Shown: positions 1 through 64,000, counted from the first letter of the stretch. The stretch: 64,000 nucleotides of DNA from an uncultured Acidobacteriota bacterium (GCA_963741955.1 CAVUKB010000004.1:192001-256000), one strand, 5' to 3'. Notes: generated by a model not told the origin, from the letters alone. Made by a program: numbers and translations.

Positions 1-2
1 GG

Positions 3-737
3 CTAGAGGCTCGGGCTTCCAGCCTCCCTCAACACTTCTTCGAATTTTGCGAGGAGCTCCACGGTGGAGCCGACCGGTTCGACGCCGGGGGGAGGGAGCT
101 CCTTTCGCTCGAGGCTCCGGACGAAGAATCCGTGGCCGCGGGCGGCGGCCCATTCGAGCGCCGCGAAGTCGGTGATGTCGTCGCCCGCATACACGACGCG
201 TGAGGCTCGCGACTCCTCTGCGAGGAAGCGGAGCGCATCGATCTTCGTGAAGCCGGGAACGGAGGCCTCCAGGACGCAGCGGCCTTCGATGGGGTGAAGG
301 CCGTTGGCCTCGGCCCAGCGCGCGAATTCCCCCACCAGAGGGTGGCGCCGATTCACTCCCTCGGCGGTCCGCCAGTGAACGGCGACACCGTACTTCTTCT
401 TCTCCAGGGTGAGGCCGCACTCCCCGACCTGCCGCATCCACTCGTCGGGAGGACGTACGGTGAGGGGTTTGCCGGAGCGGAGAATCCGGCCCTCCGGATC
501 GGCGACGTCGAGCCCGTGCGATCCGCTGCGCCAGGCGTGGATTCCGGCGGTGCGGAGGGTCAGGTCTTCCAGGTCGCGCCCGGAGAGGAATGCCACTGAC
601 ACGCCGTCGCGATTCGAGGCGTTCTCGAGGAGCTCCCGCGCCTCGTCGCGGATGACGACATCCTCCGGCCGGTCACGGATATCCGCGAGGGTTCCGTCGA
701 AGTCGCTGGCGAGGAGAAGCTCGATGGCGTGGTTCAT
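3..737 (-). CDS. otsB: Trehalose-6-phosphate phosphatase (HAD family)
   Basis: HAD motif I DFDGTL, SGR, GSHG, GDDITD; directly downstream of otsA. Confidence 0.92.
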   Translation of the reverse strand: MNHAIELLLASDFDGTLADIRDRPEDVVIRDEARELLENASNRDGVSVAFLSGRDLEDLTLRTAGIHAWRSGSHGLDVADPEGRILRSGKPLTVRPPDEWMRQVGECGLTLEKKKYGVAVHWRTAEGVNRRHPLVGEFARWAEANGLHPIEGRCVLEASVPGFTKIDALRFLAEESRASRVVYAGDDITDFAALEWAAARGHGFFVRSLERKELPPPGVEPVGSTVELLAKFEEVLREAGSPSL

Positions 738-777
738 GAGGTCGTCCTTCCGGGGTGGCTCGACGAACCGCTCCGGA

Positions 778-3009
778 TCAAAGCGGCTGATGATGATCGC
801 GCCAGGAGGCGTTCCGTCGTTCCCAGATCTCGGCGAGATCGCTCAGCAGCGACGCCGACCAGTCGTAGATGGTGTTCTTCTCGACGGATGCGCGCATTGC
901 CGTCATCCGTGCGGTGCGCTCGGCCGGTGACATGGTGAGCACGCGGTAGATGGCCTCGGCGACCTCGCTGGTGTCGTAGGGGTTGACGACCACGGCTCCT
1001 TCCAGTTCGGTCGCGGCACCGGTGAACTTGCTGAGGATGAGGGTGCCGTCGGAATCGGATCGCGACGCGACGAACTCCTTCGCCACGAGATTCATCCCGT
1101 CGTGGAGCGGCGTGACGAGTGCGACGTCGGCGGTGGCGTAAAGGGCGCGCACTTCCTGCGGTGTGAAGTGGCGGATCTGGAGCATGATCGGGATCCATCC
1201 GTCGCGACCGTATTTACGGTTGATGCGGGTGGCGGTCTCTTCGAGCTCGCTCTGAAGGTCGCGATAGCGCTTGATGTGGGTGCGGCTCGGGGCCGCGATC
1301 TGGGCGAGCACGAAGCGACCCACGAGATCGGGATGGCTGCTCAGGAGCGCGTCGACCGCTTCGACCTTCTCGATCAGTCCTTTGGTGTAGTCGGCGCGAT
1401 CGACGCCGACGGCGACGCGCATCTCGGGATCGATTCCGAGCTTCTGGCGGATCGCCGCTTTTGCGCCCTGGTCCACGGGAGGGTAGGGCCATTGAACGCT
1501 GATCGGGTACGGCTTGACGCGGGTGACGTGTCCCTGGAATTCGACGGTCATGGTCTCCAGAGCCACTTTGCATTCGAGGTAACGACTCACGGTGTTGAGG
1601 AAGTTGAGGCAGTGATAGCGGGTGTGGAACCCGATCACGTCCGCGCCGAGCATTCCGGTGAGGATCTCTTCCTTCCAGGGGCAGATGCCGAAAACTTCGT
1701 CGTTCGGCCACGGGATGTGCCAGAAGAGACTGATCACGCTTCCCGGTGCGAGTTCTCGCAACTCGGCCGGAAGGAGCGCGAAATGATAGTCCTGCACGAG
1801 CACCAGTCCGTGCTCGCGCGCTTCCTCTGCGGCGGCTTCGGCGAATTTCCGGTTCACGATCTGGTATTGCTCCCAGTCTTCGGTCCGGAACGTGGGACGC
1901 GCGTGCGCGATGTGGCAGAGCGGCCAGAGCCCCTCATTCGAGAAGCCGTAGTAGTAGCCTTCCTCTTCGCGCTGGGTGAGCCAGACGCGCCGGAGGACGT
2001 ATTCCGGCTGGTCGGGGGGGACGGCGAGGCGCCCCTTCGGATCGGCGACCTCGCGATCGGCGGAGCCACTTCCGTGACCGACCCAGATGCCTCCACACGC
2101 CCGGAGGAGCGGCTCGACTCCGGTCACCAGACCGCTGGCGGGACGGTCCAGCCGGATCCGCTCGCCGTCGCGGACGTGGATGTAGGGTTCGCGGTTTGCG
2201 ACGAGAACGAGCGGCGTCTCCGGCATCCGTTCGGCGACGAGATGGCGGAGCCGCTCCGGACCCGCGACGTGATCTTCGCCACGTTCGCTGCGGAGGCGTG
2301 CCACTGTTGCATTGAGATTATCGAGGATGCGACTCACGTCGGGAGGGAGATCCGTTTCTTCTCCGCGCGCCGCACGGCGGAAGAGGTCGAGCATCCGGCG
2401 CCCCTGTCGTACACGCATCGCCCGCGCTGCCTGATAGAGAGCGAAGGCGATGATGACGATGGCGAGGATTCCTCCGGCCAGCGCGATCCGGAGGAGTCCC
2501 TGCCGGCGCGACCAGATGAAGCCCTGGTCCTGAACCACCAGAACGCGGGCGTGGGGAATCTTCTGCAGCGGATAGACGGAGATCTGAACATCGTTGCCTG
2601 CGAGGTAGGCAGAGATCGGCTCTTTCGCTGCGAGGGCTCGTTTCACGAACGTGGAACGGCAGCCGAGGATGCTGGCGACGGCGCGATTGCCGAGGCTCCG
2701 GCGGTCGGGAAAACAGATCAGGACTCCGATCAGCCGGCTGTCAGCAGACATGTTCTCCAGACGCTCGACGAGGTCGGCGTCGGGTAAGGTTCCGATGTCC
2801 GGCTCGAGAGCGCGTACGACGAGCTCTGCCCGGCGCTCCAGATCCCGCTCGTGCCACGAGCGGACCGCCGAGTCGGCCCAGAGCACACCTCCGGTGAGAA
2901 TGGCGATGAAGACGACCATCGCCGCGATGGCGAAAATCTGGTCGTCGAACGGCCGGCGGGTGCCGGGTTTCTGAGGCATTGGTTCTGGTTCGGGTTGCAT
3001 CATCATCAT
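778..3009 (-). CDS. otsA: Trehalose-6-phosphate synthase (GT20) with N-terminal TM-periplasmic-TM extension
   Basis: [37 protein letters not shown] motifs. Start moved to the MMMMQ run (or 2979) because the ORF-track extension to 3285 is translated repeat. Confidence 0.9.
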
Positions 3010-3055
3010 GACGAATGGCTCGCGACCGAGCCGCGGCGTACGGTTCGGGCTGCTT

Positions 3056-3070
3056 GCGAGACTGAGGCCA
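3056..3070 (-). promoter_or_regulatory. Candidate sigma-54 promoter of otsAB
   Basis: Minus strand TGGCCTCAGTCTCGC: GG-N10-GC spacing, imperfect match, about 47 bp upstream of the start. Confidence 0.3.
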
Positions 3071-3110
3071 GGTCCCCTTTTACATATCATGGATCGTCTT
3101 TCGGTGCCGT

Positions 3111-3285
3111 GAGGGAGAGGGAGAGGGAGAGGCGAGAGGCGAGAGGCGAGAGGCGAGAGGCGAGAGGCGCGGGGGGAGAGGCGCGGGGTTCGAGGCTCGA
3201 GGCTCGAGGCTCGGAAAGCATACGGGAGCAGAGACAACGGGGAGCAGAGACAACGGGGAGCAGAGACAACGAGGTGCGGAGACAA
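3111..3285. repeat. Short tandem repeat cluster (GAGAGGC and TCGAGGC heptamers; 16-mer GGGAGCAGAGACAACG x3)
   Basis: Directly visible tandem repeats between the MocR stop and the otsA start. Confidence 0.9.
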
Positions 3286-3341
3286 GGGGGAGCAACGCGC
3301 ACGAGGAAGCCGAGGATTGGTGCCGGAGAGGGAGAGCGGAT

Positions 3342-4664
3342 TCAGGCGAGGGAAGTGAGCTGGTGAGGGCGGAGGACGGCGGCGAGGTCCTTTGCGAAAC
3401 GCGACGCGTCATCCTCGTGCAGCGCGGAGATGGTGACGCGGATCGCAGGCGGGGTGCGAAGGCGGAAGCGCTCGCCCGCACTCACGGCCCATCCGCGGTC
3501 GCGGAGTGCGGTGACGACGCTGCTCTCTCCGGGGACGGGAATCCAGACATTGAGCCCCGACCGGCCGTGGGCTTCGATTCCTGCCGATTTCAGCGCGTCG
3601 AGAAGAGCGCGGCGGCGTTGGGTGTAGGTTCGTGACGCGGCACGAAGTGCGGCGCGGCCTCCGTGTCCGCCGAGGAGTGCGAGAGTCAGCTCCTGCAGGA
3701 CGAAGCTGACCCAGCGCATCCCGACGCGCTGGCGCGCTTCGACGCGACCGACCGTCAGGGGGTCGCCGGTGAGGAACGCGACCCGAAGGTCGGGACCGAG
3801 GAATTTCGAAACGGAGCGAACCACCACCCAGTGAGAGATCTCGCGGATGGCGAGGGTTCTCGCGGCGATGCCGGCCACCGGACCCGCGTGATCGTCTTCC
3901 ACGAGGAGAATCGAGGGGTGACGCCGCAGGATTTTCCGGAGCGCGGTGACGCGAGACTCGGAGAGGGCGGCTCCGGTCGGGTTCTGCGCGCGCGGGGTGA
4001 CGATGAGCGCGCGGACGTCGGAGGCGAGTGCGCTCCGGAGATCTTCGGCGATGGGACCATCGTCGTCGACGACAAAGGGAACGGGGATCAACCCGAGCGA
4101 TGCGACGAGATGGAGGATGCCGTGGAAGGAGGGGTCTTCGACGGCCACCCGGTCGCCGGAGCGGAGGTGCTCGCGGAGGACGCGCTCGATTCCGTCGAGC
4201 GCTCCCGCGACGACGGCGACCGGGCCGTGGGGGATGCCGTCGCGATCGAGCTCCTGCCGGACCAGACGCACGAGGCGCGGATGCGCGAGCTCCTCCCCGT
4301 ACAGACGGATGCCGGGGTGGAGCGCGTGGAGGGCCGCGGAGAAAGGGGGGAGAAGCGCCGGATCGGGATTGCCGTCGGAGAGATCGTGAAGGGAGGAGGG
4401 GACGGGCGGTGCGGGGTTCGTGGCGAATTGCGGGCGAGGCTGGATCCGGGTTCCGCGGCGGCGGTCTCCGGCGGCGACGCCGCGGTTTCGGAGGATGCGG
4501 TAGGCCGCGGCGACCGTCCCGGGACTCACACCGAGCTCGGTGGCGAGGGCGCGGACGGGAGGGAGGAGGTCTCCGGAGGCGAGCTCGCCGGCGTCGACCA
4601 TGGATTCGACCGCGGCGGCGATATTGACCGCGCCGCTCCCGGTGAGGTATTTTTGTATAGTCAC
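3342..4664 (-). CDS. MocR/GabR-family (PtsJ-like) GntR regulator with PLP aminotransferase-like domain
   Basis: N-terminal wHTH LPPVRALATELGVSPGTV; C-terminal EDD, SVSKFLGPDLRV. Confidence 0.9.
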   Translation of the reverse strand: MTIQKYLTGSGAVNIAAAVESMVDAGELASGDLLPPVRALATELGVSPGTVAAAYRILRNRGVAAGDRRRGTRIQPRPQFATNPAPPVPSSLHDLSDGNPDPALLPPFSAALHALHPGIRLYGEELAHPRLVRLVRQELDRDGIPHGPVAVVAGALDGIERVLREHLRSGDRVAVEDPSFHGILHLVASLGLIPVPFVVDDDGPIAEDLRSALASDVRALIVTPRAQNPTGAALSESRVTALRKILRRHPSILLVEDDHAGPVAGIAARTLAIREISHWVVVRSVSKFLGPDLRVAFLTGDPLTVGRVEARQRVGMRWVSFVLQELTLALLGGHGGRAALRAASRTYTQRRRALLDALKSAGIEAHGRSGLNVWIPVPGESSVVTALRDRGWAVSAGERFRLRTPPAIRVTISALHEDDASRFAKDLAAVLRPHQLTSLA

Positions 4665-4689
4665 AAAGGTTAGTTTGTATCAGAACAAA
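4652..4689. promoter_or_regulatory. Twin palindromic operator TTTGT-N6-ACAAA x2
   Basis: Boxes at 4652-4667 and 4674-4689, 22 bp apart, in an AT-rich patch between divergent genes. Confidence 0.7.
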
Positions 4690-4693
4690 GGAG

Positions 4694-5395
4694 ATGTCAA
4701 TGGCCTCCTACGACTCCACTCCACGGACCAGAGTCCGCCGCAAGCGGGAGCGCGGCACCCACGAGAGTGAAGTGATCCACTCCATCCTCGACCAGGCGAT
4801 GATCTGTCACGTCGGGTTCGTCGACGAAGGCACCCCGTTCGTCATCCCCACCATTCACGCCAGAGTGGGGGAGGTCGTTTACCTTCACGGCTCGCCCGGA
4901 AGCCGGATGCTGAGGATCGCCGGGTCGGGCCAGGAGATCTGCATCACCGCGACGCTGGTCGACGGCCTGGTGCTCGCGCGCTCGGCGATGCACCACTCGA
5001 TGAACTACCGCTCGGTGGTGGTTCTCGGCCGCGGTCGGGCAATCACCGGACGCGAGGAGAAGCTCGCCGCGATGCACGCGATCGTCGAGCACGTCGCGCC
5101 GGGTCGCTGGAACGAGAGTCGCGAGCCGTCCGAGAGCGAGCTCGCCGCGACCGCAGTGGTCGCGGTGGAGATCCGTGAAGCGTCGGCGAAGCGCCGGAGC
5201 GGTCCACCCGTGGATGCCGAGGCGGATTACGTCCTGCCACATTGGGCGGGAGTGATCCCGATGCAGATGATGATGGGCGAGCCTCTTCCGGATCCACGAC
5301 TCGAAGGCGAGCTGCCGCTCCCTCCGTCGGTCGAGGCGATGGTCGAGATGCAGGAACTCGGGGAATCTTCCGTTTCGGGACGCGACGGGGTATAA
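4694..5395 (+). CDS. Pyridoxamine 5'-phosphate oxidase-like / NimA-like FMN-binding protein
   Basis: CHVGF, PFVIP, YLHGS, DGLVLARS..HHSMNYRSVV; commonly divergent from MocR genes. Confidence 0.88.
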   Translation: MSMASYDSTPRTRVRRKRERGTHESEVIHSILDQAMICHVGFVDEGTPFVIPTIHARVGEVVYLHGSPGSRMLRIAGSGQEICITATLVDGLVLARSAMHHSMNYRSVVVLGRGRAITGREEKLAAMHAIVEHVAPGRWNESREPSESELAATAVVAVEIREASAKRRSGPPVDAEADYVLPHWAGVIPMQMMMGEPLPDPRLEGELPLPPSVEAMVEMQELGESSVSGRDGV

Positions 5396-5409
5396 ATCTC
5401 CCACCCCAC

Positions 5410-7260
5410 GTGAACGCCACGGAAGAGCTGATCGCGCCGAACGCCCGCCGCGCTCCCCGCGCCCTCCGCCGCGCCATTCTTTGCGCGATACCCATCGTAA
5501 CGGTGCTCGCGGTGATGTTCGCGATCCGGATTCCGCTTCTCACCGCGGCGGGTGTGGTGCGCGGGTGGAGCAGCGACTCCGCCATCATCGCGATGATGGG
5601 GAAGAAGATCTACGAAGGACGCGGGTTCGACATCTTTTTCTGGGGTCAGAATTATCTCGGTCCGCTCAGTGCGCTCTACACTGCGGCGGCCGCGGTTCTG
5701 GTTAGGATTCTTCATCCGTCGGAGAACATCTGGCCCCTCGCCTCGAGGATCGGAAGCATCGCCTGCTACGCCTCGGGCGTGGTCTTCTACTGGCTCGGCT
5801 TCCGCCATGTTTCGGAGCGCGCCGCGGTGATCGTGGCGATTTTCCTGGCGATCGGCCCTCCCTTCTACTTCCACGATTCGGTCATCTCGTACGGTCCGGA
5901 GATGGCGTTCCTCCTCGGCGGCCTCCTTTTCTGGATCGGAGCCGGCCAGCTGACCGCTTCTCCCGGCCGCGGTCCACTCGATTCTTCCGCGGGGCGTTTC
6001 GCATTCGGTCTCGTTGCGGGGCTCGGGTGGTGGATGAACCAGGGAGTGGTCTTCTCTCTCGCAGGGATCGTCTGGGTCCTGGTGATGCGAGCCTCCTGGT
6101 ATCCGGCGTTCCGGGCGAAATGGAAGATCGCCGACCGGCTGCTCGTCCATACCGAGCGGCTGGGGTGGGAGCCGCTCGCTTCTGCCGCCCGCTTTGCGCT
6201 GCTCGGAGTGGAGAGCCTCGCGCTCATTCAGATCGTGCTGTTCGTGATCGATGATCTCGCGCCTCTTCCGTTCAACCTCTTCTTCCTCTATTCACCGCTG
6301 CTGGAGCCACTCCTCGTGGTGGTCGTCCTTCAGTTCGTGCTGGCGGTTCGTGGAGGTGAGCTCCGGATCTCGCTTCACGGAGCGAAGCGAGGGTCGGAGG
6401 CCGCGGCCGGAGAGCTCCCGCGTCCGTCACAAATTCATCGCGGATTCCGTTTGATCGTCCCGGTCGCAATCGGTGCCGTGATCGGGTATGCACCGGTCTG
6501 GCTCGGCGGGATGCTCGGCTGGTACGAGCGCTCGTATTCGTTCTATATCGACATCAACTATCCCCGGGGACTCTTCGTCGAGACGATCCTCACTTTCACT
6601 CGCGCGCTACCCGAGCTGATCGGCGCCGGCGCGGCACCGCTGGGCGCACTCTGGGGCGCAGGAGTGGTCGTGCTTCTCGGGTGGAGCGGGTGGCGTAATC
6701 GACGGGAGGTCGTGGCGTTCATCTTTCAACAGCCGGCGCGCTGGGGCGTGACCGGTCTGGCAAGTGCGATCTTCACTGCGAACCTGGTCTTCTTCTGCAT
6801 CGGCCAGCGTCCGCTGGGGAAAATGCATTACCTGATCGCGGCTCTCCCCATGGCGTTCGGCGTGCTCTCGATCGAGATCGAAGCGGCGGCTCGTCTCGGA
6901 AAGCGACAGGAGTTCCTGATGTCCGTTCTCCTGCTCCTCGGAATCGGATCTCTCGCGCTCGGCGCCCGAACCGTGACGGGCTCGATTCTCTCGGAGCCGG
7001 ATCCGATGAGAGTGGTGAGATCGATCGAGCGCGAAGGATACCGGGTCTGTTACGCGGACTTCTGGGTTGCGTACAAAGCGGAGTTCCTCTCCGGAGGTCG
7101 AATCCGGTTCATTCCCTACCTTTCGCAGGACAGGACGCGCCGCGAGAGCGCGGCACTCGAGGCGTTGCCGGTGCCGAAGTGCATCGTGCGCTCCGATGGG
7201 ACCGTTGCGAGGTTCACCGCCGCCGACGTGCCGACGTCAGTGGTGACACCGCGGCGTTGA
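5410..7260 (+). CDS. Multi-pass membrane protein, putative GT-C fold glycosyltransferase
   Basis: Many TM helices; first loop SSDSAIIAMM..IYEG..FFWGQNYLG; C-terminal soluble domain with ADFWVAY. Start (GTG) uncertain. Confidence 0.6.
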   Translation: MNATEELIAPNARRAPRALRRAILCAIPIVTVLAVMFAIRIPLLTAAGVVRGWSSDSAIIAMMGKKIYEGRGFDIFFWGQNYLGPLSALYTAAAAVLVRILHPSENIWPLASRIGSIACYASGVVFYWLGFRHVSERAAVIVAIFLAIGPPFYFHDSVISYGPEMAFLLGGLLFWIGAGQLTASPGRGPLDSSAGRFAFGLVAGLGWWMNQGVVFSLAGIVWVLVMRASWYPAFRAKWKIADRLLVHTERLGWEPLASAARFALLGVESLALIQIVLFVIDDLAPLPFNLFFLYSPLLEPLLVVVVLQFVLAVRGGELRISLHGAKRGSEAAAGELPRPSQIHRGFRLIVPVAIGAVIGYAPVWLGGMLGWYERSYSFYIDINYPRGLFVETILTFTRALPELIGAGAAPLGALWGAGVVVLLGWSGWRNRREVVAFIFQQPARWGVTGLASAIFTANLVFFCIGQRPLGKMHYLIAALPMAFGVLSIEIEAAARLGKRQEFLMSVLLLLGIGSLALGARTVTGSILSEPDPMRVVRSIEREGYRVCYADFWVAYKAEFLSGGRIRFIPYLSQDRTRRESAALEALPVPKCIVRSDGTVARFTAADVPTSVVTPRR

Positions 7261-7297
7261 TCGGGCGGCCGCTTCGTTGCGAAGGGCGCCTCCGCGC

Positions 7298-7312
7298 TGG
7301 TATCTCAATTGC
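7298..7312 (+). promoter_or_regulatory. Candidate sigma-54 promoter
   Basis: TGGTATCTCAATTGC, GG-N10-GC with TTGC, about 65 bp upstream of ATG 7378. Confidence 0.55.
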
Positions 7313-7377
7313 TCTCCTGAGAGATGCGGGCGTCGCCAGGCGCTCGACGAAACTTCGACGAAGCCTCAGGAGAGCCC

Positions 7378-7971
7378 ATGTCTGACCTCGAATACAGACC
7401 GAAACAGAGAGGATCGGGTTGGGCCTGGCTGATGGTGCTCGTGGCGGTGCTCGCGGTGATCTGGATTCTGGTCGCATGGCTCGGCCAGCGACGCTCCGCG
7501 GCAGCGACCCGCGAGACATCCACGACCGCAGCGGAGATTCCGCTGACCACAGTTGCGACCTCGGATCACAACTCGGGTACGGCCATCACCGACCTTCTTC
7601 CCATTCTCTCCACCGCCGATCCCACCACACTGATCGGCAAGCGTGTCCAGCTTCTCGACGCTCCCGTCCAGACGGTCCTCGGCGATCGCTCCTTCACCAT
7701 CGGCCCGGACCGGAAGGATCAGCTCCTCGTCGTTCTCGACGGACAACCGACGCCCGGTACGCCGATCGAGAGGAGGGTCGACGTCGATCACGGAGACGTG
7801 GTCGACGTGACCGGAACGATTCAGTCCATCCCGCCGGTGGAGACCGCGCGCAGGGAGTGGCAGCTCGGCGGAATGAGCGACCGGGAGATCCAGAACCGCC
7901 CGATTCTGGTTCACGCGGAGAAGGTGACCAGGCGTGCGGCGAAACGGGAGCGGAAGTCGCAGTCTTCGTGA
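7378..7971 (+). CDS. Hypothetical membrane-anchored protein (possible OB-fold-like periplasmic domain)
   Basis: AGGAGA RBS; single TM WAWLMVLVAVLAVIWILVAW; GDVVDVTGTI. Confidence 0.7.
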   Translation: MSDLEYRPKQRGSGWAWLMVLVAVLAVIWILVAWLGQRRSAAATRETSTTAAEIPLTTVATSDHNSGTAITDLLPILSTADPTTLIGKRVQLLDAPVQTVLGDRSFTIGPDRKDQLLVVLDGQPTPGTPIERRVDVDHGDVVDVTGTIQSIPPVETARREWQLGGMSDREIQNRPILVHAEKVTRRAAKRERKSQSS

Positions 7972-8000
7972 CGAGGTTCTGCTCGTGCAGTTTGCCCGTT

Positions 8001-8048
8001 CCCAGGGCTCACGCCCTGGGCTACAGATATATCGTCTGCTTCGCGGAC
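8001..8048. repeat. REP-like palindrome CCCAGGGC-TCAC-GCCCTGGG plus small GTCTGC-TTC-GCGGAC hairpin
   Basis: Perfect 8-bp inverted repeat just after a stop codon. Confidence 0.6.
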
Positions 8049-8099
8049 TTCGTCAGCCGCGCCTCGGCCGGCGCCCGCTCTCGATAGCCTCGATCCGGG

Positions 8100-9250
8100 G
8101 CGATGAAGAGGGAAGTTGTGGCTGGACGCGAAGCGTCGGTGCGTTCGGCTGCGCGCGTTCTATGGGGGTGCGGATCCTCCGATCCGCCGCGCGAATCGTG
8201 TTGCACGCGCTGAAGAGGGAAATTGTGGCTGGGCGCGAAGCGTCGGCGGTTGCATCGAACCGCTCCGCTTCTGCCGCAGGGATGGTCTCGATCCGATCTG
8301 AACGCGAGTGTGGCGTGCGGATCAGAGGATCCGCGCTCCCCTCGGTGCTCGGACACCTCCGCGCTCGCTCCCCACGGCGCTCGCTCCTCGGCGCGTTCCG
8401 CTGCGCGCGTTCTATGGGGGTGCGGATCCTCCGATCCGCCGCGCGAATCGTGTTGCACGCGCTGAAGAGGGAAGTTGTGGGTGGGCGCGAAGCGTCGGCG
8501 GTTCGAAGCGTCGGCGGTTGCATCGAACAGCTCCGCTTCTGCCACAGGGATGGTCTCGATCCGATCTGAACGCGAGTGTGGCATGCGGATCAGAGGATCC
8601 GCGCTCCCCTCGGCGCTCGCTCCCCACGGCGCTCGCTCCCCACGGCGCTCGCTCCCCACGGCGCGCGTTCTATGGGGGTGCGGATCCTCCGATCCGCCGC
8701 GCGAATCGTGTTGCACGCGCTGAAGAGGGAAGTTGTGGGTGGGCGCGAAGCGTCGGCGGTTCGAAGCGTCGGCGGTTGCATCGAACCGCTCCGCTTCTGC
8801 CGCAGGGATGGTCTCGATCCGATCTGAACGCGAGTGTGGCGTGCGGATCAGAGGATCCGCGCTCCCCACGGTGTTCGGACACCTCGGCGCTCGCTCCCCA
8901 GGGCGCGCGCTCCTCGGCGCGTTCGGCTGCGCGCGTTCTATGGGGGTGCGGATCCTCCGATCCGCCGCGCGAATCGTGTTGTTCGCGATGAAGAGGGAAA
9001 TTGTGGCTGGACGCGAAGCGTCGGTGGTTCGAAGCGTCGGCGGTTGCATCGAACCGCTCCGCTTCTGCCGCAGGGATGGTCTCGATCCGATCTGAACGCG
9101 AGTGTGGCGTGCGGATCAGAGGATCCGCGCTCCCCTCGGTGTTCGCACCCCACGGTGTTCGCACCTCGGCGCTCGCTCCCCTCGGCGCGTTCCGCTGCGC
9201 GCGTTCTATGGGGTGCGGATCCTCCGATCCGCCGCGCGAATCGTGTTGTA
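8100..9250. repeat. Tandem array of about 250-270 bp REPIN-like units (4 full plus partial)
   Basis: GGGGTGCGGATCCTCCGATCCGC at 8164, 8416, 8674, 8942 and about 9210; the first four are each followed by the inverted partner GCGGATCAGAGGATCCGCGCTCCC. Confidence 0.9.
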
Positions 9251-9438
9251 CCCGGACTCTGGCCCGGATACCGTCTCCGGAGCGCGGTCGAAATGTCGCG
9301 TCCGGTTCAAGGGTCGGTTATCATCTCTGAACCTGTGATCGGGGCAAAGCGTGACCTTTATCACTGCCGTATCGATCGCCATCGCTCACGATACAGGTGC
9401 AGGAAGTGGCGCGGCCGCCACCTCACCCCTCAATTCGA

Positions 9439-11208
9439 ATGAATACGACCTCGCGAAGAACGTTCCCCTGGATTCTTGCCGGGATCTACCTCGGGGTTTC
9501 GGCGGTCTGGATCATCGCATCGGATTCGGTTCTCCACGCGATGGTCGGAAACGCCGCCGAGGTCCAGCACTGGCAGACCGCGAAAGGACTCTTCTTCATC
9601 GCGGGGACGACCGCGATGCTGTTTGCGATCGTGCGTCGATACGACGAGAGTCTCGAGGCGCGTTCGCGCGAGCTTCGCGGGTCACGGGAGCAGTTCCGGA
9701 GTCTCTTCGACACGGCGATGGACGCGATCATCACCATCGACGAAAACCAGAACGTGGTGATGGCGAACGAGGCGGCCCGGGAGATGTTTCGCTGCGGGGA
9801 CGAGGATCTGGCCGGGAAGTCGATCGATCTCCTCATCCCGACCGCGGCAAGAGAGCGGCATCGGGCGATGGTCACCGAGTTCGGAGAGTCGGGGCGGACC
9901 GATCGGTCGCTCCGACACAAGCCGGTTCTGACCGGACGCCGCCTTGACGGAACCGAGTTCCCGATGGAAGCGAGCATCTCCCGCTATACCGTCGAGGGAA
10001 ACATCTATTTCACCGCGATCGTGCGGGACGTCGCGGATCGGGTGATACGGGACGAGGAACGTCGCCGGCTCCTCGAGCGGACCGAGCTGCTGATGGATTC
10101 GACGAGCGACGGGTTCGTCCTGGTGGACGAAGATGGGCGGCTCCTTCTCCTGAATCGGAGCGGTGAGGCGATGCTGGGAAGTGCCGCCGAGGAGCTGATC
10201 GGAACGAACATCCGCGACGCGGTGCGCTCCGTCGAGTCGCAGGACGACCATGACAAGGCGCTCTCGGTCGTCTTCGCCGGGATCCCGATCGAGCACCGGA
10301 AGCTGGAGCTGACCCGGCGCGACGGGACGACGCTTCCGATCGAGCTCTCGGCCACGCCTCTGAAGCAGGACGGTGAGATGCGCGGAGCGGCCGTCTCGAT
10401 GCGGGATCTGACGCTGGTGCACCAGCTGGAGAGCCGGCTGGAAGAAGTGCGGCGCGTGGAGAGTCTCGGAAAACTCACCGCGGTCGTGAGCCACGAGATG
10501 AAGAACATCCTGATGAGCATTCAGGCGTTCCTCGATGTGATCCGACGCGTGGATGGGATGGGAGAGAAGGTACACACCGCGATCAGCGGAATCTCGCGCG
10601 CGATCGAGCGTGGAAGGACCATTACCAGCGAGGTTCTACGTTTCTCGAAGGCGCAGTCGCCGGATCCGGAAGTGATCGACGCAGCTCGTTTTCTCTCCAC
10701 GATCGAGCCCGGGCTTCGGAGTCTCCTCACGCCGAAGGTCGAGCTGGTGATGGACATCGCCACGGAGAGAGTGGGACGGTTCAGCGCGGATACCGGTCAG
10801 CTCGAACAGGTCTTCGTGAACCTGGTGGCGAACGCGCGGGATGCGATGCCCCAGGGGGGGCGTCTGAAGATCACCGCCGACGTACCACGGACCGAGATCC
10901 CGGGCCTCGGCGGACGCCACGGGATCGAACGCTACATCCATTTCGCGGTCTCGGACACGGGGATCGGGATGTCCGCCGAAGTGCGGGATCACGCGCTCGA
11001 GCCGATGTTCACCACCAAGCGCGCAGGGACCGGCCTGGGACTGGCGGTCGCGCAGCGCATCGTCAGCTCACACGGTGGTTCCCTCCTGATCGACAGCCGT
11101 CTCGGGATCGGGACCACCATCCACATTCTTCTTCCGCGGGAAGTAGAGCCGAACCGCGGCGCCTGGATGCAGCAGGGACCGGATCTCGAGTCGTCGGCGC
11201 CCTGCTGA
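9439..11208 (+). CDS. Membrane PAS-PAS sensor histidine kinase
   Basis: Two N-terminal TMs, two PAS domains, H-box SHEMKN, N-box NLVANARDAM, DTGIG, FTTK, GTGLGL. Confidence 0.92.
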   Translation: MNTTSRRTFPWILAGIYLGVSAVWIIASDSVLHAMVGNAAEVQHWQTAKGLFFIAGTTAMLFAIVRRYDESLEARSRELRGSREQFRSLFDTAMDAIITIDENQNVVMANEAAREMFRCGDEDLAGKSIDLLIPTAARERHRAMVTEFGESGRTDRSLRHKPVLTGRRLDGTEFPMEASISRYTVEGNIYFTAIVRDVADRVIRDEERRRLLERTELLMDSTSDGFVLVDEDGRLLLLNRSGEAMLGSAAEELIGTNIRDAVRSVESQDDHDKALSVVFAGIPIEHRKLELTRRDGTTLPIELSATPLKQDGEMRGAAVSMRDLTLVHQLESRLEEVRRVESLGKLTAVVSHEMKNILMSIQAFLDVIRRVDGMGEKVHTAISGISRAIERGRTITSEVLRFSKAQSPDPEVIDAARFLSTIEPGLRSLLTPKVELVMDIATERVGRFSADTGQLEQVFVNLVANARDAMPQGGRLKITADVPRTEIPGLGGRHGIERYIHFAVSDTGIGMSAEVRDHALEPMFTTKRAGTGLGLAVAQRIVSSHGGSLLIDSRLGIGTTIHILLPREVEPNRGAWMQQGPDLESSAPC

Positions 11209-11248
11209 TCCGCTTTCGCAGTAGGACGGTTTCTACCGCGCAGACTCC
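11204..11248 (-). mobile_element. Solo arm (45 bp) of the MITE-like element at 43048
   Basis: Reverse complement of 43048-43092 with one mismatch. Confidence 0.7.
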
Positions 11249-11358
11249 GAGGAGCGGCCCCATGTGACGGTGGATTCACGCCGGAATGTGACGTTCGTCA
11301 CCGGGGCAGCTGGCCCTTCGCACAGGCGCGATGGGACCTCTCTGTTACAACTTCCATC

Positions 11359-11910
11359 GTGAATAACCTGCAGGAGTCCGTGCTGCGTCTGTGGCCGGAG
11401 ATCGAGTGGATCAGTGAGTCCGATCTCCGGGAGAAAGTGCTGCGAACGTGGGTTCGCGCATTCGAGCTGAGCCCCCTCGAGCCGTCCGATCTCGAGCGGA
11501 TTCCCTTCACTCTTCTCGTGCCGGATTGCCCGGTGACGTTCATGGAGCACAAGAGGTGCGTGGTCCACATCGCACGCCGGGCCGCCGAGTCGATGCAGGA
11601 GTTCATGGGAAACAGCCTGCCGATCGACCTCGACGTGGTGATTGCGGGCGCGATTCTCGCCGATGTCGGGAAGGTGCTGGAGTACGAGATGAAGGACGGG
11701 AAATCACGGCAGAGCGAGCGCGGACGGCTCCTCCGTCACCCGTTCACCGGCGTGGCCGTCGCGATGGAGTGCGGGGTTCCCGACCGGGTCTGTCACATCA
11801 TCGCTGCGCATGCCGACGAAGGGAATCTTGTCAAGCGCTCGACGGAAGCGATCATCGTGCATCACGCCGACTTCATGAGTTATCTCCCGTTCAAGAACCT
11901 CGTTCACTGA
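11359..11910 (+). CDS. HD-superfamily (HDIG-like) protein with degenerate HD motif
   Basis: EH..V, GAILADVGK (AD in place of HD), RHPFTG, IIAAH, HHAD. Confidence 0.8.
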   Translation: MNNLQESVLRLWPEIEWISESDLREKVLRTWVRAFELSPLEPSDLERIPFTLLVPDCPVTFMEHKRCVVHIARRAAESMQEFMGNSLPIDLDVVIAGAILADVGKVLEYEMKDGKSRQSERGRLLRHPFTGVAVAMECGVPDRVCHIIAAHADEGNLVKRSTEAIIVHHADFMSYLPFKNLVH

Positions 11911-11923
11911 GAGGACCCAGGTC

Positions 11924-13315
11924 ATGTCAACCGTCATGGATCGAGTCACCGCAACGATGTCGCAGTGGGCCGCCGGGGTCGAATACGACGACCTTTCGCC
12001 CGAAGCAGTCCAGCAGGCGAAACGTTTCCTGTTCGATTCGCTCGGCTGTGCGATGGGAGGCTATCAGCAGCACGACGTGCGGATCATGCTCGAGGTGATC
12101 GAGGAGACTGCGGGCGCGGGACGCTCGACTCTCTTCGGCACCGGCCGGCGGATCGATGCGTCCTCCGCCGCGCTGGCGAACTCCCTGATGGTCCGGGTGA
12201 TGGACTACAACGACATCTACTGGCAGCAGGACCCGTCGCATCCTTCGGACCTGATCCCTGCCGCCGTGGCCTGTGCCGAGCGCTCGGGGGCGAACGGACG
12301 TGAGCTGCTGGTCGGCATCGCCATCGCCTACGAGATGGAGATGCGTCTGTGCGAAGCGGCGTTCCCCGGAATTCGAGAGCGCGGATGGCATCATGCGACG
12401 CTCACCGCCTTCGCGTCGCCCGTGGTCGCCGGCCGGATGCTTCGTCTCACACCTGCGCAGATCCAGCATGCGATCGGAATCTCCGGCAGCCGGCACGCGA
12501 CGCTCGGAGCCGTCACGGCGGGCAAGCTGACCATGATGAAGAACACCGTCGATCCGATGGCGACGCAGAGCGGGGTCTTCGCCGCGCTCCTCGCGGAGAA
12601 GGGTTACACCGGGCCGGAGCACGTGATCGACGGGAAGGAAGGATTGGCAGAAGTCTTCGGTCCCGAATGGAAGCTCGGCGTTCTCACCGAAGGTCTCGGC
12701 GCATCATGGCGGATCACCCGCTGCGGGATGAAGGCTTTCCCCACCGAGGCGCTGACGCACGCTCCGATCTCCGCGGTGCTGGACATCGTCCGGGATCATG
12801 ACCTGACCCCCGAAAAGGTGGTGAAGGTGGAGATCCGCTCGCTGGAGCGCGCTGCCGACATCCTCGCGGACCCTTCCAAGTACGAACCGCATTCGAAGGA
12901 GACCGCGGACCATTCGCTCCCGTACGTGATCGCGGCGGCGATCGTCGACCGGCAGGTGACCCCGCGCCAGTTCACGAACGAACGGATCGAAGATCCGCAG
13001 GTCCGGGCTCAGTTGAAGAAGGTGGTGGTGGTCGCCGATCCGGAGATCGAAGCGGTCTTCCCCGCGCTGCAGCGAGTCATCGTCCGGGTGACCACGAGCG
13101 ACGGATCGGTGATCGAGCGGCAGCTCGACTATCCGAAGGGTGATCCGCGTAATCCGCTCACCGATGCCGAGATCGAGGAGAAGTTCGACGCGCTGGCGGA
13201 CGGGGTCCTCTCTCCGATGCGATCGGCGGAGCTGAAGAGCGCGATCCGCAATCTCGAGAATCTCGGCTCGGTATGCGAGTTGACCGGAAATCTGGTTTCA
13301 GAACCGAGGGACTGA
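11924..13315 (+). CDS. prpD: MmgE/PrpD family (2-methylcitrate dehydratase-like)
   Basis: DSLGCA, MDYND, SHPSD, GWHHAT, ETADHSLPY, YPKGDPRNP. Confidence 0.88.
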   Translation: MSTVMDRVTATMSQWAAGVEYDDLSPEAVQQAKRFLFDSLGCAMGGYQQHDVRIMLEVIEETAGAGRSTLFGTGRRIDASSAALANSLMVRVMDYNDIYWQQDPSHPSDLIPAAVACAERSGANGRELLVGIAIAYEMEMRLCEAAFPGIRERGWHHATLTAFASPVVAGRMLRLTPAQIQHAIGISGSRHATLGAVTAGKLTMMKNTVDPMATQSGVFAALLAEKGYTGPEHVIDGKEGLAEVFGPEWKLGVLTEGLGASWRITRCGMKAFPTEALTHAPISAVLDIVRDHDLTPEKVVKVEIRSLERAADILADPSKYEPHSKETADHSLPYVIAAAIVDRQVTPRQFTNERIEDPQVRAQLKKVVVVADPEIEAVFPALQRVIVRVTTSDGSVIERQLDYPKGDPRNPLTDAEIEEKFDALADGVLSPMRSAELKSAIRNLENLGSVCELTGNLVSEPRD

Positions 13316-15261
13316 TGGGACAGACAGTCGTCGAAAAGATCGCGCAGTCGCATCTCGCCGAGGGGCCTGATCGTCCGCTTCGCGCGGGCGATTTCGTTTC
13401 CATCCGACCCCGTCACATCCTCACTCACGACAATACCGCCGCAGTGATGAAGAAGTTCAGGACCCTCGGCGTCGACCGGGTCCACGACCCGCGGCAGCCG
13501 GTCTTCGCTCTCGATCACGACATCCAGAACACCTCGGAGGAGAACCTCTCCAAGTACCGTGCGATCGAGACGTTCGCGCGCGAGCAGGGGATCGATTTCT
13601 ACCCGGCAGGCACCGGGATCGGACATCAGATCGTGATCGAGCGGGGCTACGCCGTCCCCGGCTCGTTCGTCGTCGCGTCCGACTCGCACTCGAACATGTA
13701 CGGCGCGCTCGGCGCAGTCGGGACTCCGGTGGTGAGGACCGACGCCGCGGCGGTGTGGGCGACCGGAAGCTTCTGGTGGCAGATACCGCGGACTGTGCAG
13801 GTGGTACTGGACGGAAAGCTCGCCGAAGGAGTGACCGGGAAGGACGTGATCATCGCCCTCTGCGGTCTGATCGGCGATGAGGTTCTGAACGCAGCGATCG
13901 AGTTCACCGGACAAGGCGTGCAGTCGCTGACCGTCGAGGAGCGTCTGACCATCGCCAACATGAGCACCGAATGGGGCGTTCTGGTGGCGTGGTTTCCGCC
14001 GAGCGGGATGACGTTTCAGTTTCTGCGGCGCCAGCACGAACGGCTGGTGGAGGAGCAGACACGGGTCGCCTTTGCCGAAGACGATCTGCGACGATGGGAG
14101 GCGGATCCGATCGCACCCGATCCGGACGCGGTGTACGCAGCGCGCCTGGAGCTCGATCTTTCGACGGTGGTCAGGACGGTCGCAGGGCCGGACACGGTTC
14201 AGCTCACGCATTCTCTCGCCACGATCGCTCCGAAGCGGGTGAAGATCGACAAGGCGTATCTCCTCTCCTGCGTCAACTCGCGCCTGGAGGACCTGACCGC
14301 AGCGGCAGAGGTGCTTCGCGGAAAGAAGATCGCTGCCGGAGTGAAGTTCTACGTGGCGGCAGCGAGCCGTCAGGTTCAGCAGGAGGCGGAACGGACCGGA
14401 GTCTGGAACGTTCTGGTGGAGTCGGGAGCGACGCTCCTCCCTCCGTCGTGCGGACCGTGCATCGGGCTGGGAACGGGACTCCTCGAAGCGGGAGAGGTCG
14501 GGATCTCGGCGACGAACCGTAACTTCAAGGGGCGGATGGGATCCCGCGATGCGGCCTGCTATCTCGCCAGTCCGGCGGTGGTCGCGGCATCGGCGCTGGA
14601 GGGAGTGATCACCGCGCCGGGGACCGGATCCGGTGAAACGCGAGTCCGCTTCACCGTGCTGGAGATGCCGGCCGCCGCGCCCGAACTGGTCGACATCGTG
14701 CCGGGCTTTCCCGCCGAGGTTCGCGGGCGGATGCTCTTTCTGCCGTCCGACAATCTGAACACCGACGGCATCTACGGGAAAGACTACACTTACCGTGACG
14801 ACGTCACGCGCGAAGAGATGGCGCGTGTGGTGATGCAGAACTACGACCCGGAGTTCGCGCTTCGGGCTGGAGAAGGTGACGTGATCGTTGCCGGAGCGAA
14901 CTTCGGCACCGGATCGAGCCGCGAGCAGGCGGTCACTGCGCTGCAGGCGCGGGGGATCCGGATGGTGATCGCCACGAGCTTCTCTCAGACCTACCTGCGC
15001 AACGCATTCAACAACGGCTTCCTCTGTGTCGAATGTCCCGAGCTGGTGGCGGCGGCAAAACGCGATCTAACCGGATCGGTGACCGGTGCGAAGACGGTGA
15101 TCTCCGGAGACGTACTGGACATCGACTTCAGAAGCGGGTCGATCCGGTGGAGGGGCCAGGTCTTTCATTTTCAGGCTCTCGGTTCGGTTCCGCAATCACT
15201 GGTCGCGGCGGGTGGGATCGAGAACCTGGTGCGCAGCCGTTTCGCGGCGGCTGCGGTTTGA
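13315..15261 (+). CDS. Single-chain homoaconitase/aconitase-family hydratase, fungal Lys4/LysF-like
   Basis: THDN, LDHDIQN, GIGHQ, ASDSHSNMYG, [4Fe-4S] ligands SCVNSR and SCGPCIG, fused swivel domain NFGTGSSREQA; TGATG coupling to prpD. Confidence 0.88.
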   Translation: MGQTVVEKIAQSHLAEGPDRPLRAGDFVSIRPRHILTHDNTAAVMKKFRTLGVDRVHDPRQPVFALDHDIQNTSEENLSKYRAIETFAREQGIDFYPAGTGIGHQIVIERGYAVPGSFVVASDSHSNMYGALGAVGTPVVRTDAAAVWATGSFWWQIPRTVQVVLDGKLAEGVTGKDVIIALCGLIGDEVLNAAIEFTGQGVQSLTVEERLTIANMSTEWGVLVAWFPPSGMTFQFLRRQHERLVEEQTRVAFAEDDLRRWEADPIAPDPDAVYAARLELDLSTVVRTVAGPDTVQLTHSLATIAPKRVKIDKAYLLSCVNSRLEDLTAAAEVLRGKKIAAGVKFYVAAASRQVQQEAERTGVWNVLVESGATLLPPSCGPCIGLGTGLLEAGEVGISATNRNFKGRMGSRDAACYLASPAVVAASALEGVITAPGTGSGETRVRFTVLEMPAAAPELVDIVPGFPAEVRGRMLFLPSDNLNTDGIYGKDYTYRDDVTREEMARVVMQNYDPEFALRAGEGDVIVAGANFGTGSSREQAVTALQARGIRMVIATSFSQTYLRNAFNNGFLCVECPELVAAAKRDLTGSVTGAKTVISGDVLDIDFRSGSIRWRGQVFHFQALGSVPQSLVAAGGIENLVRSRFAAAAV

Positions 15262-15383
15262 GGAAGTGCTGCCTCCGGAACCGGAGGGATGGCTGAAAGA
15301 AAGTCGCAGAGGAGTCGAGCGGCGACAAGGCATGACGACGGCTGGACCGCCAGCCGGATGCCGCGCTCCCGGAAGGAGAAGAG

Positions 15384-16592
15384 ATGGCGCGCTACGAAGT
15401 TGTGACGATGCCCGGAGACGGGATTGGGAAGGTGGTTCTGCCGGAAGCGATCCGGGTCCTGGAGAGCGTCGGATTCGACGCGAAGTACATTCACGGGGAC
15501 ATCGGATGGGATTTCTGGTGCTCCGAAGGAAACGCGCTTCCGGACCGCACCATCGCCCTCCTCGAAAAGTACAGGCTGGGACTGTTCGGCGCGATCACTT
15601 CGAAGCCGAAGAAGGAAGCTGATGCCGAGCTCGATCCGTCGCTGAAGGGGAAGGGATACGTCTACTACAGCCCGATCGTGACCATGCGGCAGCGCTTCAA
15701 CCTCGATCTCTGCGTGCGCCCCTGCCGTTCGTTTCCCGGCAATCCATTGAACTTCGTCCGCAAGTCTCCCACCGGGAAAGTGGAGGAGCCGAAGGTCGAT
15801 GCGGTGATCTTCCGGCAGAACACCGAAGGAAGCTACACCGGAGTGGAGTGGACGAATCCTCCCGCTCAGGTGCGTGATGCTCTCGCGACGCACGCGCGGT
15901 TCCGCGCATTCGACGCGGTCCCGGGTGAAGATCTCGCGGTCTCGACCCGGATCGTCACCCGCGGGGCAGTGCAGCGGATCATCCGCGCCGCGTTCGAGTA
16001 CGCGAAGAAGTTCGGCTACCGGTCCGTCACGGTTGCCGAAAAGCCGAACGTCCTTCGCGAGACCTCCGGGATGTTCGAAGAGGAAGCGAAGAAGATCAAG
16101 GCGGAGTTCCCCGGGGTCCAGCTCTGGTCGACGAACATCGACGCGCTGATGATGTGGTTGACGAAGAACCCGGAAGAGTACGGAGTGATCGTGGCGGAGA
16201 ACCTGTTCGGCGACATCATCTCCGATGCGTTCGCCGGCCTGGTCGGAGGGCTCGGTTTCGCCTGTTCCGGAAACGTCGGCGACGAGGTGGCGGTATTCGA
16301 GCCGACCCACGGCTCCGCGCCGAAGTACGAGAAGCTCGATCCTCCGATCGTCAACCCGATCGCGATGATTCTCTCTGCGGCCATGCTTCTCGATCACGTC
16401 GGAGAGACCGAGAAGGGCGACGCGGTGCGCGCAGCGGTGGCGGCCGTCGTCGCGGAGGGGAAAGTCCGCACCTACGACATGATGAGAATCGCCGGCGGTG
16501 CCGACGTCTTCTCGAAAGGCGCCGCGACGACCTCGCAGGTGACCGACGCGATCATCGCGAAGATCGGAAGCAACGTGATGTCGCCGGCGTGA
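15384..16592 (+). CDS. Isocitrate/homoisocitrate/isopropylmalate dehydrogenase family
   Basis: PGDGIG, SPIVTMRQ, FRQNTEGSY, KPNV, NLFGDIISD, EPTHGSAPKY. Confidence 0.9.
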   Translation: MARYEVVTMPGDGIGKVVLPEAIRVLESVGFDAKYIHGDIGWDFWCSEGNALPDRTIALLEKYRLGLFGAITSKPKKEADAELDPSLKGKGYVYYSPIVTMRQRFNLDLCVRPCRSFPGNPLNFVRKSPTGKVEEPKVDAVIFRQNTEGSYTGVEWTNPPAQVRDALATHARFRAFDAVPGEDLAVSTRIVTRGAVQRIIRAAFEYAKKFGYRSVTVAEKPNVLRETSGMFEEEAKKIKAEFPGVQLWSTNIDALMMWLTKNPEEYGVIVAENLFGDIISDAFAGLVGGLGFACSGNVGDEVAVFEPTHGSAPKYEKLDPPIVNPIAMILSAAMLLDHVGETEKGDAVRAAVAAVVAEGKVRTYDMMRIAGGADVFSKGAATTSQVTDAIIAKIGSNVMSPA

Positions 16593-16613
16593 GCCGCGCG
16601 ACGGGAGGACGAG

Positions 16614-17846
16614 ATGACGGAACCAGTCGCAGACGTCCGGTACGGTGAGGCCGGGCGCACCGGGGACGACATACGATCCGATCTGCTGGTGCGGATCGAG
16701 CCGCGAACCGGCGGGGGGATCGAGATCGAGCTGGCCTCGAAGGTCGGTGCCTACTACGGCGAAGCGATCCAGCGACAGTGCCGCGAAGTGCTGCGTGATC
16801 TCGGAGTCACCGATGCAGTCCTCCGCATCGACGACCGCGGTGCGCTGCCGTTCGTCATCGCGGCACGGGTGGAGGCGGCGGCGCGCCGCGCCCTCCTCTC
16901 GGACCTCCGCTCGCTTCCGGTTCGAATCGGCATCTCACCCCCTTCGAAGAGCGACCGGCTCCGGCGCTCGCGGCTCTATCTGCCGGGCAATGAGCCGAAG
17001 TACTTCGTCAGTGCTGCGTTGCACGGACCGGACGCCGTGATTCTCGACCTCGAGGATTCGGTCCACCCCAACGAAAAAGATGCGGCGCGAATCGTGGTGC
17101 GCAACGCCCTCCGGGCGGTCGACTTCGGAAGCTGCGAGCGGATGGTGCGCATCAACCCCTTCCCACTCGGGCTCGAGGATCTGGACGAAGTGATTCCGGA
17201 GATGCCCGACGTGATCCTGATCCCGAAGGTGGAGCGGGCGGACGAAGTGATCGAGATCGAAAGGCGGATCGACGAGATTCTCCTCGCCCGCGACCTCGAC
17301 CGGCCGATCTGGCTGATGCCGATCCTCGAATCGGCCCGAGGGATCGAGAACGCATACGAGATCGCCTCGGCGACCTCTCGCGTGGTGGCGCTCACCATCG
17401 GCCTCGAAGACTACACGGCGGACCTCGGCGTCCCGAAGACGAAAGAAGGTCGCGAGTCGGAGTACGCGCGGATGCGGCTGGTCAACGCAGCGCGGGCGGC
17501 CGGAATCCAGGCGATCGACTCGGTGTGGGGTGACGTCGGCGATACGGAAGGGCTGCGCGAATGGGCGCTTCGCTCGCGCGCTCTCGGTTTCACCGGAATG
17601 GGATGTGTGCATCCGCTGCAGGTGGAAGTGATCCACGAGGCGTTTGCACCGACTGCCGAAGAGATCGCGAAGGCAGAGAGAATCGTGAAGGCGTTCCGGG
17701 AGGCGCAGAGGAGGGGACTCGGAGTGGTGAGTCTCGGTTCGAAGATGATCGATCCACCGGTGGTGCTACGGGCGGTGAGACTGGTCGAGCAGGCCTCCGC
17801 GATGGGATTGATCTCCGAGCAGGCAGTGGAAGAGGGTCAGGTATGA
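16614..17846 (+). CDS. citE: Fused citrate lyase ACP (CitD) and citryl-CoA/ACP lyase (CitE)
   Basis: N-terminal ~95 aa CitD-like (IELASKV..YG, IDDRGALPFVIAARV); C-terminal RRSRLYLPG, LDLEDSV, ILES, GLEDY. Confidence 0.88.
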   Translation: MTEPVADVRYGEAGRTGDDIRSDLLVRIEPRTGGGIEIELASKVGAYYGEAIQRQCREVLRDLGVTDAVLRIDDRGALPFVIAARVEAAARRALLSDLRSLPVRIGISPPSKSDRLRRSRLYLPGNEPKYFVSAALHGPDAVILDLEDSVHPNEKDAARIVVRNALRAVDFGSCERMVRINPFPLGLEDLDEVIPEMPDVILIPKVERADEVIEIERRIDEILLARDLDRPIWLMPILESARGIENAYEIASATSRVVALTIGLEDYTADLGVPKTKEGRESEYARMRLVNAARAAGIQAIDSVWGDVGDTEGLREWALRSRALGFTGMGCVHPLQVEVIHEAFAPTAEEIAKAERIVKAFREAQRRGLGVVSLGSKMIDPPVVLRAVRLVEQASAMGLISEQAVEEGQV

Positions 17847-19411
17847 CGATCGAGAGTCTGGACGTCGAATTGGTGCGCAACGCCGCGGGACGGCAGGTTC
17901 CCGGAGTGGTGAACGGAAATGCGCAGGTGCCGTTCGAGGGCGTGGACGTTCACCGGCCATCGGGAAGGAAGGCCGCACCGCCGGTTCGCAGCGCGGCGGA
18001 CTATCTGCGGGATGGGGTGAAGCTCGTGCCCGATCTGGCGACGGCCCTCGCCGAATGCGGTCTGCGCGATGGAATGGTCATCTCGACGCATCATCATCTT
18101 CGGGACGGCGATCGGGTCGCCGTGGCGGCGCTCGAAGCAGCGGCGTCGCTCGGAGTGCGGGACCTGATGTGGTTTCCGAGTGCCTCGTTCCCCAGTCAGG
18201 CGAGCGTGATCGACCTGATGGAATCGGGAGTGGTCCACCACATCGAGGGGAGCATGAACGGGCCGCTCGGCGACTACTGCACGCAGGGAAGGATGCGCGG
18301 GCTGGGAGTGCTTCGCTCGCACGGCGGACGGTGGCAGGCGATCCAGGACGGCGAAGTGCACATCGACATCGCGGTGATCGCGGCGCCGAGTGCGGATCCG
18401 TTCGGTAACGCGAACGGATCTCACGGCCCGTCGGCCTGCGGATCGCTCGGGTTCGCGCTCGCCGATTCGACGTATGCGGACAAGGTGATCGTGGTGACGG
18501 ACAACCTGGTGCCGTTCCCCTGCATCCCCTGGCAGATCCAGGGCAACAATGTGGACAAAGTGGTGGTGGTCGACTCGATCGGAGATCCGGCGAAGATCGT
18601 CTCGGGGACGACCCAGATCACGCGTTCGCCCGACCGGCTGCGCATCGCGAAGCTGACTGCGTCCTTCATCCGCGAAGCCGGAATCATGAAGAACGGCTTC
18701 TCATTTCAGGCCGGGGCCGGCGGAATCTCACTCGCCTTCGTCAGCTATCTGCGCGAGATGATGAAGGACGCAGGGGTCAGGGCGCGATTCGTGCGCGGCG
18801 GTTCGACCAAGGTCCTGGTGGAGATGCTCGAGGAGGGATTGATGGACTACATCCTCGACGGGCAGACCTTCGATCTCGACGCGGTGCGATCGATCGCATC
18901 GAATCCGCGACACGTCGCGACCTCGCCCTTCACCTCCTACAACTTCCACGGGAAGGGAAACTTCGCCTCCATGATCGACGCGGTGGTCCTCGGCGCGACG
19001 GAGGTGGACACCTCGTTCAACGGGAACGTGGTGACGCATTCCGATGGACGGCTGCTGCACGGCATCGGCGGATGGCAGAATTGCCTGTACGCCGGCTGCA
19101 CGATTCTCGCGGTGCCGTCGTTCCGCGACCGGACTCCGGTGATCGTGGACGAGGTGACGACGCTGACCGGTCCCGGTGAGCTGATCGACGTGGTGGTGAC
19201 GGAGCGCGGAATCGCGATCAACCCCCGGCGGAAAGATCTGCTCGACGCGGTCGCGGGGTCAGGTCTCCCGATCCGGCCGATCGAGGCGCTGAAGGCGGAG
19301 ATCGAGAGCATCTGCGGAAGGCCGGAGAGGCCGAAGCGGACTGCCCGCCCGGCCGCGGTGGTGAAATGGGTGGACGGTACGGTACTGGATACGGTGTGGG
19401 AGCTGGAGTGA
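17843..19411 (+). CDS. citF: Citrate lyase alpha subunit / citrate CoA-transferase
   Basis: DGMVISTHHHLRDGD, RSHGGR, FQAGAGG, GATEVD..FNGNV, IDVVVTERGIAINP; ATGA overlap with citDE. Confidence 0.92.
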   Translation: MTIESLDVELVRNAAGRQVPGVVNGNAQVPFEGVDVHRPSGRKAAPPVRSAADYLRDGVKLVPDLATALAECGLRDGMVISTHHHLRDGDRVAVAALEAAASLGVRDLMWFPSASFPSQASVIDLMESGVVHHIEGSMNGPLGDYCTQGRMRGLGVLRSHGGRWQAIQDGEVHIDIAVIAAPSADPFGNANGSHGPSACGSLGFALADSTYADKVIVVTDNLVPFPCIPWQIQGNNVDKVVVVDSIGDPAKIVSGTTQITRSPDRLRIAKLTASFIREAGIMKNGFSFQAGAGGISLAFVSYLREMMKDAGVRARFVRGGSTKVLVEMLEEGLMDYILDGQTFDLDAVRSIASNPRHVATSPFTSYNFHGKGNFASMIDAVVLGATEVDTSFNGNVVTHSDGRLLHGIGGWQNCLYAGCTILAVPSFRDRTPVIVDEVTTLTGPGELIDVVVTERGIAINPRRKDLLDAVAGSGLPIRPIEALKAEIESICGRPERPKRTARPAAVVKWVDGTVLDTVWELE

Positions 19412-19420
19412 GGGGAAAAC

Positions 19421-19594
19421 GAATTCAGGATTCAGGATGAAGAATTGAGAATTGAGGATGAAGAACGAAGATCCTTGTCGGTCCTGGCTCCTCGATCTCC
19501 TCGCGGAATCTCCCAACCTCTACCTCAAAGGGTGAACTGATTCCTCCTCCGCTCTCTTTTCTGCATTCTGAATTCTGAATTCTGCATTCTGAAC
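19421..19594. repeat. Facing heptamer arrays (GAATTCA/GAATTGA-type and TTCTGAA/TTCTGCA-type)
   Basis: Arrays at about 19421-19465 and 19559-19594 between convergent genes. Confidence 0.8.
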
Positions 19595-20134
19595 TCATCT
19601 TCTCTCTCGTAAGGCGTCCACCACCGCTTCGAAGCGCCCCTCGGCACAGAGCCCGCTCATGCCAGCCTCCTCCCAGACTCGGGTCGCGATCTGCGCCGGC
19701 GTCTCGACCGCGAGCGGCGGAGGCGTCGTCATTCGCTGACGGAGTGTCTCGAGAAGCTCCTCTTCCTCGCCGGGGGCGAAGGCGACCCGGCTCTCCATCT
19801 CGATCGCGTCCATGACTTCCGCGCGGGTGGCTGCGCGCGAGACGGGATAGATGTGGAGGTGGAGATGTGGCACCTGGAGGCCGAGCTTGAGGAGGATGGC
19901 GCGGTCGGCGCCGGTCACTGCGAGGAGCGCCTCCTCCACGCGTCTGAAGAAATGGACGAATTCGCCTGCCTGTTGCTCTGATAGAGAGGAGAGATTCTCG
20001 ACGTGCCTCTTCGCGACCACTACGGCGTGGCCACGGAGTGCGTGGTCGTCGCTGAGGAGGGCCAGGGCGACCGGGCTCTCGGCGAAGACCTCGGGGCGGT
20101 TGATGTCGTAGCCGCAGAAGTGACAGGCACTCAT
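19595..20134 (-). CDS. HIT family protein with short C-terminal extension
   Basis: CHFC zinc motif, histidine triad VPHLHLHIYP. Confidence 0.85.
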   Translation of the reverse strand: MSACHFCGYDINRPEVFAESPVALALLSDDHALRGHAVVVAKRHVENLSSLSEQQAGEFVHFFRRVEEALLAVTGADRAILLKLGLQVPHLHLHIYPVSRAATRAEVMDAIEMESRVAFAPGEEEELLETLRQRMTTPPPLAVETPAQIATRVWEEAGMSGLCAEGRFEAVVDALRERR

Positions 20135-20287
20135 TGATTCGGCTCCCGTGAACGGATCGTGAAAACGGTTGGGCCTCGCTTCGGGAGGCAGCTTCATTGT
20201 CGCACTGGCATGCGGAATGAAGAATATACGAATAGCCTTGCGGTGCGCGGCCGCACCCGGGGCGAGATCAAGATCCGTGAGGGAGCA

Positions 20288-21190
20288 ATGTCAGGCTGGT
20301 GGTTCGAAGAAAAGCAGGAACGTAATCCATATCCTCTGATCCTCGCGGCACTCGGCGTAGTGGGATTCACCGGGGGGGCAGAGTTTTTCCGGAGACTGTT
20401 TCGAAACTCGCAGCTGTTCTGTCCCGAGGCCGAGCCATTGATCTCCTGGGACCCGCGAGATTACGGATTCGATCCGGAGCGTGTGGAGGAAGTCCGGTTC
20501 CGCGCGGACGACGACACGCTGCTGACGGGGTGGTACTGTCGCGCCGCGGATCCGATCGGCTCGGGACTCTACTGTCATGGAAACACAGGGAACTTCACCA
20601 AGGACCTCGCCGCACTGCGGAGATTCGTCGACGACGGACTGAACGTCCTCGTCTTCGACTATCGCGGATTCGGGAGAAGCGAAGGACGTCCGACGATCCG
20701 GGGAGTGGTCCGGGACGCTCACGCGGCGGCGGAGCTTCATGAAAGGATCCGCCCGGCGCATCTCCCCTCGCTGCTGTACGGGTTCTCACTGGGAGGGGCG
20801 GTGGCGGCACAGATCGTCCGCGACCATCCATTCGACGCGCTGGTACTCCAGTCGACGTTCACGAACCTCCCCGAAATGACACGCACGATCTTTCCGAATC
20901 TCCCGCTCCACATCCTGGCGGGACACGACTTCGACACACTCTCCATCGTGGAGTCGCTGGAGATTCCGCTCCTGGTGATCCACGGAACTGCGGATGAGAT
21001 GATTCCCTGCTCGATGGGCGAGACGCTGCACGAGCGCTGTGCGACCGCGCGTCCGATCGAGATCATCGAGAACGGGATGCACAGCGACCTGTTCGACATT
21101 CAGGGAGACCGGATCGTCGACGTGATCCGGAATCTCGCTCTCGATCTGCGAAGTCAGAAGGCGGATGAAGCGCTCGGCGAGGCGAGCTGA
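20288..21190 (+). CDS. Alpha/beta hydrolase (ABHD13/17-like)
   Basis: HGNTG, DYRGFGRSEG, GFSLG nucleophile, HGTADE, C-terminal His. Confidence 0.88.
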   Translation: MSGWWFEEKQERNPYPLILAALGVVGFTGGAEFFRRLFRNSQLFCPEAEPLISWDPRDYGFDPERVEEVRFRADDDTLLTGWYCRAADPIGSGLYCHGNTGNFTKDLAALRRFVDDGLNVLVFDYRGFGRSEGRPTIRGVVRDAHAAAELHERIRPAHLPSLLYGFSLGGAVAAQIVRDHPFDALVLQSTFTNLPEMTRTIFPNLPLHILAGHDFDTLSIVESLEIPLLVIHGTADEMIPCSMGETLHERCATARPIEIIENGMHSDLFDIQGDRIVDVIRNLALDLRSQKADEALGEAS

Positions 21191-21294
21191 GAACCTGGTG
21201 CGGTGTTTCATGAATCCCTTGCACCTGGTCGCGGGCACCGACAGGCGGGATGCTCTCCCTTCTGGCTCCGTGATCCGTTACACTTCTCTCTCTC

Positions 21295-22230
21295 ATGAAA
21301 AGGCTCGCGCTCGGCGTCGCACTTCTCGCGATTGCTGCCGCTGCTCCCGCTGCGCACCGGCATCGAGCCGTGCGCCGGGTTCCGGCGGCGGTGTCGACTC
21401 CACCTCTGATCGCAGGATGCTCGCTCTATCCGCCGGACAACGAGTGGAACCGGGACATCTCTGCAGATCCGGTCGACCCTAATTCGTCCCGCTACATCGC
21501 GCACATGAACGGTGCAACGAAGTTCCTTCACCCCGACTTCGGAGCGAATCAGGAGTATGGGATTCCGTACAACGTCGTGCCGGCCTCGCAGGCTCTGGTG
21601 CCGATCAGTTTCGATTACGCCGACGAGAGCGATCCGGGACCGTATCCGATTCCGGACGACGTGAAGATCGAAGCGGGAAGTGACCGCCACATCCTCGTGC
21701 TGCAGAGCGGCTCGTGCATGCTTTACGAGGCGTGGGACTGCGGCCGCGCGGGTCCCGGATGGCACTGCGGTTCAGGGGCAGTCTTCGACCTCTCGTCGAA
21801 TCGCCTCCGCCCCGACGGATGGACGTCCGCGGATGCCGCGGGACTTCCGATCCTTCCGGGTCTGGTCCGCTACGACGAGATCGAGGCGGGCGAGATCCGT
21901 CACGCGCTCCGCTTCACCGTCCAGTCGACCCAACGTGCCTACGTTCACCCTGCGACGCATTTCGCGAGCAGCAACACCGACCCCGACGCCCCTCCGATGG
22001 GTCTTCGCGTCCGCCTCCGGAGCGATTACGATCTCTCGCGGTTTCACGGTGCGGCGAAGGTCATCCTGGTGGCGATGAAACGGTATGGAATGTTCCTCGC
22101 GGACAATGGTTCTGACTGGTTCGTCACCGGAGCGACCGATCCGCGGTGGAACGACGATGACCTCGAGCAGTTGAAGAGTGTTCCCGCGAGCGCGTTCGAG
22201 GTCGTAGAGCTCGGCCCCATCTTCCGCTGA
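21295..22230 (+). CDS. Secreted hypothetical protein
   Basis: Signal peptide followed by HRHRAVRR; conserved-looking core [29 protein letters not shown]. Confidence 0.8.
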
Positions 22231-22330
22231 CCGGGATCCCCGAGCTCGAATCCGGAGCACCGGATCCGCGGGCAGAGGAGATGGTGGACGCAATGCATTT
22301 CAATTCGAGATTCGAGACACGAAACCAGAT

Positions 22331-24001
22331 ATGAACAAAATCATCTATTCAATGATCGGAGTCGGGAAGTTCTACGACAAGAAACCGGTCCTCGAGAACA
22401 TCTACCTCTCCTACTTCTACGGAGCGAAGATCGGCGTCATCGGTCTGAACGGCTCCGGCAAGAGCTCTCTTCTCCGCATCCTGGCAGGGGTGGACAAGGA
22501 GTTCGTCGGTGAGACGGTAATCGCTCCCGGTCACAGTGTCGGCTTTCTCGAGCAGGAGCCGAAGCTCGACGATTCGAAGACGGTCCGCGAGATCGTCGAA
22601 GAGGGAGCGCAGGAGACGGTCGATCTCCTCCGGGAGTTCGACGAGATCAACGCGCAGTTCGCCGACCCGATGGACGACGACGCGATGACGAAGCTTCTCG
22701 AGAGGCAGGGCTCCGTCCAGGAGAAGCTCGATGCCGCCGGCGCGTGGGATCTCGACAGCCGCCTGGAGATGGCGATGGACGCACTCCGCTGTCCTCCTGG
22801 GGAGACTCGGGTCGAGGTTCTCTCCGGAGGCGAGCGGCGACGCGTTGCACTCTGCCGCCTGCTGCTGCAGAAGCCCGACATCCTTCTTCTCGACGAGCCG
22901 ACCAACCATCTCGACGCGGAGACGGTCGCATGGCTCGAGCATCATCTGAAAGAGTACGAGGGAACGGTCATCGCGGTGACCCACGACCGCTACTTTCTCG
23001 ACAACGTCGCCGGCTGGATTCTCGAGCTCGATCGCGGCCGCGGGATTCCGTGGGAAGGGAACTACTCCTCGTGGCTGGAGCAGAAACAGAATCGCCTGGC
23101 CCAGGAAGAGAAGGCGGAATCCCAGCGCCAGAAGACGCTGCAGCGCGAGCTGGAATGGATCCGGATGTCGCCCAAGGGCCGCCACGCGAAAGGGAAGGCC
23201 CGCATCAACGCGTACGAGTCGCTCCTCGGACAGGAGTCGATCGAGCGCGAGAAGGAGCTCGAGATCTACATCCCGCCCGGACCGCGTCTCGGTGACGTGG
23301 TGATCGAAGCGGAAGGAGTTTCGAAAGGCTACGGCGAGAACCTTCTGGTCGAAGGGATGAGCTTCTCCGTCCCGCGAGGAGCGATCGTCGGAGTGATCGG
23401 CCCGAACGGCGCCGGAAAGACGACCCTCTTCCGCATGATCACCGGACAGGAGCAGCCGGACGGTGGATCGATCCGACTCGGTGAGACGGTGAGCCTCGCC
23501 TACGTCGACCAGAGCCGCGACTCCCTCGACGGAGACAAGAGCATCTGGGAAGAGATCTCTGCCGGACAGGACGTGGTGGTCCTCGGCTCGCGCCAGGTGA
23601 ACTCGCGTGCCTGGGTGGCGCGGTTCAACTTCTCGGGGTCAGACCAACAGAAGAAGGTCGGGAATCTATCCGGTGGCGAACGCAACCGGGTTCACCTCGC
23701 GAAAATGCTCAAGTCCGGAGCGAACGTGCTCCTCCTCGATGAACCGACCAACGATCTCGACGTCAACACCATGCGTGCGCTGGAGGAGGCGTTGGAGGCA
23801 TTCGGCGGATGCGCCCTGATCATCAGCCACGACCGCTGGTTCCTCGACCGGATCGCGACTCACATTCTGGCCTTCGAAGGTGACAGCAGTGCCGTCTGGT
23901 TCGACGGCAACTACTCCGAGTACGAGACCGACCGGCACCAACGCCTCGGCACGGCCGCCGACCAGCCTCATCGGATCAAGTACAGGCAGCTCACGCGCTG
24001 A
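22331..24001 (+). CDS. ettA: Energy-dependent translational throttle ABC-F ATPase
   Basis: Two ABC domains ([21 protein letters not shown]; GPNGAGKT), [10 protein letters not shown] linker, PHRIKYR end. Confidence 0.95.
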
Positions 24002-24036
24002 GTGCAGTGCTTCATGAATCCCTTACATCCGGCTCA

Positions 24037-25035
24037 ATGACCCTCGAATCCGCTCCCTTCGTTCCCGCCTGGTGGGTTCCCGGCGCGCACCTTCAGACGG
24101 TGTGGGGGAGGATGACTCGTCCGCGGCAGCTCGTTCGGATGCGGCGCGAACCGATCGAGATGCCGGACGGCGACGTCCTGGTTCTCGATCACGTGGACAT
24201 ACCCGATGGATCCGGCAATCTCCGCGCGGTGCTCCTCCACGGACTCGAAGGGAGCTCGTATTCGGTCTACATCCAGGGCGTCCTTTCGCTCCTCTCCGCG
24301 AGGGGGATTCCGGCGACGGTGATCAATTTCCGCTCCTGTGCACGCGATCCGCTACGGACGAAGATCCATCTGCCGAACCGGCGTCCGCGTTTCTACCATT
24401 CAGGGGAAACGACGGATCTCGATCACGTGATCCGGCTCCTCTCCGCGCGCCATCCGCAAAGCCGCTTCGTCGCATTCGGAGCGTCCCTCGGCGGGAACGT
24501 CCTTCTGAAGTGGCTGGGAGAAAACCGAGGGCAGAAGCTCGTCGAGCGCGCCGTCGCGGTCTCCGTCCCTTACGATCTCGCCGCGGGCGCGCGGTACCTC
24601 GAAACGCCGATGGGACGGTTCTACTGCGAGGTGTTCTTCCGCAGCCTCCGTCCGAAAGTCGAGCGGCTCGTACGCGAATTTCCAGACGTGGGAGCACGGG
24701 TCGATCTCGAGCGAATCCGGCGGGCAAAGTCCTTCTTCGATTTCGACCAGTGGGCAACGGCCCCGATCCACGGATTCGCCGGAGCGGAAGACTACTGGGA
24801 GCGCTCGAGCTCCATTCGGGTCCTCTCGCAGATCGACGTGCCGGTGCTCTGCATCAGCTCGGCCGATGATCCTTTCCTTCCTCCTCGCGTGATCGACGAG
24901 GTCGAAGCGGTCGCCTCATCGACGATCACTCTGATCCGCACGAGGGGCGGCGGACACGTCGGATTCGTCGGCGGGCGCCGTCCGTGGGAACCGGCGTACT
25001 GGGCGGAGAGAAAAGCCGCCGAGTATCTGACTTGA
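24037..25035 (+). CDS. YheT-family alpha/beta hydrolase
   Basis: HLQT, LHGLEGS, YHSGET, GASLGG, DDPF, GGHVGF. Confidence 0.88.
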   Translation: MTLESAPFVPAWWVPGAHLQTVWGRMTRPRQLVRMRREPIEMPDGDVLVLDHVDIPDGSGNLRAVLLHGLEGSSYSVYIQGVLSLLSARGIPATVINFRSCARDPLRTKIHLPNRRPRFYHSGETTDLDHVIRLLSARHPQSRFVAFGASLGGNVLLKWLGENRGQKLVERAVAVSVPYDLAAGARYLETPMGRFYCEVFFRSLRPKVERLVREFPDVGARVDLERIRRAKSFFDFDQWATAPIHGFAGAEDYWERSSSIRVLSQIDVPVLCISSADDPFLPPRVIDEVEAVASSTITLIRTRGGGHVGFVGGRRPWEPAYWAERKAAEYLT

Positions 25036-25064
25036 AAGTACGAGCGCAGACGGACTCCTGATTC

Positions 25065-25700
25065 CTACTTCCATTCCATCTCGAAGCTGCAGACGGCGTC
25101 GCCGCGGCAGTGGCATTTCACTTCCACGACCCTGGGATCGGTTCCACCATGACGGAGGATCGCTTCCTTGTAGAAGCCGAGCGCGCTCGCACAGTAGTAA
25201 GGGCTGTAGCAGGGATACTCGAGATAATCCATCCGTGCGCCGTGAGGCGTCTTGTGAAACTCCACCCGTCCGTATTTCTGGTACTGCTGGTGGAACGACG
25301 CGATGTTCTCGAGAAACTTGAGCAGCTCGGTGTTGTCGAGCATGCGGTAGACGCGACCGATGCCGAGCTCGGCGGAGGCAGCGCCGACCAGCTCGAGAAT
25401 GTGCGGATGCTTCTCTTTTCCGAACTCGTAGATCGTCTTGTCGAGCTCCACGAGCGCGGCGAAGTCGTACCACGCGCTGGCGAGAGGAGTCCGCGTGATC
25501 TTGAGCGTCTCCGGTGACAGCCGGGCGAGCACGGCGTAATACCCCTCTTCGCCGAATTGATCGAGGAGGAACTGTTTGCGTCCTCCGAACATCACCCCTT
25601 TGATCTTGCAGACGGACGGATCGGGGCCGAGCAGTACCTCGTTTCCGGCGAGAGGCGCAGGTGTACCGAGAGATGATTCGGATTCGAGAAGGAGCGACAT
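25065..25700 (-). CDS. Myxococcal TIGR02265/DUF2378-like protein with C-terminal V4R-like motif
   Basis: KIKG, PLASAWYD, C-terminal CHCRGDAVCSFEMEW; start 25700 or 25721. Confidence 0.6.
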   Translation of the reverse strand: MSLLLESESSLGTPAPLAGNEVLLGPDPSVCKIKGVMFGGRKQFLLDQFGEEGYYAVLARLSPETLKITRTPLASAWYDFAALVELDKTIYEFGKEKHPHILELVGAASAELGIGRVYRMLDNTELLKFLENIASFHQQYQKYGRVEFHKTPHGARMDYLEYPCYSPYYCASALGFYKEAILRHGGTDPRVVEVKCHCRGDAVCSFEMEWK

Positions 25701-26029
25701 GGCGGTTTCTCCAGGGAGCACCCACCCGTTCCGCCGGATGGCGTGTCTTCTTCCATCATAGCGCCGAGATCGTCAGCACGCAGATCTTCTCTCCGGGATC
25801 CGACGTCCTGGGCCGCAAGAAATCGTCCGTACTGCCGGCCGGAGAACGCGGAACCGCGATGCCGCGTCGCAACCGGAGCGGCGGCGCATGATCGTGGCTC
25901 AACCATCGAAAGATTGCGCGCCCGAAAGGTTGCGCGCCGGAGCGGCGATCCGGCTTCTGTCCGGTTCGGGGGTTGCAGGAAGTGAGCTGGAGTGGCACCC
26001 GGGCTTGCCGGATGCCTGGATGAAAAACG

Positions 26030-26950
26030 ATGTCAGCGAGCCGTACGACAACCCGACTGAGCGGCGCCACGAAAGCGTGGATTGCGGTTGCCCTGACCTG
26101 GGTGAGCGGTTTCGTCGATGCGGTCTGTTACGTCACCCTTTTCCGAGTCTTCGTAGCGAACATGAGTGGAAACAGTGTGGCGATCGGAATCGGGATCGGG
26201 GAAGGAAGATGGAATCTGCTGTTCCGGCGCGGATTCGCCGTGCCGCTCTTTTTCGCCGGTCTGGTGATCTGCCGTCTGGCAGTGGATTGGGCGAACCAGC
26301 AGAAGATCCGGCGTATCTTCGGGTGGATCTTCGCCGTCGAGGCCGGCCTGCTGGGTCTCTTCGTCGCGGTTGGATGGGGATTCGTGGAAGGGAAGCGGAT
26401 GACCGGGATCTCCGATGCGCGTTACTTCACGTTGATCGCGCTCCCGGCGGTCGCGATGGGACTGCAGAACGCGGCGCTGACGCACTTCGGTCCGCTGACG
26501 GTCCGCACCACACACGTCACCGGAACTCTGGCGAAGCTGGCCGACCACGTCGCCCGCTGGCTCCTGTGGATGAGGAAACGGATCAGAAGCGCCGAGGGGA
26601 GGAGAGGATTGATGCGGGAGAGCGTGAGGCACGGTTCATTTCGAACCGCGTCGCTCCTCTTCGCGGCGTGGTGCGGATACGTGATCGGCGCGGCCACGGG
26701 GGCGTGGCTCAAGACTCTGATCGAGCTCTCGAGCCTCCTCGTGCCGATCGCGATTCTGATCGCACTCGTCGCCATCGACTGGATCGACCCGTTCGCCGTC
26801 GGGCGAGGCGAGGGAGAGGCATCGAGGATCGAGTATCGAGGATCGAGTATCGAGGATCGAGTATCGAGGATCGAGTATCGAGGATCGAGTATCGAGGATC
26901 GAGTATCGAGGATCGAGGATCGAGGATCTGAGAGGCGAGGATCGGAGTAG
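26030..26950 (+). CDS. YoaK/DUF1275 membrane protein with repeat-encoded C-terminal tail
   Basis: SGFVDA, FVANMSGN, AMGLQNA, TTHVTG. Confidence 0.88.
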   Translation: MSASRTTTRLSGATKAWIAVALTWVSGFVDAVCYVTLFRVFVANMSGNSVAIGIGIGEGRWNLLFRRGFAVPLFFAGLVICRLAVDWANQQKIRRIFGWIFAVEAGLLGLFVAVGWGFVEGKRMTGISDARYFTLIALPAVAMGLQNAALTHFGPLTVRTTHVTGTLAKLADHVARWLLWMRKRIRSAEGRRGLMRESVRHGSFRTASLLFAAWCGYVIGAATGAWLKTLIELSSLLVPIAILIALVAIDWIDPFAVGRGEGEASRIEYRGSSIEDRVSRIEYRGSSIEDRVSRIEDRGSERRGSE

Positions 26951-27003
26951 GACAGTATTGTTCTTCGCCGCTCGCCGACCCCCGACCCCTGATCCCCGAC
27001 CCC
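26821..27003. repeat. ATCGAGG/ATCGAGT heptamer array (15 units) and facing CCCGACC-type heptamers
   Basis: (ATCGAGGATCGAGT)x6 plus (ATCGAGG)x3 at 26821-26925; second set at about 26974-27003. Confidence 0.92.
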
Positions 27004-27004
27004 T

Positions 27005-27376
27005 CTACTCCTCGGGTCGGATCTCCGTTCCGGCTTCGATGCTCTCACCGGTCCGGAATGTAAGCCGTGTGAGCTGCCCCGAGCGCGTCTCGATCTCGAC
27101 GCTGTGATCGATTCCCGATTCCTGATCCACGCGCACGGTCGTCGGATTCGGTACAACCAGCCGGGTGTGCCGCTCGGGCCGCTTGCCGACGGTGACGACG
27201 ATCTCGTTGTGTTGCGGCGGGTCGACCCGCGCGGTGATTCCCTCCAGCGGCAGCTCTTCGAAATCGCACATCGAATTTCCGCGAGCGCGCTCGGCGGTCA
27301 CCAGCCAGCTGTCGTGCTGCATAGTGAAATCTTCGAAAAATCGCCCCCACTCCTGCTGTGGAATCTCTCGTTCCAT
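27005..27376 (-). CDS. DUF5335-like hypothetical protein
   Basis: MEREIPQQEWGRFFEDFT..H, LPLEGIT; GGAGG RBS upstream. Confidence 0.7.
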   Translation of the reverse strand: MEREIPQQEWGRFFEDFTMQHDSWLVTAERARGNSMCDFEELPLEGITARVDPPQHNEIVVTVGKRPERHTRLVVPNPTTVRVDQESGIDHSVEIETRSGQLTRLTFRTGESIEAGTEIRPEE

Positions 27377-27660
27377 CTCCACCTCCACATTCTCGCGCGA
27401 CGGACGACTCTGCCGCGCAGATTCATAAGACGTAGCGATTCTGAAAATCCGCCACGGATATCTCCCGGCTGCAAGAAATGTGCGGTGCAGTGGTGTGCGA
27501 CTTGCTGCCGATTGTGGGGCGGTGGGGGCATTGCGCACTGCCGGTCCACGACCTCGGATTCAACAGCAGCGAGACGCTTCCGGCCGGCCTGGCGAGGTCG
27601 GGCGTGAGGTGGACCGGCGGGCTCGTGAATCGCTCTCACCGATGAGAAAAGGAGGACGCT

Positions 27661-28239
27661 ATGGCGAACCCGAGACAGGACAATCCGCAGCAGCACCCGA
27701 CAGAGCGCGAGCGAACCGCGCGCAATCGCGACATCGAAAAGCGTCAGCACCGCGAGAACCTGCCGACCGCGCGTTATTCGCCGGCCCGATATTTCGATCC
27801 ATTCGAAGTGATGCGATCGATGCGTGACGAGATGGATCGCATCTTCGACACATTCAGCTTCGGAACGCTGGGGAGAAATCCAGCGCTTCCGACGGAACAG
27901 GCCGCGCGCCACTGGTCTCCGCAGATCGAGATGTTCGAGCGCGGAAACAGGCTGGTGGTCCGCGCCGATCTGCCGGGGATGAAGAAGGACGACGTGAGCG
28001 TAGAGATCGAGAACGACGTACTGCGTCTCGAGGGCGAACGGACGAGCGAATCCCGTGAGGAGAAGGAAGGCTTTTTCCACACGGAGCGCAGCTACGGCCA
28101 CTTCTATCGCGCGATCCCTCTCCCCGAGGGAGTGCACGGGGAGAACGCCCGGGCGAACTTCCATGACGGCGTGCTGGAGATCGAAATGGACGCGCCGAAG
28201 CAGACGCGCGAGAACCGTCGCAGGATCGACGTGAAGTGA
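27661..28239 (+). CDS. Hsp20/alpha-crystallin small heat-shock protein
   Basis: ADLPGMKKDDV, ERSYGHFYRAIPLP, ANFHDGVLEI; AGGAGG RBS. Confidence 0.95.
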   Translation: MANPRQDNPQQHPTERERTARNRDIEKRQHRENLPTARYSPARYFDPFEVMRSMRDEMDRIFDTFSFGTLGRNPALPTEQAARHWSPQIEMFERGNRLVVRADLPGMKKDDVSVEIENDVLRLEGERTSESREEKEGFFHTERSYGHFYRAIPLPEGVHGENARANFHDGVLEIEMDAPKQTRENRRRIDVK

Positions 28240-28405
28240 TCCGGGTCGTTGCTCCGGAATCCGGCAGGGTGGCGTCGCGCGCCGCCCTGCATCGATCAGA
28301 GCGTCGAGCGGTTGCCTTCCGGTCACCGTTTCGGTGAAGATGCATCGAATCCGTCGAAATCGTCCGCATCTCCATCGAGACCGTCTGCACCGGAAGGGGA
28401 GGTTC

Positions 28406-29302
28406 ATGCGTCGCATTCCTTCGTTACTGCTCGTTGCCTCGATTCTGCTCCTGCCGGCCGTCGCGCTCGCGCAGCCGGTGCAGTACATCCACGAAGATCT
28501 CGAGTTCGACCGCCCCGAATCGTGGGCGATGAAGTACTTCGCCTCGATCTCGCTCCTTTCGACTCTCGCTGCCCCCCGTGAGCGACCCGCCGGAGCGATC
28601 GACGCGTCGCTCGAGCTGTCGACGATCCCGTCGCTCTCGGCGCGGGAGCGGACGGTCGGTTTTCACGGGACGAAAGAAGAGGACCTGAACAAGCTGCCGG
28701 CGCTGGTCCGGCCGCGCGTGACGATCGCACTTCCTCGCGATTTTTCCGTCACCGCGGCATGGGTCCCGCCGGTGGGACTCAACGGCGTGCGTGCGAACAT
28801 CGTCTCCCTCGGTGTCGGAAAGGCGATCTTCAGACGCGACGTCTGGAATGCGGCGGCGAATCTCTACGGGCAGAGCGGAACGATCAGGGGAGCGTTCACC
28901 TGTCCGGAAGATTTCGTGAAGTTCGACCCTCAGGGGCTGTATGGCTGCGAGCGGCCATCGAGTGACACGACGAAGCTGCGATACGTCGGACTGGAGCTCA
29001 GCGGCGGACGCCGCATCACTGCACTCGGCTCCCCGACGCTCCAGATCTCGGGAGCGGTCAACTATCTCGACCTCGATTTTCAGGTGAATGCGTTGACCTT
29101 CGGCTTCATCGACCGGCGCCACATGTTCGCTGACGGAACGACGTGGACGGCCGGAGCCGGCGCGACCTGGGCGGTCGCTCCGCGGACGGACCTCGGCGTG
29201 AACATCTTCTATGCGCCGCTCGGCATTCGAAGGCTCGACGCAAACGTCGAGAACGATCCGCTGGTCAACGCGCGGATTCTGCTCCGCTACCGGCTGCGCT
29301 AG
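28406..29302 (+). CDS. Secreted hypothetical protein, probable outer-membrane beta-barrel
   Basis: Signal peptide ending ALA-Q; amphipathic beta-strands; C-terminal ARILLRYRLR. Confidence 0.6.
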   Translation: MRRIPSLLLVASILLLPAVALAQPVQYIHEDLEFDRPESWAMKYFASISLLSTLAAPRERPAGAIDASLELSTIPSLSARERTVGFHGTKEEDLNKLPALVRPRVTIALPRDFSVTAAWVPPVGLNGVRANIVSLGVGKAIFRRDVWNAAANLYGQSGTIRGAFTCPEDFVKFDPQGLYGCERPSSDTTKLRYVGLELSGGRRITALGSPTLQISGAVNYLDLDFQVNALTFGFIDRRHMFADGTTWTAGAGATWAVAPRTDLGVNIFYAPLGIRRLDANVENDPLVNARILLRYRLR

Positions 29303-29397
29303 AGCTCGGGGTTCGGAACCTTCGGTTCGATTCGGAGGATGAACGGGATGGCGATGGAGCAGAGTGCGATTCCGACGAGGATGAGAGCGACTTGCAT
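29299..29397 (-). CDS. Candidate 32-aa single-TM small protein
   Basis: GGGAGA RBS 5 nt before ATG; MQVALILVGIALCSIAIPFILRIEPKVPNPEL. Confidence 0.45.
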   Translation of the reverse strand: MQVALILVGIALCSIAIPFILRIEPKVPNPEL

Positions 29398-29492
29398 GAT
29401 GGTCTCCCGACGAGGCGTTGTGTGGCGAGAACAGGATACGCCCTTGTCGGGATTCCGGATGACGGATATCCCGTCGCGAGGATCGAGCCCGA

Positions 29493-30125
29493 GGGGTGCG
29501 GATCCTCCGATCCGCCGCGAGAATCGTGTTGTACGCGATGAAGAGGGAAGTTGGTGTGGGCGCGGAGCGTCGGTGATTCCGGAGGTCCGCTTCGCTTCTG
29601 CCAAAGGGATGGTCTCGATCCGTTTTGAACGCGATTGTCTCGGCGGATCAGAGGATCCGCGCCCCCTGGCGCGTGTTCCCTGAGGCGCGAGAATCGTGTT
29701 GTACGCGATGAAGAGGGAAGTTGGTGTGGGCGCGGAGCGTCGGTGATTCCGGAGGTCCGCTTCGCTTCTGCCAAAGGGATGGTCTCGATCCGTTTTGAAC
29801 GCGATTGTCTCGGCGGATCAGAGGATCCGCGCCCCCTGGCGCGTGTTCCCTGAGGCGCGAGAATCGTGTTGTACGCGATGAAGAGGGAAGTTGGTGGTGG
29901 GCGCGGAGCGTCGGTGATTCCGGAGGTCCGCTTCGCTTCTGCCAAAGGGATGGTCTCGATCCGTTTTGAACGCGATTGTCTCGGCGGATCAGAGGATCCG
30001 CGCCCCCTGGCGCGTGTTCCCGAGGGGTGCGGATCCCGCTCGGCGGGATCCGCAGCGAAAATCGTGTTGCACGCGATGGAGAGGGAAGTTGGGGGTGGGC
30101 GCGGAGCGTCGGTGATCCGCGGGAT
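29493..30125. repeat. Tandem array of 170-bp REPIN-like units (3 near-identical plus partial), same family as 8100-9250
   Basis: Period 170 bp; shares the REP pair and the blocks GAATCGTGTTG..GAAGAGGGAAGTTG and AGGGATGGTCTCGATCCG. Confidence 0.92.
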
Positions 30126-30163
30126 TCCCCGAGCACGCCGGATCGGATATAAGTGCGGTTCGC

Positions 30164-30655
30164 ATGGACGACAGACATCTCCGCATCGTTCCCGCCACCG
30201 AAGCCGACGTTCCGCTGCTTCTCTCCTTCATCCGGCAACTCGCCGAGTACGAGCGTCTCGCGCATGCCGTCGTCGCGACGGAGGACGACGTGCGACGTTC
30301 ACTCTTCGGCGAGAAACCGGCCGCGGAGGCGCTCTTCGCGATGTGGGACGGGGAGCCGGTCGGCTTCGCGATCTTCTTTCACAACTTCTCCACGTTCCTC
30401 AGCCGGCCGGGACTCTATCTGGAAGACCTCTTCGTCAAACCGGAAATGCGAGGGAAGGGAATCGGAAAAGCGATCCTCGTGCATCTCGCGCGGATCGCGC
30501 GGGACCGCGGCTGCCGCCGCTTCGAGTGGGCGGTCCTCGACTGGAACCACTCTGCGATGCGCTTCTACGAATCGCTCGGCGCGAAGGCGGTCAGCGAATG
30601 GACCATCTTCCGGCTCGCCGACGAAGCGATCGACCGGTTGGCGGAGGAGAAGTAG
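30164..30655 (+). CDS. GNAT N-acetyltransferase (spermidine/diamine acetyltransferase-like)
   Basis: LAEYE, LYLEDLFV, RGKGIG, VLDWN, FYESLGA. Confidence 0.92.
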   Translation: MDDRHLRIVPATEADVPLLLSFIRQLAEYERLAHAVVATEDDVRRSLFGEKPAAEALFAMWDGEPVGFAIFFHNFSTFLSRPGLYLEDLFVKPEMRGKGIGKAILVHLARIARDRGCRRFEWAVLDWNHSAMRFYESLGAKAVSEWTIFRLADEAIDRLAEEK

Positions 30656-30684
30656 ACCCGGAGTGAGCCGAACGTCCGGCGTCG

Positions 30685-33600
30685 CTATCTGTCCACCACC
30701 GTGACGTGCGTCTCGTCGCCGTTCGCCCGGATCTCCGGAACGTACATCGCCTCGCCCATCAGTGGCAGCGCATGGAACGTCCCGGGCGTTTCCGCCCGCA
30801 TCGCGTACCGGATCTCCCAGATCCCCTCCGGGAGGCGATCGACGAAGAGGGCGACCTTCCGGTCGCGGAGCTCCTGGTAGACCCAGGCCTGGCGTCCGGT
30901 GTACTCGGCCTGGGGTGACCGCTCCGGTGCGGCCGCGGGCCGCTTCTCCTCCGGCGTCTCGGCCGCGTGGTTGCCGAAGCGCCGGATCGACGCATCCGCT
31001 CGCAGCTCGCGCGCGAAGATCGGCTCTCCACTGCGGAGCTCCACCGCTTCGAATCCTGCAGGCTTGAGGTCCTCGAAGAGGAGGTACTGGTAGTCGTTCT
31101 TTCCTTCGACCGTGAGGACGACTTCGACGCGATCGCCGCTGGTGAGGCGATCACCATCGCGGAGAGGGACTTTGTCGTACTGGTAGCCGGAGAGGAGAGT
31201 GGGCCGGCCGACGATCCGATAGTAGTCGCGTCTCACGAAGATCTCGTTTCCTGCGGCGCGGACCGGTTCCTCCAGACTGAAGAAACGAGCCTCTGCGGAG
31301 AAGTAGAGCGGAGCGCTCCCCTTCGTCCGCTCGACGCGGATCTGGTTCTCGCCGTCGCGGATCCACTTCGGGTCGACCGCGAACCGCGAGGGGGCCGAGA
31401 TCAACTCGCTCTTCGAGAGCGTCCGCGACCCGATCGGGTGGCCGTTCACGGTGAGATCGAACGAGACCGGCGAGGCGATCTCGCCCGAGGCGCGAAGATA
31501 CTCGTCGAGAGTGAGGACCGTGATCGCGGTATCCCGGGTGTTGTTCCACTGGGCACCTCGCCGGTTTCGGACCAGCCAGTTGGTGACAGGCTCGATCAGT
31601 GCGTTTTCCGGATCGATGGCGACGAGTGCACGGAGTGCGAAGGCGGTCGTCTCGACCGGACTGTCGCTCCAGCGCCACCAGATGCCGTCCGCACCCCAGT
31701 GGGCGGTTGCGAGCACGTTCGGATTGCTTCCGGTGGTGCGGATCAGAATCGAACGGTCGGGTGAACGGTCGATCTTCACTCCGTTCTCCAGGTTGCGGAC
31801 GAGTGTCGTCGCTCTCGCAGTGTCGCCGAAGTGGTGCGCTGCGATGGCGAGGAGGGCGCGGCCGTACGTGTTCAGCCTCTCGCGGTTGGAGAAGAGATTC
31901 TCGAGAGCCTTCTTCTCGAACGTGGCGGGCGTGCTCGACGGATGCGCAACGGAGAGGGCGTGGAGCATCCATGCCTGAAGATCGAGATCGTTCTCTTCCT
32001 CGACGAGCTCCTTCCGGAGGTACTCCACTCCTCGATCGAGAACGCCGGAGCGGATCTCGACTCCCGCATCGCGGGCGAGGGCAAGACCCCAGACGACGTA
32101 GGCGCTCATGTAATGGTCGCTCTCTCCCTCCTTCCACCACCCCCATCCACCGTCGGCGTGCTGGAAGTCGTAGAGGCGCTGGAGGGACTTGCGGGTCATG
32201 TCGTTCATCCGGTCGAGACTCTTCGCTCCGTCGGGATGCGTCTGGCCGGCGTACTCGGGCTCGACTCCGCCGAAGAGTCGTGTCGCGACGGTCGCGGGAT
32301 CGACGCCGAGGCTCCGCAGGGTCCGCGCTACGATGACGGTCGGGAGGAAACGACTCATGGTCTGTTCGGTGCAGCCGTACGGGTAATCGATGAGATAGGG
32401 GAGGGCGTCGAGCATGGTCACCGCCATGCTCGGAGTGATCTGGACGGTGAGAGAGGTCGTACCCTCCCGCCGTTCGGCGGGAAGAGAAAGCGAGATCGTC
32501 GCCGCGGAGTCGCGAATCTTTCCCGACTTTGCGACGAGCTTCTGGATGCCGTGGTCGAAAATGCGGAGCTCGCGTTCCATTGCGTCGCTCTCTCCGGCGG
32601 AGCGGGCGGTGACACGAAGCTTCGCCATTCCGGGGTCGAGCACGCGGAATCTCCAGTCGATGCGTTTTTCCCCGCCCGCTGCGACGTCGACTTCCTTCGT
32701 TCCGGCATCGGCCAGCGGTGCGAGCCCGGTCGCTTCGACTGAAGACGTGACCCTCATCGGATCATTCGAGTTGTCGTTGATCACGGCGGAGATGACCACC
32801 TCGTCACCGGTGAGGAGGAATCGCGGCGCCTGGAGGCGGACGATCAGCGGCTTGTTGGTGACCGTGTCGGACGTTCCGATGCCGACCTGCGTCGAGGGAG
32901 TGACGGCCCGGGCCTTCGCCGTCCAGGTGGTCAGCGAGTCGGGCCCGGTGAGGTCGACCGTCGCTTTCCCGTCCGCGCCGGTCTTTAGGTCCGGCTGCCA
33001 GAAGACGGTGGAGCGGAAGTCGCTTCGGACCACCACCGGATTCTCCGCAGGCGAGGCAGCATTCGCCGACACTTTCTGGGCCATCTGAGGCTTCGGCGCC
33101 GGCGGCGGAGTTGTGGCCGTGACGGTGATCTCTTGCGCGACGGAGTCGAGGCTCCGGACAAACCCTCCGGACGCGCCGATCTCGCCTTCCAGCCGGGGAC
33201 CGTCGGATGACTCGTCTTTGTTCCGATACGCATCGGCTCCCGATCGGGATCTCTCCGCAACGAGCCGATGTTGATCGTCCTCCACCATGCGGACGTAGGG
33301 GCGTAGCTGGAAGCTGCTGGTGGTCGTCGCCTGGTGCGCGCGCTTCCCGCCATAGAAGAACCGACGCGGATCACCGGCGGGATCGTCCTGAATCGCGTAA
33401 ACCGAGGCGTCGACGACGCCGAGCGAGACTTCGGCGGGGACGGGTCTTCCATCCGAGTCGAGGGTGGTCACGGTGATCCGCCCGTGTTCGCGCGGCCGGT
33501 ACTCGTTTCGATCCGACTCCACCCTGACGTCGAGGAACTTTCGCTCGGGGGGGACGATCACTTCCTTCGTGTCGACGAACATCTGATCGTCCGAGACCAT

Positions 33601-36588
33601 CGCAGCGGAGAGAAAGACGTTGGGGATGTGCTTCGGCTCGACCGGGAGCTCGACCCACTTCGCGGTCCCGTCGACGTGGATGACACGCAGATCGTCGATT
33701 CGATCCGTCTCGATGCTGAAGAGAACCCAGCGGCCGGCGGCTGGAGTGACGATCATCAGCGGCAGAGGGCGTCCGACCGAGACGCTCTCTTCATCGACGA
33801 TCAGCTGAAGTCCGCCGTAGCGATATCCGAGATCGGTGGTGGCGTTCGTGGCGACCCAGACGGCCGTCTCTGCGCGGATCGGAATCGGTATTCGCGTCAC
33901 CCGCCCGCCTCGGTCCGCGCTCTGCCACGCGACTCGATAGTAACCCTCCCGGTCGGGCGTGAAGGTGAACGTCGCTACGCCTTTGGTATTCGTGGAGACG
34001 CGCGACGTGCTCACTTTCTCGCTCTCGTATCCTTTCGAAACGAGCGTCCATCCAGGATGACCCGGGAGCGCGCGGGGAGGGAAGGTCCGATCGCGACTGC
34101 GGATCCGTTCGAGCGCTTCGCCCGTCACCCGCTGTCCACTCGGGTCGCGCCACACTTCGTGCCACTCGTCGCGCGTGACGGTGATCTCGCCGCTCACCGG
34201 GAGCGGTTGGTCGTTCGGGTCGGAGGTGTGAAGATCGATCGCCACCCGATCCGAAGGCCGGTGGAGATAGTGTTTCGGACGAAGATCGACGTAGTAGCTC
34301 TGGCGAGTGACGCGGAGGGTTCCGCTGCCGGTGACCTCACGACGCGAGGAGTCGGTCACCCGCGCTTCGACCGTGTATTCGAGATCGTTCTGCGATCCGC
34401 GCGGAGTGTCGAATCGGAACGTGACTTTCCCGTCGGGGCCGGTGCGGAGCTCTTCGCGCTTCACGATCTGACCCGGCTGACCGGACGCGTAGGGTGAGAT
34501 CCCCTGGTCGAAGTACCAGCCGTAGCGGCGGTCAGGCATCCAGATTCGCCGCCACGGTTTTTGTCTCACCAGAACTTCGACCGACCCGTCGGTTACCGGT
34601 GCTCCGAAGTAGTACTGCGAATCGATGGTCGCCTCGACCGTGTCGCCGAGACGGTACGCGACCTTCCTGCCGTCCTTCTCTGCAGTTTCAACGGAGACAC
34701 GGAACTCGGGGAGCTTGTACTCCTCCAGCCGGAACATCTCCGCCTGGCCGATCCAGCGGCTCGAGGCATCCTGAAAGCCGATGGTGTACATCCCGAGCGG
34801 CATCGATTCCGTGGTCTGAAGCGTGCCCCACCCACTGCCGAACTCATTGAGCTGGAGATCCCCCTCGGCGACCTTGCTCCCTCTCGGATCGTTGATCACG
34901 TAATGAATCTTCGCGCCGGAGGGAGTGGTGTACGACTCGCCCGCCTCGGTTCGCGCGACCACCTTCCAGTGCGCGGTCTCGTTCGGACGGTAGGCGGGCC
35001 GGTCGGTCGTGACGTAGAGCCTCCACCGCGCAACTGCATCGCGTGAGTGCCAGCTGCTGGCGGAGACGAGCGCCTGCCGGCCGTTGCGATTGGCTACGGC
35101 AAAGAGGTTGTGGGAGTAGGCGTCGCGGAGGTCGAAACGAGCCATTCCATCGGATCCCGTCAGCTCGGTCCGGGAGACCGTGGAGGGGGTCGAATCGTAG
35201 GTACTGTCCCAGAGCGTCACGCGCGTGCCGGCGAGTGGCGCTCCGGTGGTCGAGTCACACGCGTAGACGATGGCGCGGTTCGCCGCGCTCTCGAGAACGA
35301 GGGCTGCGTCGCTGATGAGCACGAGATCGCGCGCGGAAACTCCCTCTCCTCGTGCTTCGAGAAGATACGCGCCCGGGTCCAGCTGTCGGGGAACGCGAAT
35401 CTGTTTCGTTCCCGGAACGTGACCGGCCGACCCGGCCGTTTCACTCCACCTGGCGACCGGTGAACCGCCGGTCCGGATCCGGTCGAGCCAGTCGCCTCGA
35501 CGTTCGTCCATCTCCACGTCGCGGGTGAGATCGAACGGCGTGAGGGTCAGGTCCACAGTCGTCACATTTCTCCACGAAAGAGTGAACGCGACTTCGGAAT
35601 TCGGGAGAAAGACGTTCGAGACGGCCACCGCAACGGTGGGAGAGACGATGTCGTGGATCCGATTCTCCGCCTGGTCGCGGTAACGGCTCTCTCCTTTGAC
35701 GAACTCCGTAGTGAGGCGACGGTACGTCTGGAGCGCAGCGTCATAATCGGGGATGAAGCGGATCGCGCCGTTGTCTTCCTCCACCACTCCGCCCTGCCGT
35801 TCCAGCCACTCCGCGAAGTGGAAGAGGGCATCGTCGTACCACGCGACGCTCCGACCGGGGGCGATCGCGGCCCGGAAGGCCTCTGCGATCCGCTCGTGAA
35901 CGTCCGGATCCGACCCGCGCTGCTGCAGAGCGGTCGCAAGGAGATAGTTCGCGTGCGCGAGATCGACCGGAGTCTTCGCGATCCTGACGGCATTCTCGAG
36001 AATCTCCTGGGGAAGTCGTCCCTGATATCCGTAATCACCATTTCCCCACGCCGCCGGGGGCGTGGCCATGTCCCAGACGATCTGCAGATAACGCGTGCGC
36101 GCCGTCTCCAGATCGCTGCTCGCACCCCAGTACGAAAGGGCCCTCTGGTAATGAGGGAAGGCTGCGCTCCACTCCCCGAACTTCTCCCACCACGAATCGG
36201 CGAGCGATTCCTCGGCTTCGGCCGCGATGAGGTCCGCGGGCTGTGAGTCGCTTCCCGCGAGTCGCTGGAGCTCCTTCCGCGCGGCTTCGAGTTTCGTCGG
36301 GTCCGGATTGTTCGTCGAAGCGAACGAGCGCCATTCGGTATCGGCGAGGCGAAAGTCCACCCACCGCCGTTGCACCGTCGAGAGGTCGAGTGCTGCGGCG
36401 GTCGCATAGAGCTCGTGCGCCTTCGCCCACGACTTTGCACTATAGAGAGATTCGGCACTCTGGCGGATCTCCTGGTACGAGGAAGGAGGTGCCGCGTTCT
36501 GCGGCTTCGGTCGAGCCGCAGAGCTCGCGACGAGGGCGATCAGTGCGATTCCGAGCAGGACGGAGACTTTTGCGGCGATCGATCTCAA
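30685..36588 (-). CDS. Bacterial alpha-2-macroglobulin family protein
   Basis: Signal peptide, helical N-terminus, MG2 TDRPAYRP, RSDFRSTVFW, PDSLTTW, thioester YPYGCTEQ, C-terminal AMYVPE. Confidence 0.93.
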   Translation of the reverse strand: MRSIAAKVSVLLGIALIALVASSAARPKPQNAAPPSSYQEIRQSAESLYSAKSWAKAHELYATAAALDLSTVQRRWVDFRLADTEWRSFASTNNPDPTKLEAARKELQRLAGSDSQPADLIAAEAEESLADSWWEKFGEWSAAFPHYQRALSYWGASSDLETARTRYLQIVWDMATPPAAWGNGDYGYQGRLPQEILENAVRIAKTPVDLAHANYLLATALQQRGSDPDVHERIAEAFRAAIAPGRSVAWYDDALFHFAEWLERQGGVVEEDNGAIRFIPDYDAALQTYRRLTTEFVKGESRYRDQAENRIHDIVSPTVAVAVSNVFLPNSEVAFTLSWRNVTTVDLTLTPFDLTRDVEMDERRGDWLDRIRTGGSPVARWSETAGSAGHVPGTKQIRVPRQLDPGAYLLEARGEGVSARDLVLISDAALVLESAANRAIVYACDSTTGAPLAGTRVTLWDSTYDSTPSTVSRTELTGSDGMARFDLRDAYSHNLFAVANRNGRQALVSASSWHSRDAVARWRLYVTTDRPAYRPNETAHWKVVARTEAGESYTTPSGAKIHYVINDPRGSKVAEGDLQLNEFGSGWGTLQTTESMPLGMYTIGFQDASSRWIGQAEMFRLEEYKLPEFRVSVETAEKDGRKVAYRLGDTVEATIDSQYYFGAPVTDGSVEVLVRQKPWRRIWMPDRRYGWYFDQGISPYASGQPGQIVKREELRTGPDGKVTFRFDTPRGSQNDLEYTVEARVTDSSRREVTGSGTLRVTRQSYYVDLRPKHYLHRPSDRVAIDLHTSDPNDQPLPVSGEITVTRDEWHEVWRDPSGQRVTGEALERIRSRDRTFPPRALPGHPGWTLVSKGYESEKVSTSRVSTNTKGVATFTFTPDREGYYRVAWQSADRGGRVTRIPIPIRAETAVWVATNATTDLGYRYGGLQLIVDEESVSVGRPLPLMIVTPAAGRWVLFSIETDRIDDLRVIHVDGTAKWVELPVEPKHIPNVFLSAAMVSDDQMFVDTKEVIVPPERKFLDVRVESDRNEYRPREHGRITVTTLDSDGRPVPAEVSLGVVDASVYAIQDDPAGDPRRFFYGGKRAHQATTTSSFQLRPYVRMVEDDQHRLVAERSRSGADAYRNKDESSDGPRLEGEIGASGGFVRSLDSVAQEITVTATTPPPAPKPQMAQKVSANAASPAENPVVVRSDFRSTVFWQPDLKTGADGKATVDLTGPDSLTTWTAKARAVTPSTQVGIGTSDTVTNKPLIVRLQAPRFLLTGDEVVISAVINDNSNDPMRVTSSVEATGLAPLADAGTKEVDVAAGGEKRIDWRFRVLDPGMAKLRVTARSAGESDAMERELRIFDHGIQKLVAKSGKIRDSAATISLSLPAERREGTTSLTVQITPSMAVTMLDALPYLIDYPYGCTEQTMSRFLPTVIVARTLRSLGVDPATVATRLFGGVEPEYAGQTHPDGAKSLDRMNDMTRKSLQRLYDFQHADGGWGWWKEGESDHYMSAYVVWGLALARDAGVEIRSGVLDRGVEYLRKELVEEENDLDLQAWMLHALSVAHPSSTPATFEKKALENLFSNRERLNTYGRALLAIAAHHFGDTARATTLVRNLENGVKIDRSPDRSILIRTTGSNPNVLATAHWGADGIWWRWSDSPVETTAFALRALVAIDPENALIEPVTNWLVRNRRGAQWNNTRDTAITVLTLDEYLRASGEIASPVSFDLTVNGHPIGSRTLSKSELISAPSRFAVDPKWIRDGENQIRVERTKGSAPLYFSAEARFFSLEEPVRAAGNEIFVRRDYYRIVGRPTLLSGYQYDKVPLRDGDRLTSGDRVEVVLTVEGKNDYQYLLFEDLKPAGFEAVELRSGEPIFARELRADASIRRFGNHAAETPEEKRPAAAPERSPQAEYTGRQAWVYQELRDRKVALFVDRLPEGIWEIRYAMRAETPGTFHALPLMGEAMYVPEIRANGDETHVTVVDR

Positions 36589-36699
36589 GAACCACCTCCC
36601 ACAACTGCGACATTAGACACGGGAAGGGCGAATGAGGAAACCCGTCCGCTCGTAGCCCTCCTCTTCCATCCGGGCACGGGGGATGTAATGCTTCTGCGC

Positions 36700-39510
36700 A
36701 TGCAGGCGAACAGCGAATCACTTCTCAGCGATCAGATTCACCTCCTGGGCGATCTCCTGGGCGACGTGATCGTCGATCAGGAGGGACGCGAGACCTTCGA
36801 TCTGGAAGAGAGGATCCGCGGGCTGGCCAAGGCGCATCGCGCCGGGGAGGCGCGAGCGGCGTCGGAGCTTCTCGAGATCGTGAAATCGCTCTCCCTTCCC
36901 CGGGCTCGCGCGATCGCGAAAGCCTTCGCGGTCTACTTCAGGCTGGTGAATCTCGCCGAAGAGGCGGAACGGGTGCGAGTGCTCCACGCCCGTGCGATCG
37001 CGTGGGAGCAGAAAGGAGAGCCGCTCGCCGAGACGCTCGCGGATGCGATCTCCCGCCTCCACAGCCGCGGGATGGGAGGAGAAAAGATTCTCGAGCTCCT
37101 CGGACGGCTGGCGGTCCGCCCCGTCTTCACCGCGCATCCGACGGAGGTCAAGCGGCGGACGATCCTCACGAAGCTCTCCGAGATCGCGGCGCTTCTTCAG
37201 CGGCTGGAGCGCGAGCGCCCGACGCCGCAGGAACGACGCGAGATCGAGCTCGATCTGAGGGAGCACGTCCTCTCGTTGTGGCAGACCGAGGAAGGGAGGC
37301 CGGAGAAGCCTTCGGTTCTCGACGAGGTGCGGAATGGTCTCTACTACTTCGAGACGACTCTGTTCGATCTCGTTCCCCGGATCGTCCACTCGGTGTCGAT
37401 GGCACTCGGCAGGATCGCTCCGGAGCTCGCGACGGTGCATTCCGGCGGAGCGGCGCTGGTGCCGCTCGCGCGCATTCCTCGGTTCATCGAGTTCGGGTCG
37501 TGGATCGGAGGCGATCGCGATGGGAACCCGTTCGTCACTCCCGCCTTCACCGAGGAGACGTTGCGTGCGCAGAGGCGGATGGCGGTGCGGCTCTACATGC
37601 GAACGATCGACCGGATGCACGGGCATCTCAGCACCTCGGATCGATGCGGGATCAGTGAAGCGCTCGCGGAAAGACTCGCCGGGGCAGCGACACGATTTCC
37701 GGAGATCGCGAAGCACGTGAGCCGGCGCTATCCGTCGCAGCCCTATCGACAGATGCTCTTCTTCATCTACCGGAGGCTCGCCGCCACCCTCGACGAGAGC
37801 GAGACGCCGACGACCGAGCCGCTGCGCAGCACGCGTTACGAAACTCCGGAGGAGTTCCTCGCCGATCTCCGCTGCATCCGGGACAGCCTGAGCTCGAATC
37901 GCGCCGCGCTTCTGGCGGAGGGACGGTTCGGTTCTCTCGTCGTCCAGGCGGAGACGTTCGGATTTCATCTCGCCACGCTCGACATCCGGGAGCATTCGGC
38001 GAAGCACGAGAAGGCTCTCGACGAGTTGTTCCGGGTGAATGGGATCGCCGAAGGGTATGCCTCGATGGATTCCGCGGATCAGGAGCGGCTTCTCTCGGCC
38101 GTGCTCGAGCGCGGAGGGGCGGGAGTGCGAAGAGTCGGAGTGTCGGAAGAAACGAGCCGCATCCTGGAAGTGTTCGGCGTGATCCGCGGCGCCCGCGAGC
38201 GGATGGGACCGCGGGCCATCGACAGTTACGTGATCAGCATGGCCGAGGCGCCGAGCGACGTGCTGGAGGTCCTGCTGCTGGCGAAGATCTGCGGAGCGGA
38301 TGAGGGTCTGCAAATCGTGCCGCTGTTCGAGACGGTGGAGGATCTTCATGCGTCGGCCGGTGTGATGAAGAGGCTGTTCGGCAATGCGGTGTACTCGAAA
38401 CACCTCCAGTCGATGGACCGCAGGCAGCAGGTCATGATCGGCTACAGCGATTCGAACAAAGACGGTGGGTATCTGGCCTCCAATCGCGAGCTTCACGTCG
38501 CGCAGCGTGAGCTGGCGCACGTATGCGACGAGGCGGGAGTGGTGCTGACGCTCTTTCACGGGAGGGGCGGATCGATAGGCCGGGGTGGCGGCCCCGCGAA
38601 TCGGATGATTCTCGCCCAGCCGGCGGAGTCGATTCGCGGCCGGATCAAAGTGACCGAGCAGGGAGAGACGATCACCGAGCGCTACTCCAACGACGAGATC
38701 GCGCGGCGTCATCTCGAGCAGCTCACCAGCGCTGTTCTCCTGATGACCGGGCGCGCGGGCGAGATCGCGGATGGCAGCGGTGCCACGGTGGAGGAATCGG
38801 CAAGTCACGATTCGTGGGAAACGGCACTGAAGGAGATGTCGGCTGCGGCCGAGCAGTGCTATCGCGATCTCGTGCACCGCACGCCAGAGCTGGTCGACTA
38901 CTTCCATCAGGCGACGCCGATCGATCTGATCTCCCGGCTCAACATCGGCAGCCGCCCGGCGAAACGGAAGGCGGGGGGATCGATCGGCGACCTTCGCGCG
39001 ATCCCGTGGGTGTTCTCCTGGACCCAGTCGCGCGTGAACCTGCCGGGCTGGTTCGGTCTCGGGACGGGAATCGAAACGTGGACCGGCGGCGAGGAGAGCC
39101 GCTGGGAGCTTCTCCGGACGATGTATGCGCGATGGCCTTTCTTCTGGACCGTGATCAACAACGCGCAGATGGCGATGCGGAAAGCGGACATGGTGATCGC
39201 GGAGGTCTACTCGACGCTGGCGGCCGGCGAGGTCCGGAAGGCGATCTTCCCGCGCCTGGGAGACGAATTCGCCCGGACGGAGAGGATGATCCTGCGGCTG
39301 ACCGGACAGGAGAAGCTGCTGGAGCGCGAGGAATGGCTGCAGTCGGCGATCCGGGTGAGGAATCCGTACATCGACCCGATGAACTTTCTCCAGGTCGCGC
39401 TCCTCCCGCGTTTCCGCGAATCGGTGAACGAGACGGAATCGGAAGTCCTGCGCGACGTCCTGCACATCACCGTGAACGGAATCGCCGCGGGATTGCGCAA
39501 CAGCGGGTGA
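36700..39510 (+). CDS. ppc: Phosphoenolpyruvate carboxylase
   Basis: VFTAHPTE, SWIGGDRDGNP, QVMIGYSDSNKDGG, FHGRGGSIGRGG, LRAIPWVF, GLRNSG; start 36688 or 36700. Confidence 0.96.
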   Translation: MQANSESLLSDQIHLLGDLLGDVIVDQEGRETFDLEERIRGLAKAHRAGEARAASELLEIVKSLSLPRARAIAKAFAVYFRLVNLAEEAERVRVLHARAIAWEQKGEPLAETLADAISRLHSRGMGGEKILELLGRLAVRPVFTAHPTEVKRRTILTKLSEIAALLQRLERERPTPQERREIELDLREHVLSLWQTEEGRPEKPSVLDEVRNGLYYFETTLFDLVPRIVHSVSMALGRIAPELATVHSGGAALVPLARIPRFIEFGSWIGGDRDGNPFVTPAFTEETLRAQRRMAVRLYMRTIDRMHGHLSTSDRCGISEALAERLAGAATRFPEIAKHVSRRYPSQPYRQMLFFIYRRLAATLDESETPTTEPLRSTRYETPEEFLADLRCIRDSLSSNRAALLAEGRFGSLVVQAETFGFHLATLDIREHSAKHEKALDELFRVNGIAEGYASMDSADQERLLSAVLERGGAGVRRVGVSEETSRILEVFGVIRGARERMGPRAIDSYVISMAEAPSDVLEVLLLAKICGADEGLQIVPLFETVEDLHASAGVMKRLFGNAVYSKHLQSMDRRQQVMIGYSDSNKDGGYLASNRELHVAQRELAHVCDEAGVVLTLFHGRGGSIGRGGGPANRMILAQPAESIRGRIKVTEQGETITERYSNDEIARRHLEQLTSAVLLMTGRAGEIADGSGATVEESASHDSWETALKEMSAAAEQCYRDLVHRTPELVDYFHQATPIDLISRLNIGSRPAKRKAGGSIGDLRAIPWVFSWTQSRVNLPGWFGLGTGIETWTGGEESRWELLRTMYARWPFFWTVINNAQMAMRKADMVIAEVYSTLAAGEVRKAIFPRLGDEFARTERMILRLTGQEKLLEREEWLQSAIRVRNPYIDPMNFLQVALLPRFRESVNETESEVLRDVLHITVNGIAAGLRNSG

Positions 39511-39514
39511 GAAG

Positions 39515-39650
39515 CATCGTGGATCGTGAATTGAGAATCGAGGATCTGAAAGGCATCGAGGATTGAGGATGGTCGAGCCCCCCGATGCCGTTCTATGCCT
39601 TTCAGATCCACGATCCACGATCCACGATCCACGATGCCGTTCGATGCCTT
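39515..39650. repeat. Inverted heptamer arrays (ATCGTGG / CCACGAT) around a 15-bp perfect inverted repeat
   Basis: GGATCTGAAAGGCAT pairs with ATGCCTTTCAGATCC; CCACGAT x4. Confidence 0.8.
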
Positions 39651-39662
39651 TATACTGCGCCC

Positions 39663-41507
39663 GTGAGTGAGCTCGATCCGAGGAACGAATACGAACGAAG
39701 GCTCGACGAGCGCCGGACCGCGGCGACGCGACTCGCGCGGCGGGAAGAGACGATCTCCTGGTCGCGGCTGGCGGTCTTCGCGGCCGGTGTGGTGATCGCG
39801 TGGATCGCGTTCGTCGATCGCGCAATGGCGGGATGGTGGTTTCTCCTGCCGGTGGTGGTCTTCGTGACGCTGGTGGTGCTGCACGAGCGGTTCGCTCTGC
39901 GGAGGAAGAAACTCGAGCGCGCGGCGGACTTTTACGAGAGCGGGCTGGCGCGCCTCTCCGGCCAATGGGCCGGGCGCGGGCGGACGGGACTCCAGTTCCT
40001 GACCGAGTCGCATCCGTACGCAGGGGATCTCGATCTGTTCGGCACCGGATCTCTCTTCGAGAGGATCTCGCTCGCCCGTACGCGGCGAGGGGAGGAGATG
40101 CTCTCGAACTGGCTTCTCTCGCCGGCGTCGCCGCCGGTGATCACGCTGAGGCAGGAAGCGGTGGACGAGCTCCGGTTCGCGCTCGATCTGCGGGAAGATC
40201 TCGCCGTTCTGGGTGAGGACGTAGGGACGGGAGTCGATCCGAAACATCTGTCGAGGTGGGGGGCCGACCCGAAGGTGATTCGCAAGCCTGCGCTTCGGTG
40301 GACGGCGCTGCTGCTGTCGGTGCTCGCGGTTCTGACCGTTCCCTCTCTCGTGGTGGCGCTGGTCTCACGTACCGAGCCGGAGCTGACGGCAGGAGTTGCC
40401 GGGTCGCTCTGGTTCCGCTTCGGCGCGCTTCCCTTCGTGATCGTGGTGATCGTCGAGATGCTCTTCGCGAGATCGCTGCGCGGACGGGTCGCCCGTATCG
40501 TCGCGCCGCTCGAGCTCGCGGAGCGGGAACTGATGCTTCTGGCGACGCTGCTGCGCCGTCTCGAGCGCGAGACGTTTCGAAGTCCCCGCCTCTCCACTCT
40601 TCGCGACGCACTGTCGCGTTCCGAAGAAGCGGCTTCGATGAGGATCGAAAGACTGCACCGTCTCCTTGCTCTGCTGGAGTCGCGACGCAACATGTTCTTC
40701 GCTCCGATCGCCGCGATCCTCCTCTGGGAGACGCAGCTCGCGATGGCGATCGACCGGTGGCGCGCGGAATCAGGGCCGGAGATCGCGCAGTGGCTCGATT
40801 CAGTCGGTGAGATCGAGGCACTCTCTTCGTTCGCGTCGTATGCGTTCGAGAGACCCGCGGATCCATTCCCGGAGATCGTCGACGGCGAGACCCGTTTCGA
40901 GGCGGAGGGACTCGGACATCCCCTCCTCCCGGTGGAGCGATGCGTGCGGAACGATCTCCGCCTCGGCGACGAGCTTCGTCTTCTGATCGTCAGCGGATCG
41001 AACATGTCGGGGAAGAGCACCATGCTCCGCACGGTGGGAGTGAACACGGTCCTCGCGCTGGCGGGCGCTCCGGTCTTCGCCCGCCGTCTCCGTATCTCGA
41101 GGTTGTGCGTCGGAGCGTCGATCCGGATCAACGACTCTCTGCAGGAAGGGAGCTCGCGGTTCTACGCCGAGATCGTCCGTCTGCGGCAGCTCCTGGAGAT
41201 CTCCGAATCCGGACCTCTCCTCTTTCTTCTCGACGAGATCCTCGGCGGGACGAACTCCCACGACCGGCGCATCGGAGCGGAAGCAGTGGTGAAAAGCCTC
41301 CTCTCGCGGGGGGCGATAGGACTGATGACCACGCACGATCTCGCGCTCTCCGAGATCGCGGACGGTGATGCGCTCCGGGCGAAGAACGTGCATTTCGAGG
41401 ATCACGTCGAAGGCGGGAAGATGGTCTTCGACTATCGGATGCGCGACGGGGTGGTCGAGAAGAGTAACGCGATCGCGTTGATGCGGATGGTGGGGCTCGA
41501 GGTCTGA
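39663..41507 (+). CDS. Membrane-associated MutS-like ATPase (domain V)
   Basis: TM pairs, [40 protein letters not shown]. Confidence 0.88.
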
Positions 41508-41551
41508 CCGACCATTCGTCGATCCGGCGAACTGCTCTCGAGGGGGGAAGG

Positions 41552-43048
41552 ATGAGTGAAGGGATGGACAACACCCGCGGGATCGTCAATGCTCCCGAGT
41601 TTCCGAAGGACCACGACTGGCTGAACGCCGGGCGGCCCCTCACGATGAAGGAGCTGCGCGGGAAGGTGGTCATTCTCGAGTTCTGGACCTTCTGCTGAAT
41701 CAACTGCCACCACAATGTCGCGCAGTTGCGCCGACTTCGAGAGCATTTTCCGGACGAGCTGGTGGTGATCGGCGTCCATTCGGCGAAGTTCCCGTCCGAG
41801 AAGGAGACGGAAAACGTTCGTCAGGCGGTGATGCGCCACGGTATCGAACATCCGGTGATCAACGACCGCGGGTTCCGCATCTGGAACGACTACGGAATTC
41901 ATGCCTGGCCGACGGTGGTGCTGATCGACCCGAACGGCAAGGTGGTCGGGATGAAGCCGGGAGAGATCGACGCCGATGAGTACATCCCGCTGATCGACTC
42001 GATTCTGGAACGGAACGCGGATCGGATCGACCGCTCACCGCTGCCGGTCGGATCGGAGAAGAGCCTCGAGCGCGAACGCCTTCTTTCGTTTCCGTCGAAG
42101 CTTCTCCTGGCGGACGAACGGTTGTTCATCGCGGATACCGGGCACCACCGCATTCTCGAGCTCCGGCTCGGGGAAGGAACCGACGCGGAGATTCTGCGCA
42201 TCTTCGGAAGCGGCGCGGAAGGATTCGACAACGGCCATTACGAGAACGCCTCGTTCCGGGATCCCCACGGGATGGCGCTCGAGGGATCGAGCCTCTATGT
42301 GGCAGACACCGGCAACCACGCGATCCGAGCGGTCGACCTCGAGGGGGGCTACGTCCGCACGGTCGCCGGAACGGGAGAGAAGGGGAGCTGGCGTCTTCAG
42401 GTCGGAAGGGCGCGGGAGGTGGCGCTCCGTTCTCCCTGGGCGCTGCAGGTGACCGATGCGGAGACGCTTCTGGTCGCACTCGCGGGATCGCACCAGATCG
42501 GGCTACTGCTCCACGAGGAGCAGATCGGTCCATTCGCGGGGAGCGGGCAGGAAGCGCTGGTGGACGGTCCGCGCGAGACCGCCGGATTCAATCAGCCCAG
42601 CGACATCGCGTTCGGGATGGATCACGTCTTCGTCGCCGACTCGGAAGCGAGCGCCATCCGCGCGATCGTTCTCGACGAACCGCTGCGCGTGATGACCATG
42701 GTCGGGCAGGGACTGTTCGAGTTCGGGGACGTCGACGGCACGGGCGCCGAAGTCCGGTTACAGCACCCGACCGGGATCGCGCTGGGTGAAGACGGTCAGA
42801 TCTACATCGCCGACAGCTACAACCACAAGATCAAGGTGCTCGACCCTGCCACCGGGAGGACGACGTCTCTGATCGGGAGCGGACGGGCGGGCGATCGCGA
42901 CGGCCCGTTCGACGAGGTCGAGCTCCGCGAGCCGGAAGGAGTGGTCGAGCGGGGCGGAGTGCTCTACATCGCGGACACCAACAACCACGCGATCCGGGTC
43001 GCCGATCTCGCCGCACGCACGGTGAGGACGCTCGAGATTCGAGGCTAG
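41552..43048 (+). CDS. Thioredoxin-like plus NHL-repeat protein (NHLRC2/SOQ1-like), probable selenoprotein (Sec49)
   Basis: RBS and ATG 41552 in frame with the 41726 ORF across TGA 41696-41698 in FWTFC*INC; [13 protein letters not shown]; NHL repeats [27 protein letters not shown]. Confidence 0.88.
41717..41735 (+). promoter_or_regulatory. Candidate bacterial SECIS hairpin
   Basis: GTCG-CGC-AGTT-GCG-C-CGAC; loop starts 25 nt after the UGA with G at loop position 2 followed by U. Confidence 0.6.
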
Positions 43049-43202
43049 GAGTCTGCGCGGTAGAAACTGTCCTACTGCGAAAGCGGATCAGCGGTCCAAA
43101 TCCGCCCCGATTTTCGGCGAGTAGCCACCGCTACGCACCTCAAATCCGAACGAATTTGGCCTCGCTGCTCCGCTTTCTCGCTACGGACGTTTCTACGGCT
43201 AG
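43045..43202. mobile_element. MITE-like long imperfect hairpin flanked by CTAG
   Basis: CTAG at 43045 and 43199; nested inverted repeats GTAGAAAC/GTTTCTAC, AAAGCGGA/TCCGCTTT, CCAAAT/ATTTGG; partial copy at 11204. Confidence 0.6.
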
Positions 43203-43242
43203 GCCCGAGTCTCGAGCCTCGAGCCTCGAATCTCGAGCTTCA

Positions 43243-44370
43243 TCACCCTCCCAGCGAGACTCCAACGAGCCGTCCGATGCCGTACACCAGTGCCGCGGCG
43301 GTGAGGCCGAACACGACCTGGCGTCCTCCGGAGAGAATCACGGGGCGGCCGGTGAAGAGGGTGATCGCACTGCCGATGGCGAAGAGGCCGATGGTGCTGA
43401 ATCCGACGCTCCACGCCACCGCGTCCATTCCGCTGGTGAAGAAGTACGGGATGACCGGAATGATCGCGCCGACCGCGAAGAGGAAGAACGAGGTGATCGC
43501 CGCTTCCCATGCCGATCCCCCGAGCTCTTCCGGATTGATGCCGAGCTCTTCACGTGCGAGGGTGTCGAGCGCGGTCTCGTGGTTGGACATCATCTGCTCG
43601 GCCAGATCGAGCGCGCGCGCCTCGTCCAGTCCCCGACTCTGGTAGATGAGCGCGAGCTCTTCTTTCTCCTCTTCCGGCGCGGCGATCAGTTCCGCTTCCT
43701 CCGTCGCGATCTGATGCTCGTACAGCTCCCGTGAGCTCTTCACCGAAAGCCACTCCCCGAGAGCCATCGATCCGGCTCCGGCGAGGAGTCCGGCGAGTCC
43801 GGTGATCAGAATCGAGCGGGCAGCCATCGCCGCACCGGCCACTCCCATCACCAGGCTCAGATTCGAGACGAGGCCATCGTTCGCGCCGAGCACCGCGGCG
43901 CGGAGAGCGTTTCCCCCGGCGGTGCGGTGGCGTCCCTCCATCCGCGCGACCTGACTCCCTTCGAACCCTCCCGGCACCCCGCTCATCAGCCGAAGCACGC
44001 GCGCGTGCGAGCGCTCTTCGGCGTCGAGCTCGGCCGCGTCGGGCTGCTGCGCGTACTTGTGGCTGTCGGCCCGCTCGAGTGACTGCACACTGGGGAGCAC
44101 GGAGCCGACGCCGAAGCGTTTCGCGATCCAGCCGAGAGTGCGCGTACGCCAGGAAGGGCGGAACTTCGGAGTCGGTACCCCGGCCCGCTCCAGCCGGTAA
44201 CGCCAGGTCTCGGCGTGTTTCCGTTCGACGGACGCGAGGCGCCGGTAGACCTCCGAGAGCTTCGGGTCCTTTTCCGCGTCTGCGATCGCGTCGTAGAGCG
44301 CGGCTCCGTTCAATTCGTCTTCCAGGTTTTCGAGAAGTCGCTCTTTCTCTGATTCGGAAATCTCTTTCAT
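43243..44370 (-). CDS. VIT1/CCC1 transporter with N-terminal rubrerythrin/ferritin-like domain
   Basis: DELNG..Y, ERKH, ERSH iron-type motifs; LRAAVLGANDGLVS, SMALGEWLSV. Confidence 0.9.
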   Translation of the reverse strand: MKEISESEKERLLENLEDELNGAALYDAIADAEKDPKLSEVYRRLASVERKHAETWRYRLERAGVPTPKFRPSWRTRTLGWIAKRFGVGSVLPSVQSLERADSHKYAQQPDAAELDAEERSHARVLRLMSGVPGGFEGSQVARMEGRHRTAGGNALRAAVLGANDGLVSNLSLVMGVAGAAMAARSILITGLAGLLAGAGSMALGEWLSVKSSRELYEHQIATEEAELIAAPEEEKEELALIYQSRGLDEARALDLAEQMMSNHETALDTLAREELGINPEELGGSAWEAAITSFFLFAVGAIIPVIPYFFTSGMDAVAWSVGFSTIGLFAIGSAITLFTGRPVILSGGRQVVFGLTAAALVYGIGRLVGVSLGG

Positions 44371-44547
44371 CTCGTACCGCCCCCGCGGTTTGTAGCGGAG
44401 TGCGAGGGTGAGGTCAATGGCAACGTTCAATCCGCTGTCTGTCACGAAGCTGCAAACCATCCGCGATGAGCGTGACCCCGGAATCGATTCCCTGTCTCAA
44501 ACGTCAATAGAGTCATCGCGGGGGCGACCTCGATTCCTGGAGGTGTG

Positions 44548-45159
44548 ATGAGAGCGAGAATCCTTGCCGTTTGTCTGTTTCTGACCGTATCGACGGTTGC
44601 GTTCGCCGGTGAGACGTACGTAGTCGATTCGAATCACTCGGATGTGACGTTCCAGATCCGGCACCTCGTTTCGAAGGTGAGCGGGCGCTTCGGCGACTTC
44701 TCCGGGACGATCGACTTCGACCGTGCGAAGCCGGAACGATCTTCCGTCGACTTCGTCATCCGGACGGCCAGCATCGATACGAACGTCGAGCGGCGCGACA
44801 ACCACCTTCGCAGTGCCGATTTCTTCGACGTGCAGAAGTATCCGGAGATCACATTTCACAGCACGAAGATCGTCCCGGCAGGGAAGGATCGCTTCAACGT
44901 ATCGGGCGATTTCACGATGCACGGCGTGACGAAGCAGATCACGCTGCCGGTCACCATCACCGGATTCATGAAGGATCCCGGCGGTAAGGAGCGGGCGGGA
45001 TTCGAGGCGTCGACGGTCCTCGACCGGAAGGACTACGGAGTCGTCTGGAACCGCACCCTCGACTCGGGGGGGTATCTCCTCGGCGACGACGTGACGATCG
45101 AGATCGCCCTCGAGACGGTGCACCAGGACCCTGCGACCGTTCCCGAACCGAGTAAATAG
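44548..45159 (+). CDS. YceI family lipid/polyisoprenoid-binding protein
   Basis: Signal peptide, HSDVTFQIRH, RDNHLRSADFFD, HGVTK. Confidence 0.93.
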   Translation: MRARILAVCLFLTVSTVAFAGETYVVDSNHSDVTFQIRHLVSKVSGRFGDFSGTIDFDRAKPERSSVDFVIRTASIDTNVERRDNHLRSADFFDVQKYPEITFHSTKIVPAGKDRFNVSGDFTMHGVTKQITLPVTITGFMKDPGGKERAGFEASTVLDRKDYGVVWNRTLDSGGYLLGDDVTIEIALETVHQDPATVPEPSK

Positions 45160-45317
45160 CGGAAGTGTAAGGCGACATCCGATTCGGCTGTGCCGTATCA
45201 TGTATGTCAGGCGGACGAAACCCGGAGCAGGCCGGGAACGTCTCACCGGACAAGCACGCAGAGCGACTCCCGATCCGCCCTCCTCGCTCCGGGCGGTCGC
45301 GAGAGCGAGGAGGAGTG

Positions 45318-45572
45318 TTGACCGGCTCACGCCAGGAGATTCACAAGCTCGCGGTCAGTGAGGACTGCCCGAGGTGCCATCACGAGAAGACTCTCGGGAC
45401 GGGATTGTGCCATCGGTGCCGGTCTCAGCTTCCGGCGAACATGCGGCGCGAGCTCGTCGCGATCGAGACGCAGGAAGTCGGAAAGGTCGTGCGGGCGATG
45501 CGCGCAGCGGCCAACTACTTTCATCTTCATTTCCAATCCATCCGGAACTTCGGTGGCGGCCGGAGGAAGTGA
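45318..45572 (+). CDS. Small CxxC-CxxC zinc-finger-like protein
   Basis: AGGAGG RBS; CPRC...CHRC; start TTG 45318 or GTG 45315. Confidence 0.55.
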   Translation: MTGSRQEIHKLAVSEDCPRCHHEKTLGTGLCHRCRSQLPANMRRELVAIETQEVGKVVRAMRAAANYFHLHFQSIRNFGGGRRK

Positions 45573-45720
45573 CGCCCCTTTTCCCTCTCTGAGTCGCATT
45601 TCGCTACGGAAGTCCCTACATTGAGATGGAAGCACCGGTCTCCCGTCGGGTGCCTCGAAGGAGGCCCGCATGACTCCCTCGGTGGAGCGAAATGGGAGAG
45701 GTAGGATTGCAGCGGAATCG

Positions 45721-46146
45721 ATGGCTCTGGCGATGCTCCTGTTGCTGGCGGCCGGCCCTGGTCTCGCGGATTGGAATCCCTCACTCAAGCACGCGACGAT
45801 CCCGATGCCCGTGATGGGCGCGGAGGTTTCGGTTCCGGCACTCTACTGCAACAGGAAACTGGTGCAGCTCGACTCGGTCCGCTTCGAAGCGGATCCCGCC
45901 GCGCCGGGAGAGATCGTCCGAGGAGAGTGGGTCTTCACCGGACGCAGCCGGAGCGGAACCAGCCAGCGGCTGAAGGTGATCGTCGGGCCGGTCGACGTGA
46001 ACGGGAACCGCATGGGTCGTTTCCGGTCGGTGGGATCGATGGCGCCGCACGCGGGACGCTTCGAGATCCGCGTGCCGATGCAGATCTCGCGCGATCAATG
46101 GAATGCAGCGACGGCGCTGAAGATCACCGCTTGCTGGGGATACTGA
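45721..46146 (+). CDS. Secreted hypothetical protein
   Basis: Signal peptide MALAMLLLLAAGPGLA, beta-rich body. Confidence 0.5.
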   Translation: MALAMLLLLAAGPGLADWNPSLKHATIPMPVMGAEVSVPALYCNRKLVQLDSVRFEADPAAPGEIVRGEWVFTGRSRSGTSQRLKVIVGPVDVNGNRMGRFRSVGSMAPHAGRFEIRVPMQISRDQWNAATALKITACWGY

Positions 46147-46169
46147 GCCGGATCGTATAATCGCCGCCG

Positions 46170-48488
46170 GTGATGCTTCCTCTCCCGATCGACAGCCGCG
46201 CGGACGAGATCCTCGCCCGCGTCCGGCGCGAGCGGGCGCTGGTACTCGTCGCGCCGCCGGGATCGGGGAAGACCACGCGGATCCCGCCGCTGCTCGCGGC
46301 GGACGGCCCGACGATTCTGCTGCAACCGCGTCGCGTCGCGGCTCGCTCGCTCACCCGCCGTATCGCTGCCGAGCGCGGATGGACGGTCGGACGTGAAGTG
46401 GGATGGCAGATCCGCTTCGAGCGGAACTTCGGTCCGGAGACCAGGCTCCTCGTGGCGACGGAAGGGATTCTCACGCGGCGGCTCGAATCGGATCCTCTCC
46501 TCAGTGACTTCACAACGGTGGTGCTGGACGAATTCCACGAGCGGAGCGTCCACTCCGATCTTGCGCTCGCGCTCGCGCGTGAGGCGTTCCGTTCGCGGGA
46601 CGACCTTCGCCTGGTGGTGATGTCGGCGACGCTCGATGCGACGCGGGTCGCGGAATACCTCGGGTGCGACGTGGTCGAAGTGCCGGGACGCGTGCATCCG
46701 CTGGAGATCGAGTACGCTCCCCGGGCAACCGTCGCCGGCGCAGTCGAGGCGCTGCTGAAGAGTGACTCCGGAGACGTTCTCGTCTTTCTCCCCGGAGCTC
46801 GTGAGATCCGTGACGCGGAACAGGAGCTGCGGTCGGGAGCGGGAAGAGATCTCGACGTTCTCCCTCTTCATGGAGGCCTGACCCCCGAGGAGCAGGATTC
46901 GGCGTTGCAGCAGTCGGCACGGCGGAAAGTGATCCTCGCGACGAACATCGCGGAGACTTCGCTGACCGTCGAAGGGGTCAGTGCCGTGGTCGACGGAGGT
47001 CTGCACCGGATCGTCCGCTTCGACGAATCCCGAGGAATCGACGAGCTGGTGACGGAGCGAATCCCGCGTGATTCGGCCGAACAGCGCGCCGGTCGTGCTG
47101 CACGTACCGGCGCAGGAAGAGTGATCCGGCTGTGGGACGAACGGGATTTCCTCGAGGCTCATCGCGAGCCGGAGATCCTCCGTGTCGATCTCGCTCCTCT
47201 CCTTCTCGACATCATCGCCTGGGGCGGCGATCCGCACGCGTTCCCGTGGTTCGATCCACCGCGGCCGGAGAAGATCGACGCGGCCCTCGAGCTTCTCGAA
47301 CGGCTCGACGCGATCGATGGCCGGCGGATCGCTCCGATCGGCCAGCGGATGCAGAAGTTTCCTCTCCACCCCCGGCTGGCCCGAGTTCTGATCGAGGCGG
47401 GGCCGTCACGCCGCGCCGCCGCACTCTGTGCAGTCATCTCGGAACCGGTGAGCTGGCGTGGGGGAGACGTGGCGACGGATTCCGACGTGCTGACTCTGGT
47501 GGACCACATCGAGTCGTTGCCGTTCGGAGTGCGTCGTGCGGCGGAGGAGATCGGCCGGATCGCCTCCGCGGTCCTGCGGGGAAGCTCATCCGACGAATCG
47601 GATGCCGCCCTTCGCCGGGCGCTGTTTCTCGGATTCGCGGACCGTGTCGCCAGGAGAAGGTCACCGGGTACGGATCGATTCCTCATGGCCAACGGGAGCG
47701 GTGCGATTCTTTCGCGCGACAGCGGCGTGAAGAGTGCGGAGTGGATCGTCGCAGTGGACGTGGATGGAGGCGCGCGAAGGAGCGGACCGGAGGCGTTGAT
47801 ACGTATGGCGAGCGCCGTCGATCCGGAGTGGCTGGCGCCGACCGGAACGGACACCGGGCATCGCCTCGCCGACGACGGGAGAAGCGTCACTGCGACTCGG
47901 CGGGCGTGGTACGGCAGGATTCTCCTCTCGGAGTCGCCGGACCGGCCGGTCCCGGAGGTCGCGAGTGGTCTTCTGGTGGATGCGGTTCTGACCAGACCTG
48001 CGGATGCGCGGTCGGAGCAGCTCCTCCGGCGACTCCGATTCGCGGGAGTGTTCCTCGATCTGGAGCGGACCGTCTCCACAGCGCTCGAGGGGGTCACGTC
48101 TTTACCTCGAGGATTCGATCTCCTTCAGCTGATTTCTCACCGCGACCGCAAGAAGCTCGATCAGCTCGCGCCGGAATCGCTGCCGGTGCCGAGCGGGCGG
48201 AATGTCCATCTCGACTACCGCGACGATGGTTCGGTGATCGCGCCGGTGAAGCTGCAGGAGCTCTTCGGCCTTGCCGAGACGCCGCGCATCGGGCCGAATC
48301 AGGTGCCGGTGGTTTTCTCTCTCCTCGGTCCGAACGGCCGTCCGGTACAGACGACGTCGGATCTGCGCAGCTTCTGGGAGCGGACGTATCCCGAGGTCCG
48401 GAAGGAGCTGCGTGGGCGCTATCCCAGGCATCCATGGCCGGAAGATCCGTGGAATGCGACGCCGACGGCGCGGACGAAGAAGAGGTGA
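46170..48488 (+). CDS. hrpB: ATP-dependent RNA helicase HrpB
   Basis: APPGSGKTT, DEFHER, MSAT, ATNIAETS, QRAGRAAR, HrpB C-terminus LQELFG..RGRYPRHPWP. Confidence 0.93.
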   Translation: MMLPLPIDSRADEILARVRRERALVLVAPPGSGKTTRIPPLLAADGPTILLQPRRVAARSLTRRIAAERGWTVGREVGWQIRFERNFGPETRLLVATEGILTRRLESDPLLSDFTTVVLDEFHERSVHSDLALALAREAFRSRDDLRLVVMSATLDATRVAEYLGCDVVEVPGRVHPLEIEYAPRATVAGAVEALLKSDSGDVLVFLPGAREIRDAEQELRSGAGRDLDVLPLHGGLTPEEQDSALQQSARRKVILATNIAETSLTVEGVSAVVDGGLHRIVRFDESRGIDELVTERIPRDSAEQRAGRAARTGAGRVIRLWDERDFLEAHREPEILRVDLAPLLLDIIAWGGDPHAFPWFDPPRPEKIDAALELLERLDAIDGRRIAPIGQRMQKFPLHPRLARVLIEAGPSRRAAALCAVISEPVSWRGGDVATDSDVLTLVDHIESLPFGVRRAAEEIGRIASAVLRGSSSDESDAALRRALFLGFADRVARRRSPGTDRFLMANGSGAILSRDSGVKSAEWIVAVDVDGGARRSGPEALIRMASAVDPEWLAPTGTDTGHRLADDGRSVTATRRAWYGRILLSESPDRPVPEVASGLLVDAVLTRPADARSEQLLRRLRFAGVFLDLERTVSTALEGVTSLPRGFDLLQLISHRDRKKLDQLAPESLPVPSGRNVHLDYRDDGSVIAPVKLQELFGLAETPRIGPNQVPVVFSLLGPNGRPVQTTSDLRSFWERTYPEVRKELRGRYPRHPWPEDPWNATPTARTKKR

Positions 48489-48582
48489 GTCTACCGCCGG
48501 CCCCCCCCCCGGCCACCAATCCCGATGGGAAGAGGGACGAGACGGAGATTCGTTGCGGGGCGGCTCGGAAATGGGAGGAGAG

Positions 48583-48608
48583 GGGCCCGGGGCGTTTGCC
48601 CCGGGCCC
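48583..48608 (-). terminator. GC-rich hairpin terminator after the large secreted protein gene
   Basis: GGGCCCGGGGC-GTTT-GCCCCGGGCCC, 10 nt after the stop; only a weak U tract. Confidence 0.65.
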
Positions 48609-48618
48609 GCCGAAGCTG

Positions 48619-51600
48619 CTACTGCGTCGCGATGTCGTCGACGTACGTGAGTGTCGCGTCGCCCGAGTAGTTGTCGTCGTGGCTGGTGAGCGTCAGGGTG
48701 ATGCTGTGGCCAGCGGTTGCGTTGCCCGTGACCTGGTGCCAGGTACTGTTGTTCGTGCAGGTCTTGCCCAGGAGCGTGGTGGTCGTACCGGTGGTGTTGT
48801 CCTTGAGCGTCGCTGTGAACCAGTCGTAGGTCACCGTATCGGGGCAGGTCAGGTAGTACGAGAACGTCACCGTGCTCGTACCGGCCGGCATGGTTACCGT
48901 CTGCGAGATGGTGCTGTCGCCGTTGGTGGGGGAGGTGCTGCCGAGGCGCGCACTGTACGTGCCGCTGTGCGCCAGCGCCGTCGAGGCGCTTTCCGATGCG
49001 CCCGTGGTCGTCCAGCTGGAGAGCGAACCGGTCTCGAATCCCGGGTTGGCGAAGGCGTTGCCGCCGCCACTGCAAGCGGCGGTGGTCGCCTGTGCCTGGG
49101 CGGAGTTGCCGGAAGCGCAGGTGCCGTTGCTGGCCTGGACGACGTAGTAGTAGGTCGTGCCGCAGGTCAGGCCACTGTCACTGAAGGAGGTGCTCGTCGA
49201 GGTGCCGGCCTGGGTGTACGGTCCGCCGCTGGTCGTGGAGCGGAGGATGGAATACGAGGTCGCACCCGAAGAGGCGTTCCAGGAGACAGTGGCGGAGGTC
49301 TGTGATGAGGATCTCGCGCTCACCCCGGTCGGTGCTGCCGGAGGCGTGCAGCCGCTGCCGCCGCCGACCGCGAAGATCAGGTCGTCGTGATCGTCATACG
49401 AGCCGGTCGTGCACGACGAGGCGCTCCCGTTGTAGCGGAAGGTTCCGCGGATCGCCTGCATGCTTCCCGCGGGGAGGGTGTAGGTGGCGGTCAGGGTCTG
49501 GGCGCCCGAGCCGGTGGGATTGATGGTGCCGATGAGCGTCCAGGTCGGGTTCGACGCGTCTGCCGCGTAGTAGAGATCGAGGTGATCGGAGCTGTAGGTA
49601 GAGTACGCCCAGACAGTGGCGGTGACCTTCACGCTCTTGCCGGCGGCGAAGCTGCTGCCGTCGGTGGTCTCGATCTCGAGCCGGTCGAGCGACTCGTCGG
49701 AGTGGAAGCTTCCGGAGCTGCCGTCGGCGCAGGAGCTGTTGATGGTGTTGGGTTGATTGGGCTCGGCGCCGCCGCTGAGGGAGTCGCGGCCGAGAATGAG
49801 TGAAGCGCCGGTGTCGCAGGATGTGCCGACGGTGCTTCCGCAGCTCGGCGCCTTACGGCTCGAATCGTAAGTGGCGGTCAGTGCGCCGCCACCGCCACAA
49901 GCGGCGGTGGTCGCCTGTGCCTGGGCGGAGTTGCCGGAAGCGCAGGTGCCGTTGCTGGCCTGGACGACGTAGTAGTAAGTGGTGTTGCAGGTCAGGCCAC
50001 TGTCACTGAAGGAAGTGCTCGTCGAGGTGCCGGCCTGACTGTACGGTCCGCCGCTCGTGGTGGAGCGGAAGATGGCGTACGAGGTCGCACCCGAAGAAGC
50101 GTTCCAGGAGACAGTGGCGGACGTCTGTGATGAGGAGCTCGCGCCTACGCCGGTCGGTGCCGCCGGAGGCGTGCATGGACACGAGGCGGTGGTCGCCTGT
50201 GCCTGGGAGGAGTTGCCGGAAGCGCAGGTGCCGTTGCTGGCCTGGACGACGTAGTAGTAGGTCGTGTTGCAGGTAAGGCCACTGTCACTGAAGGAGGTGC
50301 TCGTCGAGGTGCCGGCCTGGGTGTACGGTCCGCCGCTGGTCGTGGAGCGGAGGATGGTATACGAGGTCGCACCCGAAGAAGCATTCCAGGAGACGGTGGC
50401 GGAGGTCTGAGACGAAGAGCTCGCGCTCACCCCGGTCGGTGCTGCCGGAGGCGTGCAGCCGCTGCCGCCGCCGACCGCGAAGATCAGGTCGTCGTGATCG
50501 TCATACGAGCCGGTCGTGCACGACGAGGCACTCCCGTTGTAGCGGAAGGTTCCGCGGATCGCCTGCATGCTTCCCGCGGGGAGGGTGTAGGTGGCGGTCA
50601 GAGTCTGGGCGCCCGAGCCGGTGGGATTGATGGTGCCGATGAGCGTCCAGGTCGGGTTCGAGGCGTCTGCCGCGTAGTAGAGATCGAGGTGATCGGAGCT
50701 GTAGGTAGAGTACGCCCAGACAGTGGCGGTGACCTTCACGCTCTTGCCGGCGGCGAAGCTGCTGCCGTCGGTGGTCTCGATCTCGAGCCGGTCGAGCGAC
50801 TCGTCGGAGTGGAAGCTTCCGGAGCTGCCGTCGGCGCAGGAGCTGTTGATGGTATTGGGTTGATTGGGCTCGGCGCCGCCGCTGAGGGAGTCGCGGCCGA
50901 GAATGAGTGAAGCGCCGGTGTCGCAGGAACTGCCGACGGTGCTGCCGCAGCTCGGCGCCTTACGGCTCGAATCGTAGCTGGCGGTCAGTGCGCCGCCACT
51001 GCTGCAAGTGGACGTGGTTGCCTGTGCCTGGGCGGAGTTGCCCGATGCGCAGGTGCCGTTGCTGGCCTGGACGACGTAGTAGTAGGTCGTATTGCAGGAG
51101 AGCCCCGTGTCGGTGAAGGAGGTCGACGTCGAGGTGCCGGCCTGCGAATACGGTCCGCCGCTCGCGTTCGAGCGGAGGATGATGTATGAGGTTGCGCCCG
51201 ATGAAGCGGTCCAGGAGACGGTCGCGCCGCTCTGAGACGAAGAGCTCGCGCTCACGCCGGTGGGTGCCGCGGGAGGCGTGCAGCTGCTTCCGCTGTCGTC
51301 GATGACCTTCGCGGACCAGATTTCTTCCTTTCCGCCGCTCCGGCGATCCGTCCAGGAAGGCCAGAACTGGCCGTTGATTCCCGAGACGGTCGCATAGTCA
51401 CCGTACTGGTTGCCGGAATCGGCTCCCGACGTAGTCTCGTTGGTCGAAGCCGTAGTGACCTTGAGAGGAGTCGTCCAGGTCTGGCCGCCGTCGTTCGAGG
51501 ACTGGTAATAGATGTTCGCGCTGGTGCGGGAGCTGTCGCCGACGGTGTCGTAGTAAGTGACGCCGATCTTTCCGGTCGTTTCGTCGACGACCATCCAGGG

Positions 51601-52992
51601 GAAGAACTGATCGTTCAGCCCCGACTGATTGTTGATCTTGACCTTGGCGGACCAGGTGTTGCCGCCGTCGGTCGAGCGCTGGAAGAAGACTCGGGTTTTG
51701 CAGGTCGAGCTGGCATTCGTTCCAGGGCCGCCCCCGCTCGTGCATCCGCTGTCTCCGGAGAGATCGTTCCAGACCACATAGACGTTATTCGTGCTCGAGG
51801 TGCGGTAGACGCCGACGATGCTGGCGATCAGCACCTGCCTGCTGGCATCTGCGGGAATGGCGATCTGGAAACTGCCGTAGGTGCTGGCGACGGTGGCCGG
51901 GCTGGACCAGCTGCTGCCGCCGTTGGTCGACTTTACCAGGTAGATCTTCTTCGACCCTGTGTCGGGCCACATCCCGACGACGTCGCCGTAGCTGTTGCTC
52001 TTGATGTCGGCGCCGATCGCGGTGCCGGTGGTCTCCGAGCCGGAGACCTTCAGCGGACTTCCCCAGCCGCTGCCCGTGTGGCGGCTGATGTAAGCCGGCG
52101 CACCGTTGTGATAGATGGCGTAGATGTTGTCTTTGTACGGCGAGCTGTTGCTGTGGTCCGTCCAAATCATCTGCTTGTCGGTCGAAGTCTGCGATCCGGA
52201 GAAAGTGGCGTCGTAGTTCCAGCTCGCGCCATTGTCGGTCGACTTGTAGGCGCGCATGTGGAGGACCGATCCGCCCGAGTTGATGCCGATGGTCGTGGAC
52301 CACGCGGTGCCGTCGGAGGTCCAGTCGACGGTCGGGTCGGACATGAACGCGTCACCGAGGCTGCTCTGCAGCGGAAGGTAATTCTGGTTCCAGGTCTGGC
52401 CGCCGTCGGTGGAGAACCACTGCGCCTGCTGTCCGCTGCTGCTGATGTTGTTGGAGGCGCCGATGATGAGGTTGGGGTTCCAGTAGTTGACGCGGATGTC
52501 CGACTCACTGCGCGGCGAGGACTGCGCCCCGGAGAGACGGACGTTCGTTCCGGCGGCGAACGTCATCGATTCGAGCTCGTCCGAGCCCTGGCCGCGGCTG
52601 TTGTCGAAGTTCTGGTGGGACTGCATCCACTCGTAGACTTCGTGGAGGACGAGCGGATAGCAGCCGCCGTACGTTCGGTCGAAACCGCCCCCCTGCAGCC
52701 GGACGATCCGGCATCTGGTTTCCGGGTGCTGCTCCCGCCAGTACGTTCGCAACCAGTAAGGGATGTTGCGCCCGTCGTTGAGCTCCTGCGGGAAGAGCTT
52801 CGACGTGAGGACCGGCTCGGGGCCGTACCGCATGATCAGAGCCTCGAGGGCCGTCCCATGTTTTGCGCCAGCCTGTGCAACCTGCTGGGCCACGGTCGGC
52901 CAGTGGGCGCTGCCGGGCGGCGTGGCCTGGCCCGCCGCGATTCCTGCGCTGATCATAGAAACAAAGATGGCGGTGACGAATAACTTTCGCAT
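48619..52992 (-). CDS. Large secreted protein: BNR/Asp-box propeller, 4 FN3 domains, 2 Cys-rich unknown domains, CBM-like C-terminus
   Basis: Signal peptide; five S(T/N)xxGxxW Asp boxes; PAAPTGV..VSW..YYYVVQA FN3 repeats; NPGFETG. Confidence 0.85.
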   Translation of the reverse strand: MRKLFVTAIFVSMISAGIAAGQATPPGSAHWPTVAQQVAQAGAKHGTALEALIMRYGPEPVLTSKLFPQELNDGRNIPYWLRTYWREQHPETRCRIVRLQGGGFDRTYGGCYPLVLHEVYEWMQSHQNFDNSRGQGSDELESMTFAAGTNVRLSGAQSSPRSESDIRVNYWNPNLIIGASNNISSSGQQAQWFSTDGGQTWNQNYLPLQSSLGDAFMSDPTVDWTSDGTAWSTTIGINSGGSVLHMRAYKSTDNGASWNYDATFSGSQTSTDKQMIWTDHSNSSPYKDNIYAIYHNGAPAYISRHTGSGWGSPLKVSGSETTGTAIGADIKSNSYGDVVGMWPDTGSKKIYLVKSTNGGSSWSSPATVASTYGSFQIAIPADASRQVLIASIVGVYRTSSTNNVYVVWNDLSGDSGCTSGGGPGTNASSTCKTRVFFQRSTDGGNTWSAKVKINNQSGLNDQFFPWMVVDETTGKIGVTYYDTVGDSSRTSANIYYQSSNDGGQTWTTPLKVTTASTNETTSGADSGNQYGDYATVSGINGQFWPSWTDRRSGGKEEIWSAKVIDDSGSSCTPPAAPTGVSASSSSQSGATVSWTASSGATSYIILRSNASGGPYSQAGTSTSTSFTDTGLSCNTTYYYVVQASNGTCASGNSAQAQATTSTCSSGGALTASYDSSRKAPSCGSTVGSSCDTGASLILGRDSLSGGAEPNQPNTINSSCADGSSGSFHSDESLDRLEIETTDGSSFAAGKSVKVTATVWAYSTYSSDHLDLYYAADASNPTWTLIGTINPTGSGAQTLTATYTLPAGSMQAIRGTFRYNGSASSCTTGSYDDHDDLIFAVGGGSGCTPPAAPTGVSASSSSQTSATVSWNASSGATSYTILRSTTSGGPYTQAGTSTSTSFSDSGLTCNTTYYYVVQASNGTCASGNSSQAQATTASCPCTPPAAPTGVGASSSSQTSATVSWNASSGATSYAIFRSTTSGGPYSQAGTSTSTSFSDSGLTCNTTYYYVVQASNGTCASGNSAQAQATTAACGGGGALTATYDSSRKAPSCGSTVGTSCDTGASLILGRDSLSGGAEPNQPNTINSSCADGSSGSFHSDESLDRLEIETTDGSSFAAGKSVKVTATVWAYSTYSSDHLDLYYAADASNPTWTLIGTINPTGSGAQTLTATYTLPAGSMQAIRGTFRYNGSASSCTTGSYDDHDDLIFAVGGGSGCTPPAAPTGVSARSSSQTSATVSWNASSGATSYSILRSTTSGGPYTQAGTSTSTSFSDSGLTCGTTYYYVVQASNGTCASGNSAQAQATTAACSGGGNAFANPGFETGSLSSWTTTGASESASTALAHSGTYSARLGSTSPTNGDSTISQTVTMPAGTSTVTFSYYLTCPDTVTYDWFTATLKDNTTGTTTTLLGKTCTNNSTWHQVTGNATAGHSITLTLTSHDDNYSGDATLTYVDDIATQ
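49060..51290. repeat. Intragenic near-identical duplication, period 1107 bp
   Basis: For example 49387 vs 50494 and 49800 vs 50907 are nearly identical at DNA level. Confidence 0.9.
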
Positions 52993-53057
52993 TGTGTTTC
53001 GTACTCCAATTCTTCAGTTTTCGACAGTTTTTGGAGGAAGACCTGGGGCCGCCCCGA

Positions 53058-53072
53058 GCAACGGACGTGCCA
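53058..53072 (-). promoter_or_regulatory. Sigma-54 promoter
   Basis: Minus strand TGGCACG-TCCG-TTGC, full -24/-12 consensus, 65 bp upstream of ATG 52992. Confidence 0.8.
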
Positions 53073-53257
53073 CGGCAGGAGAGATGTATGAAGTCATGTT
53101 GGATCAGTGACTTACTCGTCAAGGGAGGCACGGTTGGGGTTCACGAAGGATCGCCGGCTGACCCATTTCGCGAGGAAAGAGGGTCAACTGTTGACGGAGT
53201 GGGTCGGAAGAGGGAACCGCGGCGGCTTCGCGACAGTCGTGTTGGTGCGGAATCCCA

Positions 53258-53674
53258 TTACAGTGTTGTCAGGAGCGCGTCTTTCTGCAGCCGGCGAAGC
53301 CGCTTCATGGCGCGAGATGCGGCCTCGACCGGAACGAAGAGGTGGTCGTGCCGCGCGGCCGCGACCACGTTGCAGCTCATTCCTTCCTCGGTCAGAGCCG
53401 CCGCGACGGCGGACGTGAGGCCGACTGCGCCGAGGTCGGAGTGGACCTCGAGCGTGATCCAGGCGCAGCGAAACAGCGGCTCGAGACCATCCGCCTGGGC
53501 AGCGGACTCCTCGACGATCACGGTCATCCCTTCCGCTTCGCGGAACGTGGCCAGAGGAACGAGCCCATCGAGCGGCCGATCGAAAGGAACGGATGCGAAG
53601 ATCCACACTCCGTCGTTGAGAAGCGGATCGAGCGTGCGCAGAATCGTGGAAAGATCCGACAGTGGCTTCGTCAC
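53258..53674 (-). CDS. ACT-domain protein (DUF2241-like)
   Basis: FREAEGMTVI, ITLEVHSDLGAVGLT, SCNVVA..HDHLFV. Confidence 0.88.
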   Translation of the reverse strand: MTKPLSDLSTILRTLDPLLNDGVWIFASVPFDRPLDGLVPLATFREAEGMTVIVEESAAQADGLEPLFRCAWITLEVHSDLGAVGLTSAVAAALTEEGMSCNVVAAARHDHLFVPVEAASRAMKRLRRLQKDALLTTL

Positions 53675-54306
53675 GACGTCTTCTTTCCTTTATGGCTGTT
53701 GGACGAAGGTCCGGGTTGGCGCCGCAGCGGGCCCACGCGAAGGCCGGCGGCCGAATCGTAGATCAACGTCCGAAGGCGCCGGGCTCTCGTCTCTTCGCGC
53801 TTCGCGCTCCTGATCCAGAAAGCAGCGATCTTCCGATAGCCGAGGGGCTGAGCGCTGAAGAACTCCCACGCTCTTTCGTTCTTGCGGATCTCTTTCAACT
53901 CTTCCGTCGTGAGCGTCGCCGTTTGCCTCTGCTCGAACGAATAGATCCCCGACTTCTTTTCGTCACGCGCTTCGAATGCGGCGACGCCGGCGGGCTTCAT
54001 GCGGCCGAGTCGCGTCAGTTCCTCCACCCGCCGGATGTTGACGAGGCTCCATGTGCTTCGCTTCTTTCGTGGAGTGAAGCGGATCGTGTAGCGCTCTGCG
54101 TCGATCGATTTCCGCACCCCGTCGATCCATCCATAACAGAGCGCCTCGTCGACCGACTGGGGCCAGGTCATGCTCGGTTTTCCGCTCTTCGTCTTATGGA
54201 AGCCGACCCAGAGATGGTCCGTGCTCGCGTGATGACGCGCGAGCCAGCGTCGGAACTCCTCGGGAGTCTCGAAGAACGTCGGGTCGGGAGTCTCGGAGTG
54301 CTTCAT
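53671..54306 (-). CDS. YdeI/OmpD-associated family protein
   Basis: FRRWLARHH, EALCYGWIDG, FTPR..S.WS..N, AKREETRARR. Confidence 0.9.
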   Translation of the reverse strand: MKHSETPDPTFFETPEEFRRWLARHHASTDHLWVGFHKTKSGKPSMTWPQSVDEALCYGWIDGVRKSIDAERYTIRFTPRKKRSTWSLVNIRRVEELTRLGRMKPAGVAAFEARDEKKSGIYSFEQRQTATLTTEELKEIRKNERAWEFFSAQPLGYRKIAAFWIRSAKREETRARRLRTLIYDSAAGLRVGPLRRQPGPSSNSHKGKKTS

Positions 54307-54325
54307 CGGGGATTAGGATATACGC

Positions 54326-54847
54326 ATGCCACCGAGAGCGATCATCGGAGTGATGGGGCGCGGCAGCGATGCGTCCGCGGAGGACGTTCACCTCGCGGAA
54401 GAGGTGGGCGAGCGGATCGCGCGGGAGGGATGGATCCTTCTGACCGGAGGGCGGCGGGAGGGAGTGATGGGGGCGGCGAGTCGCGGAGCGAAGCGGGTCG
54501 AGGGATCGCTGACCGTCGGCATCCTTCCCGGAGGCGATCGCAGCGGAATGGCGCCGGACGTCGATGTCCCGATCGTGACCGGGATGGGGAGCGCGCGCAA
54601 CAACGTCAACGCGCTTTCCTCCGACGTCGTCATCGCGTGCGGGGAGGGAGGTCCCGGAACGATCTCGGAGATCGCGCTGTCGATCAAGACCGGCAAGCCG
54701 GTGGTCCTGCTGCGTCCCGCTCTCGCGGTGTACGAGATGTTCGCCCCGATCGCTCCGGTGCATCCGGCCGATTCCGTCGACGAAGCGATCGCAATCGTGA
54801 GAGCGATCATCGCGGGGCGGAGCAGCTATAATTCGAGCTCATCATGA
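54326..54847 (+). CDS. TIGR00725 / LOG-SLOG family Rossmann-fold protein
   Basis: IIGVMG, TGG..GVMGAA, TGMGSARN, GPGTISEI. Confidence 0.85.
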   Translation: MPPRAIIGVMGRGSDASAEDVHLAEEVGERIAREGWILLTGGRREGVMGAASRGAKRVEGSLTVGILPGGDRSGMAPDVDVPIVTGMGSARNNVNALSSDVVIACGEGGPGTISEIALSIKTGKPVVLLRPALAVYEMFAPIAPVHPADSVDEAIAIVRAIIAGRSSYNSSSS

Positions 54848-54880
54848 AGGTCGCGATCCTCTCGTTGGTCGTAGCCCGCA

Positions 54881-55045
54881 TTTCTCACACCATCTCTGCT
54901 GCGGAGGCGGATAGCGGCCTGTCTGCTGCGTTGAGCCCCGCTGCGGCTCCTCAACATAGTCACTACTATGCCTTCGTCGCCGAAGCGAGGCGCGCCTTGC
55001 ATCCAGGCTACTCTCCGCCTCCTCGCGACGAGATGGTGTGAGAAA
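54881..55045. mobile_element. MITE-like or structured-RNA long hairpin with 16-bp perfect terminal inverted repeat
   Basis: TTTCTCACACCATCTC / GAGATGGTGTGAGAAA; inner GGAGGCGGA/TCCGCCTCC, GCCTG/CAGGC, CATAGT/ACTATG. Confidence 0.65.
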
Positions 55046-55322
55046 CGGTCGCGCCGCTCACTGAATCACGCATCCGCGTCGCGGGTCCCGATTCGCTTCT
55101 CACGGTTTGCGGTCTGCCTCAGGCCGGAGCGTTCCTGTTGAAGACGGACGGTCCGCTCGCGATCGTAGGGTCGGTGATCGACCGGAGCTCGGGGGACGCG
55201 CGAACGGTTCTGCCGGTGCCCCTTCCGTAGAGCTCAGATCCGACCATTCAGCAGTACGTACGCCGTCGGAACGCGGGCACGCTTCCTCCCGCGGGATGCT
55301 GCTCCTCCGCTACAATCGTGTG

Positions 55323-56192
55323 ATGTCGCGGAGAATCGCATTCCAGGGAGAGAGGGGCGCGTTCAGCGAGGAGGCCGCGCGCCGCTTGCTCGCTGATGGC
55401 GTGGAGACGATCGCGTGTCCATCGTTCGAGGCGATGTTCGAAGCCGTGGCGGAGGGAACTGCCGACTGCGCGATGGTACCGATCGAGAATGCTCTCGCCG
55501 GATCCGTGCATCGAAACTACGATCTTCTTGCCGAACATCACCTGACGATCGCCCGCGAGAGCTATCTGCGGATCGTGATGAACCTGATCGCGCGACCCGG
55601 GGCGAAGCTCGAGCAGCTACGCCGCGTTCGTTCGCATCCGGTCGCGCTGGCACAGTGCCAGCGGTTTCTCGGCGCGCATCCGGAGCTCGAAGCCGAGCCG
55701 GCGTACGACACGGCCGGAAGCGTGAAGCTGATGATGAAGTCGGGTGATCCCGCGGAGGCCGCGATCGCAGGGCCGTCTGCAGCGTCGATCTACGGCGCGG
55801 AGATCGTGGTTCCGGAGATCGAGGACCACAAGCGCAACTACACGCGCTTTCTCCTTTTGACGCATCCGGAGAACGTCGCGTGGTATCAGGACCAGAACGC
55901 CGAGGAGTGGAAGACGTCGATCGTCTTTCGAACGCCGGACCGTCCCGGCGCGCTCTTCCGCGCCCTCGCGGTGTTCGCGCTGCGCGACGTGAATCTGTCG
56001 AAGATCGAGTCCCGTCCGATCGAGGGACGCCCGTGGGAGTACACGTTCTACCTCGATCTGATCGGGCGGATCACGGACCGGCCGGTCGAGCGCGCGCTGG
56101 CGCATCTCGAGGAGATGGCGGAAAGCCTTCGGGTGCTCGGTTCGTATCCGCGTGGGGAGGGGGAGGAGCGGACTCAGGCTACGGATGCGTGA
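55323..56192 (+). CDS. pheA: Prephenate dehydratase
   Basis: FQGERGAFS, PIENA.AG, SHPVALAQC, NYTRF, KIESRP. Confidence 0.95.
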   Translation: MSRRIAFQGERGAFSEEAARRLLADGVETIACPSFEAMFEAVAEGTADCAMVPIENALAGSVHRNYDLLAEHHLTIARESYLRIVMNLIARPGAKLEQLRRVRSHPVALAQCQRFLGAHPELEAEPAYDTAGSVKLMMKSGDPAEAAIAGPSAASIYGAEIVVPEIEDHKRNYTRFLLLTHPENVAWYQDQNAEEWKTSIVFRTPDRPGALFRALAVFALRDVNLSKIESRPIEGRPWEYTFYLDLIGRITDRPVERALAHLEEMAESLRVLGSYPRGEGEERTQATDA

Positions 56193-57813
56193 CGCTGCGT
56201 CGACGCGGCGGCGCCGGACGCCACTCGTACGCGCCGATGTCGGGGAGGGCGTCGCGCGGCGCTCCCGCGAAGTCGATGCGTGGCGCTCCTTCCGTCGTAC
56301 CGGCGTTGATTGCGGGACTCGACGCGAGCAGGCGCGCGTCGAATGAGCTCGCGCCCGGTCCGACCAATCCGGGAGGTGCGCCGCAGATCGCATGCGAGCC
56401 CGGGCATGCGTCATCCTTCACTCCGTACACCAGGACGAAGGCGACGTCGAACGGATCGTGTGGAAAGGTCTCCTGATACATCACGCAGGAGCGGTCGGTC
56501 GGGTCGAGAAACTCCTGTTCGCCGATGAGGATGTCGTTTCGGAGCACCACCCCCTCCGACCCGTTGCACTGGCTGAGCTCAGAACAACCCGCGAGGACGA
56601 CGCAATCGCCTTCGCTGGTGACCGTCGAATTGACGACCGAGACGCGATCGCCTTTCCACAGATCGAGCGAGAGCGTGTTCCCGACAGCTCTGCAGGGATC
56701 CACGTTGAATGTGAAGGGCTGACCCTCGAAGAATCCGCAGTTCCCGACTGCGATGACGTTCTCGAGGATGGCCGGGCCCGATGTCTTGATCTGGTTTCCC
56801 GCATTCCCTTCCGCGATCGTTCTTCGAATCTCGATGGATGACCCAGGGCGGGCGTAGAGAAGGTCGAGTCCATCGGATGTGTTGTGGAGGAACGCCGACT
56901 CCTCGATGATCCAGTGTCCCTGGGTTGCGCCGGTACCGACGCCGTCGCCGTAGCCACCGGCGGTTTGGGCCCAGCATTCGACCGGCTGCCTCCCTGGCCA
57001 CGTCTCGCCGCAGCCGTTCCATTCGACCGTCCACCTCGTAAAGCGGAGAGTCCCTGAGTTCGAGTCGTCGCCGTCGATGTCCCCGTCCCATCCCGACCAG
57101 CCGTTCGCGGCGATCCGGACGTTCTCGACTGTCCAGTCCTTCAATCGTCCCGCGTGGACTCCCGTCCCCGCCAGTCCGTGAATGTCGAGGTCTTTGAGCG
57201 TGACATTCGATGAATCGGCGGCGTAGATGCGGCGCACCGCCCACGGGCCGAATGGCGGCGCGTCCCTCTCGCAGGTGATGGGGCCGCTGTGCGATTCGAC
57301 GCAGCCGGAGTGGTCGGTGACCTCGAGACACGCGATCTCGACGTTGCTCGACCCGTCGAGGTTCAGCACCGTGTCGACTCGCTCGGTTCCCCAGAGCTCC
57401 GGTTTCCTCACGCAGCCGCTCGATTCTCGGCGGCCGACGATCCGCGTCGGATGCGTTTCGTCCGGTCCGCTCGGGATCGGCGGCATCAGGCACGCGAATG
57501 CTCCCTCCGGCTCGCAGTTTCCCGTCTCCGGCGCTCCGATACCGATCATGTAGGAGCCGTCCGAGATGATCAGCGTGTCGCCTCCTGCGATTCGAATCGT
57601 TCCTTCGGGCGGCAGGGCACGGAACGGATGATCCCACGCGCACGCCTGAGCGGTGCCCGCTCCAGGATAAGGAGCATCAGCGAGACCGGTGCACTGTTCG
57701 GCGGAGCCGCCATCGGTGCGGACGTAGTAAGTCGCGGCGGATGCTGCAGTCGCGACGAAGATCGAGAGTGCGAACAACAGGCGAATGCGTGGTGAGAAAG
57801 CGCGCGAGAACAT
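56179..57813 (-). CDS. Secreted right-handed beta-helix protein (pectin-lyase-like, choice-of-anchor Q-like end)
   Basis: Signal peptide, ATYYV, GGDTL, beta-helix repeats, SPAINAG..DIGAYE, terminal PPRRRSVTHP. Confidence 0.8.
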   Translation of the reverse strand: MFSRAFSPRIRLLFALSIFVATAASAATYYVRTDGGSAEQCTGLADAPYPGAGTAQACAWDHPFRALPPEGTIRIAGGDTLIISDGSYMIGIGAPETGNCEPEGAFACLMPPIPSGPDETHPTRIVGRRESSGCVRKPELWGTERVDTVLNLDGSSNVEIACLEVTDHSGCVESHSGPITCERDAPPFGPWAVRRIYAADSSNVTLKDLDIHGLAGTGVHAGRLKDWTVENVRIAANGWSGWDGDIDGDDSNSGTLRFTRWTVEWNGCGETWPGRQPVECWAQTAGGYGDGVGTGATQGHWIIEESAFLHNTSDGLDLLYARPGSSIEIRRTIAEGNAGNQIKTSGPAILENVIAVGNCGFFEGQPFTFNVDPCRAVGNTLSLDLWKGDRVSVVNSTVTSEGDCVVLAGCSELSQCNGSEGVVLRNDILIGEQEFLDPTDRSCVMYQETFPHDPFDVAFVLVYGVKDDACPGSHAICGAPPGLVGPGASSFDARLLASSPAINAGTTEGAPRIDFAGAPRDALPDIGAYEWRPAPPRRRSVTHP

Positions 57814-58110
57814 GTCCCACCTCCGGTGTGAATCGTTCGAACGAAGAACAACCTATGTCGGTAGCGCGGCGGAAGCAAAGGGCGGAGGTTGTGATCGGAT
57901 CTCGGACTTGGAGAGTACGAACTTGTCTACGACCTTTCCGGTGGGATGGGGATCTCGATCTTCCGTGCGCCTCCAGGCCCGAACTTCGTCCGAATCGGAT
58001 GCCCGTGGACTGACGCGCACGGCAACACGAGGTGACGCCCTTAGGGCTGATTCGATTGCGACGTTGGCGTCGAGAACCAGGTACTCTTCGATCCGAGATC
58101 CGAAATCGCC

Positions 58111-60042
58111 TCACGCGTTTCCGATGTGCGGATTCTGCTCCGGATGGCCGAACTCGAGGCCCCATCGCGAATGCTCCAGCCAGTCGACGAGGCCATCGGC
58201 GGGAACGGGTCTGCTGAGATAGTAGCCTTGCGCCATATCGCATCCCCAGTCGAGAAGGCGCATCCACGCTTCCCGCGTTTCCACCCCCTCCGCGACCACC
58301 TGCCGCCCGAGGTTGTGTGCGAGATCGATGGTGGCCCGGACGATCGCCGCGTCACTCTCGCTCTCCTCCATCCCCATGACGAACGACTTGTCGATCTTGA
58401 TCTCGTCGAAAGGGATCTGGCGCAACGTGGTGAGGGAGGAAAAGCCGGTCCCGAAGTCGTCGAGTGAGAGGCTGACGCCGAAGGTCTTGAGCAGAGAAAG
58501 GACCGCCTGCGCGCGTGGCGGGTCGGCCATCAGGCTGCTCTCCGTGATCTCGATCTTGAGCGACTCCGGTTCGAGATTCCACCGCTCGACGAGCCCGACC
58601 ACCATGTCCGGGAGCGAAGGATCCTGAAGGCTCTCCGGAGAGAGGTTGACCGCGACGTTCATCGGCAGTCCCTTGTCGCGCCACTCCCGGCACTGGCGGA
58701 GAGCCGCGTTCATCACCCACCAGGTGACGGGGCGGATCAGTCGCATCTTCTCCGCGACCGGGATGAACTGATCGGGATAGATCATTCCGCGCTGTGGATG
58801 CTGCCATCGCACCAGCACCTCGGCACGAGTGGCGACGCCGGTCTTCATGCGGACCTTCGGCTGGTAGTGCAGAACGAGCTCCGACTGCTCGATCGCACGG
58901 CGAAGCTCGGTCGCGAGCTCGAGATAGCCCGACGGGCCACTCTCCTGGTCGGGCGAATAGACTGCCAGTCCGGTGCGGCTCTGCTTGGCGCGGTACATCG
59001 CCATGTCCGCACACCGGAGGAGTGACGCCGCGTCCGTCGCGTGTGCAGGCGATACGGCGATGCCGAGACTCGCGCTTATGGGAAGTTTTCTGCCATCGAG
59101 AATGAAGGGAGTGTCGAGAGTCTTGAGCAGCTTGGTCGCGACTTCCATTGCGGAATCGGCATCGACGACCTGTGGAAGGAGTACCGCGAACTCGTCGCCT
59201 CCCACCCGTGCGATCGTGTCCGACTTCCGGATGATGCCGCGCAGACGCATTCCGACCTGCCGCAGGAGGAGATCGCCCTGCTGGTATCCGAGCTCATCGT
59301 TCACTTCCTTGAAGCGATCGAGATCGAGGACCATCAGTGCAACCGGAATGAGCGTTCTGGGCTGCGAGATCACCGCTCGTTCCAGACGGTCGAAAAAGAG
59401 TATTCGATTGGGAAGGCCGGTCACCTGATCGTGATGCGCCTGATGTTCGAGCGCGAGCATCCGCTCCGCCCGTTCGCCTGCGTTTCGAATGAAGACCACC
59501 CAATGACTCAGGACCTGACCCCCGTCACGGATCGGAGAGGCTTCGATCTCCACCGGGAGCTCCCGTTCGGTACCGTCGAACAGGCGCGACTCTCCCCGGA
59601 AGGGAATCGCGTAAAAGAGGCTCTGCATCAGTTTCTCGTAAGCCGAGCCCTCCTGGGCGAAGCAGAGCGAGTCGAGAGTCTGGGCGATCACTTCCTCCCG
59701 CCGCAGTCCAGACATCCGGAGGAAGGCGTCGTTCACCCAGGCGATTCGCGGCCCTTCGCGCTCGACTGCCGGAGTGAGGATCAGGATGCCGTCCGTGGCG
59801 CTCTGGACCGCGCTCCCGAGGAGTCGAAGCTGCTCGAGTGCGAGCCGGAGTGTGGAGATCTGACGCTGGAGCTCACTGTTGCTCAACAGAAGCCGGTTCG
59901 TGGCGAGATCCTGAGAGGGTGAACCGTTCGCCGCCGCAGGAGCAGTCGCGGTGAGCGCGATGTGCTTCCACTTGTCGAGCTCGGCCGTCAATTGCTCGAG
60001 CTGACTCTTGAGCAGATCAATGGATGGTTGAACTTGCGTCAT
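58111..60042 (-). CDS. Coiled-coil-PAS-GGDEF-EAL c-di-GMP signalling protein
   Basis: TGLPNR, DLDRFK, GGDEF, YQP, EVL, EITE, DDFGTG, KIDKSF, AEGVE. Confidence 0.95.
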   Translation of the reverse strand: MTQVQPSIDLLKSQLEQLTAELDKWKHIALTATAPAAANGSPSQDLATNRLLLSNSELQRQISTLRLALEQLRLLGSAVQSATDGILILTPAVEREGPRIAWVNDAFLRMSGLRREEVIAQTLDSLCFAQEGSAYEKLMQSLFYAIPFRGESRLFDGTERELPVEIEASPIRDGGQVLSHWVVFIRNAGERAERMLALEHQAHHDQVTGLPNRILFFDRLERAVISQPRTLIPVALMVLDLDRFKEVNDELGYQQGDLLLRQVGMRLRGIIRKSDTIARVGGDEFAVLLPQVVDADSAMEVATKLLKTLDTPFILDGRKLPISASLGIAVSPAHATDAASLLRCADMAMYRAKQSRTGLAVYSPDQESGPSGYLELATELRRAIEQSELVLHYQPKVRMKTGVATRAEVLVRWQHPQRGMIYPDQFIPVAEKMRLIRPVTWWVMNAALRQCREWRDKGLPMNVAVNLSPESLQDPSLPDMVVGLVERWNLEPESLKIEITESSLMADPPRAQAVLSLLKTFGVSLSLDDFGTGFSSLTTLRQIPFDEIKIDKSFVMGMEESESDAAIVRATIDLAHNLGRQVVAEGVETREAWMRLLDWGCDMAQGYYLSRPVPADGLVDWLEHSRWGLEFGHPEQNPHIGNA

Positions 60043-60215
60043 GCGGTTCGACAGGGGGGCGCTTCGGCCTTTGAGTCAACCCGGCCAGTGTAGAACAAAA
60101 GTGCAGAATCCGCTTCCGCAAATTTCGACACCCATCCGCGCATCACAAGCGTCCTTCCTCCCTGTGAGAAGAACGGGTCGGCGGCTCCTGCAGGTTTGGA
60201 TTGAGAGGGTTCGCG

Positions 60216-60665
60216 TCAGACGCGACTGGTGATCTTCCGGAAGAGGTCGAGGAGCTGCTCACGCTCGTGCGGATCGAGCGGCTCGAGCATCGCCGTACCG
60301 AGGGACGCCCGTTCTTCGCCGATTTTCTGGTGAAGGTGGCGACCGCGGGTGGTGAGCTCGACCAGAACGGTCCTCCGGTTCTCCTGGGGACGGAACCGTT
60401 CGACCAGGCCTCGCTCGACCAGACGGTCCACGATGCCGGTGCTGCTGCTGCAGGCGAGATCGAGCTGCGAGGAGAGCTCGCTCATCGACGTGCGGCCGTG
60501 GCCGGCGATGAAACGCAGCAGAAGGGCCTCGCTCCTGCTCAGATCGATCTTCTTCTCCAACTGCAGGAACCGGCTGCCGAGAGTCTCGATGTGACTCATC
60601 AGCTCGCGCGCTTTCAATGCGAGCTCCGATTCCTGTTCGATGGTGGATGCCTTCTGCCTCGACAT
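60216..60665 (-). CDS. MarR family transcriptional regulator
   Basis: SMSELS, TGIVDRLVERGLVER, NRR..VELT..G; divergent from the efflux operon. Confidence 0.92.
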   Translation of the reverse strand: MSRQKASTIEQESELALKARELMSHIETLGSRFLQLEKKIDLSRSEALLLRFIAGHGRTSMSELSSQLDLACSSSTGIVDRLVERGLVERFRPQENRRTVLVELTTRGRHLHQKIGEERASLGTAMLEPLDPHEREQLLDLFRKITSRV

Positions 60666-60750
60666 TGGTCTGTGACTCGTCCCTGAAGATGACAATCCTG
60701 AAAGGCTGCGGATTGTGCATCCGATTCCGCGCCGGTGACTCGAAGAAAAA

Positions 60751-60781
60751 ATTCGGAACGCGAATAATTCCGCCTTCGAAG
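60751..60781. promoter_or_regulatory. Candidate MarR operator ATTCG-N5-CGAAT with degenerate second copy
   Basis: Palindrome at 60751-60765 in the AT-rich divergent intergenic region. Confidence 0.45.
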
Positions 60782-60847
60782 TGTTTGGATGGAGACCGGT
60801 CGTTCTGGCCGGACAGGCAACCCAGGAATTCGGAGGCTCATCCAGAG

Positions 60848-62188
60848 GTGAGTTCGATCTCTCTACATTCCAGGGTGGGCCGCGTTCTCTTCGCGGCCGC
60901 CCTCGCATCCGTCGCATTCTCGTTCACGGCCATCGCCGCGGAGCCACCGTTGTCTCTGACGCTGCCGGAGGCGGTTCGGATGGCGCTCGACGAGGGTGCG
61001 AACGCACGCCTCGCCCGCACGCGCCAGGAGCGCGCGGAAGTCGGGAAGCGGGAAGCGCTTCAGGGCCTGATGCCTCAGGTATCCGGGAGTCTGATGCGCT
61101 ACAGCGAATCGATCAATCTGCAGACGTTCGGATTCGCCACTCCGGGAGAACCTCCGGTGGTCGGCCCGTTCGACGTGTCGGACGCCCAGCTCAACGCAGC
61201 GATGCAGCTGTTCAACCTCGCGGCGATCCGCCGATACCAGGCGCTGCGGACGAATGCCGTGGCCAGCAAGTACCAGCTCGAGCAGACGAGAGAGGACGTG
61301 GTCGCCGCGGTCGCGCGCCTCTACGTACTGGTTCAGAAAGCCGACGCGCAGGTCGCTACGCGCCAATCCGAGGTCTCCCTCTTCGAGACTCTGCTGAAGG
61401 TCGCCCGGGACGAGTTCCAGGCGGGGACCGGAACGAAGCTCGACGTCGCGCAGGCGAACGTTCAGCTCTCTCGCGCAAAGCAGGGACTTCTGGTCGCGGA
61501 GAGCGCGCGTGACACGGCCAAGCTCGCGCTTCTCGGTGCACTCGGTGCAGACGAAGGACGGGAGATCGTCCTGACCGACTCGTTGCCCGAAGCGGGGACG
61601 GTTCCGGAGATCGACGCGGCGCTCGAGACCGCGCGGAGCCGCCGTCCGGAGCTGAAGGAAGTCGACACGCAGGTAGCCGCGGCGAAGCTCCAGGTCGAAG
61701 CGATGCAGTCGAGGCGTCTGCCGAGTCTCGCGGTGCAGTACACCGGTGACTACAGTGGCAATACCACCAGTGAGATGTTCGGCACGCGAAGGATCGCGGG
61801 AGTGGTGTCGGTGCCGCTGTTCGACGCGCAGGTCAACGCGAAGATCGCCACGGCGAAGCTCGACCTGCAGGACGTGAAGGTGCAGGCGGAGGAAGTGGGG
61901 CGTCAGGTCGAACGACAGGTCCGCGGCTCACTGATGTCTCTACGCAATGCGCAGACCCGTGTCGAGGTGGCCGCCGAGACTGTGAAGGTGGCGGACGAGG
62001 CACTGACCATCGCACGCGACCGCCGCGCGGCGGGCTACGGCTCGAGCGTGGAGGTCGATCGAGCGCAGGAGAGCTACGCACAGGCCCACGAGGATCTGAT
62101 CTCCGCCCGCGCCGACGCGGCAATGGCGATGTATGAGCTGCAGCACGCCACGGGCGAGATCGGACTGCTTCAGGAGGGCTCGCATTGA
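60848..62188 (+). CDS. TolC-family outer membrane efflux protein
   Basis: Signal peptide, LTLPEAV, two OEP repeats (GTGTKLDVAQA; GYGSSVEV). Confidence 0.9.
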   Translation: MSSISLHSRVGRVLFAAALASVAFSFTAIAAEPPLSLTLPEAVRMALDEGANARLARTRQERAEVGKREALQGLMPQVSGSLMRYSESINLQTFGFATPGEPPVVGPFDVSDAQLNAAMQLFNLAAIRRYQALRTNAVASKYQLEQTREDVVAAVARLYVLVQKADAQVATRQSEVSLFETLLKVARDEFQAGTGTKLDVAQANVQLSRAKQGLLVAESARDTAKLALLGALGADEGREIVLTDSLPEAGTVPEIDAALETARSRRPELKEVDTQVAAAKLQVEAMQSRRLPSLAVQYTGDYSGNTTSEMFGTRRIAGVVSVPLFDAQVNAKIATAKLDLQDVKVQAEEVGRQVERQVRGSLMSLRNAQTRVEVAAETVKVADEALTIARDRRAAGYGSSVEVDRAQESYAQAHEDLISARADAAMAMYELQHATGEIGLLQEGSH

Positions 62189-63792
62189 GCGCTCCAGCAA
62201 CACCGGCCGCTCCGGCGGGCCGCAAACCGGTCAACAAGTGGGTGGTCACGCTCTCGGTGACCTTCGGCACGCTGATGGGGGCGATCGATGCGTCGATCGT
62301 CAACGTCGCCGTCCCTCATCTGTCCGGCTCTCTCGGTGTCACGTATCAGGAAGTGACCTGGGTGATGACCGGATTCGTCATCGCCACGGTCATGGTCATG
62401 CCGCTGACCGGATTTCTTTCCCGCATGTTCGGACAGAAGCGTCTTTACATGTTCTGTCTCGGGCTGTTCGTACTGGGATCGGCCCTCTGCGGCTTCTCAC
62501 ACACTCTCCCAACTCTGGTGTTCTTCCGGATCATTCAGGGGTTGGGCGCCGGTGCGCTCCAGCCGACCGAGCAGGCGATTCTCCGTCAGACCTTCCCCCT
62601 CGAGGAGCAGGGAATGGCGATGGCGGTCTTCGGAATGGCGGTGGTTCTCGGTCCGGCGTTCGGACCGACTCTCGGCGGGTGGATCGTCGACAATTACAGC
62701 TGGCCCTGGATGTTTTTCATCAACGTTCCGATCGGTCTGGTCTCGCTCCTGATGGTCTCGCGGTTCGTCCATGAACCGGAGGACGTGCGGGAACACAACC
62801 ATTCCATGGCCGAACAGCAGAAGAAGAACATGGACTGGACCGGAATCGGCCTGATGGCGATCGGGATCGGATCGCTCCAGTTCGTCCTGGAGGAAGGCAA
62901 CCGGAACGACTGGTTCCAGTCGCCGATGATCCGGGTTCTGGCGTTGGTGACGGTGGTGGCGCTCGTTGCGCTGCTGATCCGCGAGCTGAGTGCGAAGATC
63001 CCGGCCATCGACCTCTCGCTGTTCAAAGACGTGGTGTTCATGTCCGGGACACTCATCGGTTCCGTGATGTTCGCCATGCTGATGTCGGTGACGTTCCTTC
63101 TACCGTTGTACATGCAGACGCTTCTGGGGTTCTCGGCGACGCAGTCGGGACTGGCCCTCATGCCGCGAGCTCTGGTCATGCTCCTGGTGATGCCGATCGT
63201 CGGAAGGATCTACAACCACGTTTCGCCGCGGCTGATCATTGCGATCGGAATCCTGCTGTTCGGCTATTCGGCGTGGCTGATGGGGCATTACACACTGAAC
63301 ACCACGGCATTCGGCGTGGTACACGTGCTGATCATCCAGGGGATCGCCTTTAGCTGTCTCTTCATTCCGCTCACGACGCTCGCGCTCAGTTCGATTCCGC
63401 GGCACCGGATGGCCGATGCAACCGGATTGAACTCCCTCTTCCGTCAGGTCGGCGGCTCGATCGGACTGGCGGTCTTCGCCACCATGCTCTCGCGATTCTC
63501 GACCCAGGCGCGGGGTTCGATGCTGGCGAATCTCTCGATGACCAGTCCGGCCATGTCGGCACGGTTCGAAGGACTGCGGCACATGCTGGCAGCGCACGGC
63601 TACGATGCGGCTTCGGCGTACCAGACGGCGGCCCGGCTCATCGATTTCATGATCCGGCGACAGGCGATGGTTCTCTCGTTCGAGAAACTGTTCATGGTCG
63701 CGGGAATCAGTTTCCTTTGTGTCCTTCCTCTCGTCTTCCTCCTGCGGGGAGGAAACAAGACGGAACCTGTCGAAGTTCATGTGGAGATCTGA
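62185..63792 (+). CDS. emrB: DHA2/EmrB-QacA MFS efflux permease
   Basis: IDASIVNVA, RIIQGLGAG, GPTLGGWI..WPWMFFINVPIG; many TM helices. Confidence 0.92.
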   Translation: MSAPATPAAPAGRKPVNKWVVTLSVTFGTLMGAIDASIVNVAVPHLSGSLGVTYQEVTWVMTGFVIATVMVMPLTGFLSRMFGQKRLYMFCLGLFVLGSALCGFSHTLPTLVFFRIIQGLGAGALQPTEQAILRQTFPLEEQGMAMAVFGMAVVLGPAFGPTLGGWIVDNYSWPWMFFINVPIGLVSLLMVSRFVHEPEDVREHNHSMAEQQKKNMDWTGIGLMAIGIGSLQFVLEEGNRNDWFQSPMIRVLALVTVVALVALLIRELSAKIPAIDLSLFKDVVFMSGTLIGSVMFAMLMSVTFLLPLYMQTLLGFSATQSGLALMPRALVMLLVMPIVGRIYNHVSPRLIIAIGILLFGYSAWLMGHYTLNTTAFGVVHVLIIQGIAFSCLFIPLTTLALSSIPRHRMADATGLNSLFRQVGGSIGLAVFATMLSRFSTQARGSMLANLSMTSPAMSARFEGLRHMLAAHGYDAASAYQTAARLIDFMIRRQAMVLSFEKLFMVAGISFLCVLPLVFLLRGGNKTEPVEVHVEI

Positions 63793-64000
63793 ATGCAGCA
63801 GCAAGTGAAGGAAGTCATGCTCGAAGAATCCGAGTCGTCCCCCAAGATCGCGACGCCGGCAGCGAAGCTGCGAAAGCCCGTGCTGAGCAGGCAGAAGGCG
63901 CGCCGCCTCTATTTCGGATTGGGAATCGTGGTCGCTCTTCTTCTGATCGGTTACGCCGTGTACCGGATCTTTCTGGCCGGGACGGAAACGACGGATGACG
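63793..64000 (+). CDS. emrA: EmrA/HlyD membrane fusion protein, 5' part (runs off the window)
   Basis: ATG directly after the emrB stop; TM segment then ETTDD, as at the start of EmrA (xTDDA); absent from the ORF track. Confidence 0.8.
   Translation, partial: MQQQVKEVMLEESESSPKIATPAAKLRKPVLSRQKARRLYFGLGIVVALLLIGYAVYRIFLAGTETTDD

Follow-up and report, generated by a model that had tools for sequence, protein, structure and literature searches.

Citrate lyase of Escherichia coli and Klebsiella pneumoniae consists of an alpha transferase (CitF), a beta lyase (CitE) and a gamma acyl carrier (CitD), is encoded in the order D-E-F and is accompanied by CitG, CitX and CitC, which serve the synthesis, attachment and acetylation of the prosthetic group. 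Citramalate lyase of glutamate-fermenting clostridia is a citrate-lyase-like three-function complex that acts on a substituted malate, and the Aks genes (AksA, AksD/E, AksF) serve methanogen 2-oxoacid elongation on 2-oxoglutarate-derived acids. In the methylcitrate cycle (PrpC, PrpD, AcnB, PrpB), an MmgE/PrpD enzyme and an aconitase-family hydratase isomerise a substituted citrate (PMC3556520). The first half of the alpha-aminoadipate pathway in fungi and Thermus comprises homocitrate synthase, aconitase, Lys4 and homoisocitrate dehydrogenase (HICDH); here, too, isomerisation is spread over two enzymes (PMC3556520), and a beta-decarboxylating dehydrogenase follows. According to the same paper, the Lys4-type homoaconitases of fungi and Thermus carry out only the homoaconitate-homoisocitrate half of the reaction, which would make a second enzyme necessary for the isomerisation.

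The locus described here lies in a window of 64,000 nucleotides, by which we mean the whole stretch of DNA that was analysed, from an uncultured Acidobacteriota bacterium, and it resembles each of these systems in part. Like citrate lyase, it encodes a carrier, a lyase and a transferase in the order D-E-F (identities to the E. coli counterparts of 35%, 37% and 38%, respectively) with a recognisable AG...S-D...RI.P region in the carrier. Unlike in citrate lyase, carrier and lyase form a single fused protein, and the genes are clustered with those of a hydratase, a putative dehydratase, a dehydrogenase and an HD-fold protein. With the alpha-aminoadipate pathway, the locus shares a Lys4-type hydratase, but a lyase/transferase pair stands in place of homocitrate synthase, the first-half enzyme is of the MmgE/PrpD family and not an aconitase, the dehydrogenase is NADP-IDH-like and lacks Arg85 of Thermus HICDH, and neither a LysW-type nor a saccharopine-type second half was found near the cluster. 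In contrast to the methylcitrate cycle, the MmgE/PrpD-family protein shares only 23% identity with E. coli PrpD, and neither PrpB nor PrpC was found among the scanned ORFs of the window; for chemical reasons, 2-methylisocitrate is not a possible substrate of a dehydrogenase that requires a secondary alcohol. The methanogen Aks route has the same reaction series as that proposed below for the cluster, and the AksF2 and AksF models are the best NCBIfam matches of the dehydrogenase (257.2 and 255 bits, with cut-offs of 540 and 500), but the AksF2 score is thus under half the cut-off, an AksA-type synthase is missing, and the hydratase is of the fused Lys4 type. The clostridial citramalate lyase, which we compared by description only, differs in that the cluster analysed here contains no mesaconase or methylaspartate genes.

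The six-gene cluster and its conservation

Using domain profile searches, we found six plus-strand ORFs at 11359-19411 in the order HD, MmgE/PrpD, Lys4-type homoaconitase, Iso_dh, CitD+CitE fusion, and CitF (Table 1). As stated in the preliminary description, all six genes are co-directional and closely spaced, with start/stop overlaps between the MmgE/PrpD and aconitase-family genes (TGATG, 13313-13317) and between CitDE and CitF (ATGA, 17843-17846); the intergenic gaps at the remaining junctions are 13, 122, and 21 nt. That description had also noted the lack of citrate, methylcitrate and homocitrate synthases, prpB, citC/citG/citX, and lysW/X/Y/Z in the window, which holds for the ORFs that were scanned (12 ORFs and then 23 more, with small ORFs covered in part). 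The cluster contains neither a citrate transporter nor an oxaloacetate decarboxylase gene.

Table 1. Predicted genes of the cluster, with positions counted from the first nucleotide of the window.
Predicted product	Length	Position	Strand	Profile matches and start
HD-fold protein	183 aa	11359..11910	+	PF01966 36.8 bits, TIGR00277 HDIG 34.8 bits; predicted GTG start
MmgE/PrpD-family protein	463 aa	11924..13315	+	PF03972 251.8 bits, PF19305 160.2 bits
Fused Fe-S hydro-lyase, Lys4 (homoaconitase) type	648 aa	13315..15261	+	Aconitase large and small domains, TIGR00139; ATG 13315
NADP-type beta-decarboxylating dehydrogenase, Iso_dh family	402 aa	15384..16592	+	PF00180 262.5 bits
CitD acyl carrier domain fused to CitE-type C-C lyase	410 aa	16614..17846	+	PF06857 70.1 bits, PF03328 178.8 bits
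CitF-type acyl-ACP:carboxylate transferase, alpha subunit	522 aa	17843..19411	+	PF04223 435.4 bits; ATG 17843

Conservation was counted in 68 related loci whose sequence extended at least 7.5 kb upstream and at least 1.8 kb downstream from the CitDE match. The six-gene set was complete in 64 of them, with 58 in the order of the window and 6 in the order IDH-HD-HACN-PrpD-CitDE-CitF, and it spans Acidobacteriota, Ignavibacteria, and other phyla. Synteny survives the rearrangement between phyla, and in the Ignavibacteria clusters it is kept despite inserted mobile and toxin-antitoxin genes; no further conserved neighbours were found beside the six genes in the related loci. The gene-neighbourhood survey that the preliminary description had called for thus revealed a unit conserved across phyla. 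The arrangement is far beyond chance, and the 64/68 complete loci, the two gene orders, and the occurrence in several phyla speak for a functional linkage. The set is widely conserved in bacteria but unstudied, and we found no printed description of the six-gene cluster in the literature.

Two variant loci have other compositions. In genome G407, CitDE and CitF are retained together with the IDH-like gene (77% identity) and the HD gene (41% identity), but two enzymes of the aconitase family take the place of the MmgE/PrpD and Lys4-type genes: one is fused, and the other consists of separate large and small subunits. This mirrors the fungal solution of aconitase plus homoaconitase. The Methylomirabilis MAG G406 contains CitDE and CitF without the other four genes, adjoining a TRAP-transporter gene and a TetR gene, so the lyase pair can stand alone; the protein of this MAG most similar to the IDH-like enzyme shows 40% identity to it. 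In the Rosettibacter cluster, a gene for a CstA-family transporter sits inside.

Features of the individual enzymes

The hydratase reached 702.8 bits with the homoaconitase equivalog model TIGR00139 and thereby passed the cut-off of 529.9 bits, whereas the next-best fused model gave 371 bits. We take TIGR00139 to be built from fungal sequences; P0250, a seed-like homoaconitase representative, matched it end to end with 1357 bits. The hydratase is 46% identical to P0250 over the full length, and an NTDGIY..YTY loop is common to both. The cysteine of SCVNSR and the two cysteines of CGPCIG, which, as in the aconitase family, are presumably the 4Fe-4S cluster ligands, are present in 68/68 homologues. 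Judged by this relationship, the enzyme would turn cis-homoaconitate into homoisocitrate. The idea that isomerisation is split over two enzymes, already contained in the preliminary description, fits the half-reaction of Lys4-type enzymes (PMC3556520) and the replacement of the MmgE/PrpD gene by an aconitase-family gene in G407.

The MmgE/PrpD-family protein passed the cut-off (32.1 bits) with both MmgE/PrpD Pfam domains and is thus a member of the superfamily, but it failed all PrpD equivalog models (109.8, 87.5, and 61.3 bits with cut-offs of 950, 575, and 458), and the earlier label "PrpD" was therefore too specific. By its PDB matches, it is nearer to IDS-epimerase (5.6e-44) and B. subtilis IRG1 (4.2e-36) than to real PrpD, with CAD at about 1e-28, the IRG1/CAD proteins together in the range of 4e-36 to 8e-27, and 2-methylcitrate dehydratases at only 7.7e-15 to 4.1e-12. 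We propose that it may be the first-half dehydratase that converts a 2-alkylmalate-type acid to a cis-alkene. MmgE/PrpD enzymes act on tricarboxylates of the homocitrate kind (PMC6789909).

The protein that had been described simply as a dehydrogenase is indeed an Iso_dh family member and can be specified as having the scaffold of an NADP-isocitrate dehydrogenase (31% identity to E. coli Icd). S113, R119, K344, Y345, V351, Y391, and R395 of E. coli Icd are all kept, the last five of which we take to be the NADP-determining residues. Among the homologues, K344 and Y345 are found in 70/70, Y391 likewise in 70/70, and the position of R395 is occupied by R in 62/70 and by K in 8/70. N115 of E. coli Icd, which presumably binds the gamma-carboxylate, aligns to Ile98, and V116 aligns to Val99, each of which is present in 69/70 homologues. 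With the NADP residues kept, the isoleucine in place of Asn115 would speak against isocitrate as the substrate, and the two hydrophobic residues at the 115/116 positions could also accommodate an alkyl side chain. The best PDB match was Thermus HICDH (2.8e-53), whose R85 aligns to Val99 and is reported to be dispensable for homoisocitrate. An assignment as isocitrate, homoisocitrate, or isopropylmalate dehydrogenase equivalog was ruled out, as the scores were under the cut-offs (180.4 versus 567.3 bits in the case of TIGR00183, the E. coli Icd-type equivalog).

As to the lyase, the CitD domain scored above the cut-off of TIGR01608 (67.1 versus 63.5 bits), the CitE domain under that of TIGR01588 (271.1 versus 443.4 bits), and CitF 17 bits under that of TIGR01584 (484.2 versus 501.45 bits); CitF matched 2hj0 (6e-109) and 1xr4 (1e-103) in the PDB. 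Ser22 (codon 16677-16679), which together with Asp23 is found in 78/78 homologues, is the candidate serine of the carrier. As the motif of the fusion is S-D and not S-G-D, Ser22 aligns, in an ungapped alignment, one residue off Ser14 of E. coli CitD, which we take to be the prosthetic-group serine. The preliminary description had considered that citCGX could be encoded elsewhere in the genome, which is not the case: CitG (PF01874) and CitX (PF03802) were detected in 0/6 carrier genomes, including the 99.1% complete G000, whereas control genomes matched both, and a credible CitC was found neither in the window's genome nor in five other carriers, with the sole CitC-family (PF08218) match being a partial one of 22.9 bits in G000. 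The CitE and CitF scores under the equivalog cut-offs and the missing helper genes suggest that this lyase differs from the classical citrate lyase. Despite the missing CitG and CitX, the candidate carrier serine is invariant.

A possible homocitrate series and its alternatives

We tentatively propose that the six genes form one operon for a four-step, thioester-conserving, ACP-tethered lyase-dehydratase-hydratase-dehydrogenase route, most likely of the homocitrate series. CitF would exchange acetate and the tricarboxylate on the carrier thioester, and the CitE domain would interconvert acetyl-S-carrier plus 2-oxoglutarate and homocitryl-S-carrier, with the fused CitD domain as the carrier. 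The MmgE/PrpD-family protein would then dehydrate homocitrate to cis-homoaconitate, the Lys4-type Fe-S enzyme would hydrate the latter to homoisocitrate, and the NADP-type Iso_dh enzyme would oxidise and decarboxylate homoisocitrate to 2-oxoadipate and CO2. The net reaction would be acetate + 2-oxoglutarate + NADP+ <-> 2-oxoadipate + CO2 + NADPH, with neither ATP nor CoA being spent. We infer every reaction, substrate and direction in this scheme, the reactions from the enzyme families. According to a rough estimate from free energies, the net reaction is probably near equilibrium overall, and we lean towards the cleavage direction in vivo, which would be chain-shortening and catabolic.

The homocitrate series appears to be favoured by the TIGR00139 match and by the identity and loop shared with P0250. 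Carriers have no source of homocitrate other than the proposed lyase, as a homocitrate synthase (TIGR02146) over the cut-off was found in 0/5 of them. Evidence pointing away from this series is that the dehydrogenase is not a HICDH equivalog and has a valine at the position of Thermus Arg85, and that the MmgE/PrpD-family protein is nearer to IDS-epimerase and IRG1. As dapA and lysA were over the cut-offs in 4/5 carriers, indicating the DAP route, the cluster is not needed for lysine, and these carriers show no obvious use for, or source of, 2-oxoadipate. A role in lysine biosynthesis is thus unlikely. From the complete route that the preliminary description had envisaged, the conserved unit, the lack of hidden CitG/CitX, and the split isomerisation could be retained, but not the alternative TCA branch or the label "PrpD".

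It is unlikely, but worth serious consideration, that the same four-step scheme acts on citramalate or another alkylmalate, with pyruvate + acetate <-> citramalate, citraconate, 3-methylmalate, and 2-oxobutyrate + CO2, or with a longer alkyl homologue, and with a lyase that is citramalate-lyase-like. Ile98 and Val99 at the sites of Icd Asn115/Val116 and Thermus Arg85 would make the pocket hydrophobic, as in isopropylmalate dehydrogenases. Among solved structures, the CitE domain is closest to mitochondrial CLYBL (5.5e-46), a citramalyl-CoA lyase, followed by malyl-/methylmalyl-CoA lyases. When only the large domain of the hydratase is considered, solved homoaconitase (230 bits) and isopropylmalate/citramalate isomerase large subunits (220 bits) match near equally, and the CstA-family gene in the Rosettibacter cluster hints at pyruvate, since we take CstA-family proteins to be pyruvate transporters. 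However, over its full length the hydratase clearly belongs to the Lys4 type, and it has the loop in common with P0250. Moreover, Ignavibacterium album is reported to be without several amino-acid pathways although it retains CitF and the CitE-CitD fusion (PMC3362086), which makes a role in isoleucine synthesis unlikely in this organism.

Quite improbable is a module of the citrate series, in which a citrate lyase working without ATP, an aconitase reaction split over two enzymes, and a paralogue of NADP-IDH would link 2-oxoglutarate + CO2 with oxaloacetate + acetate as a reductive-TCA-like or acetate-saving oxidative bypass. The CitD score over the citD cut-off, the narrowly missed CitF cut-off, the identities to E. 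coli CitD/E/F, and the kept S113, R119, and NADP residues of Icd would all be compatible with it. Nevertheless, the exchange of Asn115 for Ile in 69/70 homologues argues against it, and citrate is prochiral and does not require a split isomerase. Furthermore, citrate synthase (two copies), an AcnA-size aconitase, and three additional Iso_dh genes are found elsewhere in the window's genome, so the cluster does not replace the TCA cycle; with this and the Asn115 exchange, the alternative TCA branch suggested earlier is not supported. Of the enzymes for which a check in carriers had been proposed, those of the gltA/acn/icd type are therefore present in the window's genome, and a homocitrate synthase over the cut-off was found in none of 5 carriers. 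A role of this kind was proposed for the CitF/CitED genes in the I. album genome paper (PMC3362086), and E. coli PrpD also hydrates cis-aconitate (PMC6789909), but fungal Lys4-type hydratases interconvert only homoaconitate and homoisocitrate (PMC3556520).

It is very improbable that the MmgE/PrpD-family protein is an IRG1/CAD-like decarboxylase or an epimerase/isomerase, by which itaconate-like or other unsaturated acids would be made or consumed, or that it isomerises a trans-alkene from the Fe-S enzyme following the AcnD/PrpF logic. The closest solved relatives are in line with such activities, and because the catalytic residues are common to dehydratase, decarboxylase, and epimerase/isomerase activities and do not tell them apart (PMC6789909), similarity alone does not decide. 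However, no itaconyl-CoA hydratase or other itaconate gene was found in the cluster, and the aconitase-family hydro-lyase in the place of the MmgE/PrpD protein in G407 argues for a (de)hydratase role. The assumption that the six genes adjoin one another but serve no shared pathway, as with a citrate lyase beside unrelated amino-acid-type enzymes, would agree with the isolated CitDE and CitF genes of G406 but is scarcely credible in view of the 64/68 complete loci, a synteny that outlives rearrangement and insertions, and the start/stop overlaps in the window.

The HD-fold protein

The HD-fold protein is an integral sixth member of the cluster, with 50-78% identity across related loci. Our guess, given that carriers do without CitC, CitG, and CitX, is that it serves the prosthetic group of the carrier or its loading. 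In the most far-reaching version of the homocitrate proposal, which we consider doubtful, the cluster would encode a novel pathway around a carrier-bound "homocitrate lyase" that reversibly adds or removes one acetate unit on 2-oxoacids without ATP or CoA, with a carrier loaded without CitC/CitG/CitX and the degenerate HD protein as a new helper. Such a pathway would be widespread among bacteria of soil and sediment, and the fungal Lys4 homoaconitase may have descended from it.

The HD dyad of the protein is degenerate, with Ala101-Asp102 in the window; position 101 is Ala in 62/67 and Ile in 5/67 homologues, and Asp102 is present in 67/67. PF01966 was reached at E<=1 by only 8/19 aligned members. 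The AF2 model (alignment A1, pLDDT 89.3) had an HD-like fold, and a Foldseek search of the PDB with this model gave YhaM as the best match (E 9.7e-5), followed by generic HD folds.

Conservation and distribution of the gene set

The six co-directional ORFs span positions 11359–19411 of the window, which has a G+C content of about 64%, and are listed in the table below. The preliminary description had pointed to short overlaps between genes and to missing accessory genes, and both observations hold: TGATG is found at 13313 and ATGA at 17843, and among the 35 ORFs scanned in the window there is no synthase, prpB, citC, citG, citX, or lysWXYZ gene. A scan for promoters and terminators gave no signal better than chance. 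The other genes of the window, among them genes for trehalose synthesis, alpha-2-macroglobulin, EttA, and efflux, are unrelated to the cluster.

Genes of the cluster, with positions in the window and supporting matches
Gene product	Position	Strand	Match
HD-domain protein	11359–11910	+	PF01966, 36.8 bits
MmgE/PrpD-family protein	11924–13315	+	PF03972 and PF19305
Fused aconitase-family protein (Lys4-type hydratase)	13315–15261	+	TIGR00139, 702.8 bits (cut-off 529.9)
Iso_dh-family dehydrogenase	15384–16592	+	PF00180, 262.5 bits
CitD carrier domain fused to CitE lyase (CitDE)	16614–17846	+	Pfam/NCBIfam
CitF	17843–19411	+	Pfam/NCBIfam

The gene-neighborhood survey that the preliminary description had called for shows that the set is conserved. 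With the CitDE fusion as the query and one genome per species, we obtained 80 loci, and synteny was counted in the 68 that had at least 7.5 kb upstream and at least 1.8 kb downstream of the CitDE match. The complete six-gene set was present in 64 of these, within 7.7–10.4 kb; the order was that of the window in 58 loci and dehydrogenase, HD, hydratase, MmgE/PrpD, CitDE, CitF in 6 loci (Ignavibacteria and a "Bacteroidetes" MAG). Four loci (L048, L063, L068, and L074) fell short of six genes, and in three of them (L048, L068, and L074) a close HD homologue (302–349 bits) was located at another site in the same genome. No flanking gene was conserved together with the cluster in the related loci compared. 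Carriers include Acidobacteriota (Terriglobales, Korobacteraceae, Sulfotelmatobacter, and Polarisedimenticolaceae), Eisenbacteria, Binatia, Ignavibacteria/Melioribacter, and the isolate Rosettibacter primus.

In Ignavibacteria, the cluster persists despite inserted toxin-antitoxin, restriction, and other mobile genes. Small mobile-type genes interrupt it at five loci (L068, L070, L074, L075, and L079) with the gene order intact; the inserts comprise DUF433/DUF5615 pairs, nucleotidyltransferase/HEPN pairs, 23S-rRNA-intervening-sequence proteins, a PD-(D/E)XK gene, and a Type ISP restriction enzyme. In Rosettibacter, a gene for a CstA-family transporter lies between the dehydrogenase and HD genes.

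The distribution is wide but patchy: of 401 genomes sampled evenly across the phylum of the window (three unpublished genomes, G150, G028, and G053, being counted in the denominator only), 32 scored above the cut-off of the homoaconitase model, and of the 9 from the family to which the window belongs, only the genome of the window itself did. The Lys4-type gene thus reached the cut-off in none of the eight other sampled family members and is present in many distant families of the phylum, a pattern that points to acquisition by transfer or to losses on several occasions. Protein searches returned at least 8000 candidates each for the hydratase and the MmgE/PrpD protein, and the names among the matches listed for these two proteins were automatic ones only.

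Predicted activities of the enzymes

Identity to the respective E. coli proteins is 35% for the CitD domain, 37% for the CitE domain, and 38% for CitF. CitD scored above its equivalog cut-off, while CitE (271 vs. 443 bits) and CitF (484 vs. 501 bits) scored below theirs. The carrier region reads A-G, eight residues, S-D, and then an R-I-x-P strand, whereas E. coli CitD has A-G, four residues, and S-G-D before the same strand. As Ser22 and Asp23 are invariant in all 78 sequences, a modified serine is likely, with Ser22 as the candidate. A CitE-CitD fusion was remarked on in the genome paper of Ignavibacterium album (PMC3362086), which in its passages on these genes takes CitF and CitE-CitD as a citrate lyase, perhaps for a reverse TCA cycle, and does not discuss the adjoining genes there.

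The hydratase belongs to a family in which the three cluster cysteines are kept in all 68 homologues. Among the representatives of a library clustered at 50% identity, the 797-residue protein P0250 matched TIGR00139, a model that we take to be of fungal origin, from end to end with 1357 bits, and we regard it as a putative fungal-type Lys4. The hydratase of the window is 46% identical to P0250, and the two have the small-domain loop NTDGIY..YTY in common. Homoaconitases of fungi and Thermus are described as catalyzing only the homoaconitate–homoisocitrate step, with the first half contributed by an aconitase (PMC3556520).

The dehydrogenase shares 31% identity, the clasp-type insertion, and the C-terminus with E. 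coli Icd and retains S113, R119, K344, Y345, V351, Y391, and R395 (E. coli numbering). As the last five are presumably NADP-type determinants, we predict that the enzyme is NADP-type. The position of Icd N115, however, is occupied by Ile98, with Ile in 69 of 70 homologues, and Arg85 of the best solved relative, the homoisocitrate dehydrogenase of Thermus, aligns to Val99. The residue pattern makes isocitrate an unlikely substrate, and homoisocitrate or an alkylmalate would both be possible.

The MmgE/PrpD protein remained below the cut-off on all PrpD equivalogs. Its identity to E. coli PrpD is 23%, and among structures in the PDB it is nearer to IDS-epimerase and IRG1/CAD. The residues required for catalysis are common to CAD, IDS-epimerase, and methylcitrate dehydratase (PMC6789909), and the sequence therefore cannot tell which chemistry this protein performs. 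The best clue to its role comes from a variant cluster in the genome G407, found at two contig ends. At one locus (L086, G407:C16, 7013–13548), the dehydrogenase gene (77% identical) precedes a CBS/cysteine-synthase-like PLP gene and an HD homologue (41%), after which come a fused aconitase-family gene and a HacA-type large subunit before the contig ends; at the other (L069, 164–3800), a LeuD-type small subunit lies ahead of CitDE and CitF. This variant has no MmgE/PrpD gene, and on the assumption that the two ends are joined, two aconitase-family enzymes take the place of the MmgE/PrpD and Lys4-type pair. Such a replacement is what one would expect if the MmgE/PrpD protein were the dehydratase of the first half reaction.

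Metabolic role and direction

The accessory genes for plain citrate fermentation, which the preliminary description had considered might be encoded elsewhere, were not found: CitG and CitX were absent from all six carrier genomes searched, with control genomes positive, and the sole match to the CitC family was a fragment of 22.9 bits. A role in lysine synthesis by the ordinary alpha-aminoadipate pathway was also rejected, as four of five carriers have dapA and lysA above the cut-offs and none of the five has a fungal/archaeal-type homocitrate synthase above the cut-off. Finally, the alternative TCA branch that had been proposed was not borne out. The genome of the window (99.1% complete) encodes two citrate synthases, an aconitase of AcnA size together with LeuC, and three further Iso_dh genes on other contigs, so that the cluster is no stand-in for the TCA cycle.

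The exception among the five carriers is Rosettibacter primus, which has no dapA or lysA match of any kind. It possesses three HMGL-type synthase genes, one of which scored 346.7 bits against the homocitrate-synthase model, short of the cut-off of 413.55, and it is possibly a lysine auxotroph or the user of another route.

The standard free energy of citrate-lyase-type cleavage is close to zero, so that cleavage is favored at millimolar levels. By rough reasoning, the whole route including the oxidative decarboxylation, with two substrates and two products, would be near equilibrium, so that its direction would be set by the levels of acetate, CO2, and NADPH. We lean towards a catabolic role in the cleaving direction for two reasons, neither of which is strong. 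Known ATP-independent lyases of this type act in cleavage. Furthermore, Ignavibacteria that are said to miss several amino-acid pathways retain at least CitF and CitE-CitD (PMC3362086), and Rosettibacter has kept the full cluster without dapA and lysA.

All of the enzyme families are known, and it is their combination that is new to the articles searched, in which we found no description of the gene set or of a homocitrate lyase beyond the remark on I. album. What makes the cluster interesting is how widely it occurs in soil bacteria, together with its likely mis-annotation and its unexplained carrier logistics. Its carriers include numerous uncultured Acidobacteriota from peat and soil as well as Ignavibacteria and members of other phyla. 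Because public pipelines label the genes as homoaconitase, 2-methylcitrate dehydratase, and citrate lyase, metabolic reconstructions can mistake them for genes of lysine synthesis, of propionate catabolism, or of citrate fermentation. If our reading is true, the cluster would provide an ATP-free link of acetate, 2-oxoglutarate, and 2-oxoadipate as well as a third way of splitting an aconitase-type isomerization, and it would raise the question of how a CitD-type carrier becomes functional without the known machinery. Cultured carriers such as Rosettibacter primus put these aspects within experimental reach.

The HD protein and other genes of the window

The HD protein is conserved like the enzymes (50–78% identity in related loci), and the G407 variant retains it. 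The alignment-based model predicts an HD-like fold (pLDDT 89.3), while the single-sequence model (pLDDT 49.7) was of no use. Foldseek searches with the alignment-based model gave generic HD folds only, the PDB sequence search only YedJ (E 0.046), the protein atlas only HD-named clusters, and a relaxed Pfam scan nothing further. All 67 sequences have Ala or Ile in place of the dyad His; the dyad Asp and several further His/Asp residues are invariant. Our guess is that the protein would serve the prosthetic group of the carrier, because CitC, CitG, and CitX are missing and because the E. coli ACP phosphodiesterase is a member of the HD superfamily. In the Methylomirabilis MAG G406, a distant HD homologue (34% identical) closes a DctP-DctQ-DctM transporter operon (L085, G406:C129, 9406–12946), and CitDE-CitF has a further DctP gene and a TetR gene as neighbors, with the other four genes absent from this locus (L063, 7659–12895). 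No orthologue of the dehydrogenase gene was found in the G406 genome.

Elsewhere in the window, four long ORFs with high third-position G+C remained without a Pfam match at the thresholds applied (5242–7260, +; 8021–9049, −; 21295–22230, +; 56179–57813, −). At 3–3285 (−), a trehalose-phosphatase gene adjoins an 835-residue GT20 gene of the trehalose-6-phosphate-synthase type, which has a long N-terminal extension without Pfam match. Directly downstream of CitF, a HIT-family gene lies on the opposite strand (19595–20197, −), and there is an overlap of about 39 nt between its 5′ end and the start of an alpha/beta-hydrolase ORF (20159–21190, +); neither gene is kept alongside the cluster in related loci. 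A bacterial alpha-2-macroglobulin of 1967 residues is encoded at 30685–36588 (−), with MG2, bait-region, thioester (TED), and MG10 domains.

Follow-up and report, generated by a model that had tools for sequence, protein, structure and literature searches.

The window examined here, a 64,000-nucleotide stretch of DNA from an uncultured Acidobacteriota bacterium, encodes a protein (CitDE) in which a CitD carrier domain is fused to a CitE lyase domain and an arginine occupies the position of the canonical carrier serine. The results are best explained if CitDE is a genuine, selectively maintained fusion that, together with the CitF encoded next to it, forms a citrate-lyase-like enzyme with acyl transferase and lyase parts. 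Sequence comparison places it in a distinct and widespread "RSD-type" CitD lineage; it is not a local oddity. Citrate lyase (EC 4.1.3.6) is the textbook example of an enzyme relying on a dedicated phosphoribosyl-dephospho-CoA carrier, for which three accessory genes are needed. In this large environmental lineage, found in Acidobacteriota, Ignavibacteria, and other groups, the carrier domain has been kept, the machinery is gone, and a basic residue stands at the attachment site. We judge the chances to be about even that the complex of CitDE and CitF runs on acyl-CoA that is free or held non-covalently.

The CitDE gene and its domains

The ATG of the CitDE gene lies five bases on from a GGAGG (16604–16608). 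The features of the gene are as follows:

16614–17846, + strand: CitD–CitE fusion gene, a single ORF of 410 amino acids plus stop
16614–16898, + strand: CitD/MdcC-like carrier domain, residues 1–95, with a PF06857 match
16653–16682, + strand: conserved loop G14-x-x-G17-x-x-x-R21-S22-D23, between strands 11–14 and 24–30
16899–16964, + strand: linker, residues 96–117, the least conserved stretch
16965–17843, + strand: CitE (citryl-thioester lyase) domain, residues 118–410, matching PF03328 and TIGR01588

The presence of PF06857 and PF03328 domains in this one ORF confirmed the fusion proposed in the first-pass annotation of the sequence. Both domains were also present in all 119 of the best database homologues, which were 394–429 amino acids long and 66–74% identical.

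The carrier domain belongs to the CitD family by sequence and by fold. Residues 22–93 matched PF06857 with 70.1 bits (E 2e-19; cut-off 25.1), and the TIGR01608 (citD) score of the domain, 67.1 bits, exceeded the cut-off of 63.5; the HMM matches began at residue 22, which corresponds to profile position 12 or 15. When modelled alone the domain had a pLDDT of 90.6, and the AlphaFold2 model of the whole CitDE protein had a pLDDT of 94.8 and a pTM of 0.92. The best true fold match of the carrier domain was MdcC (5vit_C; TM 0.62/0.67, rmsd 2.6 Å). Ordering by Foldseek E-value put EF-G and ribosomal protein S9-like domains first (TM 0.4–0.5, rmsd ~7 Å) and MdcC only at rank 42, yet MdcC had the best TM-score and rmsd. 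A PDB sequence search with the N-terminal 100 amino acids of CitDE gave no match, a PDB search with the domain profile gave MdcC at an E-value of 0.054 only, and no solved CitD structure was found by these sequence and profile searches. Three matches of the RSD-containing hairpin to designed β-trefoil "Symfoil" proteins (~11 bits each) were rejected as chance matches boosted by repeats.

For the CitE domain, residues 118–334 matched PF03328 with 178.8 bits. Residues 115–398 matched TIGR01588 (citE) with 271.1 bits, which is under the equivalog cut-off of 443.4 but still makes it the best-scoring family (271 bits vs. 171 bits for RipC). The domain was 37% identical to E. coli CitE. Its Foldseek matches were malyl-CoA lyase, CLYBL, and CitE-like chains, and CoA-bound structures of CitE relatives were among them.

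The first-pass annotation had described the carrier domain as a vestigial ACP. That description did not hold: the domain folds well and has been maintained by selection. Over the 119 homologues, identity to the query was 64% for carrier residues 11–95, compared with 73% for CitE and 43% for the linker, and G14, G17, R21, and D23 were invariant over 120 close sequences, with a single exception at S22.

The carrier loop

The loop segment AGRTGDDIRSD comprises CitDE residues 13–23, with Arg21 encoded by CGA (16674–16676), Ser22 by TCC (16677–16679), and Asp23 by GAT (16680–16682). The E. coli K-12 CitD sequence used as reference was taken from the annotated citCDEFXG region (L003). Alignment of the two proteins with MAFFT and with BLASTP was gap-free over the loop and the strand after it, and paired G17 with G10, R21 with S14, S22 with G15, and D23 with D16. 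The canonical serine column (E-S-[SG]-D; Ser14 of E. coli) is occupied by Arg21, and Ser22 follows one residue later. The claim that arginine stands at the canonical serine position was therefore upheld, both by this alignment and by that of the fused CitDE proteins. We take Ser14 to be the prosthetic-group attachment site in enterobacterial CitD; a search of the open literature found no paper that states this.

In MdcC the prosthetic group is carried by Ser25, which stands at the end of a loop joining a pair of antiparallel strands, as given in a passage of PMC5534430. The domain profile put the Ser22 column on MdcC residue 26; extrapolated by a one-residue extension, MdcC Ser25 would fall in the arginine column. 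In the AlphaFold2 model Ser22 lies on an exposed loop (residues 15–23) that is homologous to the prosthetic-group loop of MdcC. Serine at both positions (SSD) is common in canonical CitDs.

Sequence of the loop across the lineage

The consensus of the lineage is AG-x-x-G-x-x-[VI]-R-S-D-[CLV]. Among the 119 best homologues, whose named sources were Terriglobia, Thermoanaerobaculia, or Sulfotelmatobacter, 118 had R-S-D and one had R-A-D. A set of 80 related loci included records of Acidobacteriota, Ignavibacteria, Methylomirabilis, Eisenbacteria, and Binatia, across which the fusion was kept; the N-terminus was covered in 79 of them, and the motif was RSD in 77 and GSD in 2.

An exhaustive search with the 105-amino-acid domain gave 605 cluster representatives at E ≤ 1e-3, and the best 150 of these 605 were read. 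The loop was covered in 140 of the 150. It was RSD in 122 and the canonical LESSD in 2; the others were KSD (three), RGD (four), RAD, KND (two), RND, KED (two), PSD, QSD, and one garbled sequence. Position 21 was R or K in 136 of these 140 distant representatives. Ser22 was present in 128 of the 138 non-canonical ones, and all 10 that lacked it (RGD four times, RAD, KND twice, RND, KED twice) had R or K at position 21. One Ser-less variant was found in genome G184, in which RAD occurs in an intact CitDE ORF of 400-odd residues with a complete operon around it. P0263 (RGD, 384 amino acids) also appears intact; P0139 appears frameshifted. The earlier caveat that Ser22 could serve as the attachment residue in place of the missing serine stands: its near-invariance across the lineage supports the suggestion, which is weakened to some degree by the few intact variants that lack Ser22.

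Distribution of citC, citX, and citG

The operon around CitDE does not contain citC, citG, or citX, as had been noted in the first-pass annotation, and this absence extended to the whole genome and to the genome of every sampled RSD-type carrier. The window's own genome (5.44 Mb in 16 contigs, 99.1% complete) gave no match to CitG, CitX, or MdcG in a profile search, and tblastn with the E. coli proteins did not find citC, citG, or citX. The sole weak match to the CitC family was CoaD (pantetheine-phosphate adenylyltransferase) and was rejected as a CitC. The genome contains one CitD domain, that of the fusion.

The phylum was represented by 251 evenly sampled genomes, many of them draft metagenome assemblies, to which a heuristic first-look search filter was applied. 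A CitD domain was found in 42 of the 251. Three of these genomes (G139, G172, and G212) had a full-length canonical CitD match (HMM positions 2–83) with the loop AGT-x-Q-SSD (e.g., AGTMQSSD), and all three had a contiguous citC-citD-citE-citF-citX-citG cluster. CitX and CitC (E ≤ 1e-10) were each found in these three genomes only (3/251), and CitG in nine, namely the same three and six genomes without CitD. As a positive control, the searches found all three accessory genes in the three canonical genomes at E-values of 1e-25 to 1e-77. In the 39 non-canonical carriers, including the window's own genome, citC, citX, and citG were never found (0/39). The loops of the other 38 were RSD in 36 and RAD in one, with one lost at a contig end, so Ser22 was present in 36 of the 37 readable loops. 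Several of the RSD-type carriers are single-contig or large-contig assemblies.

In the phylum sample, the accessory genes tracked the CitD type exactly. In the first-pass annotation, constant co-occurrence of citC, citG, and citX with the fusion would have counted against its reading; the opposite was seen, with none of the 39 carriers having them compared with all three canonical genomes.

The same pattern was obtained outside the phylum. In the Ignavibacteria class, sampled around Rosettibacter primus, the domain was present in frames of fused size in 21 of 101 genomes, and neither citX nor citG was found in any of the 101. Five further named genomes also had neither citX nor citG (0/5 for each). 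Examination of 10-kb flanks at the 80 related loci revealed no substitute loader, and nothing was conserved beyond HD, PrpD, HACN, IDH, CitDE, and CitF.

Operon neighbors and pathway context

CitDE is the fifth of six genes in its cluster. The other five are as follows:

11359–11910, + strand: HDIG/HD-domain protein, the first gene of the cluster (PF01966, 36.8 bits; TIGR00277, 34.8 bits)
11924–13315, + strand: MmgE/PrpD-family protein (PF03972, PF19305)
13315–15261, + strand: LYS4-type (homoaconitase) hydratase of the aconitase family, with its large and small subunits fused (TIGR00139, 703 bits; cut-off 529.9)
15384–16592, + strand: β-decarboxylating dehydrogenase of the isocitrate/homoisocitrate/isopropylmalate dehydrogenase family (PF00180, 262 bits)
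17843–19411, + strand: CitF, α subunit, acyl transferase (PF04223, 436 bits), with an ATG that overlaps the CitDE stop (ATGA)

CitF matched TIGR01584 with 484.9 bits (cut-off 501.45) and had PDB matches to 2hj0 (368 bits) and 1xr4; it was 38% identical to E. coli CitF. The PrpD-like protein had PDB matches to 2hp3 (154 bits), 7bra (128), cis-aconitate decarboxylase (~104), and PrpD (58), and by these sequence scores its nearer relatives are IDS epimerase and IRG1/cis-aconitate decarboxylase, with 2-methylcitrate dehydratase more distant. The top PDB match of the dehydrogenase was Thermus homoisocitrate dehydrogenase (185 bits), and an isoleucine was aligned to Asn115 of E. coli Icd. In the HD protein the HD dyad reads AD (ILADVGK), and its protein atlas matches were to unnamed HDIG clusters only. 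Complex prediction for CitDE with the HD protein gave a score of 0.00 in both runs, a result that carries no weight for or against contact.

The same genes recurred at the 80 related loci: HD in 68, PrpD-like in 74, homoaconitase-type in 75, dehydrogenase in 72, CitDE in 80, and CitF in 79, with CitF adjacent to CitDE in 79 of the 80. In Ignavibacteria the genes were the same and their order differed; the Methylomirabilis locus contained CitDE and CitF only. The HD protein was missing from some loci that retain CitDE and CitF (e.g., L070 and L072). A HIT protein gene downstream in the window (19595–20197, − strand) was considered as a loader and rejected, being absent from all 80 related loci. 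Scans for promoters, terminators, and composition in the window gave no informative signal.

Elsewhere the window's own genome contains GltA (two copies), AcnA, Icd, and LeuBCD. The location of GltA, AcnA, and Icd outside the cluster led us to reject the cluster as the organism's TCA cycle, and the absence of lysW together with the presence of lysA led us to reject it as a source of the first steps of lysine synthesis by the aminoadipate route. Because GltA, AcnA, Icd, and LeuBCD lie elsewhere and lysine is made via LysA without LysW, the gene content indicates that the cluster is an accessory tricarboxylate pathway, and the conserved operon suggests a tricarboxylate pathway different from citrate lyase or the reverse TCA cycle. 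The lyase substrate may be a homologue of citrate, because the partner enzymes are of the homoaconitase and homoisocitrate dehydrogenase types and GltA, AcnA, and Icd are encoded separately.

A proposed mechanism and its alternatives

The genomes of the lineage have no citG to make the prosthetic group, no citX to attach it, and no citC to acetylate it, so ordinary acetyl-CoA and citryl-CoA would probably be used. These esters, or the corresponding CoA esters if the substrate is a citrate homologue, would then act as a catalytic, non-covalent cofactor, and the CitD domain would be retained as a fixed adaptor that links CitE and CitF. The loop formed by Arg21, Ser22, and glycine may hold the CoA-nucleotide phosphate in place of the former covalent phosphodiester; an invariant arginine in a glycine-rich loop is a plausible phosphate binder. 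The fusion, the motif and its conservation, the fold, the missing accessory genes, and the operon are observations; that there is no covalent arm, that free CoA esters are used, and that the loop binds phosphate are inferences.

The use of free or non-covalently held CoA is favored because the accessory genes track the CitD type, because the three missing functions would each need an unfamiliar replacement and none is encoded nearby, and because a basic residue lies at the exact position of the serine. It is favored also because Ser-less variants exist in which the basic residue at position 21 is kept, and because the domain is under selection, well folded, and encoded next to CitF. Malyl-CoA lyase and CLYBL, which are relatives of CitE, use free CoA esters. 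The isolated α and β subunits of citrate lyase reportedly accept acetyl-CoA and citryl-CoA (Dimroth and Eggerer in 1975).

Other observations count against it. The conservation of Ser22 and its place in the loop fit an attachment site shifted by one residue; the Ser-less variants are rare and mostly metagenome-derived, so that a sequencing error or a dead allele could account for some of them; two loci (GSD) have no arginine; and a non-homologous loader encoded elsewhere would be compatible with the missing homologues. Free citryl-CoA is labile, and a diffusing citryl-CoA intermediate is therefore less attractive unless it is channelled.

A more detailed version of the proposal, which we offer tentatively and think rather improbable as a whole, is that what was once a covalent swinging arm now holds CoA non-covalently. 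Arg21, aided by Ser22 and the glycine-rich loop, would clamp the CoA phosphate, and the pantetheine arm would shuttle between CitF and CitE without loading machinery. With the thioester untethered, acetyl-CoA could leave, and another acyl-CoA (e.g., succinyl-CoA) could re-prime CitF. Acetyl-CoA would then be obtained without ATP, either from citrate or from a C7 homologue on which the PrpD-like, homoaconitase-type, and dehydrogenase partners act.

The alternative that survives best, which is possible although we would not expect it to be correct, is that the attachment site has moved by one residue to Ser22 and that a covalent thiol arm is installed there by an enzyme unrelated to CitX or MdcG. 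The arm could be phosphoribosyl-dephospho-CoA, made and attached by non-homologous enzymes, or 4'-phosphopantetheine, attached by a housekeeping transferase, and priming could be from acetyl-CoA and not by CitC. Such a shift would be a small step from the SSD found in many canonical CitDs, and it agrees with the near-invariance of Ser22, with its location in a loop homologous to that of MdcC Ser25, and with the carrier-like, tight linkage of the domain to CitE and CitF. However, citG, citX, and citC are missing from 39 of 39 carriers in the phylum (and mdcG from the window's genome as well), and citX and citG are missing from 21 of 21 Ignavibacteria-class carriers and from the five further named genomes. 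No candidate gene is conserved across the 80 loci; the HD protein, which is the only conserved gene of obscure function, is missing where CitDE and CitF persist (L070, L072). Intact Ser-less variants exist. Phosphopantetheinyl transferases recognise helical carriers, and the CitD fold is unlike these.

It is very unlikely that the CitD domain is a decaying relic without a role and that only CitE, with or without CitF, matters. The loss of the canonical serine and of the loading genes would fit decay, but a relic would hardly be expected to show 64% identity over 119 homologues beside 73% for CitE, four invariant loop residues in 120 sequences, a confident fold, and retention of the fusion from Acidobacteriota to Ignavibacteria, Methylomirabilis, Eisenbacteria, and Binatia. 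Least credible of all is that canonical citC, citG, and citX were present and were missed through divergence, assembly gaps, or search filters: most of the assemblies are draft metagenomes and the first-look filter was heuristic, but the same searches caught all three genes in 3 of 3 canonical genomes and none in 39 phylum carriers (or, for citX and citG, in 21 Ignavibacteria-class carriers), the completeness of the window's own genome is 99.1%, and the assemblies of several carriers consist of a single contig or of large contigs.

Comparison with known systems

The window's genes resemble the E. coli citCDEFXG region in having the three catalytic modules in adjacent, translationally coupled genes. 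They differ in that CitD forms the N-terminal part of a fusion with CitE, in that CitD has arginine at the attachment serine and serine at the next position, and in that the genome lacks citC, citX, and citG. The company of the genes also differs: PrpD-like, homoaconitase-type, dehydrogenase, and HD genes in the window, whereas the enterobacterial genes are accompanied by a citrate transporter and regulators.

Clostridium tetanomorphum citramalate lyase is a three-part enzyme (transferase, lyase, and carrier) that acts on a citrate analogue and has a reported covalent prosthetic group. It shows that complexes resembling CitDEF can have substrates other than citrate. Malyl-CoA lyase, CLYBL, citramalyl-CoA lyase/RipC, and M. 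tuberculosis CitE have the same TIM-barrel as the window's CitE, at 30–34% identity, and demonstrate that such lyase chemistry takes place on free CoA esters. Those lyases work by themselves, with neither CitF nor a CitD domain, whereas the window has both. If the use of free or non-covalently held CoA is correct, the RSD-type enzymes would be an example of a covalent carrier system that has been simplified, and would offer a minimal two-gene citrate-lyase-like module for engineering.

The CitD–CitE fusion itself was already described in 2012 (PMC3362086). In that report Ignavibacterium album IALB_1147 is a CitE and CitD fusion adjoining CitF (IALB_1146), and passages of it describe a citrate lyase that is ATP-independent, with citrate fermentation or an unconventional reverse TCA cycle as its suggested role (Liu et al. 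2012). The fusion is of the same kind as that in the window, again with CitF, and the Ignavibacteria loci were 50–54% identical to the window's and had the RSD motif. The passages of PMC3362086 available are silent on the serine replacement, the missing citC, citG, and citX, and the conserved neighbors, and the available portion of the M. roseus paper does not mention the fusion. The literature covered by our search, which lay outside most subscription journals, contained no paper that describes the operon, the replacement of the serine, or the lack of accessory genes. Database names for the genes of the lineage are citrate lyase or citrate lyase ACP, and the I. album fusion was proposed, in a passage of PMC3362086, as a possible enzyme of the reverse TCA cycle.

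The carrier domain of CitDE shares its fold with MdcC (PDB 5vit/5vj1), in which the carrier serine lies on a loop between the equivalent antiparallel strands. According to a passage of PMC5534430, MdcB and MdcG load MdcC, and MdcH primes it; in contrast, the window's genome has no homologue of the CitG/MdcB family or of MdcG. MdcC is a separate subunit, and the window's carrier is fused to CitE. Stand-alone CitDs of the RSD type also exist.

Operon and flanking genes

CitDE, the CitD-CitE fusion, and CitF are encoded in a conserved operon of six genes, which lies among the following features of the window.

9397–11208, + strand, PAS-containing sensor histidine kinase, immediately upstream of the operon
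11359–19411, conserved operon: HD-domain protein, PrpD-like protein, LYS4-type homoaconitase, homoisocitrate dehydrogenase-like protein, CitDE and CitF
11359–11910, conserved HD-domain protein, with the signature dyad AD, not HD (ILADVGK)
19595–20197, − strand, HIT-family protein, converging on the end of the operon

Conservation of the operon, from the HD-domain gene through CitF, spans several phyla. The operon is a predicted accessory tricarboxylate pathway; TCA and leucine genes are present separately in the same genome, and lysine is made via LysA.

The HD-domain protein is missing at some of the loci where CitDE and CitF are retained. All 22 of the aligned homologues of this protein had AD in place of the HD dyad; therefore, to judge from the motif, its activity may differ from that of a typical phosphohydrolase.

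The flanking genes were compared with those of 80 genomic loci carrying CitDE relatives (10-kb flanks). The HIT-family protein was conserved in none of the 80. Weak relatives of the histidine kinase (27–32% identity) were found in 10 of them, with no fixed location or strand. The kinase may act as a local regulator.

CitDE record and loop variants

The only protein database entry for the product of this genome (P0001) is a 291-aa piece corresponding to positions 16971–17843. It begins at CitDE residue 120 (RLYLPG...) and is missing the CitD domain; thus, current gene calls may conceal the fusion.

Natural variants of the usual Arg21-Ser22-Asp23 (RSD) loop were found in intact genes. RAD, which has no Ser, occurred in one genome (G184, locus L133:5911–7225) in which the operon was complete. 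GSD, which has no Arg, occurred at two Acidobacteriaceae loci (L049 and L051).

Distribution of CitD and CitG

Within the sample of 251 Acidobacteriota genomes, the CitD domain was found in none of the five other genomes from the family to which the window belongs. The closest homologue elsewhere had only 74% identity. Base composition was unremarkable, yet the distribution was patchy. This pattern suggests gain by transfer or repeated loss.

Strong CitG-family genes (237–247 bits) were present in six genomes of the same sample (G006, G025, G038, G096, G132 and G214), and neither CitD nor CitX was found in any of the six. A similar observation on G. sulfurreducens, that a second use of the precursor is possible, appears in the paper on the Geobacter bemidjiensis genome (PMC2996986).
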